A stretch of 51,555 bases of DNA, counting the filler, from Diploschistes diacapsis (Eukaryota): the NCBI GenBank assembly GCA_023645945.1. It is 3 parts of 3 records of this genome, joined end to end, with 100 filler letters (N's around TTAATTAATTAA, not from the genome) between each part and the next. Parts side by side here need not be neighbours in the genome. Positions count along the whole stretch, not along the records: positions 1 to 17,131 come from JALAIB010000467.1; 2 more parts are not named here. One strand, 5' to 3'. Position 1 is the stretch's first letter. Each line of letters starts with the position of its first letter. The notes beneath the pieces are model-generated. The model searched no databases and was not told the DNA's origin. It saw nothing but the letters and a program-made list of their open reading frames with translations. This document shows, piece by piece, positions 1-51,555 of this stretch. Both the position numbers and the translations under genes were made by a program.

Positions 1-342
1 GGGGAGAGGGGAGGATGTCGCTGTTTCGTGATGTAGGGGGGTGATGCCGGCGGGGTCGTTGTTGAGACGATAGCAGCGCACGGTTCTTACTCCTTCGTAA
101 CTGCTCGGGGCCGAGTGCCTCCGTAGGAGCTGCTGGTATTGAGGAGGATCGCTGTAGCAAGGATCGGAAAATATCTCAGGAACATCTCTTTCGCTGTCTG
201 TCTGTCCGTCTATCTGTCGTAGATGGTTAGATGTTGCTCCCAGGCGTGTTAGGCAAAACCACTTCTCGCGGCACACTACTATGTCACCCCCTTTGCAGAA
301 GAATATCGCTTCTACTGAAGCCATATGTAAGTGGGGGCTCAT
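1..342 (-). CDS. Possible hypothetical protein, runs off the left edge
   Basis: Stop-free minus-strand frame from ATG at 342 (or 324) to position 1 (MSPHLHMASVEAIFFCK...SDPPQYQQLLRRHSAPSSYEGVRTVRCYRLNND...). A CTAAC..CAG acceptor ending at 214 could alternatively make 213-1 an internal exon. No recognisable homology. Confidence 0.2.
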   Translation of the reverse strand, partial: MSPHLHMASVEAIFFCKGGDIVVCREKWFCLTRLGATSNHLRQIDGQTDSERDVPEIFSDPCYSDPPQYQQLLRRHSAPSSYEGVRTVRCYRLNNDPAGITPLHHETATSSPLP

Positions 343-946
343 TCCCCCAAGAGGAGGGGAATAAGCCCCTCCTACCCCTCCACAACCCGGCACTCCTCGC
401 TAAGGATCCTTGTATGCGTTTTACTAGCTTCACAGCTTTCAAAGTGTTTTTATCCACTTCACCTGGTGGTGTGCTTGCCTCATCTTCTATGAGAAAGTTT
501 CAAATTTGCATCAATCAGGAGATCACGTGCCTGATCCTCGTGGCGAGCACGATGTTTTCTTTCGGATTTCTGGGGGATCTTGTAGAAGAGTGTGGCAACT
601 TTTTGCCGGCCTTGGTGTTAATCATCAAGGGTGCTTCTCATGATCATGTATGCATATCAACCGTGGGTGCTGAAGCCGAACGGGAGGAGGCGGAAAGCAG
701 TGGGAGGAGGAGGGTGCCTGACATTGTTCTATCGTGGATCCTTCTGTGTTTTCCGAAAGGGGAAGTAACGCTGAAACACGGGAGCCTTGCTTTGAAAACT
801 TGCAGAAACTTGGATCCTCCCAGCCACCATTAGAAAGGGAGCGATGCGTTGCCTTACAGGAACAAGAACCGAATGATCTAGTTTCTATTGTGGTCTATCT
901 CTATTTACTTCACAGTAAAGGCTAAGATAATAGCCGCTCGCGAGGA

Positions 947-2101
947 TCATAGAATTGTACCGAAACTACAATCATTAGCAAAAACTCATGGAAACCGAGA
1001 GAAACATCTACAACTTACCCGAAGGTGGTTTTCAAGCTTCTGACATAGTACTCTCCCCATTTGTCCTTCGTATTGTCTTCCTCCCCCACAGGCACCCTGT
1101 CCCAGTCTGCTCGCATATTCGTGACACCATTGCTATCGTCCTGGTCGAAGTTCAATGTAAGAGTACTGTAATGACCTTGTGGCCAAAGGGATAGTCGCCA
1201 CTTCTGCACTATCTGTGTAGGCTGTTTCAAGGACACATATTCCCCAGTGACACCACCTCCAAACAGAGCAAACTTTCCTCCCTCTTTTGGCCCCTCGAAA
1301 ACAGTTGGCGGAGAGCGAGTGAACGCAGCCAATCGTCCGGGATCCGTGAAGGTGACGAAGAGCTCTTCTGCTGAGGTTCGAAACTCGGCGGTGGAGCTTA
1401 CAGGCACAGTGTTAATACGCGGGCCGTTTGATGAGGCTGAAGTTACTGCAGGCCCTGGCTTTGCTAGAGACTGCGCAGCAGAGGAAGAAGTTGTCTTTGT
1501 AACTGGGCGAGTGTAACCAGTTGGTGGACCCTGACCTGGGGCGTGTTGTATGGCTTTGCCATGCTCACTTATCAGAGCAGGTCCCAGCGTGTGCAAAGCC
1601 TCCCGTAGCTGGGGAAGGATATCGGAGCGCACAAGGTCCTTGACCGGCTCCTTCGTGGCGGACGGTCCGTGAAGATCTATCTCAAACTACGAGTCTTGTT
1701 AGTCTCAATGGCATGCGCGTTGAGAAGGAATGTACGGAACGTACAACGTACTCGTCTTCTTCGGTGTCGTGGGCCACTTCTGGGATTGTAATTGTGCCGG
1801 TCACGCTTTCATCTTCCTTGCTCGAGCCTCAACGAATTATTAGTGTCGTGCCATAACAGCTGAGAAAATCCTATTCACCCTCAAACTCTAACTGTACCTT
1901 GACATCGAACAAGGTTATGACTTTTCCCTTCCTCTGGCTCACGTCCACATCCCCATCCATGCTAGAGACATTCATGATCCTTGCAGAATTATCACCCTTC
2001 TTTGCCTCGATCTGCGTAAGATTGCTCTGCAGGTACTCGCGAGCCCATTCTGAGACATCCTTGTTCACCCAATGCCAGTTGTTTGGATTGTGAAGCACCA
2101 T
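947..2101 (-). CDS. AHA1: Hsp90 ATPase activator Aha1 (4 exons)
   Basis: Starts MVLHNPNNWHWVNKD (NxNNWHW motif), contains DVSQRKGKVITLFD and IPEVAHDTEEDEY, C-terminal AHSA1 domain (FALFGGGVTGEY..IVQKWR), ends SLKTTFG|FGTIL*. Canonical introns at about 1878-1828, 1746-1687 and 1018-966. Confidence 0.96.
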
Positions 2102-2460
2102 GGTGGGGTAGAGAATAGGATCGTAGCAATCGGACGCCTGTGCATGGAATGTGGTCAGCAAAAAAAAGGACCAAAGCGAGATATGTATGTTGTAAGGGCC
2201 CCGTAATCAGAAGCCTGGAAGCGAACTCCCACAGTGCTAATCCGCATCGAAAGAGTACAAGTCTTCTCAGACGGGTGCCAGCAATAATGTTCATCACAGT
2301 TATATTTGAGCCCAAGGAAAATCTAAAGGGTACTCACACTAGACTTGTGGATGGGGACAGTAGGAAAGCTTGGACAAGTTTGATCAAACGGTCTTTGCTC
2401 TGAAGGCTATCAACTGCAAAGCACACACGACTAAAGAAGGTATGAAGTGAAGTGGCTCTT

Positions 2461-2480
2461 GGAAGGCTCTAGAAATTTGA
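2461..2480. promoter_or_regulatory. Degenerate heat-shock element upstream of AHA1
   Basis: gGAAggCTCtaGAAatTTGa: four correctly phased alternating nGAAn/nTTCn units, two with one mismatch, ~360 bp upstream of an Hsp90 co-chaperone start codon. Confidence 0.3.
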
Positions 2481-3177
2481 ACGCAACAGCCCGGTACAAG
2501 TGTCTAGCGTAGTCCAATCGCTAGCTTGTTCTTTGTATCCAGCAGCTTTTTGGCTGACAGTACAGGAAGACACTAGCGCTCTTACCTTACCCCACCAGAT
2601 GCTAGAAGTCAGAAAGTGCTGGGACTGAAATCTTCTCAATTCCTCATAACACTTTATTGAATTCCCAGAGAAAGTTGAATCCTGTCTAGTCTTCAACTTC
2701 ACACCTTTTGCTCCAATCATGGAAGTCAGGTTCAAACATGACCGTATAGGTGCATATTCAGAGCTTAGAGCGGTGAAGATGAGCAATATATATGCAGTCA
2801 AAGCACAATGTGACTTCGCAATGAAACTTGAGCGAGCTCATAGGTTCCCTACATAAGGTATGGCACAAGAAAATATGGCTCTCACAGTAACAAATGCACG
2901 TACCCAGGAACAGGTCATCAGAGACGATTAATGTTGCTTGTTATGATTCTTGCTACGGTAAGTCAAGCGTGTTTTTATTTCTTGCTGGGCTATCTCAGAG
3001 CTTGAAGCTCTTTTGCTGGATACCAAGGCTCATTCTCGTCCTATCTGGCGTATCTCCTTTCTTAAACAGTATCGAGTTCTACTGCAAGTTCTTTGTAGAT
3101 CTTCCCAACCTCGGAGTTCTTTCATATTTTCTCGAGTGCTCCAGTACCTCTGCTTCTCTCTAGTACGTCCAATCAAT

Positions 3178-6100
3178 ATGGCAGCAAAGCTACCGCAGAA
3201 TGCGCTGCTTTACCTTGCACATCATATCTTCCTCCCTCCCCTACTTCCTCAAAAAGATGACTACAAGGACGAATGCGAGAGCGCACTTCTACTCGCTGTT
3301 GAAAATTCCGCTGAGAAGTTCCGGTCCTACGCGGGTGAAGATACAGACCGCTTCGTTAAGCGGGTCGAGATGATAGTCAACAACTTTAGAACCCTTCAAG
3401 ATGGTACGGGAGGCATCAGCGAGAATAGACTTAGGAAAGCTTTTGAGACCGTGATGAGCCATGGTCTGTATTTTCATGCGGTCCGTATGTTCGAATTGCT
3501 AAATGGTCCATCAGATACATTTCTGACATTGTACCTCCGGGCTCAAAATGCTGGAATCCTTGTCAGCAAGTCACAGGACGCCATGTTGTTTCAGGCCTTC
3601 GAACTCTCCCCGAACAATGCATCGGCAATGTGCACCAAGGGACGCCTTCTGCGAATGTTTCCAGCCTCAGCAATTGCTGTGGACTCAGATAGTTGCCGTG
3701 AAGACGGCTTTTTCTCAGCATTGTCGCTGGCTATCGCCAAGCTTAGCAACCGAGCCGCTCCTGGCATGCAGCCAGTGGTCCACAAAGCTGGCCAAATGCA
3801 TCAGGAAATTCGAGACACCAGCAGTCCAGCAATGGTGACCGAATATCTTATGAGTTTCTTGAGAGCTGCTGGAAAGCCAAAGGAGGTTCCTGTGATATGG
3901 AAACATACCCGCGAAGAGGTCTTGTGGTTAGATTGCCTAAAGCCCTGGCACAGGTCACCCATGTGGCTTCTGGTTCGAGTATCCTTGCAGCTTCAATGTT
4001 CTGGTTTAGTATCACCGACGGAACACGACCATCGATTGTACAAAATATTCATGATATTCCTCATGGCCAATATCTTACAATTATGCCAAAAATCCGCATT
4101 TCCGTGTGATCTTCTTCACGCAATGTCTGCCAAAATTTTGCGACGTTTAGCCAAACTTGATCCTGATTTGAGAAAGGCCTGGGCTCCATTCGTTAAGAAT
4201 GTGGTCACAGATACGCATTCCACGATCAGCAAGCAGTGGCAGCAGATAGTTGAGATGGATGCTGCACGGTTAGATTTCTCCAGTTTACGGTTACTCAAGA
4301 TACATGAGGACCTCGGCCACAATCTTACAGAGCTTGACCGCTATATTTCGGGCATCTCTGAACGGCATAAATCTTCGGCATCTAAGATCTTCGAGCCGAA
4401 GACTCCGTTACCGAGGCACTCATCGAAAGACTTACCAGAGTTTTCCGGCAACTGCTCGGAAGACTATCTCGTCTATGAGCTGGCTGCCTTCGAGAATTGG
4501 GTTGAATTGAACCTTAACATTTGGGTTGAACGTCACATCGATGACCCTAGAACCTCAGGCTTATTGAAGCGAGCCATGCAAAGCTACTACAACTGCGCAG
4601 TCCAGTGCTACGCCGGCCTTCCTGAGGCATACTCTATTATGATCCTAACTCTCATGGAGCTCTGGGTTGCCTGTGACAGATCAGCTTGCAGCATACACCA
4701 ATTGCTCCTTGCGTATAGTCCAGAGATTTCTGTCCCACTCCTTCAATCACTGCTGCTACCAATGTGGAATCAGATGCAGAGGCTCGCCACCATCGAAAGG
4801 TATATTGGCAAGCGCCAGCGCAGAGCAGCCGATGACTCTGTCTTCCGCAGTATCAAAAGTCAGAACGCATTTCCCGTGAAATACTTTGACCAATCGCCTG
4901 TCCATCAGACTTTATTTTCCAATATTCAGCAACTGGCGCGCTCGAAGAGAGATGCGAAATGTCGAGAGCTGGCATCCAAAAAGGAGCAACACTCAAACCT
5001 CGTTCGGCGTCACGATCGCATGGCTTGTGAGTAAGAGCAATTCTGGCAAAATGGAATCTACCGGACCCGTCACAGCGTTAGCTGTGAGAAGTGTTCCTTG
5101 GAAAGTCAAGCCAAATCCATGTCCATTGAGATTTTCGAAGAGCCACTCTCCAACCACCCATTGGTGGCCAAGACTACTGTGTTCGAGCTTATGTTGCCAG
5201 CAGCTTTCAGCTCCTGGCGGGATGCTACTGTCTTCCTCCTACTCACTGTCTTTCAAAGCCAGTACACTTCTCAAGAGACACCGAAAAACGGGTACGTTCT
5301 TCAGGAATATGAAGGACTTTCGGAGTTTTTCGTCACAGCTACCGGGGACACGCAGCGTGTCGTTCTTCTTTCAGACGTCAAGCCTCATGTGCATACGCAT
5401 CGCAGACGGAAGTTGGTGGCCACAGCGACCGAGGATGAGGTTTGCCTAAATAATGGCCTACATCTACAGTACTATGACGATGCAAAAGCCGCCTTCATAA
5501 CCACATTTGAAAACACAGACGAGATACTGAATCTCTGTACATACAAAGTATCCGAATGCTCTTCAATCCAGCAATTTATGGCTAGACCACACTACATGCC
5601 AAATGGATTGCCACCCAATCAAGTCATGGCAAGTCAATGGGACTGCCCGCTTGACGTTTCCCTGGATGAGTTCAGAGCATTCTGTGCTCTTACTTTAGGA
5701 TGCAGAATTCAGTGGTTAAATTTGCTAAGGCAGCTGGCAATGCCTTCAATAGACCTCACGAAGCCCAGAACCCATATGCTGATCAATCAAGTCATGCACC
5801 AGGCTGGGCCACCTCATGAGCTGAGTGCCAGGCGAGCGGGACACGACCTATTGAGCAGCGACGAATTCGTTTTCATCTTTCTTGCTCATCTTCGAACTGC
5901 TCTTCACAGAGTGGGCGAGAATTGGGATACTGTCCTGACATTAGCTTCCTTGATACGTATGGCAACAAGAATACTTTCTTTAAACCAAACGCCTAGCGTG
6001 CAGGAGGAATGTGTGGCTTATCTTGCACAGGTTCGAGTGGTTGCCTTCAGCTTTGTCCAAGTCCTAGCCGACAAGGCAAACCATAGTGTGGACAACATCC

Positions 6101-9100
6101 GTAAACATGGAATCAGTTCAAAGCTGGTTGATGCCGCACTCGTGTGCGTGAGCACTTTCGATGTGGAAGAGAACACGCTAGGTGACATCCTTGCTTCCCC
6201 GGACCAAGCGACTATTCTCATCCAAACCTCCATTACCATACAAGAGTTCTTGCGCTCAATCTCGGGCAAACGTGAAAAGCTTCAGGAGGTAATGTTAGAG
6301 AAGTGGAAGAAAGTATCGTACCGCGCCCTACCTCTCCTCACTAGGGAAATAGTTTGGAGAAATAACATTTGTCTCGATGTAGCCGTTCGAGCTACTTGGT
6401 CCGCCTACGAAGCTGGAGTCGAATGGCAGGCTATGGCAAGCCCATACGAACAGTGGCTATGGAGTGAAACGGTACCGAGCAATAACACCAATCAGATGAT
6501 CATACATTTCAATCTGTTGACTGCCGAGCTTCTTGTGGATGGCGTTCCTTTAGCGCGATTACCGCAAGAATATGAGGCTCACCCCCGATATCAGACACTT
6601 TTCGGTCGTTCCATATTGGAGACTATGCCTTCTAGACTACCGGGAATGCGCTTCTCCGCCAAAAGAAAGTATGCCGGTTACACAGTCCACTTTGGTGCTG
6701 AAACGCTTTCAGATTCAAACACTCTACAACGCGTCAATCTGCTGGTTCAGTCGTATAAAAACGGTATCAAATATGATCTTCTCCCGTTGGACCTTTTCCA
6801 GGATACGGTTCCAATGGCGTTTATCAAGGACTTTGTGCACTGGTACAATCACACTGATGACACTGTCGAATTTCGGCCAATCTCGGATCCCTGGTCGTCT
6901 TCCTCCTCGAACTGGCATTTCAAAAGAGCTGGATCTTCGTGGCTTCTCAAAAAGGGAAGCACATCGCTGTTCAGCTTCCCAGGTGAGAGTGCTAAGATGT
7001 TCTCCAAATACGTCTCTGCCCTCGAAGATCGCTCATACGTCCACGTGTCTCTACGAAGCGAACATAACCTTGTAGAAATCGAATTACCTCGCTTGAACCT
7101 GGCGTTCGAGTACAGACCGGGCACGTCTGCGATTATATCGAGGCAGTATCGCGACATGTCAATTGACGCTTCTCAAAATGCAGGCACATTGGTCGGATTG
7201 GAAACCAAACTCCTCTTGACATCCGTCAACAGCGGTAATACAAGGCGGCGTGTGCTCATACCCGAGGGAGAAGTTGAGTATCAGAAGAGTTCCGGACATG
7301 TGACAGCAAGGATTGTGAAAAGCCCAACAACCCGTGTCCACGCGTATACTGTAGATGTCATGCTTGGCCAGCTAAGAGATAATGGGAGTCTACGAAGCAA
7401 ACTGCTCCTGTGCTATCTGCACGGCCTTTCGGCTTTTTTGTTTGCCAGATCCTCTTACTCGACGCACAGGCACTGAGCAAGCGCTGACCATCCTAGATTC
7501 TGCGTCAGTAAAGTCTTTCAAAGTCTTGACAAAAGGTGATCTTGCGATACTGGAACTGATCGCAAAATTAACCCCTAGAAGGATGTACTACCCACAAAAC
7601 GAACGTGAGATGCAGACCATTCTCTGGGATACAAAGCTGAGCTTTTTGAGCCAACACAGCAGCTTCCATAAGCTGGTTCAAGGTATCTTTGAACAGGCCC
7701 GTGATAAAAAGATATTCTATCCTAGCGAATTCGTGGAGCCACCGTTTCTTATGGACGTTGATCCTGATCTGCTAGAACGTGAAGCGATTCGGTCAGCCGC
7801 ATTCCGCGTTTGTGGCTTCGGCGCCGCACAATTCCTTCGAAAATGTGATACGATGTATTCTGCTCGTGACCGCGGTCAGAAGAGTGAAAGGGCTGTTCGT
7901 GCCTTGAATGCCGCAACAACTATCTTGGAAAGAAAGCCAATGTTACGTTGGAAGCCAGAAGCAGGACTTGAAGCCACCATCTGGAGCTTCTTCGTAGAAT
8001 GCAATGTCATCCAAGGAAGAGACGAGCCCTTTACAGAAATGAATCCACAGTTCGATTTCGTCTGGCTTGATGAGCTATCCAGTAATATTCGTCTTTCCTG
8101 GTGTCAACTGCATTCCCATTTCATCAACGCAACAAGGTTCAACAGATTTCAGATTGCAGCTTGGCTATCTACCATGGCCTTTGCAACCTCTGCAAGAATG
8201 GATATAATTCAGATTTTGGCCTCCTTCTATAATACAAGTGAGATTCGTCATGTGGACATCCCATCATATCAATCTTTCATACTAGCGGAGGGGATCCGGC
8301 CTGTCCATGCGGAACTGACCGAGATTGTCGAATCTAACCGGAGACCTTTCATGGACTGTCCTGAATCAAGGCTCCCACAGCATGCCGGTGAAAGTCAGTG
8401 GACTGCTTCGAACCGAAGACGCACCTGTTTGAAGCTAATCAGAACGGCGCAGTGAAAGACTTTGTTGCTAAACTCAATTCCAGCTGGCTTTGTAGGGTAC
8501 CAGAAAAACCTCAAGGGCGTGACTTCGTCACATATCTCGAGGTAGATGCGGCTATGGTAGAGGCTAGATCTAAATTTGAGATGTGGTTCAGAAACAGTCG
8601 TTTCAAAATCTACATTGATCGGATAGCCAAGGCCTTGATGGGACAGGGGGTAGAACCTCTCCAAAGCTCTCCAAATGTTCTTGCTCTATCAGTATACGTC
8701 GAGCAGGTGCGCAAACCGTTCGTTAGTATTGACGATATTTTCACAGGTCCTGCTCCTACGATTCAGTTCAGTGCACCTGCCACTCTCAAATCTCCCGTGC
8801 AGACTGGGAACCCAGACGCTGCTGTTGGTGTCCGACTTGGAGGACTGCTTTCTGAATTGGAAGTCCATGCTGCTTCAACGTACGAAAAGCGTTACGCAAA
8901 AGATTTGAGGGAGAGTCTGGCAGCCCTTCAGAGTACCTCGATTGGATATCCTCCTCAAACCGAAATTAAGGGAACTGAGAGAACCCTAGCCGACTACGTG
9001 TATGATTGGTGCAATTACGTCGAACGACTGTATGATACCATGCGCAATTCCGTCAAGGGGGACGCTCAGTCCCTTCGTGCATTGAGTTTCGCCACTTGTC

Positions 9101-12100
9101 ATGCTCCTAGAGTCTCCCCCATACTCTTCCTCCAGCAGTTGACTCGCAAACGCTGGCAGGCGCTTGCACTTGCTTGGAGAGAAAGTATAATAAGCTATGG
9201 CGTTGCAATTACTGAGCTACAGCGAGCACAACGACTAGTCGCTCACGCTAATAATTTCATTGATTTGGCCTTGGAATTGGCCAATCCAGGACATCAGAAT
9301 TGGCGCCCATATGAATTCCCTGAATCCCTTCTCTTTGAGATCGAGAGCGGAGTTATGATACGGTCAGGACAGGAGGAGATTGCCGGCCAGATGAGAAATC
9401 CCACCACGAATGCCAATGCCGTAATGCAGCTGAACATGGGCGAAGGCAAATCCACTGTTATCGTACCGATAGTGGCGATCGCGCTGGCCAACAACTCCCA
9501 GTTGGTACGTGTCATTGTTGCGAAACCGCAATCGAAGCAGATGTTTCAAATTCTAGCTTCTAAACTAGGAGGTCTAGTAGATCGGCAAATCTATCATTTG
9601 CCTTTCTCGCGTTCCATCAAAATGGATGAAAGCAAGATCAATGCGATCCACAAACTCTGCAATGAATGTATGACGAGCGGAGGTATTCTACTCATCCAAC
9701 CGGAGCATATTCTGTCTTTCAAGTTAATGACCCTTGATCGTCTTATGTCGGCCAATGCAGCAGTTGGAGCCTCGCTGCTCAGGACTCAACAATTCTTAGA
9801 TAATCGCTCCCGAGATGTCATTGACGAAAGTGACGAGAACTTTGCTGTCAGATTTGAACTTGTCTATACCATGGGTGAGCAGACCCATTTGCAGTTCAGT
9901 CCAGAACGGTGGATCATCGCACAGAAAGTTCTTCAACTTTTTCGTGATATCGCAATTGATCTGGCGCGTTGTTCTAATGATCTTGTAGAGCTTAGTAGTT
10001 GCAAGGAGGGCGAGTTCCCAAGAATTAGAATCCTTCGCTCAGATGCCTATAATGATATTATTAAACGACTAGCGAAACAAGTTTGCGGAATGACATTCCC
10101 TGGCTGTCCGATTGCTTATCAACCAGAGGGAGTCAGAGGCGCCATCTTCACATATCTTACCGAAGCCAACCTTGATAACTCCCAGATCACTCAGGTAGAA
10201 GGTGCTAACTTTTGGACCGACGTGACCAAGGGTCCACTGTTGCTGCTACGTGGTCTCCTCGCCGGCGGGATTTTGACCTTCGCTTTTGGGTCGAAGAGGT
10301 GGAGGGTCAACTATGGCCTGGATCCATCTAGGCTTCCAGCGACAAAACTTGCGGTGCCGTTCCGAGCAAAAGACAATCCTACGCAGCGTTCAGAGTTCAG
10401 CCATCCGGACGTCTCGATCGTACTCACCTTGATGAGCTATTACTACGGTGGACTTGAAGACGAAGAGCTGTTTACAGCTTTCAATCACCTTCTGAAGTCT
10501 GACCAGGCTCAGGTAGAGTACGATGAATGGACCCGCAGGGCTGGAGACATGCCTGAATCGTTCCACCAGCTAGTCGGTGTCAATATCGAGGATCATGCGC
10601 AATGCATTGAACAGGTATTCCCTCACCTTCGGTACTCACAGGGAGCAATCAACTATTTCCTCTCCCACATTGTTCTCCCCAAGGAGATGAAAGAATTCCC
10701 GTATAAGATATCTGCCTCAGGCTGGGACATAGGTCAGAGTAAGACCAATGTCACTACTGGTTTCAGCGGTACCAACGATTCTCGCTATGTTCTTCCGCTA
10801 AGTATCAATCATCTCGATTTGCCAGCTCAGAAGCACACCAATGCATTGGTATTGGATTATCTTCTCCAGCCGAATAATGCGGTAAAGATCGTACCGCCAC
10901 GTCGTCGCCCTACAGACACAGATGTAGACATTATTCTAGCCACCGTCGACACAATAGATCCACCGCCCCGAGTGCTTCTAGACGTAGGCGCCCAGATCCT
11001 CGAGTTGGGCAATCATGCTTTTGCGGAAAAGTGGCTCAAGTCCAAGACTAACGAGGAGGAGATCAGGGCCGCAGTCTTCTTTGATGACAAGGATGAACTT
11101 TCTGTCTTGGACCGGGCTGGCTACATCGAACCTTTGCAGACGTCACCATTTGCCATACAGCTTGACGTTTGCCTTGTGTTTCTCGATGAAGCGCATACTC
11201 GAGGAACCGACTTGAAGCTGCCTCAAGATTATCGCGCGGCTGTAACCTTAGGGTCAAACTTAACCAAAGATAAACTGGTTCAAGGTAGGTGAAGACAAGA
11301 ACTTAGATTACTATTAAGCTAACAAGCCCTCAGCTTGCATGAGAATGCGAAGACTTGGAAAGGGTCAGTCTGTAATCTTCTGTGTCCCAGAAGAAATTAG
11401 GATGAAGATCCTTCGGTGCAGGGGGCAGAACGACGATTCGCCTATAGAGTTGGTAGACGTGCTAAGATGGACTATTTCTGAAACATGCAATGATTTGCGA
11501 CGGAGCATGCCTCTCTGGGCAACTCAAGGACAGCGCTTTGAGAAACAGCGGCTTTTATGGAGCTCGTCTGAAACGGGGATGTCAAGAGAGCACGCAGAAA
11601 GGTTCCTTGAAGAAGAAGCGCGGACCTTGGAGCGTCGGTATTCACCCCATCTCGCAAACCCAGTGCACCAAGCTTCTAGCCAGGTCGCTCAAACCGAGAA
11701 TATTAGTCGAATCAAGGAACGCTGCGCAGAGTTTGGAAGTCTCGACCTGAATGCGGCCACGCTGCAGGAGGAACAAGAGCGAGAGTTGTCTCCGGAGATG
11801 GAACAAGAACGTCAGCTGGAGAGACCACCTCCCGCAGATGCCGAACCACACCGTGTGCACCCTCATGTGATGAGTTTGGCTTCGAGGGGCGTGCTTGTCG
11901 AGCGCTCACCGGCCTTCATACCTGCTTTTCAAGCACTTAGATCTACCAGTGCGGCATCACACCTTGATGTCTCTCAGTTTCCGACAGATGTCCTTGTCAC
12001 CCTAGACTTTACGAAAACCGTCAAGGCTTCGGGCAGAGACTACGTTTCTGACAGCTATGAACAGCCTGTGCAATGGGTGATGACGATGGCGGACCAGACG

Positions 12101-12589
12101 TCCTCCACCATAGAAAGACTGTTTATCATCAGTCCGTTCGAGGCGGAAGAACTCTTGCCGACGATACAGAGCCACAAAAAAGTCACGCTACACATTTATT
12201 CACCAGGTATCAATTCAAGGTTTCGCTCCCTGAGCGCGTTGGATCTGTTTACCATCGGCAAGCCCTTCGACCCGTCCAGCGTTCCAAAACGCCTGACCTT
12301 GCAACTAGACCTGTTCGCGGGCCAACTGTACCTGGATTCATATGATAATTATAAGGAGCTATGCAGCCTTCTAAATTTAGCCTGGGCTCCTAGCAAGGGC
12401 AACATGAAGATATCCGCAGATGGCTTTATCACCCCAGGGCCTGGAGAAAGAGGATTCAGAAATAGTCCGGTCAAGTTTCTGAGGACGCTGGTGACGAAGA
12501 TTCGGCGGAACTGTCAGAGCATCGAGAAGACGCACATGGGCAGGATCTTGGATGGGGGTATGCTGGGAGAAGAGGATTTCGGTCGTTGA
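3178..12589 (+). pseudogene. Giant fungal DUF6606/DUF3638/DUF3645 protein (often auto-annotated 'ubiquitinyl hydrolase 1'), SF2/SecA-like P-loop ATPase, ~3,100 codons, disrupted in this assembly
   Basis: N-terminal YLAHHIFLPPLLPQKDD, RAQNAG, PWHRSPMWL; LPDPLTRRTGTEQAL; QLNMGEGKS Walker A (9427-9453); DVIDESD Walker B (~9814-9834); LAVPFRAKDNPTQRSEFSHPDV; LDEAHTRGTDLKLP; KLVQ|ACMRMRRLG. Introns 3464-3514 and 11285-11333. Lesions: in-frame TAA 5032-5034, +1 T in T6 run 7434-7439, -1 nt at ~8421. Family call is confident; pseudogene versus sequencing error is not settled. Confidence 0.8.
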
Positions 12590-14993
12590 GCTATTGCTCA
12601 AGGTGTGGCCGACTGATTGTCTTTACAAAGAGCATGCATATATGTAAGAAATAGGATAGTTCGGTTGACAGGTTGGAAAAGTGTCTCTATTCGAGCGGAA
12701 AAGCAGCTGTTACAGCTTGTCAAGGAGCAATTGAATTTCGGGTTGTCTGCTCTATGTTTCCCCCCAAAGAAACCAGTTTTCTCCTAACAATCTTTCCTCT
12801 ATTGCCGTATTGAACATCATGTGGGTGAATGTGGTACAATAGGCTGGGTTGGAGCTTCCTCGACAGCGCACAATAATAGATGCCCAACGTTGATGTTTGC
12901 CGGCAAGGGATGATGGATCTCACCTTACAGTCGCCCACGACATGCAAGCTACAGCTCAGTCTTTAACGAAGACGACTAACGCCACCTATGAGGTAGTAAG
13001 GCGGCCATGCCTCCTAATACATGTTCTTTAAATGCGAGCTCGGCTAACCTCAATATAGTGCACAGTGATTAGAAAACCATAGCCACCTTTTGAGTGGACT
13101 GGGTATGGCATCGTCTGCCCGAATTGAGATGAGGGTTTCCCATCACAACATGGGCTGGATTGTGCTTCATATTTCTTCAGTCTTCTTTGTTTGATCTTGT
13201 TGATCGGCCACATGGACACGTTGGAAATTCAGATTCCGTATCTATTTCCCTTTTAAAATCGACGGAGACTTCACGAGTTCTTGAAGATGCATTTCCCAAG
13301 AAAAATGCCCTTTGAAATGAGCCAAGCTATCGATGGCGTACATTTTGCACCGTCTCTTGTTTCAGCAAAGCTTCAGGCATTCCATTCGAGGATTCCATTG
13401 CGGGCTTGCTTATTCCTTCCGTTCAATAGGCGAAGAGAGAGAGAGACATATCACAGCATGTCGGATAGCTCTCTAGCAAGCGGACCAATATCTAAAGCTC
13501 TCTTCATAGAACTCGTGATCGCTCTTGTACTGCAGGATTGTGTTCACTCCGCACTTCAAACTCTACTGCACCGGTCTGCTTCCTTGTACTAGGCAGTCCG
13601 GGTCAAGATGTCCGCCTAATTCATGGCCACCTTTGCATCTTCTCCTGTTCGTTGTATCCGTCATGCCAGGTCGATTAGATCTCCACGCCCACTATCCAAT
13701 GCTATACGAGGGTAGTCACTCAAACATCGCTATCAACCATACAAGGGCCTTATGGCCCCTACGAGAGATATGGAGCCCGTTATGCCAGTGACTGGTAACA
13801 TCTACCCCTTCCAGCGCAAAGATAGCAACGACCGACAGCCCGTCCCCAAAGCGAAGCTCCATGCCACACTTAAACCATGATATAAGAATGGCTGGCTTTA
13901 ACGGTACGCTCGAGACGCAGCCGCAAGTATTTGTCGTAGCGGCAAGGTACCGCCCAAAGAACCTTCTCTCCAGCTGCCAACCAAGGCCCGGCCACGCGCA
14001 ACAGCAACACAGCTTGCGAGCGTCGCCACCTAAATAAGCTCGGGCGTTCCCCAACGTATCTCCTGTGTCGTGAACTCTATTCAAGGAGGGGTCTAACTCG
14101 CGACCCATATGCAGAGCCAGACTCCAATGTCCACGAGCTATTCATTTTACCCTCGAGATGCTTACGATAGTTGGGCTTTGACTGGCTCGATCTCCACGCC
14201 CAGAGAAACCGCGGGCGCCGGGACCCCGAGCATTCTGTCGAGGGCTAAAGCAAGGATCGCCCAGTGGTGGCGAGGGAGTCCCTCACGGCGACGGAAAGTT
14301 TTCGCCTGAGACACGAAACCCAGGATGGCAAGCTAGCCACGCTAACGAAGAAGAAGAAGAAGAAGCGTATGTGCATAAGTTTGGCTATGATCGCGGTACC
14401 GATAAGCAGCCGGCTACCGATGCTTCCAGAGGAGGAGGAAGCTGCACTTCTATCCTGTTCCATATCAGGATGGCGGGGTGCGATATAGGGGGCGGCGGCA
14501 GAGGCAGATATAGAGGCGTTCCACGAAGAGCTGTACACATGCGATGTGGAACTTTGAGAATCTCTAGGAGTAGGTGGCGGTATCTTGGGGAGGATGAAGC
14601 AGGATGACCTGCTGTGTGGTTGAGGAGCGGCAGGTGTTCGCGGGTTTGTATCGAGAAGAGAAGTAGCACAACAGGCTCCATACAACGATGGCACTCAAAT
14701 TACGAAGAGAAAGCTGCTATGAAGTAATAAGTAGATATGAAGCATTTCCACGAGTCATATCAAATAAAGCTAGATTTTGGTAATTCAAGCAAGCATGCAA
14801 ATATAAGGCAAAAAAAAAAAGCTAATGGCATCTTAGTACAAGCGCAGAGGCTGGCGTACATGAATGATGCATAGCACCGCTACCATTATCATTGAACTGA
14901 TTCAGGCCGCTTCCTCTCTTCGTGTGAACACACCGTCTCCACTTCAGAGGTCCCATGGCCTGATGAGTAGCCAAGGGAACTTGCCGCGCTGAA

Positions 14994-15618
14994 TCATTGC
15001 GAGAATTTGAACCCCTGATATTTCCATATACTCGTGAATTTTATCGCTACCCCTGACGTGTCTTTCCAGCGACAAGACCTTGCGTCCATTTGGTTCCAAA
15101 GCGCATTGGCTCTTTCTAGATTTGCCCCATAATCTCCTTGATGCGCAAACGGCCCAGTCTTATGAAGTACGGGGTTGAAAAAGCGTTGGTCCTCAACCTT
15201 GTCCGGCATCAGTCTACTAGGCGGTACACCTGGAGAAACAATAGAACAGTGCTCGTCTCTTTCATGATTGCAGTAATCGTAGTTGTGGCATCTCTTTTGA
15301 TCCAGGTCATTCATCCTGTAGCGAGGAGCGCGCCGGCACCTTCCGCGATTATCTTGATATACAGCTGTCCAACCGCAGAACCATTGCTGCGTTTTAGGAT
15401 TCTCGCGGTGTTTTGAAAACCATTCAATGTAAGGAAGTACCTTTTTCCATTGTTCTTCCTCTTGTGATCTGGTTTCAAACTCGCCTGACTTATCCTTGAG
15501 ATACACAAGGCTAGTGCCAGATTGAACCGGCCGCTTGCGTAGCCAGCCGTTCTGGCCCGGATTTGGTTATTGTGATGACACGGCATGAACTCGATCATTA
15601 TGGCTTGTGATCGTCAGC
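14994..15618 (-). CDS. Hypothetical protein or gene relic (Trp/Cys-rich, 170+ aa)
   Basis: 170-aa ORF with protein-like content (VLPYIEWF, QWFCGWTAVYQDNRGRC). The frame extends upstream through a single TAA at 15567-15569 to a possible TAG acceptor near 15619. No family recognised. Confidence 0.35.
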
Positions 15619-17131
15619 CTATGAGGTTGATAGCTTGAAGGATCGTAGATGATTCTCATAAAAGGGCATAGACATACAGTCTTTAAGATTGGAAATAGTG
15701 TCCTTAGTTACTAGTTGATTGCTAGCAAGTAAGACACAATAAGTTGATGAAGCTTAATGACACAAAGTGCAAAGAATTGTTTGCATGAGGAGCATGTAGA
15801 AAAAAGGAAGAACTGGGGAATAATGACGCCTAAATATTCGAACTGACTCATGATGGAGCGTCTTGTATGAGTTGATACTCCTCTGTAAAAGCCAATAGAA
15901 TGACCAAAGAACAAGAGCAATATCTTAATGAGAACCGTCATCAGTACGACTCAAGGCCGGAGAACTGAACTCGGAACACATACCAAACTGATAACGCAGA
16001 CTTGCGACTCAGAGGATAGAGCCAAACAAATCCTTGTCCAGCGGGTTAGTTGAAATAGGGACGCAAGAGCGTGACTCCCGTCAGACCATACTTTTTCCAA
16101 GCCTTTCCATGATAAGCAGAAACATACACAGGCATAATCAAATCGTAGCCCAGAAAAAGGGGGACAAATCCAGGCAATATCTTGCTGCTGTGCATCGCAA
16201 TAGCGGGTATTTGATAAGACCACTTGAGTGCGGAACAAGCATCGATAAACGGATCCAAAAGTAGGAGGTGTAGGTAAGAGAACACGCCTGGCTAACTCGA
16301 ACATCGACGTTCAGTAACTATGTGGAAATTAATGGATATGCAAGGTAAGGAAAGCTTTCTGAATATCATTTTCGCATCTTCGCCCTATTGACATATCTAG
16401 CCACGGTGAAGGGCTTATTTCATAAACATATTCAGTATAGCAAAGTCATGTGAAACCTCGTCTGATATATGATCCCAAGGCAACTTCGATCGAACAGAAG
16501 CAAACGTAGCTCAGGCCATCCTTTTTGTGACATCTTGAAGATAGAATCGCCTGACAACTGAGCTTTGGCGCTAACCATCGTTAATCAGTGGGCCGATTGA
16601 ATTGACTGAACCTGACTAGAAGTCCCATGATGTTGGGGTCTGGCAGATAGGTTTGATATTGCGATTCTGTGAAGTCTTCTTATAAGGTAAGCATAGATCT
16701 CGGGATTGGGATTTTCCGGTTCCCGAACTCCGATCCCTGTGAGATGCGAGATCGACGACGTCAGAGGGGAGCTCCTATTGTGACAGTTTGGCTGATGCCT
16801 ACCAGCCAGCTCTTAAGAAAAGGATATATGTATCCTTAATTGCTCGAACTCTCTCTCAAGCTGCGGCATGAAGCTGAGCCCTTCTTCTTCTTCTTCCCAA
16901 CGTTCCCTCTGCTCTCGTACCCATTGAAGAGTACAAGCTCCATCTCCGCCGTCCAATCTCCTGTTCCTCGGGCGATTTTGATACTCCCCGCAACCGCAAT
17001 TTCACACCCACGACCCACACCCACAAGCCCTTCCACCTTTTCAAACACCCCCCCCAATACGCCCTCTCAATCCCGCTCAAAAGCCATCCCAGAGAGACTC
17101 CCAACATGTCCGCCTTCGCCCGCCTCCTCCC

Positions 17132-17231
17132 NNNNNNNNNNNNNNNNNNNNNNNNNNNNNNNNNNNNNNNNNNNNTTAATTAATTAANNNNNNNNNNNNN
17201 NNNNNNNNNNNNNNNNNNNNNNNNNNNNNNN
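17132..17231. other. Artificial contig-joining linker
   Basis: Exactly 44 N + TTAATTAATTAA (stops in all six frames) + 44 N = 100 bp; identical to 34347-34446. Confidence 0.97.
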
Positions 17232-18202
17232 GGTGTAGATGGTCGGTACGATGGAGAGGTAGTATTGGAAACGGTTGAAGCGATCGGAGGTGCGGGCGAG
17301 GGTGTGGTCGAGGGGGTTGAGAAGGGAGGGGTAGAGGGGACCGAAGGAGAGCTCGGAGATGAGGTGGGTGAAGTTGAACGCTTTCCGACGAGTTAGCAGT
17401 TGCACCGCCGATACTTTGAGAGGCAGGACTTTGGGGAAATCGTACCCTGATGGCTCAAATGCTCTCCAAACTCCATATACCCATGCCCCCTGGCCGTAAT
17501 GTGGAAGTCCCCTTGCACTTTATTACCTTCCAAGCTCCCATATATCCGGCAGCTATCCGGCGCCATCCCCCTCTTCATTTTCGGCGACTTTGGAAACCTC
17601 CGCTTCGTTTTTCTCACCTCCCCCAGCACATGCCCCACGTGTGTGTCCTCCGCCTCCGTCCGCTCCCTGCTGTTCCTATCCCGCTTGTTGCTCTGGTGGT
17701 GTATCCGTGCGGGATTCACCCACAGGTTCCAAATCGTCGGCTCACGCGTCAGCATATCGCCCGCCAGAATCCGGTCGCCAGAGGCATCTTGCACATTGAC
17801 GTGGAGGTCGGCGCATTGCATGGAAACGACGATGTCGAGGTTTATTTGCAAGGTGTGTGAGATGCCCTTTTCGACGGAGAACTGCTGAGTTTCCGCGCCC
17901 CTGTACCAGAGACGAAACTCGGAGACGGCGAGGAGGCAGGAGAGGCCGATCAGAATGATGGTCGCATAGCCGCCACCGGTCGTGCGCCGGGTGAAGGTAG
18001 GTTTTGTTTTGGCTGCGCATAACGGTTAGCTGTAGCATTGGGAGCTTTGATGAACCATTGCTGCATTGCAGAGAAACTATGGAGAACTAATGGGCGTTCT
18101 ATGGATCAAGCACTTACGGAAAGCATCAAAACTGCGAAACCCCCCAGAGGGTTTCTCGCCAAAGGCGGACTCATCAAGTCCTTGTGTAGCAAAGCCGTTC
18201 AT
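17232..18202 (-). CDS. ERV41: ER-derived COPII vesicle protein Erv41 (ERGIC2-like), 3' end lost at the gap
   Basis: MNGFATQGLDESAFGEK..FRSFDAFP|KTKPTF, a TM helix, LQINLDIVVSMQCADLHVNVQDASGDRILAG, SCRIYGSLEGNKVQGDFHITARGHGY, FNFTHLISELSFGPLYPSLLNPLD, FQYYLSIVPTIY. Introns 18117-18013 and ~17445-17381. Confidence 0.93.
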
Positions 18203-18671
18203 GGCGCTGAGTTACCACGAATCCAGTCGGCTAATTGTTGGGGACATTGGAAACTATCGGTCGAGTGCTTGAAGCCCTATACAGAAAAGATGACAAGTAT
18301 CTGAACTTGGGGCCAAATCTGGCCTTACAGGGTATCTTTCTTTTCATGTTGCGCCGCATCGCTGGGACGCTGTGCCTGGGAACTGTGGCTAGTCCCACAG
18401 AAGGCTTAGCGGTGATTCCCCAACAACTCCTGGGCACGTGCACTGACTGCACCCATGCACTTTTCTTTTTTCTTATCCCCTAACGTGCCTGCGCCGACTT
18501 TCCCGTTTTGGCCCTGCCCTTCTTACAGCAGTACAGTAGACAGCCCTTGTTGTACAAAAATTTAGCAAGGCAAACTATGGTGTTGAACTATATGCTTACT
18601 CGAGCGCAACAGGCTATTGCGACTACATTTGAGCGTTATATACAGGATTTGAAGCCATTTTCTAAGCCAAA

Positions 18672-20878
18672 CTACAAGTGGTCCAAATATTCGGGTCCAG
18701 ACCTCCACCAAACAAGTGCTTCTGTCCAGAGAGCCGGGTAGTCGTCAACTGAAGCTCTATAAGAACCGATACCGCCTGGGGACTTTGCGTAGCCGTCAGC
18801 CGTGTTTTGCCTCTTACCGGATACCTTGTATTCTCCCCAAAAGTTATTGTCCGCTTCTGCTCTTTCTTGATTTGAGTGATAGCAGGCTGAGGCTACAGCT
18901 AGGCTTGCTTCTCCTATTTGAACTTTCATCTTTGGCCCGTAATCCATACTTGGGTCGAAACTCATCAGGACTATTGGCGAGTTCTTACTCGTGCAAGAAC
19001 CGAAAACGACACAGCGCTCATCAGCCACAGCACGGAAGGAGGTTAGCGTGCGTGGCTGCAGTAAGCGCTGCAGTTCTACGGGGCACGTGGATGATTGTTG
19101 AGGCCAGAGCTTGATCTCAGACCCATCTTGTCCGGTTCGTAGGTGAAGATTGACGCTATTCTCCGTGGCAGAATCGCAAGCCTCGGGATCGTTGACGATC
19201 TCGAGAAACGTACCTGTTGCGGTGTCGTACGTACGAAATGGGGTATTTGCAAGCGAAAAGGTCTTGGTTTGATGGGATAAGAGTGGAGAAGGGCCCGCTT
19301 GAGCTGGGGCGACTTGGTACTCGCAATGACAGAAGCGTTGCGAATGAGCCCAAGGAGCAAGCAGGTGATCTGGCAGTACTTTGAGGATAGTGCCAACATG
19401 TTCCGTTTCGTCATCTGATAGGTCACCATCGTCCTTGGTTTGGTTCAAGTTTTCCCTTATGATCTCTACCTCTAGGGCTTGGTCTTCGGCAACAAAAGTG
19501 TACTCCGCTGAACTTTCAACTTCGAAACTCATCGTATAGAAAGAGCGCAGCGCACTTTCGTGTAGTCGCGCTAGCCATTCTTTCCTTGATTCCGCGATTA
19601 TGTATTGTCCTCTTTCATCCCTACATAGTGAGAGATTTGTCCAGTGGTCGTGGATGGGTCCTTCATTCTGCCTCCGCCTGTGAAATCGCCAGTATCTTGG
19701 ATTGCCCCCAGGCTTGTCAAGCGTAAAACGATAACCACCGTAGTAATTTACAGGGTCAAGTCCTTCCGGATTAGGTGTGATATCGCTGGTCATTACCCAG
19801 AAGTAGTTGTCAATAATCTCCAGGATGACTGTGACACCAATCTCTGTCCTTGACTCGAAAGATGGCACTTTGCAGAACCACTTCAATTTCGGATGTGAGG
19901 AACTTGAATCATGAAGGCTCAAAGTATAGAAATCCCAGTCGCGACTGCCATTTGGCTCATCTTCCCGTTTGCCTACAAGTAAATATTTGGAGTTGTTTCT
20001 AAAAATCATTTCCTTCCCATAAGGCATACTCAAAGTCGCCAGAACCCTTTGCTGCTTAGACACCCCTGCTTTGGTACTTAAAACCATGATTTTTCGGGTT
20101 TGCTGTACCGAGACGCTGATTATGAGTACATCCTCTTGGAAGTGTAAAAGTTTTATACGAGCCTGAGAGCCCATTTTCTGGGTCCATGGGCGTAGTATGA
20201 CCTGGAAGTTGAATACCACCTCCTTTTCACGAACATCATGGATATGCAGAACGTGCACGAGACCGCCGCGCAGGTAGCAGAGGACACCATTTGCGTAAAG
20301 AAAATCAGTCCCACAGCCGATTGCAACGACACAATAAGGGCTTCCGCTTGATAACGCTCGTCGCCTTAAGTGAATATTCGCAATAGCCTTTTGATAAGTC
20401 AATTGCCCTTGCCGGGCAAGTCTTGCTTCCCTTGAATTGGGAATGGCTCTCTGTTATTCAATTAGCCAATGTTCCCCCCACTCTCTCTACGAACCGATCT
20501 GTGAGACTGTGGTTACGCCCAGGTCCAGAACGATCGATCGGCGAGTGTGCAGATGAATACAAGATCTCATAGCGAGTATCAAGGGCAGCAAACGGCAGCC
20601 GAGGATGCGGACCGATCAATGGTCATGCTGGGAGCCATCCGCACTTGGAAAACGTGCAGCAAAGCCGAAAACATCCCAGTATTGGTGTGTACAATTGCGG
20701 ACGGGTCAATCATTTGTTTCTCACTTACCTCAATAACATCCCGGCAGTACCTCCCATTCCCAAGCAACTGCAGACACAATTCACGGCTTGAAAGAGCAAA
20801 CGCAGCGAAGTCTGATATGTCGAGATAAGAAGCAATTGTTCTCAGAAGTTCCAACGAAAGAGATAAGACATGAAGCAT
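18672..20878 (-). CDS. F-box domain protein (2 exons)
   Basis: Exon 1 VLSLSLELLRTIASYLDISDFAAFALSSREL is an F-box signature. Intron 20728-20451 (GTAAGT..GCTAAT..CAG) joins it in frame to the 576-aa ORF, which contains RRRQNEGPIHDHWTNLSL and DERCVVF motifs typical of a Pezizomycotina F-box family. Confidence 0.85.
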
Positions 20879-22876
20879 ATCTCACCCCCAGGGACCAAGT
20901 ACACAAAATAAGGCAAGCATGCAAAGAGAATGACCGACATTGGTTAGAGCAGGTAACAACAGGGAAACGCTGCGGATGCCAGGTCCATAGGCCAGAATGA
21001 GAGGATGAGGCAACATGTTAAGTAGGCAGTCAGGCAAAGAGCCGCATTGAGCCCAAGTATAGGACAACAAGTACGTAACGAGTTGTGCGGCCTCTCGTCA
21101 GGCATACCAAGTAGAATGGTGCTGACAGCCCTTACCCAGGCTGTGTAGATCAGCTTCCCGTAGAAGCATGCTGTGTTCACTGTTGCCACACAAAGGAAAC
21201 TGAGGCATATGACCGTTCGCTTCACAGGTTAGGTTGAGGCTCTGCGGAACAGTCTTCGAGAGATAATCTCAAAGTAGTCCGAGCATCTAGGCGAGCGGCG
21301 TGAGCTAAATCTAATAGCGTCGGAGGCTTTACCAGGTCCAGGCAGTGTCACCGTGTTTGTCTGCTGTACGGGGAGGTAAATGAAAAAAATGTAACCCGTT
21401 TCTATCAAATTTGCCTTTTTTGCGGCTCTATGAAGAGCCAGTCACGTGAAACATAGTCTTTTCTTGATGCATTTTCACACCCAATTTTAGCAGAACCTCA
21501 ACGCAACCCGGATATTTCATTACATCAAGAAGCAGCCAAAAGTTATTTTCAGTTGACACCCGGTGTTCAGTTTCCAAAAGGAGGTTCTCTGAGCTACCCT
21601 GTAATCCCACAAGGCATTGGCCAGCCTTGTGCTGGGAAAAGTGGTAGCATTCACACCCTGATCATGATGATATCCATCCTGCATTTGGGCTATCACCTTA
21701 GTAGATTGGTAATCTGATCACTTATCGAATTAGACCACTGTTGCCCATGGAGTGCGCGTTGATATCTATGCCAACATCAACCTTGCTGCAGCACAGCCAT
21801 GCGCTTTGACAGTCTTCACGGCGACGTGATTATTGGAAAGAAGCTACGCCCGTCTGCAATGGGGAAAAGGCACCGTGGGCGGCATCATCAACGCCCGATT
21901 AACAAGGCTGCCAAATGTGCCTTAGGATAGGTGGCTCTTACGCTCTGAGTCGCAGATCATCCCCCCCAAGCTATCAATGGCCTTGTGTGTTCACTACTGG
22001 GAGGGCTGTCCGTAGACCCCGACTGATAAACTGATTAGGATAGCACACATACAGATCACGCCGGAGGAATGCTTCATGAATGCAATTAGCATCTCAATTA
22101 GCAAGGTAGCCAAATTGGGATACAGGGCAACCATGAGGCAATAGTGTCCTTTGACATGAAATTCGCTGCTCTCTAGAGAAAGACCTGCGAGCTTAGCCTT
22201 GCGTGGCATCGACTAAGCGCGATGAGCTCAAGGCTTGGATGTCGGACCGATACGAGACGCACGCTTGCTTGCGTAGACTTATGCGATCAGCTCCGGGCCA
22301 CAGTGCTAATGCAAGGCATACGCTCGTGGCTAGCATGATTAGGGCGGGGTTTCTTGTCGAGAGTGCTATCAAGCAAAGCGATGAAGTCTTCCTGTGAACT
22401 AGCGTCCCTTTTAACATTGAAGCGCTCGTACTATAATTGGAACAAACATCCCTCTCTGTCTCTTTTGAAGACACCCGGCAACCCGGACGTTTATTTGAAC
22501 AGCAGGAAACATCATCGCAGGACAGGAAAAAGCGACTTGAATGTTCACTTCGGGCGGAGGGCAAGATATCACCATCTGACAATGGTGGGGAAAGAGTATA
22601 TTTTGCGAGTAGTTCAAATTTCCAGTCCTTCGATACCGATGCAATGCCCTCAAACGCCAGGCTAATATCCCATCGAAAATCAAAGTTTCTTGTACAACCG
22701 GGGAGAAAAGGCGTGGAAAGACACAACAGAAGCTTTCGGACCACGATCAGCCAGTATTTTCTGTATCGGTAATAGAATCATGGTGCAAGGAGGAAAGCGT
22801 GCATAAAGGCACCCGTATGCATGCATGTAGCCACCTTCTAGGGAAGACCGCAGCACTGTACTTCTCCACCTCTTAA

Positions 22877-23236
22877 TCATAGTCCCACGTCACCCAAATC
22901 TCTCACAAGCACCGCCATCTGGGCTCTTTTTGCTGCCTCTGCCACCAAGTTAAACTCTTTCCTGAATGGCGATGACGGATCATTAGACTGCAGACGTGAT
23001 TCCTCATTGGCCTGTGCTGGTTGCTGCTGAAAGGTGGCGAGACCTGCTGAAGATTGTTGTTGCGTGGATGAGGCTTGGGACTGAGAGGACTGTTGAGCCT
23101 GCATTTGCTGCTGTTGCTGCTGGTGGAACGTATGCTGGGGTCCTGAGCGAGGCGGCGGGAAAAAGAAGTGCCGAGGACTAGTCGCTGTGGGTGAGGGGAG
23201 AGGTGCGCTGTCATAGCCGGCTCTTTGAGACGCCAT
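22877..23236 (-). CDS. Small conserved fungal Gln/Ser/Pro-rich protein of unknown function (119 aa)
   Basis: ATG-to-TGA single exon with low-complexity Q/S core and C-terminal PFRKEFNLVAEAAKRAQMAVLVRDL motif that I recognise from Pezizomycotina hypothetical proteins. Confidence 0.8.
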   Translation of the reverse strand: MASQRAGYDSAPLPSPTATSPRHFFFPPPRSGPQHTFHQQQQQQMQAQQSSQSQASSTQQQSSAGLATFQQQPAQANEESRLQSNDPSSPFRKEFNLVAEAAKRAQMAVLVRDLGDVGL

Positions 23237-24029
23237 GTTGAGAATGCGGAGCTTTGTTGTGCGAGGCTAGGACTAAGGATTGCGTATTGATAGTCAGTTA
23301 GCAAATAAGGCGAACCTCTGATGGTTGGTTCTCGTGAACGTCGTTGGGTCAAGTATCCAGGCTGTAAAGAGGGTGAATCTTGGAGGTAGGTTCAGACAAA
23401 AGCCCTTCCGGTGTAGCGCGACCTTGGCTTCGCGACAAGGAGCAACCAAAGGAAATGGGAATAATCAATATTTGCTTCTACTCTTCACAAGAAGTTCTCG
23501 GCACAAAGCACGTGCCATTCTTTTCCAACCCACATCAAGATTTGCATCTCCCCCAATCATCCCTGGGCGGTCTGTTCTGCAGCGCCGACTGGACGGCCAA
23601 GTCCGGAGGGATGGAAAATTTCGCCCCCCAAAAGCTCCCAATACCTCAGTATCCTACAGGCAATGCCTGTTCAGATCTTCAACTCTTCTTCATTCTATGT
23701 TCTCCCTGGAGCAACAGGAGTGGCCTGACCGCAAAGGCTCTGAAACCCGGAGGAGCCTCCTATTCAAGGCCTGAAATGGATAGCCAAATCCGTTGACAAC
23801 GCTTAAGGAGCTCTTCAGGAGTTGAGCTATGTAGGCTCTCTTTCCTTCCAACTCTATAAGACTGTGCACTGAAGCCACTATACTGCGTTCTCTCAGATTA
23901 CTTCCTTAATCTGGTCCTGCGGCGTATTCTTCCGAGCTGGTCGCGACTCTCAAGGTAGCCTTTGTCCCCTTAATTCCATCATTCCATTTCGTTCTCGGCA
24001 GCATCAGGAACTACTTTCTAGCCTCAGCC

Positions 24030-24597
24030 ATGTACTCCTCAAACCTCTCCCTAGCCCTCTCCCTTCTCTCCCTCCTTTCATTTTCGACCGCCCTCCCCGC
24101 CTCAGCCTCAGCCTCCTCCCTTCCCACCATCCTCGCCGCCACAACCCAGACCTGCTCCATCTACGGCTCCGGCCTCTCCAACTGCTTCGAGGGCCCCGGC
24201 GAATCCTTCACGGCAGCCGCCACCGTCCACGGCGGACACATCTACACCTGCTCGTGCCAAGCGAGCGGCGAGAACACCCAACGGCAACTCGTAAGCTTCC
24301 TCATTCAAGAAAGCAAGAAAAGGAAGCCGCCATCATGGACGGTGTCGGACGGGAACAGGCCGAGGCCATGGAGGGGAGAAAAGAAAATGAGCGGCTGACT
24401 CCGGTTTTCTTCGGGATATTGGGACTTTATCCCCGCCAGCTCGATACCCGGCGGCGTGTGCTAATGGCAACCGGTACTACACCACGGCGCGCCGTATGGG
24501 AACTTGTGAGTTGTTGCCCCCAATCCCATTTGTATGCTATGTGAGGGGTGGGGTGCTGATGCAGTGTTTGCACTTGGCGACTTTGCCGCAATGTTGA
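24030..24597 (+). CDS. Small secreted cysteine-containing protein (3 exons; possibly degraded)
   Basis: Clear signal peptide MYSSNLSLALSLLSLLSFSTA-LP; four Cys in exon 1; donors GTAAGC 24291 and GTGAGT 24506; ends TLPQC* at 24597. Frame and acceptors of exon 2 are ambiguous. Confidence 0.65.
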
Positions 24598-24873
24598 CGA
24601 GGGTGTGGAGTGCTCTGGCTATAGTTTCTGCGCGAAGTTATGCGAGAAATCGACTGTCACTAGCTTCACACAATGGACGAATTCAAAAGAAAAAATTTGT
24701 CGACATGGAGTAAGTTGTACGGTATAGATGGTAAGGGGCTTCGGGGAATCGATAGTGTACAGACGGCTAAAGGGTACTGGAGAACTCAGGAACTTATGTA
24801 GACGTCGTCTGGACCATGAAATCCTCATTTATACCAAATACAATCCATTATCTCGCTACATATCCAAAACACA

Positions 24874-26851
24874 TCACACTGCTAGATGGTGACCATGCAG
24901 CCCCACCGCCTTCAGAATCTTCCCAAAGTTCGGCGTCCCGAAGCCCGTCACGGCATCCCACCCCTTCTCAGCCGGGAAGCCATTGGTGTTGCATCCCGCT
25001 GAGCTGCCGCTCAGGATATCCGTGAAAGCCTTGTATCCGGTCTTGTACAGCCACGGATTCAGGAACCCAAGCGGCTTCTTGCCCGCCGCGATCAGCGCAT
25101 CGTTCACAAGGGTGAACACGCCCGTCGCCGTCGGTGCCGAGCACGAGGTGCCGTCCAGGATAGCGATGCTGCCGTTCCAGATCGTGATGAAGCGCTGGCC
25201 CTGCGCCGCGATGTCCGGGTACGCGCGCCCGCTGGCGTTGTACAGGCCCTTGTCGAGGTCGCCGATGACGTCCAGGTAGCCCTGCACGGCGGCATCCTGG
25301 TAGGCGGGGCGGGCAAAGAGGTTGCTGAAGCCCGCGCCCGAGGTGAAGGTGGAGCCGTCGGCGAAGGTGTCGAAGGCGGCGACTTCCGGGTTAAAGTTGC
25401 GCGTCGCGCCGACGGCCGTCACGTACGGGCAGGCGGCGGGGAAGGCGGGCAGGAAGTGGCTCGAGTTCTTGCCGTCGTTGGAGAAGCAGTCGCCGTCTGG
25501 GCCGACGCCGCTGTCGCCCGAGGAAAAGATGAGCGAGATGCCGCGGGCGCCGAGCTGGGCGAAGCCGTTGCAGGCCGTCTGGGCGTAGGATGCTGGAACG
25601 GACTGCTCATCGTCGCCGTAAGAGGTGCTGATTGTTTGGGGCAGGGAGCCGTCGGGCTGGGCGAGGACGTACTGGAGCCAGGTTACGTACGGCTCATTGG
25701 TATCCGTCGGGGTGCCGGCGTCTGGAACGAAGGGCGGTGAGCCGCCGGTTGTGAAAGCGGTCAGGGGAGTGGGGTAGGAGATGCCGAGGATGGTTTCGAC
25801 GTCGAGGTTGCCTTCCTCGTCGACGCCGTCTTCGAGCTGTGTTGCGTTGTCGGGGGTTTGCTGGTCTGAGCCTCCGTTGATGACGACGAACTGGAATTCG
25901 TAGGCGGCGGCTGCCGCATCGGGGCGATAGTCTTTCAGGAAGATGCTAGTGTCGGAGCGGTTGTTTGACTCGCCAAGGAAATCGTTCAATCCTACACGGT
26001 TCTTTCCGGGCACCTGAGGCTTGTAATTGATAGTGCCGTACAGTGTCCGTAGACAAGTTGGCGTCACTCCGGTGTTGCTACACACTGCAGATACGTTGCC
26101 TGCTGGATTGTGTGGTGGTCGTGGATGATGGTAGTCTGTATCGATCTTGTACGGCTTGAAATTCACTGCGTTTGGTCTGGTGCGCATGAAAGAGTTGGTT
26201 GGCTGGATCGTTGTCACGTGCGAATGTAAAGACTCTGGCAAGGACCATTCAAGCGTCCGCATAAAACGAGTGCCATCTTCGTGCTTGAAAGTGGAGTATT
26301 CTGTGTCCAGTAGACGCTCAGCAGTCGCGATGTCGAGCCTAACATTGACCCAATCCTTGGCCGAGCTGTAGCCGCAGGCATGGCGTGGGATACCGTTCTG
26401 CTCAAGCCAAGCATGGACGGCTTCCAAGGTCTCATCCTTGGGCTTGACAAGCTCATTCACTTCGTGGGCAGTCAAGTGATTGCCGTATCGTTCATGGCCA
26501 GGATCGGAGACTGGACTGATGGTCAGTAAAGGTCTCTAGCATTAAGGACGTCTAGTTGATGACGAGATGTAAGGCAATTGTTCAATGGGTAGGGTAAGGA
26601 AATCATGAGAGGCTCCAGTAAGGGATCCACCCACCCTCATAGAGCTGCTTCTCGAGCTCCTCAAAATTACTTTGCTTCAATCCAATGCTGAAGACCATGC
26701 TGCTGTCTTGGGGAGCAGAGGATATCCGAGACCATTTTCGCGGTAGCGGTATTCTCTCCTTGACTGCATATCCAGAGCGCCGATGCAGTGGTGAGCCGAC
26801 AGCGGCGTCAAGGGCGATGGCCAGAGTCAAAAGATTAAGAGAGTAACGCAT
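24874..26851 (-). CDS. Secreted tripeptidyl-peptidase / sedolisin (peptidase S53) with pro-domain
   Basis: Signal peptide MRYSLNLLTLAIALDAAVG; pro-kumamolisin region LYE|VSDPGHERYGNHLT (intron 26634-26511); catalytic EGNLD, SSGDSG, GTSCSAP; Ca-binding GWDAVTGFGTP. Confidence 0.96.
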
Positions 26852-27287
26852 GACGATATCTATCAAAGGGCGAGGAGAATAGCAATAGAGCTAGACTGAT
26901 GCAGTAGAAGGAGAAAGAGGGGGCTGTAACCAATATATGAGAGCCTGGGGAGCTTTGCGAATCGCGCCTTTGAGCCCATCGGGCCGTGGAATGTATTGAT
27001 CTCATCCTAGATCGGGCTACTGGGCTTGTCAAGCGATATCGCGTAAAAGAAGTTCAAGTTGTTCCTGGTTGTTCCTGGTATTATCTGCTAGGTACCTTCT
27101 ACCATGCGGGGTTTGATCCTACCAGAAGAAATAGACACCCAATCAGCAAAGCAAAGATAAGAGAAGCCGGGTGTGAAGCTAAAGTTATACTAGCAGTAGG
27201 TAATGTGTCCCATTCATTCAGCAATGTCAGAGAGAGAGAGCTGTTCAAAACTGAAACAAAGCATCGAGCAAGGCCCTTTTGCAGTAC

Positions 27288-27311
27288 GCAAAAGCAAAAG
27301 CAAAAGCAAAA
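27288..27311 (+). repeat. (GCAAAA)4 microsatellite in the TPP/phytase intergenic region
   Basis: Four perfect hexamer units read directly. Confidence 0.8.
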
Positions 27312-28028
27312 GAGGTAGCCATGGAACGCCACAACGCCGATCCACACGGCTGAACTTCCTACTTGATACTTTCTGTACAAAGTAGAAGGTCCCTCCGCTG
27401 CTGCTACGATAGATAGATAACGGCCATCGGACCTCCCCGTTTCAAATTCGTTCGACGGGCGAAGAAAGAATTAGGAAAGGCAAGACTTGGATTTCCGTAA
27501 CTGACGTATAGAATGCTTGGTATAGGAAGTACGGCGGCTTGATATACTTGACATCTGAATATGGCGCAAGTTCCAATGGAGTAAGTATCTAGAATACTCC
27601 CAAAGCATCTCTCGACCTTCTCTCCCAGTGGTATGCGCCTGCCCGCCTACTTACGCACATTGTAGTTGTAAATCGACCGTCAGCCAAAGAGCATCGAGAC
27701 AATGCTTCCAGTCCGACAGCAGATGCCTGCTTGTATCCACGAGGTTCCTTCTTGGCTGCATTGGCTTTTCCCATGCACGGCTTCCCTGATAGTTATCTTA
27801 CTGCTCAGGATTATAGGTGGTGGGACAGGCTGTTGCGAGCTTCTGTGACAGGTTTTGCTTCCTACCCAAGACTAACCACTCACAAGCTTCATACAGGCAC
27901 GTTGCGCCTGTAAAGCGTAGTGTAGACCTACCCATGTTGCCCATGTAGGTCGGCCTTCTCAGTCAACAAGACCCCATCTCCTTTTCCTTAGAGTTTTTTT
28001 CCTCTTTCTTCGGTGCCAATTGCCCATC

Positions 28029-29696
28029 ATGCGTGCTTTCGTCGCCCCCGTTGCTGCTTTGGCGGCTTTTGTTTCTGCTAGCTCAAATGGCGTCCAGCTC
28101 GAGACCGACATCAATGTGATCTCACGGTTATGGGGCGAGATATCAACCTATGGAGACAATACACCAAGTTACTTTGGAGTACAGAATGTTGGCTTGCCAG
28201 ATGGCTGCCAGATTGAGCAGGCACATTTGCTTCAAAGACACGCGCAACGGTTCCCTACTGGTAACGAGGCTCTCCAGTTCACTCTGGCGCTCGACTGACG
28301 TTACATGGCAGGCGGCGACGATGACGGTGGAAATAACGAGCGCTTTGCCCAAAAGGTGGCCAACTATACCAAAGCCACTCCAGGCTCCACATCGAAATTC
28401 ACAGGCCCTTTGGCGTTCTTAGGAAGCTACGAATATATCATGGGGGAGAGTTATTTGACCGGCCTAGGTGCCTCGACCGAGTTCATGGCTGGCGTGACCT
28501 TTTGGAATCGCTATGGACGTACTCTGTACAACGCTTCGGCAGGCCAAACAGCATACAACGCGTCCTACACAAATGGCACCGCAAGAAGAAAGCCCGTTCT
28601 TCGGACGACCAGCCAGTCTCGCATACAGAACAGCGAGATCAATTGGGCTCTGGGCTTCTTCGGTGTTTCGTTTCAAGCCAATGCAGACGCCACCCTAGCA
28701 AACTTCACATCGCCATACAACGTAGTCATCATTCCCGAGGGCGGAACCGAGAACAACACTCTGGCATCATACGACAGTTGCGCAAATGATAATGTTGATT
28801 CCATTGGATACATTGGGGACGACGACCTGTTCGCTTACATTCCGAAATACCTTACGAATGCTACCGCCCGTTTGCAGCAACATGTGCCATCAGGCTTAAA
28901 GCTCACCACAAATGACACCTATGCTATGCAAAGCATCTGTGCCTACGAAACGCAATACATTGGTCAGTCGGACTTCTGCAATTTGTTTACTGCGGATGAA
29001 TGGGCCGGCTTCGAATATACTACCGAGATCCAGTACTTTAATGACTACGCCTGGGGCAACCCAACCGGCCGTGCTCAAGGCATTGGATATGTGCAAGAAT
29101 TACTTGCACGGCTCCAGAATCAATATATCACCGTGTCCAACTCTTCCGTGAACTCGAGTTACGACAACAACGCTCAGCAGTTTCCTCTGGGCGAGCCCTT
29201 CTACGCGGATTTTAGCCACGACGATATTATCATCTCCGTCCTCACCGCGCTTTCGATCGACTACCTACGTAACTCTCCCTCTCTGAACGCCGCACCCCCT
29301 GCTCAGAATCGCACCTTCGTTTTGGCCAATCTTACGCCATTCGGTGGGAGTTTCATCACCGAAGTTATTGGCTGCGGTAGCTCAACCCCTGACGAGGTGA
29401 CCAATGCACGCACGCAGTACTACCCAACTCAGTATGGCTATGACCCGAGTAACGCGGGACACAAGTTTATACGTATGCGGGTCAACAACGGCATCTTACC
29501 GCTCAGCAGTATTCCTGGGGGAGCCTGCCGTGGACGCAACGATGGGCTATGTGCGATGGCGGACTTCCTCAAAGCCGAGAGTAACGCGACGACGCTGGCC
29601 AACTACCAGTATGCTTGCTTTGGGAATTACACCATTAACAATGCTCAGACTCCAGGGAAGGACCATGATGGAACAATCTTTCCCACAGGAAACTAG
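28029..29696 (+). CDS. Secreted histidine acid phosphatase / 3-phytase
   Basis: Signal peptide MRAFVAPVAALAAFVSA; LPDGCQIEQAHLLQRHAQRFPT (RHxxRxP); intron 28261-28311; FYADFSHDD (HD motif); many N-glycosylation sequons. Confidence 0.95.
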
Positions 29697-30105
29697 GGTT
29701 ACGATCTTCGGGCAAGTAAGGTGTATAGTAGCCACAAGGTCATATAAAATCTTGAATATTGCAGCACATCGTATTGTCAAGCATGGTATAGGTGACTTAG
29801 TTATATAAACGATAATGATTTACAGTCACTCCTATTGCACTCCTGTTATCCAGATCCCAAGACTGCTCGTGGTGGGCGTAATCACTCTTCAATAAGGGGA
29901 GTGGATATGAGTAGCAGGAGCATTCTGATGCCTGTTGCACTTAGACCGTTTCATCTGTAATGCTTGTCTGCATTGCCAAGTCCTCTTACACCTCTTACAT
30001 CGGCGTCGGCTAAGTTATCGGCTTGGTGTTCTTCAGGACGTTGTAGCCTGCAAACTCTTGCGTTCTCGACTGAACCGTCTTTTGGGAGTCCGTAATTTCT
30101 TTCTT

Positions 30106-31945
30106 ATGGAACATCAAGTTCCCCAAAAAGTGCTTAATTGGCTACATAGTGTCTTGATTGGGGTAGGCGAGCCCTCATGCCTGATTGCGCTTCCTACAGC
30201 TAAACTCTCCCCACGCTTAGGAGTACGCTGATGTCAACCGCACCTTTTCCGACATCGCCCAGACATTACAGAACCTTCCCTCCTTGCGACCGTCGACAGA
30301 TGTCTATAGTGAACCCATTTCCCTTCAGCTTCCCGTAACTCGCTGATGATGGTCAGCCTCCGAGAATGGCAGCTCTTCCCTCCTACTGCACGTCGCGGGC
30401 ACCGTCCCCGTTTCCTTTAGGGACAGCGTCTATTCCTTTCCGATCTCGATATGGATACCTCGATCATACCCAAGCGAGGGACCGATAACATTCGTTACGC
30501 CTACTCGAGATATGGTAGTAAGAGCAGGGCAGAACGTCAGCGGAGAGGGCAGGATATACCATCCCTACCTCGCAGGATGGCGCCCGGACGTGAGTGTTGA
30601 CCAGCCGGCCCTGTCTCCAAAGGCCGGATCGAGTGGTGGGAGACGGGCGAGAAGCTGAACCGAGAAGCAGAGATCCTCCCTTCCAGAATTCCTCGCCATC
30701 TTACAGGGCGTGTTTTCCCACGAGCCCCCAGTTGTAACGAGACAAATACTACAGCCAAGCGCGTCCCCTCAACCACCTCCTAGACCACCATTGCCGGTCG
30801 ATTTTCGACAAGGTTCAGAAACGCAGAATTATATAGCCCAAACTGCTTCGCCGGATGGTGCTCCACCTCCACCTCCGAAACCTTTTCGGCATAAAACCCG
30901 GCCAGAGTCTTACGCGCATGGAATCCCGCCAGTCCCACCGAAACCGCCTCTGACTGCGTCGCAGAGCATCCCGCAATTACAACATATGCAAACGAATTTG
31001 ACTCCAGAGAGGTTTTCACGGAGACCTACCAGCGAATTCATCCCACAACGACAAGACCTGCAGTCGCCACTGTCTGCTGCCAGGCCGCCACAAGCTACGA
31101 CACCAAATCCACCCCCCAAAGACCCTACACTTGCTCAGGCGGGAAGCCAGTTTGTTGGACAATGGCAGCCGCAGCATCAGCAGCATCCAGCCTGGCAGGG
31201 GCGACCCGCCGAAAGTCAACCTAGATCGTCGAACTGGCATCCACAAAATACAGGCCACCGACCGGCTGCTCAATCCAATGCTGGCCCTCCACAACCGCGG
31301 CAGATGCCCTTGCCACCACCTATGCAAGAGCAGACGCGACCAAAACCACCCACCGAAGATCTATTGAGTTCGCCGTTCGACCCTCCTCTTCCGGCCCAGT
31401 CGTCTCCAAGCATACCAGCGCCTCCTATTCCACCAAATCCCGAGAAAGATGCTCTTTTATCAGCAATATCACATAAACTCACGACGCAGCTTCAATCAAT
31501 GGTAGCTTCTAACACTTCGGCATTGCAACCGCTGGCCGCTCAACAAGCGGCGATGAACAACGCGATGCGCAAGATGCAGCAAGAGCATGCAGCTCTTCTA
31601 TCCCTGCAAGAGCTGCTTACTTCCAACGAGGCCATTCTCCACAACGCGATGCGCGACGCGGACCAGTGTATTGCAAATGCCCAGCACAAGACGGTGCCCG
31701 GAGTGGACGAGGTTCTCGTGGCACCGACGGTTGTGGGTCAACAATTATACGACCTGGTGGCGGAAGAAAAGGCTTGCGCCGAGGCGAGAGAGGTGCTCGG
31801 GAGAGCTCTAGATCGGGGGCGGATATCCACCGAGACATGGGTGAAGACAGTGAGGAGTCTTGCGCGCGAGGAGTTCCTGAAGAAGGTCCTTATTCGCAAG
31901 TGTGCGGAGGGCATGGGACTGCAGCAGGGGAGTGAAATGGATTGA
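30106..31945 (+). CDS. VPS23: ESCRT-I subunit Vps23/Tsg101 (UEV, Pro-rich linker, coiled coil, steadiness box)
   Basis: Spliced UEV domain: MEHQVPQKVLNWLHSVLIG|EYADVNRTF..|..LLLHVAGTVPVSFRDSVYSFPISIWIPRSYP..FVTPT..GRIYHPYL; C-terminal QLYDLVAEE..LDRGRIS..WVKTVRSLAREEFLKK. Introns ~30163-30220, ~30309-30357, ~30590-30671. Confidence 0.94.
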
Positions 31946-32408
31946 TCCAGATACGGAGCATGTACAGACCGAAGCATTGAAGGCACCCAGCTGCATGCAC
32001 TGGGCGAGGAGCTCATTGCGCTTTTTACAGCTCCCTAATCCGACGCTGCCTAAAGCTTGAGCCAATCTTGTCCGTATATGTTAAAGCTCTCTCTTAACCC
32101 ATTTCGAACTGTTCCAAGGGTACCCGAGTTGCAAGTGGACGGTCATGCGCCGGAGAAGGGGATGCGTTGTGACCAAGCATATGCGGTGCTTTCACAACAC
32201 CCTGCTTTGGTACTAGCGTGTTTGCCCCACTCCTCCAGCCCCGCCGACGTCACTCACAGGCTGCTGATTCTGTTTGTGTTTGATCCCGTTTCCCTGTTCT
32301 CTATACGATATCCAACCGTCTCTATCGATTCACACTCATATCTTGCACCAAAGAACATCTCTGTTAGACGTTTCGCATAGTCTTCAATTCACCATAGGAT
32401 CGCCCACC

Positions 32409-32987
32409 ATGTCGGACAGCAACTCCTCCACCTTTAAGTCTTACGTTGACCAGGCCACTGGTGCCGTCCAAAGCGCTATTGGCAGCCTTACCGGCTCTGC
32501 TGGTGACCAGGTAAGCATCGAAAACAAAGCTTCAACTCATGACCCTTGACTGACCTCATCTCTGTACCAGAACAAAGGCGAAGCCCGCAAAGACAAAGCC
32601 TCCATCGAAAATGATCTCTCTCACACCCTCGGCAAGGTTGGCCCCTACAATGTCTCCGGCAGCGGTGGTGTGTCGAAAGACTCCAGTGACCGCACCCAAG
32701 GTTCCTGCGACCAAACCGTTGGCTCCGCAAAAGAGAGTATCGGCAATATGGTCGGCGCGGATGGCCTGAAGCGGGAGGGTGTCGAACAGAATCAGCACGG
32801 CAAGGGCCTGGAGGCCCAGGGGCAACTTAGCGATTTAGGGCAGGGCGTTGGAGATAGGGTCACGGGCGCAGTGGGAGGAGCATTTGCTGGGGTCACAGGC
32901 AACAGGGACCAGCAGCAGAGGTTCCAAAACCAGCATGATGATGGGAAGACGGCGCAGAGGAGCGTGGAGCATGACCTCAGCAAGTAG
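32409..32987 (+). CDS. CsbD-like hydrophilic stress protein
   Basis: MSDSNSSTFKSYVDQATGAVQSAIGSLTG; DQTVGSAKESIGNMVGADGLKREG CsbD-type repeat; intron 32511-32570; G/Q/D-rich. Confidence 0.88.
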
Positions 32988-33278
32988 AACCCGTGGTCTG
33001 GGTGTGCTGAAGGAGCGAGGGAACCGGGAATTATTTTTGGTACAGTGATTGTAGGAGTCTGGTTTTTGACATGGCCAACTGATGATACCGATGGCATGAT
33101 GTGGGCTTGCGGATTTGCATGCATATTGATTATTTAGCGACGATATCCACCAACTGCGACAAGTTCTCTCTAGCTTGTGATCAGATTTGGATCAAACCCC
33201 ATTTGAGAACCACCATGTGCAATAACTACTATCTAGCGAATCCTGCGTGGCGAGCCAACAATCAAACCTAACAATCAA

Positions 33279-33779
33279 TCATGAATTCAATGACTTCAAA
33301 TTGTAAACTCGAAAGAATACATTCTTCCAAAAGTCCTGGGAGCAGGCGGTGGGACTTGTACCACCACAGCACACTGAACAGGTGGCTCGCGTTATGTAGC
33401 CGCTGGTGTGAAACAGCGGGAGAGTTGGCAGGAGGGTTGATATTGGCGTGGCCACCGGCGCAAAAAGTCTTGGCAAGATACTCTCTCTGGACCTCCGCAC
33501 AAATGGGTCATAGTCCCACTCCGACTCGGCCAATCCAGCTTTCACTCAGAATAATACAGGGAATCGGAAGCGATTATTGGAATAGAATAGTGTGTTAGCT
33601 TCGTTGTACATCCTCTTATTGATACGGAGAAGAGCTGGACACAGCCCGTCCCTTTTGGACCGAAAGAGTGGCGGTGACGAAGGGCCATAGTCAGCTACAA
33701 AGACGATCGGTTCTGAGAGAACGAGGAGTTCCGAATAGATCTTGAGCCGGATCTCAGGTGCGATGTCGAAGATATTCAT
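33279..33779 (-). pseudogene. Interrupted F-box-like (PEIRxxIY-type) gene fragment
   Basis: MNIFDIAPEIRLKIYSELL...PALLRINKRMYNEANTLFYSNNRF is the N-terminal signature of a large fungal F-box-like family; it stops at TGA 33546-33548 after ~77 aa, and the same frame stays open to 33279. Confidence 0.55.
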
Positions 33780-33839
33780 TTCAGTTTGGAGTGATGGAGG
33801 CGATGCCAAGTGGAGTTGCTGTGCATGATATAACGTTAG

Positions 33840-33867
33840 TACAATTAGCGTGATACAATTAGCGTGA
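33840..33867 (+). repeat. 14-bp direct tandem duplication (TACAATTAGCGTGA)2
   Basis: Read directly; lies between the F-box-like fragment and the AT-rich relic. Confidence 0.8.
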
Positions 33868-33989
33868 TTCTCAATACGGTATCATGTGAGTACGCTAATG
33901 TGATTCGATTGCATGGTGTGTTCAAATTGTCTAGCTACAGATTTACAAATAAAAAGTATTCTGCCAAGCCTTTTCGGACTTAGGGCTTA

Positions 33990-34346
33990 ATTCCGTAATG
34001 AAACCATATCCTCCCCTATTAGAATATGAGCGACTCGCTCATTAGTTGCTTTTATGTTTATAAAACATTTCTTTTGATTAACTCTCTTTTCTCGTAGATG
34101 CACCGTTTTAGTTTATTTATCTTTAACAAAATTAATTAATTCATTTCCTTTCTCTATCCTTATAGTCGATTAACTTTAATCAGAACGTTCTAACGCTACA
34201 ATAATTAGATTAATAAATTTCCAACTCCTTAATTCCTTTTTAAGAATTATGATATCTAGATTTAATAGTATTTAATAAACTTAAGATAATTTTCTTTTTT
34301 ATAATTAATCTTAACGGACCCGGCGATAACTTCGTAAGTTTTATAA
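33990..34346. mobile_element. AT-rich RIP-like repeat relic at contig end
   Basis: Abrupt shift to very AT-rich, TpA-rich, CpA/TpG-poor sequence with stops in all frames, ending at the assembly break. Left boundary approximate. Confidence 0.6.
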
Positions 34347-34446
34347 NNNNNNNNNNNNNNNNNNNNNNNNNNNNNNNNNNNNNNNNNNNNTTAATTAATT
34401 AANNNNNNNNNNNNNNNNNNNNNNNNNNNNNNNNNNNNNNNNNNNN
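34347..34446. other. Artificial contig-joining linker
   Basis: 44 N + TTAATTAATTAA + 44 N, identical to 17132-17231. Confidence 0.97.
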
Positions 34447-35495
<1,049 letters not shown>

Positions 35496-36218
35496 AGCGG
35501 TAAGTGCCTGCCCGTTCTCAGGGGGGGGCGAAGCGACTTTAGCCGGAACAGGAAATTTCCCTCGAAGCGCGACAATTGTCGCTGTCGCGGCAAAGTTCGC
35601 AGCAAAGCCTTTGAGGGATGGGTGGCTGTCCTGTAAGGCGGTTTTTTTTGGTAACGCCCTTTTAGGGACTCGGAGAATTGCTCTGGAGCGACAATAAGAG
35701 CTGTTTTTTTTCTTCTTCCAAAGAAGTAGGCGTATCTGATGCTCGATGAACGACAGTGTCAGTGTCCCACGTCACTATTCAGGCAATATTGTACAAATAT
35801 TTGGATATCTGCTTCAAGATCCAATCATGTCACGACTTTGTTGTAAACTGCACCCTCGAAGGTTACCGTTTGTCTCAGGAGCACTCCTCCACATATAGTG
35901 TGCCTGCCAAGCCGTTTAGCTCATACCTAGTTCCCATAGTAAATTGTAGCACAGCTCACGCTTGTCGTAAGAAGGTTATCTGGGTGTTGCTATGGTATCG
36001 CTGTCACATGACTAACATTTATGAAGTCTAAGACAACGCTCATACAAATTTGTATGGGACCTAACTTAAAGTGTACGCGAAACAATTCTCAGCCCTACAG
36101 ATTTTTGTATAGAGAGGTACTCCAGAACTTAGATTTGAAGTTGATGTCAGAATCAATCACCGGCCCGAATCCAAGCGCTTGAGGCCCTCTGGTCTTTGAT
36201 ACTGCTTGTTTAGGCGCT

Positions 36219-39008
36219 ATGGATGTGAAAGAGGAAACTGAGGACAGGATCGAGGTTGTTCCTTCGACAGCAAGCGACTATGCCAGAGTTGCACAAGGGG
36301 GTCAAGATAGAGAAGAAGGCAGCTCAGTTTCAGAGGAGCAATGGCGAGCCATCAGATCTCTCCTTGAATACCTTTTGAATTACCGTATGGAGGAGTGAGA
36401 AACTATCTGTCCGGCTTCAACTGCTACGCCGCTAACGATGGGTAGCGGCCACGACCCGTCCAAGGTATTTCACAAGAGAGTCAATAAGCGCAACGTCCCT
36501 TCATACTACGATGTCATTAAGGAGCCCATGGCTTTCAGCAATCTGAAAGCGAGTCTTGCAAATCGAGAGTATAAGCGGTTTTCGGACTTCGTTAGGGAAT
36601 GCGCCTTGATCTGGCATAACGCGCATACGTACAACCGCCCAGACGCTGGGGCGTACCAGGATGCGCTAACGATGAAACGGTTGATGGAACAAGAGCTCCA
36701 GAAGCTGGTGGAGAAGAAAGTCATTGCTCAAGAAGACGCTGAGTGGCCGGATCTGGGCGAGATTCCTCCGGTTGAGGACATGCCGCCTGACGAAGACGAG
36801 GAAGAAGATGAAGAAGAGGATGAGGAGGAAGACGAGGAGGGAGAAGAGTCCGATGAAGAAGGCCAGAGGAAAAAGCGCAGAGGTCGGCGGTCAAGCGCGG
36901 TAGCTGTGAAAGGAACTGCCGAATTCCCAAAGAGACGTGGAAGACCTCCAAAGGTGGATACTCCTATGGAAGCTCGCATTAAGAGCATTCTCAAAGGTTT
37001 GCGGAAGGTACGAGACAAAGATGGCGTCCCACGAATTGTACAGTTCGAAAAGTTGCCAGATAAAGCCGCTATGCCCGAGTATTACCAAGAAATTAAGCGG
37101 CCCGTATCCGTAGAGCAATTAAAGGTAACAGTGCATCTCGTTCTCGCAGGTTTCCAAGTGCTGACTCTGCCTTTTAGAAATCTCTGAAGCGCAAACGTTA
37201 TAGTTCCGTAGATCACTTTATGGTGGAAGTGGAACTTATGTTTGAGAACGCCAAGCACTTCAACGAAGACGACAGCCAAATCTTTAAAGATGCCGTCGTG
37301 TTGTTGGAAGAGTCACGTCGTATCGCTGAGGTAGAGAAAAAACGTCCCGATTCCGATTTTGTTGCCGAGGAAGGTCGGAAACCAAGGCCCGCAGGGATCG
37401 AGTACGGTGGAGAAGTCTGGAAAGTTGGAGACTGGGTTCACATTCGCAATTCCAACGATATATCCAAGCCCATAATTGCTCAGATATACCGAACCTGGGA
37501 GGACGCGGATGGTCAGGAGTGGCTAAACGCTTGCTGGTATTACCGCCCCGAGCAGACGGTTCATCATTTCGAGAAACATTTTTGGCCTAACGAGGTAGTA
37601 AAGACTGGTCAGTACCGGGATCACAGAGTTGAGGAATTGATCGACCGCTGCTTTGTGATGTTCTACACAAGGTACACCAAAGGTCGACCTCGAGGCCTTC
37701 CATCAGAGCGTGAGGTCTACGTCTGCGAAGCAAGGTACAACGAAGAGAAACACAAGATCAATAAAATCAAGACTTGGGCTAGCTGTCTGCCGGACGAGGT
37801 TAGGGATCAAGACTACGAAATGGAGCAATTTGAAAATTACGTGCCCAAGAAAGTCAAGAAGATCCCAAGCCCACTCGTGAGCATGTTGAATGACAATACA
37901 CCTGATGCTTCGCACCCACCGCAACCGCGCTGGGGTGCGGAGAATGCCCCTCCTATCGTTGGCGGCATTTACAGAGGTCCTCGAGATGATAATGTATGTA
38001 TCTACAATTGGGTCTGTTTCCCTGCGTAATGCTAACAATTGCTATCAGCAATCTCCCCCTCCAGAGCCAACACCCGAACCACCCCCACAACCTGCACCTG
38101 CTCCAAAACAGGTGAACCGTACAACCAGTCAAGATCCACCGAGCCATTCTGCCCACTCTGGAATGGGCTATCCTTTGAGCAGCTTAGCCCGTCCTCCAGT
38201 TGCTATCACAGCATCACAACCTTCGATGACCGCTACTTCACTGCAGACGGGTTCTTCTCAATCCGCATCCCCTGGCCCGAAACAGATACAGCAGCAGCCG
38301 CTTCAGGCAGCCTTGAATTATTCAACCGCTACCCCTGCATTATCACAAACCCCGAGTTACAGTCAGTACGGGTCGTCGAAATATCCTCAACAGAGCAGCA
38401 GCCAACACACTGCATCTGTGCAACCGCTCCCGAACGGTCAACGTATGCCCGACGTCTTCTACCTACAAGCGGCCAACAATGCCATACCGGAAGATATTCG
38501 AAACGAGTTTCAGAGAGACGAGCAAGGTCGCGTCCTCTTCTTCACCAAACCACCCATCTCTGTACAACGACCGGAGAACGACGAGCCACCGGTGCAGCTC
38601 TCTACGAAAGCCAGAGCAGCTATAATACGACGACGATTAGAGAATGAAAAGGCAAAAGAGATTGTCCTTGTTGATCGGACGAAGGAGAGGCCGTCGAAGC
38701 GCAGGAAGCAGATGAATGAAGAACCCTCACACCCGCATCATCTTGCTACGGCGCTCGACGATTGGCGTAACTGGCTGAAGCAGTATCAGAGGGGCACGAA
38801 TGAAATCTGGAAGTTGAACTATGGCGAAGATTGGCAGAAAGTAGGGAGGGTGGAAATGGAGGCACTCAAAGCTCGACAGTTGGTCGCCAAGGCCCAGCGT
38901 GAGGTGCTCGAAGCAAAGGCACCCAGTGAGAAGAAGTTCAATGAGGAGACTCGCAAGATGTTCAAGGGACCGGCGGTCTACAAGGACGATGTCAACCCAC
39001 GTTATTGA
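36219..39008 (+). CDS. RSC1: RSC chromatin-remodelling subunit Rsc1/Rsc2 (two bromodomains, AT-hook, BAH)
   Basis: Bromodomain 1 (YYDVIKEPM..LIWHNAHTYN), AT-hook KRRGRPPK, bromodomain 2 (PEYYQEIKRP..MFENAKHFN), BAH (VGDWVHI..NACWYYRPEQTVH..YVCEARYNE), C-terminal FQRDEQGRVLFFTKPP. Introns 36395-36445, 37125-37177, 37994-38048. Confidence 0.93.
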
Positions 39009-39830
39009 TTGATTGCGCGGCTCGAATTGGTGGCGGCATTTTGCATGATTATGGTTTGTAAAGATACCCCCCAGCTTGCTTGCAAATATGTTTCCCCATT
39101 TAACCAGAATGGCCTTATTCAAATATTCCCATACTTGGCCTGGTCCCCTCAGCATGTGATGAAGGATATGTGACCATCATAGCGCTTTTACCGTATTGCC
39201 GGCACAAGCTGTGGAAATAGCTTTGGCAGTTGGACACGGTGCTTACAATGTAGATGAATATATCAGTAAGTGCGTAAGGACGGTCATAGAATCTGTACGA
39301 TCTTCCAATATCCCTTGTCCTACGTTTGGCTGCACCATGAATTTCTATTGAATTCATCTTCGGAATTCAAAGTTTGCTTGGGAGCTGTGATCCCATCAAG
39401 TGATTCGACTCAGCAAGTTGGGCATTGTGAATGGACAATGGGATACTTCCGTACATTTCTCTGGATCTTTAATATGATCTCGAATTAAGCCTATTTCCTC
39501 ACCGTACCTTTCGGGCATCATGTTATCCTCGAAATGGAAATGGAAACGGAGATACTTCCTAAAGTTTGTGATGATGCAGCTCTGACATCGTTATTCTCCA
39601 ATTGCCCGATTCGCGACAGATCCCCCAAGGAACCTGGATCGCAACGGACTTGAAGGAGATACTAGATGTCGACTTGAGAATAGCGGAGGCTTATTCATTC
39701 GAACCATCTTACAGCTCACCATCTTCATAATGTCCACTCGACTTCATGCCCATCTCTTCCTCCACCAACCCAACCCCGTGAGCCCGGCAAGCTTACTTCT
39801 CGAGCCATCCACCCTTTCTCGAACCTCTCA

Positions 39831-40719
39831 ATGTCTTCCCTAAGTTCCCTCCAGGTCGCTTCATACGCTACGGGCTTTATCTCCTTCGGCTTCACCTTCT
39901 TGACTCTCCTGCGCTTGACCTGGAACAACCTCCAAGCCCTCGTCGAAGCCCCCTCAGACATCAAGTACGCCTTTGCGAACCTGCGTTCCGCCCTGCACGA
40001 GGAGCGCAAGCACCTACGCCGCATGTCCCGCTACCGGCACCGGCGGCGCTCTCACAGCGGGCGCAGGCATAGCCACAACAAGAACGACCCTGTGGAGCAG
40101 GCCAAAGTGTACCTTGACTCTGGCGATGGGGTCGCACAGTGGAGGGTCATCAACGACACGGTGAAGAAGTTGTGCAGGCAGTTTCAGGATATCGAGAAGC
40201 CGTTCCTGACGGATGCGGCGTCGAACAGCATGACGGGGTTTGATGCGGAGAAGGAGGACGGGTGGAGAGAGGACGAGAAGGAGTATGTGGTTGAGGGGTA
40301 TCTAAACGACTATAGCGACATGACGCTCTACCATCGGTTTTTGTGGCTGTGGAAGAAGGGGCAGGTGTGCAGCATCAGGGATTCGCTTGCGAGAGTGCAG
40401 ATCAGGAGAATGGCGCAGGAGGTGACGGCTACGTGGCTGTAAGTTTTTAAGCCCCAAAGCACTTGGACAAGGCGGTATAATTACTTTGAGCGTACTTCCT
40501 CCTATGACGCGACGATGACCGCTAATTTGACGCAGGAGGCTTGCCGCCCTCGAAGGAGGTCTCAGGGACCTCAGGCTCATTCCTGGGCCTCAGGGTACAG
40601 GCAGTGATGCAACAGATAAGTATGAGGCCGATGTGGATAACAGAGACGGGTACGATAGGAACGGGAACACCAAAGACCGGACCGAGAGAGTGCATGTCAG
40701 GCGAAGCTACCAGGATTGA
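39831..40719 (+). CDS. Hypothetical fungal protein with N-terminal TM helix
   Basis: ASYATGFISFGFTFLTLLRLTW hydrophobic segment, coiled-coil/basic region, GC3-biased codons; intron 40439-40536 (GTAAGT..GCTAAT..CAG) continues the frame to TGA 40717-40719. Confidence 0.75.
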
Positions 40720-41602
40720 TTGCTCTACGGTCTTACAACCTAGAAGCGCCAGTCACAGATGATATGCATTCACTGAATTCCAATGTCAAGCCCGAGGATA
40801 CTGCTCCAGTATCAACGAGAATGTTCGCAGCGATGCCGATATGGTCGTTGAAGACGTCACTGTCATCCGTAAAGAGATGACCAAGGAACATGACAAGCCC
40901 AAGCAGGCCTGCTACCATGGACCAGCGTGGGCACTGGACCTACCTAGATAGGCACTGGATTGGGTGAAGCCAGGTAATGACAGGGAGCTGGAATGGAAGA
41001 GTACTGCTTCCTAGTTTCGCTGGAAATAGGCAGGTGCGTATGTAAGTGGAGTCATATAGTGAGATATATGATCCCCTTGGCGGTCTCAAGTATGAGTATG
41101 ACTAGTAGCTAATGCTATTCCCACCAGCTTCAACTTGATTTTCGTATGAAGCTACTAGTATTTCGTAGTAGAGGCGTAGCGCTAGTACCTTGGACATCGC
41201 TGATGGTTTGCAATCGCGGTTAAAGATTAAAGAGCAGCGCCGACTCGCCGAGCTTCCGATGCGGCTCTGAGCACGGACCATGAACCAGCGTGTCTGTGTC
41301 TCTGTGTGCTCTTCTTGAACTTCTAACTTCTTCGAAGAACTGAACATTTTGAACCCTAACCGCCCCCCTTGCACGAACTGAACCTAAGGCTACGCATAGA
41401 CCCCGATGAAAACGACGCTGTTAAGAAGTGAGATAGTCATTGGAAGATTCTGCTCAAGTGCATCCTTGTTCAAGAGGTTAATCATCGCACCTCTTTGTTC
41501 ATCGCACGCCTGTGTTGCCCGCAGCTTTTAAAGCTTTTCGAAGCGCTGCACTCTCATTGAATTCATCATCTCCGTGGGGACAACAATCGCGCTACTTTAA
41601 AT

Positions 41603-43733
41603 ATGGCAGATCTTGACGCTGAGCTATTGGCTCTGGCAGGAGAAGACTCGTCGGATGATGAGAGGCCAAGGCAAAGAACGCAGGAAGGCGCATCGGGCGG
41701 AGAGAGAGATGGTTCACCGGACGATGATGCGGATAGAATAGCAACAACTCCTAGAAGAGCAAAACGAGCGCCGCCTAGAAGGACTGCGAGGCGGGCAGGG
41801 TCTGATGAAGATGGTGAAGCGTAAGCTTGGGCACCTACCTAACAGTTCATTGACTTCATCCCGTCCCATTTATCACTTTGTTTGAACTCACCTTATTGAA
41901 CAATACAAGAGACCCCACTTCCGTTTCGACCCTTCTATCTCACCATACCTCCTCCAGCCATCTCTATTCTGACAATAGTAATGTCTAGGTCATCTGTTTC
42001 AGATAATGAACCCGTTCCAATGGACGAATCCGAGGATGAGAGGCTTTCTCTTGCAGGCGATACGTCTGATACGATCTTTCCTGTCGACAACAAATTCTAC
42101 AGCGAACAAGACAAGACCGAGATTCTCGCAAAGCCCGAAGTCGAACGTGAAGAAATTCTGGCAGAACGTGCTCAAATACTTGAACGGAAGCGCCAGGACA
42201 ACCAGTTACGACGATTATACAAATCTAACAAACAGGATGGCACGATGCCCGTAAGGAAGCGTGCGGCCGACTCTGCAGGTATAGAAGGCGGCGAACGCAA
42301 GAGCACGCGCCAGCGAAAGAACCTAGGAGGCCGCAACGTGGGAGAAGTTTCCTCTTCGCTCGAGGCATACAGAGAACAACGCGCAAAGAGGGGTGAGAGA
42401 AAGGCCGCAGCACCAGATGCGCGGAAGGCTAGACGCAGCGAATCCGCATCCGACCCTGATGCCGACGGAGAGAGCGAGGTTGAATGGGATTCCGGTAAGG
42501 TCAAGCAAGACTCAACGTCTCAGTTTGAAGAGCCACCCAACCTCAAAGACTTTGATCGTCTCCGAGTCGGTCGTTTCGACCTTGCGCAGTACTGCTTCTA
42601 CCCTACTTTTGAGCCTACCGTCAAGAACTGCTATGTCCGCGTTTCTGTGGCCCCAGAGAAGGATGGCACTATGAACTACCGAATGGCCAAGATCGAAGGT
42701 AAGAACCGTCATTTCCGGCTCAAGGACAATCTTTGACTGTTGGTCAGGTATCAGATCGGGTGGACAGCCCTATGCCGCCGAGAAGAAGCAGGGCGCACCT
42801 TTCAAATGTGACAAATATGTCATCGCCTCTGTAGGCAAGAACAAACGCGAATATCCATTCATCTTCTGCTCCACCGGCCACCTTAGCGAGCGCGAACTCG
42901 CCCAGTACAAGAGCGTCTGCGCAAACGAGCAAGTTGCCATGCCAAAAAAATCCTGGATGGCAGCCAAATGCGACGAGATCGACAAAATGTGCAACTACTC
43001 CTTCACCGCACAGGAGCTCAACGAGAAGCTCAAAGCTGCCGGCGTTGAGGAAGAACGCGAGAAGCGCCGGGAGAAGATCATCCTGATCGGCAAGCGCAAC
43101 GACGCCGAGCGCGAAGGCAACAAAGACGCCATGGCCGTGATCGACGCGCAGATCCGCGAGCTCGAAGGCCCGACGAAGCTCGCCTTCGGCACCTCCCTGT
43201 ACAAGGCCCCGCCGCCCAAGACGAAGAAGAGCGAAGGCGAGCGCCTGGCGGAGATCAACCGCGCGAACCGCAAGGCCAACACGGAGAACGTACGCCGGGC
43301 GCAGATCGCGGAGCGCAAGGCGGCGGCCGAGCATCGGGCCAAAGTGGAGCGCGGCGAAGCGACTGTCGATCCGTTCGCGCGCGTCAAGATCCTGCCGAAG
43401 ATGCACTTCGACGTGCGCGCCGCGGCGGCGGGCAAGGCGCAGGGCCCGATGACCGAGGCGGAGATCGCGAGGCGCATGGCAGAGGAGAAGGAGCGGGAGG
43501 ACGCCGCGGAGCGCGAGCGGAACAAGATCCCCGAGAAGCTAGAGCGGATGATGAGCGGCGAGGCGGAGCCGGAGCCAGGGAAGATCGACTTTCGGAAATG
43601 GGATATCATGTGGCAGTTTGGGCGGCTGAGCCGGAAGAAGGGCGGGAGGGAGAGCGTTTACGGGCGGAAGTTGTTCGATATGGAGGTCATTGGGAGCTAC
43701 GATGTTGGGGTGAAGGTGGATCTGGACTTTTGA
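41603..43733 (+). CDS. RTF1: Paf1 complex subunit Rtf1 (HMD and Plus-3 domains)
   Basis: MADLDAELLALAG start; PEVEREEILAER (histone modification domain); Plus-3 FYPTFEPTVKNCYVRVSV..YRMAKIE; RLAEINRANRKANTENVRRAQ; DPFARVK. Introns 41821-41988 and 42699-42747. Confidence 0.93.
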
Positions 43734-44842
43734 GAGCCTCGGGACGTTGTAAGAGCGAGCGAGCGAAGCGGAGAGATTGGTTGACGGTGCGTGCTTTGTC
43801 CGCTAGCAAAGGGGAGGGGAGCGAATATTCGGCGAAAGGGGAAAAGAAAGGAAGCCACGGCGGTGTACTCTGCATACGGTTGGTTGGTGGGTCGGTCGGT
43901 GGTTTGGCATGTCACGTCACGTCACGCAACGCATCGGGTTGGTAGGTTTCGGCTTGGAGGGAGGGAACTGCCGCTTTTGGGGAGGGGGGCGCCAGACGAC
44001 GCTCGAGGGCATGCTTGTCTGGAGGCTCTCCTCGACTCCCCTTTGGGGCCGGTTGCTTCGCATAACCATTTGCTTTGATTCCGTCCAGCGTCAGAGAAAC
44101 CCCGTCTACAACAAACCCCTATGTTCGTATCCGCGCCCCCCCCCCCCGGTTATTGCCCCGGTCACGGGGTGTTGCATGATCATCCGGAAAGCATCAACAG
44201 GAGAGGAAGGAAGTATGAAACTTCCACAAAACAAGCACATGTCAAGGGGGGGGATACGGGGGCACCAGCCATGCTTCCAAGTCCATGGCATTCAATTCAT
44301 CCCCGCATGCATGCATTCAACTCCCCCTAGAGTGAAATATCTATCCAGCCGTTACCTATCTGCCTGCCTGCCTGTCTGCCTACCTATGAACGGAACTCGT
44401 CTCCATCCTATCTTTTTTACATAACCAAGCTTGCGCGTATGACACGTCTTGCACTCCTTACTCCGCCTCTCGCTTCTCCGCGCTGCTGGCTACGCGCTCA
44501 TGGTTGAGGATCGATCGCATGGCTCTGTCCCATCCGTGTGCCCCCGAGGTGCGCCGCCATCCTTGGCGCGGCCATAAGTGAGTAGATGTTTGGAGAAGGG
44601 GAAGCCAAAATGGAAAGAAAAAAAAAGGCATAAAGTTGGCGGCCAAGAATATGGACATCGAAGGAAGTGAAACCCTCAACGCCTCGGAATGCATGCTGAT
44701 TTTTGGTGATAAGATTTGGGGACGAGAGAGACGCAGGCGGGTTTCCTAACCTAGCGCCTAGAATAACCACACATAAAGTTTTTTCTAGTGATGTGGAGGA
44801 GGGTAACCGATGATGACGACGGAGGAGAGTTTGTTGCGCTTC

Positions 44843-46521
44843 TCAAATCATCTGCCCCTCCTGTCCATGGTTGTACATCTGTCTCCTTGGCAGACCTTCC
44901 CTGCCCGGCGGATGCGGTAGTGGCCCTCCTGGCGGCGGCGCAGGCCGAATCGGCATGACGGTCTGGTGTATGTAGTTCTGGCTGTCCCTCGTTGGAAGCT
45001 TACTGCTCGCACTCGACGTGCGCGGTGGGTATCCTGGTCTCTCTGCCGCAAAGCTATTGTGGTGACTGGCCCCGTTAACGTCCGCAGACATGACTCGGCG
45101 CACCGACTGCTCTGGCACAAATGTGGCAGACGAGGCGGCGGAGGCTTGCGTGCTCGCACTTGCGGCAATAGGAATATCGCCGGACGTGGGAGTTTTGGAA
45201 TTCGAGGCGTCTCTGTTAGGAGAATGACGGCCGCTGAACGGGCCTTCACTGCGGAGGAGAGCTTGGGTTGTGGGGGAGAGGGGAGCTTGCAGGTGGGATT
45301 TGCGGTTTGCCTTCTGCATCATTTCGACGGCCCAGGCTTCGAGGTCGACGGGCGTGCGCTTGGCGGCCTGGATAAAAGCGTCGTGATCCTGTATGGTTTT
45401 TAGATTGCTGCTGGAAAGACTTTAACGGGGCAGCTTACAAATAGCTGCCTCGGCGTTGGCCGCATCTCAGCATCTCGGCTGAGGCAAGCCTGTATCATCT
45501 CATCTAATATAAGTGGGAAGGCTGAGCTCCTCGGTAGCCTTGGCGGCTCTTCGTGAACGATCTGCTGCAGTAAATCCAAAATACCACCCATTCCAGGCTC
45601 TCGATCACCGGCAGTCTCGCTCGCGTCGAACGGAAACCGGCCAATCGCCAGCTCCATGACCATGAGCCCCATACTCCAGACATCAGACTTGACCGTGTAT
45701 TTCGCACCCTGGATTCTCTCAGGGGCCATGTATGTGGATGTTCCGACAAAGGTGTCGGCGATGGAGTTCACCAGCTCTCCAGACACACCGAAATCGCATA
45801 GCTTAATGGCGCCTTTCGAGTTGACTAGTACGTTCGACGGCTTGATGTCGCGATGCATGATGCGGTGCGATTCGTATAGGTAGATTAAGCCGCTCAATAC
45901 AGCGACCGTTATCTTTCCGAGAACATCGACGCGAACGGGGCCAAAGTCTTTGGAGATCCGATCAAGCGATCTATCGGAGGCTGTCAGCGTCCCTAACTCT
46001 CGTAAAAGGCTGCCACTATTACCCGGCATCCATATATTCCATGCACATGATAACGTCCCCGGCATCGTTGAGGAACGCCCCGTAGAAGGTGACAATATGT
46101 GCTGAGCTGCAATCCTTCATGATATGTAGTTCTCGTACAATGTTCTTCCGTACAGCTTCTTTGGCTTCCACGTGGATCACCTGAGCGTAGAGCATTAGCG
46201 AGCGCGGGCGTAAAGTGAAAGAAGAACCCTCACTTTTCGGGCCATAATGATCTTTGTGGCCGGATACATGACCTTGCTAACAGTACCGCCATTGCCGGCT
46301 CCCAGCTCTCTGAGAACCACCATGTCGTCTGTCTTCAAGTCGAGCTGAAATTCCACGCCAATCTCCAAGGTATCGAGTTGTGAGTTCGTCTGATTCCCTA
46401 GTGCACCAGGTATTTGTGCATCGCCGGCTGAAGGCTCGGGTGACTTGGGTGAAGGCCCACTCAAAACTAAGCCCTTCATGTTCTTCCTCTTCATTGTCTT
46501 GGTCTTGAAGTTGTCCGACAT
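44843..46521 (-). CDS. STE7: MAP kinase kinase Ste7/Mek2 (pheromone-response MAPK pathway)
   Basis: Docking motif MKRKNMKGLVL; LGAGNGGTV; HRDIKPSN; DFGVSGELVNSIADTFVGTSTYMAPERIQG; GILDLLQQIVHE. Introns 46233-46181, 46022-45971, 45438-45389. Confidence 0.96.
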
Positions 46522-47408
46522 GTTAGTAGTAGCGCCGGGTATCCGACGGCTTGGGTTTGGAGGTCAGTATTTGAAGAAAGAATATATCGACGGCGTGATC
46601 CGAGCAAGAGCCTCGAAGTGATGCAATTTCTGAGTCAAGCCTAAGAGTCGAGCAGCGACTGCGGATTGTCGATCATCGAAGAAAAGGGGTCGGCAGCACG
46701 TGGCATGGGTCTGACCGGGGGGGATCGATAACGTTGGGGTGGTTGGCCGAGGAAGAGAAAAGTTTCTGTACGAGACTGCGGCATGGGTAAAGGAGAAGCA
46801 AGCAGAGGCAGTGATTAAAGTCCTATCACGACTGTATTGTCAAGCATCTGCCCCTCCTGCATGCACAGCCAATTGATCACTATGGGTATCTATATATAGG
46901 AAGATGCGGAGGAAGAGAGAGACAAGAGACTGGGCTGGCGGCCCATAGATTTGTAGGGGGGACAATAGCGGATCAATAGGAAGACCACAAGAGCCCCCGG
47001 TCGCCTTTCCAGCCAGTCCAGTTCAGTCCAGTTGTACCTGTACCCGCCGGGGCACCTAAGGCTGACGCTAGCTTGCTGTTTGCTAACAATAGATAACTTA
47101 CAGTATCATGTATCATTCTGTAATGTTTCCCTTTCCCCCCTTACTTACCCGCCCGGATATACTTGTCTCCGTACCTCCATCCGCCTTTTGCACTTTTGTG
47201 GCGCGAGTTTAAAGACAAAGTATGCGCTAACCTCTTTGGATTGAAGCTGTGGCTGAATCTTTTCACTATCTACTGGTACAAAGAAAGTCTGAGGAGTTCA
47301 ATAGCACTCCGAACGCCTACGGCATCTTCGTCACTACGTAACTTCGCGTGTTCCACATCGTCGAGTCGCTGCTTCCTTTAATCACGTACTCTCAGCTCAC
47401 CCGTCACT

Positions 47409-50400
47409 ATGAGCCATCTTCGCGAATTTATCCAGGGAGAGGCCGAATTAGGCACGGAGTCTGATGATGAGGACTTCGACGAAGACACTGGGGAGTCACG
47501 GCCAAAGAAAAACGGTACTCGTCGAAACTTCGAAGACTCGAGCGAGGAGGAAGAAGAGGACGACGAAGAAGAGGCTGAGAGGGTAGGCAAAACTCTGGTT
47601 TCTGACCCCGCAGAATTCTGACCCGACCGTAGATAAGAGCGGACTTTATCGTCGAAGATGAGGAGGAGCCCGAGGAGCGAGAGCGCAGGCGCAAGGAAAG
47701 GAAGAAAAGACGCCGGGAGGAGCGGGAGGAAGAGGAGGCAAATTTGGACGAGGAAGACCTGGACCTCATTGGCGAAGCCAACCCGGGCCTCGCTCGTCGC
47801 GTACAAACAGAGGTATGTGCTACATGCGCTGCGCCTACGCACGCCCTGACGGTCGTTGCAGCCCAAGTTCAAGCGTCTGAAAAGAGGTCACAAGGAAGAA
47901 CGCGAGGAACGAGTCGGACGTGGGACGGCGGCCTTATTTGACTCGGATGAAGAGGAAGAACCTGTTGTGGACCGTCGCGCGGCTCGCGAAGACGAATTCG
48001 ACGACTTCATCGAAGAAGATTTCCCCGAAGAGGAGGGCAGAGGACCTGGAGAAGACGATGACGCCGAGGTCAGCCGAATGGTAGGCAGAGGCCTTGGAGC
48101 CATAAAGGATACCATTGGTCTGGATGAAGGCGCTCTCGAAGATTTCAGGGAAGCGTTTGGCGACGGTGCGGAATACGATTGGGCACTGGCCATGGAGGAA
48201 CAGGAGGAGGATAACTCAAGGGGCATCACCGCAGACGGCGGGGCTTTGAGCAAACCCATCGAACTCAAGGATGTCTTTGAGCCCTCACAACTCGCCGAAA
48301 AAATGTTGACGGAGAAGGACAATACCATACGCACGACCGACGAGCCCGAAAGATTCCAGGTGGCACGAGCCCCGTACAAAGGCCTTTTCTTCACAGAGGA
48401 GCAGGTAAAGGAGGAACCGATATGGATTTCCGATCAAATGCTATTGAAACGCACCCTGCCGGACGACCTTCGCGAGCCCTTCCAAAAGGCCGTCGCAAAG
48501 GTCCTAGAGTTTTTCAACACAGACGAATTCGAGGTACCCTTTATATTCCAGCACCGCAAGGACTACCTTATACATGCCACTCGTGTGCGCACTGACCTCA
48601 ACTTGGACAATCCCAGCACCGTGGACTACGAGATCAATGCAGAAAAGCTGCTCAACCAATCTGATTTGTGGGATATCTTCGACTGGGATCTTAAATTCAG
48701 GGCACTCATCGAAAAACGTAACTCGCTGCAGAAGACATATGACAACCTGAAGAGTGCGTCAAATGCCAAAGATTTGATACTTGACGAGATGCTAGGGTCG
48801 GCCGCCAACATGGAAGAACTCCAAGACGCCCAAGATTATCTGTATTTCCAGTATTCTTCACACATATCAGACATGAGTTTGGTCAACGGTGCCACAACAA
48901 ATGGGACACATCGAAGACCTGGTGCGTCGAAGATGCTTTTCGAAAGGATCCGGAGTAGCAAGGTTTACAACCTTGTCAAAGCTTTTGGTATTACAGCCGA
49001 CGATTTTGCACAGAACGCCTCGAAAAAAGAAGGGCGTCGACAATATACTGAAGACCCAGCGGAGCGTCCTGATAGGATGGCGGAGAGCGAGGATGTTTTG
49101 GATCCTCCCGAATACTCTTCTGGAGCTCAGTGTCTAAGAGCTGCTCGGGCCATGTTCGCTGAAGAGCTCTTTACAAGTCCCAGATTGAGAAAAGTCTTGC
49201 GCGGGGTGTACTACTCAAGTGGCATTATTGACTGCAGCAGGACGGAAAAGGGCCTGCGGAAGATTGACGAGCAACATCCGTACTACGAGTTCAAATACCT
49301 TCGCAACCAGCAGATGCACGACATTGCCCACCGACCTGGCGTGTTTTTGCGCATGCTGAAGGCAGAAGAAGAAGGTCTGATCGAGGTTCGCGTGCGTTTA
49401 CAAGACTATGAAGGTTTCAGAAAGTCCCTAATCTCGGATCTGGAATCTGATAATTTCAGCGAGGTGGCAGACGGATGGAATAAGGAACGACGTGATGCCC
49501 TCGACTTGGCGCTCGCCAAATTACAAAAGATTATGTCCAAAGGCTTAAAGGAAAACCTCAAAGCCATGTGTGAAAGCGAGATTACCGCTAACTGCAGAGA
49601 AAATTTCCTAGCTCGTCTAGACCAGGCACCTTACAAGCCAAAAGGAATGGTCCTCGGAACCGTACCTCGTGTCCTTGCTTTTTCGAACGGCTCAGGGAAC
49701 GTGGGCCGCGAGCCGACATACTGGGTTTTCGTCGAGGACGACGGCCGAGTCTTGGAAAATGGTAATTTCACAGAGCTACAGCTGGGAGACCCAGATCGAA
49801 ACACGAAGGACGGCGCAGACGTTGGAAGATTCTGCGAGCTTATTGCACGGAGAAAACCCGATGTTGTATCTGTATCTGGGTTCTCCGTGGATACCAAGAG
49901 ACTTGCTCACCTGCTGGAAGAGCTTGTCTTTAAGAATAATTTGAGAACGGCCGACTACGAAGATGAAGACGGCCGGGACGTCAATGACAAGCTTGAAGTT
50001 ATCATCACGAACGACGAGGTGGCGCGGTTGTATCAGACGAGCCCACGTGCCGACTCGGAATATCCGAGGTTCACGCCTCTGACGAGGTACTGCGTTGCAC
50101 TTGCAAGATATCTGCAAAATCCTATGAAGGAGTACGCATCGTTAGGTCGTGATCTAGGCTCGATCGCTTTCGATCCGTTTCAGAGCTACGTCTCCCAAGA
50201 GAAGATACTCAAGGTTCTTGAGACAGCCTTGGTAGACATGGTCAATCTAGTTGGTGTTGATATCAACGATGCTGTTAGTGACTTAAGGACTGCTAATCTT
50301 CTGCCTTTCGTTTCCGGTCTGGGCCCGAGAAAAGCTCAGTACCTACTCAAGGTGATTAATCGGAATGGCGGTACAGTGAGCACAAGGGCAGAATTAGTGG

Positions 50401-51555
50401 GTGACGCCGAGGCAAACAAAGCCCAAGCCGTAGGCCCTCGTGTGTGGAACAACTGTGCCAGCTTCCTCTTCATCGAGTTTGACGTTGGAGATCCCGAGTC
50501 CGACTATCTAGACAACACACGTGTTCATCCAGAAGACTACGAGCTCGGCCGGAAGATGGCAGCAGATGCCCTGGAGCTCGACGAAGAGGACATCGAAACC
50601 GAAGTTGCCCTGAACGGAGGCGGCGCTATAGTACGCAAGCTTATCCGTGACGAAGCGCAAGAGAAAGTCAACGACCTTATTCTTGAAGAATACTCCGCCC
50701 AGCTAGAAGAGAAATTCAACCAAAAGAAACGCGCCACTCTCGAGACCATCCGTGCCGAATTGCAAGCGCCATACGAGGAACTCCGCCGCAACTTCCACAC
50801 CCTTCTTTCCACCAACGAGATCTTCACCATGTTCACTGGCGAAACCGCGGAGTCGCTGGTGGAGCGTATGAACGTACCCATGCAGATCAAGCGGGTATCG
50901 GACGATTCAATTGAGGGAAAGCTGGACTGCGGTATCGATGGCGTCGTCAACGCAATGGAGATTTCCGATAGGATGGACGTCTCCGCAAAGTCCCTCTACC
51001 AATCGCACCAAACCATCCAGGCGCAGATCGTGCACATCAATCGCGAGCGCTTTACGGCCGAGATGACGCTGCTCGAAGAGAAGCTCCAGCGGCCCTTCAA
51101 GCGCAACATGGCGATGGATCTGGCGTTTAATCAGTGGGACGAGCGGCAGGAGTCGAAGGACAAGGAGAACCTGCAGGTAAAGAACGACTTTTCGGCGCGC
51201 ACGCAGAGGGTCATCAAGCACCCGCTCTTCCGCTCATTCAACTCTCAGCAAGCCGAAGAGTTCCTGGGCATGCAGGCCAGAGGCGACGTAGTCATTCGAC
51301 CCTCCTCGAAAGGGCCGGATCATCTGGCGGTTACGTGGAAAGTGTCAGAAGGCGTGTTCCAGCACATCGACGTTCTGGAGCTGGACAAGGACAACGAGTT
51401 CAGCGTCGGGCGCACGCTGAAGGTCGGAGGGCGATGGTCGTACTCGGACCTGGACGACCTGATCGTCAACCACGTCAAGGCCATGGTCAGGAAGGTGGAC
51501 GAGATGATACTGCACGAGAAATACCGGGCTGGTGGACGTGCGGATACCGGTATGC
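47409..51555 (+). CDS. SPT6: Transcription elongation factor / histone chaperone Spt6, 3' partial
   Basis: Acidic N-terminus; [71 protein letters not shown]2 region [25 protein letters not shown]. Introns 47583-47632 and 47813-47861, next donor GTATGC at 51550. Missing from the ORF track because no stop lies inside the window. Confidence 0.97.

What the first reader, a model, noticed from the sequence alone, without database searches (positions are those of the whole stretch)
9400..11370. Giant 'DUF3638/DUF3645' protein carries an ordered SecA-like SF2 ATPase motif set
Seen: QLNMGEGKS, DVIDESD, TTGFSGT, HTRGTDLKL and Q|ACMRMRRLG in that order. Established: SecA motifs are EMxTGEGKT (I), IVDEVD (II), GMTGT (III), GRGTDIxL (V) and QLRGRSGRQG (VI), with a long insertion between II and III; here ~300 aa including DUF3645 separates II and III. 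Inference: this is a ~3,100-aa eukaryotic SecA-like translocase/unfoldase motor, not the deubiquitinase it is usually labelled. No signal peptide is evident and it sits in an accessory, decaying neighbourhood, which would fit a cytosolic defence or non-self response machine. I know of no experimental characterisation of the family.
Basis: partly seen in the sequence, partly recalled or inferred. Interest (0 to 1): 0.72.

Follow-up and report, generated by a model that had tools for sequence, protein, structure and literature searches.

The report
Broken giant gene with SecA-like motor
The motifs are real: this stretch encodes the helicase-type ATP motor of a huge, never-studied fungal protein whose closest solved look-alike is the bacterial protein-export motor SecA, but this particular copy is a recently broken gene.

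Summary
Observation confirmed. All five motif strings lie at 9427-11359 in the stated order and are nearly invariant in 95 homologues.

They belong to one gene of about 3,100 codons (3178-12589, +) of the DUF6606/DUF3638/DUF3645 family.

- **This copy is broken.** It has a TAA stop at 5032 and two one-base frameshifts (7434-7439, 8423). A related strain's contigs lack all three.
- **Neighbours** are housekeeping genes, not accessory DNA.
- **The deubiquitinase label** is neither backed nor excluded.

The scan reported this family before on other DNA.

The parts
3178..12589 (+). Whole gene of about 3,100 codons (DUF6606/DUF3638/DUF3645 giant protein). Here it is a pseudogene with one intron, one in-frame stop and two frameshifts.
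   Evidence: tblastn of three full-length relatives (3,051-3,138 aa) covers 3175-12580 in frames 1, 2, 1, 2. The ATG is at 3178 and the stop at 12587-12589. The C-terminus aligns to the ends of 40+ relatives.
3214..4080 (+). N-terminal DUF6606 domain
   Evidence: Pfam PF20255, E 6.1e-86. No Cys or His is conserved at 85% or more in 58 full-length relatives.
5032..5034 (+). In-frame TAA stop. This is a nonsense change, not an intron.
   Evidence: A relative aligns through it on both sides. Contigs of runs X2 and X3 read C at 5032, which gives CAA.
5380..5853 (+). Conserved His...Asn-x5-Gln-x2-Cys...His set: KPHVHTH at 5380-5400, PPNQVMASQWDCPLD at 5611-5655, RRAGHDLL at 5830-5853. It is a candidate thiol-enzyme site, untested.
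   Evidence: In 58 full-length relatives (P0128 numbering): H709 86%, C792 90%, H858 100%; N783 is nearly invariant and Q789 is in the majority consensus. Coordinates. All are retained in the window.
7434..7439 (+). T6 run carrying one extra T: frameshift from frame 1 to frame 2
   Evidence: In run X2 one letter is left out at 7434.
8423..8424 (+). One-base deletion: frameshift from frame 2 back to frame 1
   Evidence: Run X2 has an extra G after 8423, and an X3 contig end agrees.
9292..9960 (+). RecA-like domain 1 (= Pfam DUF3638). Q-type motif 9358-9384, motif I/Walker A 9427-9453, motif II/DESD 9814-9834.
   Evidence: PF12340, E 2.4e-99. Coordinates. Fold.
9844..10725 (+). 294-residue, mostly helical insertion domain between motifs II and III. 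It contains the basic DUF3645 core at 10321-10428 (KRWRVNYG at 10294-10317).
10726..11284 (+). RecA-like domain 2, first exon part. Motif III 10753-10773, motif V 11194-11220.
11285..11333 (+). 49-nt spliceosomal intron that splits motif VI
   Evidence: GTAGGT...GCTAAC...CAG. Relatives read LVQACMRMR across it.
11334..11449 (+). End of RecA-like domain 2, with motif VI (A)CMRMRRLG at 11334-11359
   Evidence: The end point is approximate, taken by homology to P0098 residues 692-730.
11450..12586 (+). Long helix after the motor (about 11450-11569, by homology to helix 731-770 of the model), then a conserved C-terminal region of about 340 residues with unknown fold relations
   Evidence: Secondary structure of the model. 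SecA alignments run on to model residues 811-846. The C-terminus aligns with relatives at 38-55% identity. This region was not searched on its own.

Best explanation
Window 9292-11449 encodes the ATP motor of a giant cytosolic protein of about 3,100 residues from the DUF6606/DUF3638/DUF3645 family, in a fungus from a lichen metagenome.

**Shown**
- The motor is an SF2 (DEAD-like) pair of RecA-like domains.
- Domain 1 (= DUF3638) carries a Q-type motif, the Walker A motif GEGKS and DESD.
- Domain 2, which no Pfam model covers, carries SGT, RGTD and the arginine motif Q-x3-R-x-R-K.
- A 294-residue helical domain with no solved look-alike is inserted between motifs II and III, the site where SecA carries its preprotein clamp.
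- A 40-residue helix follows domain 2.
- SecA is the nearest solved structure.
- This copy is a recent pseudogene, with one nonsense change and two single-base frameshifts. A strain about 98% identical lacks all three.

**Inferred**
- ATP binds in the cleft between the two RecA domains.
- Closing the cleft moves the insertion domain against the trailing helix, so the module works as an ATP-driven clamp on an extended polymer.
- I put a polypeptide substrate (SecA-style gripping or unfolding that serves the rest of the giant protein) at about 40%. I put a nucleic-acid substrate at about 35%, and a pure conformational switch at about 25%.

It is not a member of the SecA family.
For: - **Motifs.** Present, ordered and at least 90% conserved in 95 homologues.
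- **Family.** Pfam DUF3638 E 4.4e-99, DUF3645 1e-17, DUF6606 6.1e-86. There are 4,306 representatives at 50% identity with E up to 0.001.
- **Model.** pLDDT 86.6, pTM 0.83, with alternating strand-helix domains.
- **Foldseek against PDB.** SecA 1tf2 is top at E 1.6e-8, TM 0.39-0.45 on the target; MDA5 has 1.6e-7 and TM about 0.31.
- **Foldseek-independent scan of 48,161 chains.** SecA 17.8, SecA2 17.0 and the SecA motor 15.6 are ranks 1-3; FANCM follows at 15.2.
- **Motif variants shared with SecA only** among the sets built here: GEGK, G-x-S/T-G-T, RGTD(I/L)xL. The II-to-III spacing is 315 aa, against 164 in SecA, 31 in DEAD-box and 26 in RecG.
- **Giant viruses.** Klosneuvirus-type DUF3638 proteins share the fold over 755-1,174 alignment columns, E 1e-27 to 2e-13.
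- **Charge.** The motor parts are acidic to neutral (pI 4.9-6.5) apart from the DUF3645 core at pI 10.4. This is weak evidence.
- **Pseudogene.**. X2 contigs differ at 5032 (C), 7434 (one T fewer) and 8423 (extra G); X3 agrees at 5032 and 8423. An independent assembly of the probable source run (X1, word depth 120) reproduces the window exactly.
Against: - Profile-profile comparison gives SecA 0.3% for the whole region, 0.9% for RecA1 and 0.6% for RecA2. The best is RecG RecA1 at 21.8%. The controls SecA-DEAD-box, SecA-RecG and DEAD-box-RecG give 95.6, 94.6 and 99.5%.
- The only sub-threshold Pfam match is DEAD (E 0.0069, in 1 of 4 proteins scanned), not SecA_DEAD.
- Motif Ia (V-x-K-P-Q-x-x-Q) and the Q-P-E-H segment look more like DEAD-box PTRELA and TPGR than like SecA (the TPGR comparison is recalled, not computed).
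- The full motor model is of a homologue (P0098, 55% identical to the window's piece), not of the window's own spliced product.
- The family alignments are fungal only.
- No activity, substrate or partner is known.
- Contigs, not raw reads, support the lesions, and X2's frame was checked only at the three lesion sites.
Confidence: 0.6

Rival explanations
1. It is an ordinary nucleic-acid-dependent SF2 translocase or sensor, in the manner of RIG-I/MDA5, FANCM or DEAD-box proteins. The resemblance to SecA is a by-product of both having large insertions and trailing helices.
For: - The motor-only comparison is a tie: Dbp5 15.8, eIF4A 15.7, MDA5 15.4, RIG-I 15.3, FANCM 15.2, against the SecA motor at 15.5-15.6.
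- DEAD is the only weak Pfam match.
- The best profile-profile signal is with RecG.
- The DUF3645 core is a conserved basic segment of pI 10.4.
- Nearly all SF2 families act on nucleic acids (established knowledge).
Against: - Whole-chain SecA outranks every nucleic-acid enzyme in three searches.
- Motifs I, III and V carry the SecA-type variants.
- Pfam finds no nucleic-acid-binding accessory domain anywhere in the 3,100 residues.
- RecA1, RecA2 and the insertion are acidic to neutral.
Confidence: 0.3
2. The database label is right in substance. The protein is a ubiquitin-like-protein hydrolase or other thiol enzyme, and the ATPase is its accessory engine.
For: - UniRef calls many relatives 'ubiquitinyl hydrolase 1', and so do two giant-virus entries.
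- A His...Asn...Gln-x2-Cys...His set is conserved in 58 full-length relatives and kept in the window at 5380-5853.
- Earlier scan notes on bacterial and viral relatives report a protease-like head. These are leads, not tested here.
Against: - No peptidase family in Pfam, NCBIfam or PADLOC matches any piece.
- A profile of the whole protein finds no solved peptidase. The only two hits at E up to 10 are noise.
- The label also sits on 1,135-1,355-residue fragments that start just before DUF3638 and so lack the Cys/His region. It therefore looks rule-derived.
- The language-model atlas gave nothing for the DUF6606 domain or the Cys/His region (scores 0.79 or less).
Confidence: 0.15
3. The three lesions are assembly or sequencing errors, and the gene is intact in this organism.
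For: One lesion lies in a T6 homopolymer. The window comes from a metagenome assembly.
Against: A separate assembly (Logan contig) of the probable source run reproduces all 3,701 bases with 0 differences at word depth 120. One lesion is a substitution and another lies outside any homopolymer.
Confidence: 0.1

Closest known systems
SecA / SecA2 preprotein translocase ATPase (e.g. PDB 2ibm, 1m6n, 2fsf, 4uaq, 5eul)
   Same: - Two RecA-like domains.
- GEGK(T/S) Walker A, DE-x-D, G-x-(T/S)-G-T motif III and RGTD(I/L)xL motif V.
- A large domain inserted between motifs II and III.
- A long helix straight after the second RecA domain.
   Different: - 9-13% identity.
- No Pfam SecA_DEAD, SecA_PP_bind or SecA_SW match, and no profile-profile signal.
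- The insertion is twice as long, helical, and not recognisably the PPXD.
- Motif VI reads Q-A-C-M-R-M-R-K, not Q-L-R-G-R-x-G-R.
- The motor is embedded at residues about 2,020-2,750 of a 3,100-residue eukaryotic protein.
- No link to SecY or to signal peptides.
DEAD-box helicases and RIG-I-like / FANCM SF2 translocases (e.g. Dbp5 3fht, eIF4A 9avr, MDA5 5jc7, RIG-I 5f9f, FANCM 9el5)
   Same: - Q-type motif, DE-x-D, and arginine-bearing motif VI.
- Weak Pfam DEAD match at E 0.0069.
   Different: - Motif III is SGT, not SAT.
- 315 rather than about 30 residues between motifs II and III.
- No detectable RNA- or DNA-binding accessory domains.
- Lower whole-chain scores than SecA.
Giant DUF6606-DUF3638-DUF3645 proteins of Pezizomycotina (e.g. 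P0128, P0132, P0127) and DUF3638 proteins of Klosneuvirus-type giant viruses (Fadolivirus A0A7D3V923, Hokovirus, Hyperionvirus, Harvfovirus)
   Same: - Fungal relatives are colinear over the whole length: 36-49% identity in tblastn segments, and up to 65% in the motor.
- Viral proteins share the motor plus the C-terminal architecture, E 1e-27 to 2e-13.
- All are uncharacterised.
   Different: - This copy carries a stop and two frameshifts.
- Its nearest listed relative is only 65% identical in the motor.

Membership tests
SF2 (DEAD-like) ATPase superfamily | Two tandem RecA-like alpha/beta domains | tested here: met
   [not shown]
SF2 (DEAD-like) ATPase superfamily | Ordered motifs I, II, III, V and VI, conserved among homologues | tested here: met
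SF2 (DEAD-like) ATPase superfamily | ATP hydrolysis that depends on the Walker A lysine | not testable with these tools
   Needs purified protein from an intact allele
SecA family | Sequence membership (Pfam SecA_DEAD PF07517, SecA_PP_bind, SecA_SW; profile similarity) | tested here: not met
   No SecA model matches 4 proteins even at E up to 10. hhalign probability is 0.3-0.9% for SecA, while controls among known families reach 94.6-99.5%.
SecA family | Motor fold closest to SecA among solved structures | tested here: met
   SecA ranks first. The motor-only rows tie with DEAD-box and FANCM (difference under 1 Z).
SecA family | Preprotein cross-linking domain inserted between motifs II and III | tested here: inconclusive
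   [not shown]
SecA family | Helical scaffold, helical wing and two-helix finger after the motor | tested here: inconclusive
   A 40-residue helix follows RecA2. Full-length SecA aligns 60-90 more residues than its motor alone. No residue-level alignment was available.
SecA family | Works with SecYEG on signal-peptide-bearing preproteins | not testable with these tools
   -
DUF6606/DUF3638/DUF3645 giant proteins | The three Pfam families above their cut-offs, colinear with relatives of about 3,100 aa | tested here: met
DUF6606/DUF3638/DUF3645 giant proteins | Uninterrupted reading frame | tested here: not met
   Stop at 5032-5034 and frameshifts at 7434-7439 and 8423
Deubiquitinases (OTU, USP, UCH, MINDY and other thiol DUBs) | A recognisable peptidase domain | tested here: not met
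   No peptidase family matches in Pfam at E up to 0.01 for five pieces covering the gene, in Pfam at E up to 10 for the motor and C-terminal part only, or in NCBIfam and PADLOC. A PDB profile search of the whole protein finds none.
Deubiquitinases (OTU, USP, UCH, MINDY and other thiol DUBs) | Conserved catalytic Cys and His (plus Asp or Asn) | tested here: inconclusive
   None in DUF6606. A conserved H709/N783/Q789/C792/H858 set exists in the middle region, but its fold was not modelled.

The most novel reading that the evidence does not exclude
The DUF3638 proteins would be a eukaryotic and giant-virus sister lineage of the SecA motor. The SecA-style ATP-driven clamp would have been re-used in the cytosol to grip and unfold or thread target proteins towards a thiol-hydrolase site in the same 3,100-residue polypeptide. 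That would make a self-contained protein-processing machine used in conflicts with viruses, symbionts or non-self. Their expansion, lineage-specific presence and polymorphism would fit this; these are mentioned in passing in PMC5423893, PMC6237848 and a 2026 clubroot preprint (passages seen).
Probability: 0.15. Interest if true: 0.8.

Novelty: new variant of a known kind. Interest (0 to 1): 0.42.

Why it matters
The family is very large: 4,306 clusters at 50% identity. It occurs in fungi and in giant viruses. Papers also mention it in passing in microsporidia and in the clubroot protist *Plasmodiophora*.

In the library searched, no paper says what it does. Databases label many members as deubiquitinase on no evidence that could be traced here.

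Showing that its conserved core is a complete SF2 ATP motor gives concrete, cheap experiments. The motor has SecA-type traits and an insertion domain of unknown fold.

If the substrate proved to be protein, this would be the first SecA-like motor working outside membrane translocation.

This particular copy teaches less, because it is a strain-specific pseudogene. Public data hold a near-identical allele without the three lesions.

Tried and rejected
- **Sequence searches of the PDB** found no SF2 or peptidase match. The window piece gave three noise hits at E 0.2 or more. The profile of A1 gave 0 hits at E up to 10. The profile of the whole protein, A3, gave 2 noise hits.
- **hhalign of the family profile against 19 single E. 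coli SF2 proteins:** all at 8.2% probability or less, so uninformative. The first try timed out.
- **hhalign against family alignments of Bacillota proteins** (29 SecA, 30 DEAD-box, 27 UvrB, 21 RecG, 9 Mfd): no significant match to any. Before alignment I dropped loci whose longest frame fell under a length cut-off: 1 SecA, 3 UvrB.
- **The UvrB II-to-III distance** (275 aa) probably comes from an earlier chance DE-x-D/H. I do not use it.
- **Whole-genome tools:** no genome is held for this window.
- **Scan of 185,579 prokaryote genomes with A1:** one locus, a false positive (an HD-domain protein of a Paraliobacillus). Only two peptide patterns were used, so this says little about bacterial relatives.
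- **Language-model atlas** on the DUF6606 domain and on the Cys/His region: best scores 0.79 and 0.78, below the level of a lead.
- **PADLOC and NCBIfam:** nothing meaningful.
- **An intron at 5027-5081** was considered for the TAA stop, because a GTGAGT/GTAAGA sits there. I rejected it: relatives align through the stretch and sister strains read CAA.
- **Introns at the two frame changes** were rejected, because the relatives' residues run on without a gap.
- **Expression:** no RNA holder was listed for the stretch.
- **X3** has no cover at 7434.
- **Not done, because the fold cap was reached:** models of the Cys/His region, of DUF6606, and of the C-terminal domain on its own.
Full report
**1. 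What is in the sequence**

- Translating 9292-11283 gives QLNMGEGKS (9427-9453), DVIDESD (9814-9834), TTGFSGT (10753-10773) and HTRGTDLKL (11194-11220).
- The frame then ends in ...KDKLVQ, followed by GTAGGT...GCTAAC...CAG. This is a canonical 49-nt fungal intron at 11285-11333.
- After the intron the next exon reads (A)CMRMRRLG.

**2. The gene**

The motifs are part of one very long gene.
- Pfam finds DUF6606 (E 6.1e-86) near the start.
- Three full-length relatives of 3,051-3,138 residues align with the window from 3175 to 12580.
- The C-terminal exon aligns to the very ends of more than 40 relatives.
- The ATG is at 3178 and the stop at 12587-12589.

**3. This copy is broken, and only in this strain**

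The alignment changes frame twice with no gap in the relatives' residues: at about 7437 (frame 1 to 2) and about 8419 (frame 2 to 1). It also runs through a TAA at 5032-5034. None of the three breaks can be an intron.

I laid Logan contigs of three public runs on 4900-8600.
- **X1** is a lichen metagenome and the probable source. It reproduces the window with 0 differences at word depth 120.
- **X2** is an organism about 98% identical. It reads C at 5032 (CAA), has one T fewer in the T6 run at 7434-7439, and has an extra G after 8423.
- **X3** is a rock metagenome. It agrees at 5032 and 8423 and has no cover at 7434.

So the window holds a recently inactivated allele, and sister strains lack all three lesions. 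I checked X2 only at these sites, not its whole frame.

**4. Conservation**

- The family is huge: 4,306 representatives at 50% identity with E up to 0.001. The word-based search scored 7,999 candidates and found 471 with E up to 0.001.
- The best relative is 65% identical in the motor.
- In 95 aligned sequences the residues of motifs I, II, III and V and the Gln of VI are at least 90% conserved.
- In the full-length alignment A-x-M-R-x-R-x-L-G-x-G-Q of motif VI is conserved too.
- A conserved R-x-x-Q lies about 22 residues before motif I, the place of a Q motif.

**5. Fold of the motor**

I therefore modelled P0098, a 1,119-residue relative that starts just before DUF3638 and is 55% identical to the window's piece, with the 95-sequence alignment. 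The model has pLDDT 86.6 and pTM 0.83. It shows:
- two strand-helix domains, at residues about 25-230 and about 495-730;
- a helical region of about 290 residues between them;
- a 40-residue helix (731-770) after them.

Results of the three structure searches:

| Search | SecA results | Best non-SecA results |
|---|---|---|
| Foldseek against PDB | 1tf2 first at E 1.6e-8; target TM 0.39-0.45 | MDA5 1.6e-7; UvrB 2e-6; RIG-I 8e-6 |
| Foldseek-independent scan of 48,161 representative chains | E. coli SecA 17.8; SecA2 17.0; isolated SecA motor 15.6 | FANCM 15.2; DRH-1 14.5; DinG 14.2 |

So the refuting outcome 'no tandem RecA folds' did not occur, and SecA is the nearest solved structure.

**6. 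How specific is the SecA likeness?**

For it:
- I built consensus motifs from proteins fetched here: 29 SecA, 30 DEAD-box, 21 RecG, 27 UvrB and 9 Mfd from 31 Bacillota genomes.

| Feature | DUF3638 family | SecA | Other sets |
|---|---|---|---|
| Motif I | QLNMGEGKSSV | EMKTGEGKTLV | G-[TSy]-GKT |
| Motif III | TGFSGTND | AGMTGTAK | SAT / TAT |
| Motif V | HTRGtDLkLP | AGRGTDIvLG | ARGlD (DEAD-box), REGLD (UvrB) |
| Distance from II to III | 315 aa | 164 aa | 31 (DEAD-box), 26 (RecG) |

Against it:
- Profile-profile comparison gives the family 0.3% against SecA for the whole region, 0.9% for RecA1 and 0.6% for RecA2. The best value anywhere is 21.8%, with RecG's first RecA domain. In the same set-up SecA-DEAD-box, SecA-RecG and DEAD-box-RecG give 95.6, 94.6 and 99.5%.
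- Pfam SecA models do not match at E up to 10. The only weak hit is DEAD (E 0.0069, in 1 of 4 proteins).
- Motif Ia resembles the DEAD-box version more than SecA's.

My reading is that this is a separate, very divergent SF2 branch. It shares several derived-looking traits with SecA but is not a SecA family member.

**7. The deubiquitinase label**

- UniRef names many relatives 'ubiquitinyl hydrolase 1', and two giant-virus entries carry the same name.
- The name also sits on fragments of 1,135-1,355 residues that begin about 100-145 residues before motif I. These contain only the motor and the C-terminal part.
- No peptidase family matches any piece in Pfam, NCBIfam or PADLOC, and a profile of the whole protein finds no solved peptidase.
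- DUF6606 has no Cys or His conserved at 85% or more in 58 full-length relatives.
- The middle region does hold a conserved set: H709, N783, Q789, C792 and H858 in P0128 numbering. In the window these are KPHVHTH, PPNQVMASQWDCPLD and RRAGHDLL at 5380-5853.
- A Cys/His cluster also flanks the stop codon, at 5026-5094.
- Earlier notes of this scan describe a His-Asn-Gln-Cys protease-like head in bacterial and viral relatives. I could confirm only that such residues are conserved in the fungal proteins, not their fold.
- The label is therefore unsupported but not excluded.

**8. Surroundings**

Pfam-matched genes around the giant gene are housekeeping types:
- AHSA1-like (1015-1632, -)
- ERGIC/Erv41-46-like (17393-18025, -)
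- a sedolisin (24874-26535, -)
- a histidine phosphatase (28299-29696)
- Vps23 (30659-31945)
- a bromodomain-BAH protein (36399-38029)
- an Rtf1-like Plus-3 protein (41900-43733)
- a protein kinase (45400-46116, -)
- Spt6 (47850 to the window end)

This is not an accessory neighbourhood. I did not examine 12600-17400 closely.

**9. Distribution and literature**

- Klosneuvirus-type giant viruses carry proteins with the same motor and C-terminal architecture: 9 entries with E 1e-27 to 2e-13, four of them in Hokovirus.
- A pattern scan of prokaryote genomes gave only a false positive.
- Seven papers mention DUF3638 or DUF3645. I opened passages of three:
  - a strain-specific gene list in Aspergillus oryzae (PMC6237848);
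  - an expanded gene family in microsporidia (PMC5423893);
  - a highly polymorphic candidate effector in the clubroot pathogen (bioRxiv 10.64898/2026.10.14.759018).
- None of the three characterises the protein.
- Searches for the Pfam and InterPro accession numbers found 0 papers.
- A 2012 survey (PMC3482391, passage seen) lists 'SecA-like helicase-related domains' among effector domains of the amoeba symbiont Amoebophilus. I could not tell whether these are DUF3638.

**10. Mechanism and verdict**

Shown:
- A complete, conserved SF2 motor, with an insertion of unknown fold at SecA's clamp site and a trailing long helix.
- A strain-specific pseudogene.

Inferred:
- ATP-driven closing of the two RecA domains moves the insertion against the helix, forming a clamp on an extended polymer.
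- I favour a protein substrate slightly (about 40%) over nucleic acid (about 35%). The reasons are the SecA-type motif variants, the whole-chain ranking, the absence of any nucleic-acid-binding domain, and the acidic-to-neutral motor parts (pI 4.9-6.5; only the DUF3645 core is basic at pI 10.4). This evidence is weak.

The finding is a sound observation about a catalogued but unstudied family. The same reading was reached earlier in this scan on other genomes. This copy is a dead allele.

Noticed in passing
window 5380-5853: Far upstream of the motor, His, Asn-x5-Gln-x2-Cys and His are conserved in 58 full-length relatives and kept here (KPHVHTH, PPNQVMASQWDCPLD, RRAGHDLL). This may be the thiol-enzyme site behind the family's hydrolase label.
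   Followed up: partly
window 5008-5094: A Cys/His cluster (RHDRMAC ... HSVSCEKC; C585, H602, C606, C609 in relatives) looks like a small zinc-binding knuckle. The strain-specific TAA stop lies inside it.
   Followed up: partly
window 10285-10434: The DUF3645 core (KRWRVNYG...RAKD.P..RSEFSHPD) is the most conserved part of the insertion domain. It is basic (pI 10.4) in an otherwise acidic module, and it is modelled as an irregular segment with lower confidence.
   Followed up: partly
window 1-51555: Pfam-matched genes on both sides of the giant gene are housekeeping types: AHSA1, ERGIC, sedolisin, histidine phosphatase, Vps23, bromodomain-BAH, Rtf1-like, kinase and Spt6 (which runs off the window end at 47850-51554).
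   Followed up: partly
window 18672-20453 (-): A 593-residue open frame with no Pfam match at E up to 0.001.
   Followed up: no
window 42001-44000: GC 0.58 with a strong AT skew (0.239) in the Rtf1-like gene region. It probably reflects a biased, charged coding stretch.
   Followed up: no
BFVD hits of model m932287bfd7d2: Hokovirus HKV1 alone has four DUF3638 paralogues. Two viral entries carry the same 'ubiquitinyl hydrolase 1' name as the fungal fragments.
   Followed up: no
L003 / L012 (E. coli K-12, 3826089-3826292): The Pfam SecA_DEAD model also hits E. coli RecG above its cut-off (28.4 bits). This is a reminder that SecA and RecG motors are close in sequence space.
   Followed up: no
L028:2329-3633: The only prokaryote locus returned for the family alignment is an HD-domain phosphohydrolase of a Paraliobacillus. 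It is a chance pattern match.
   Followed up: yes
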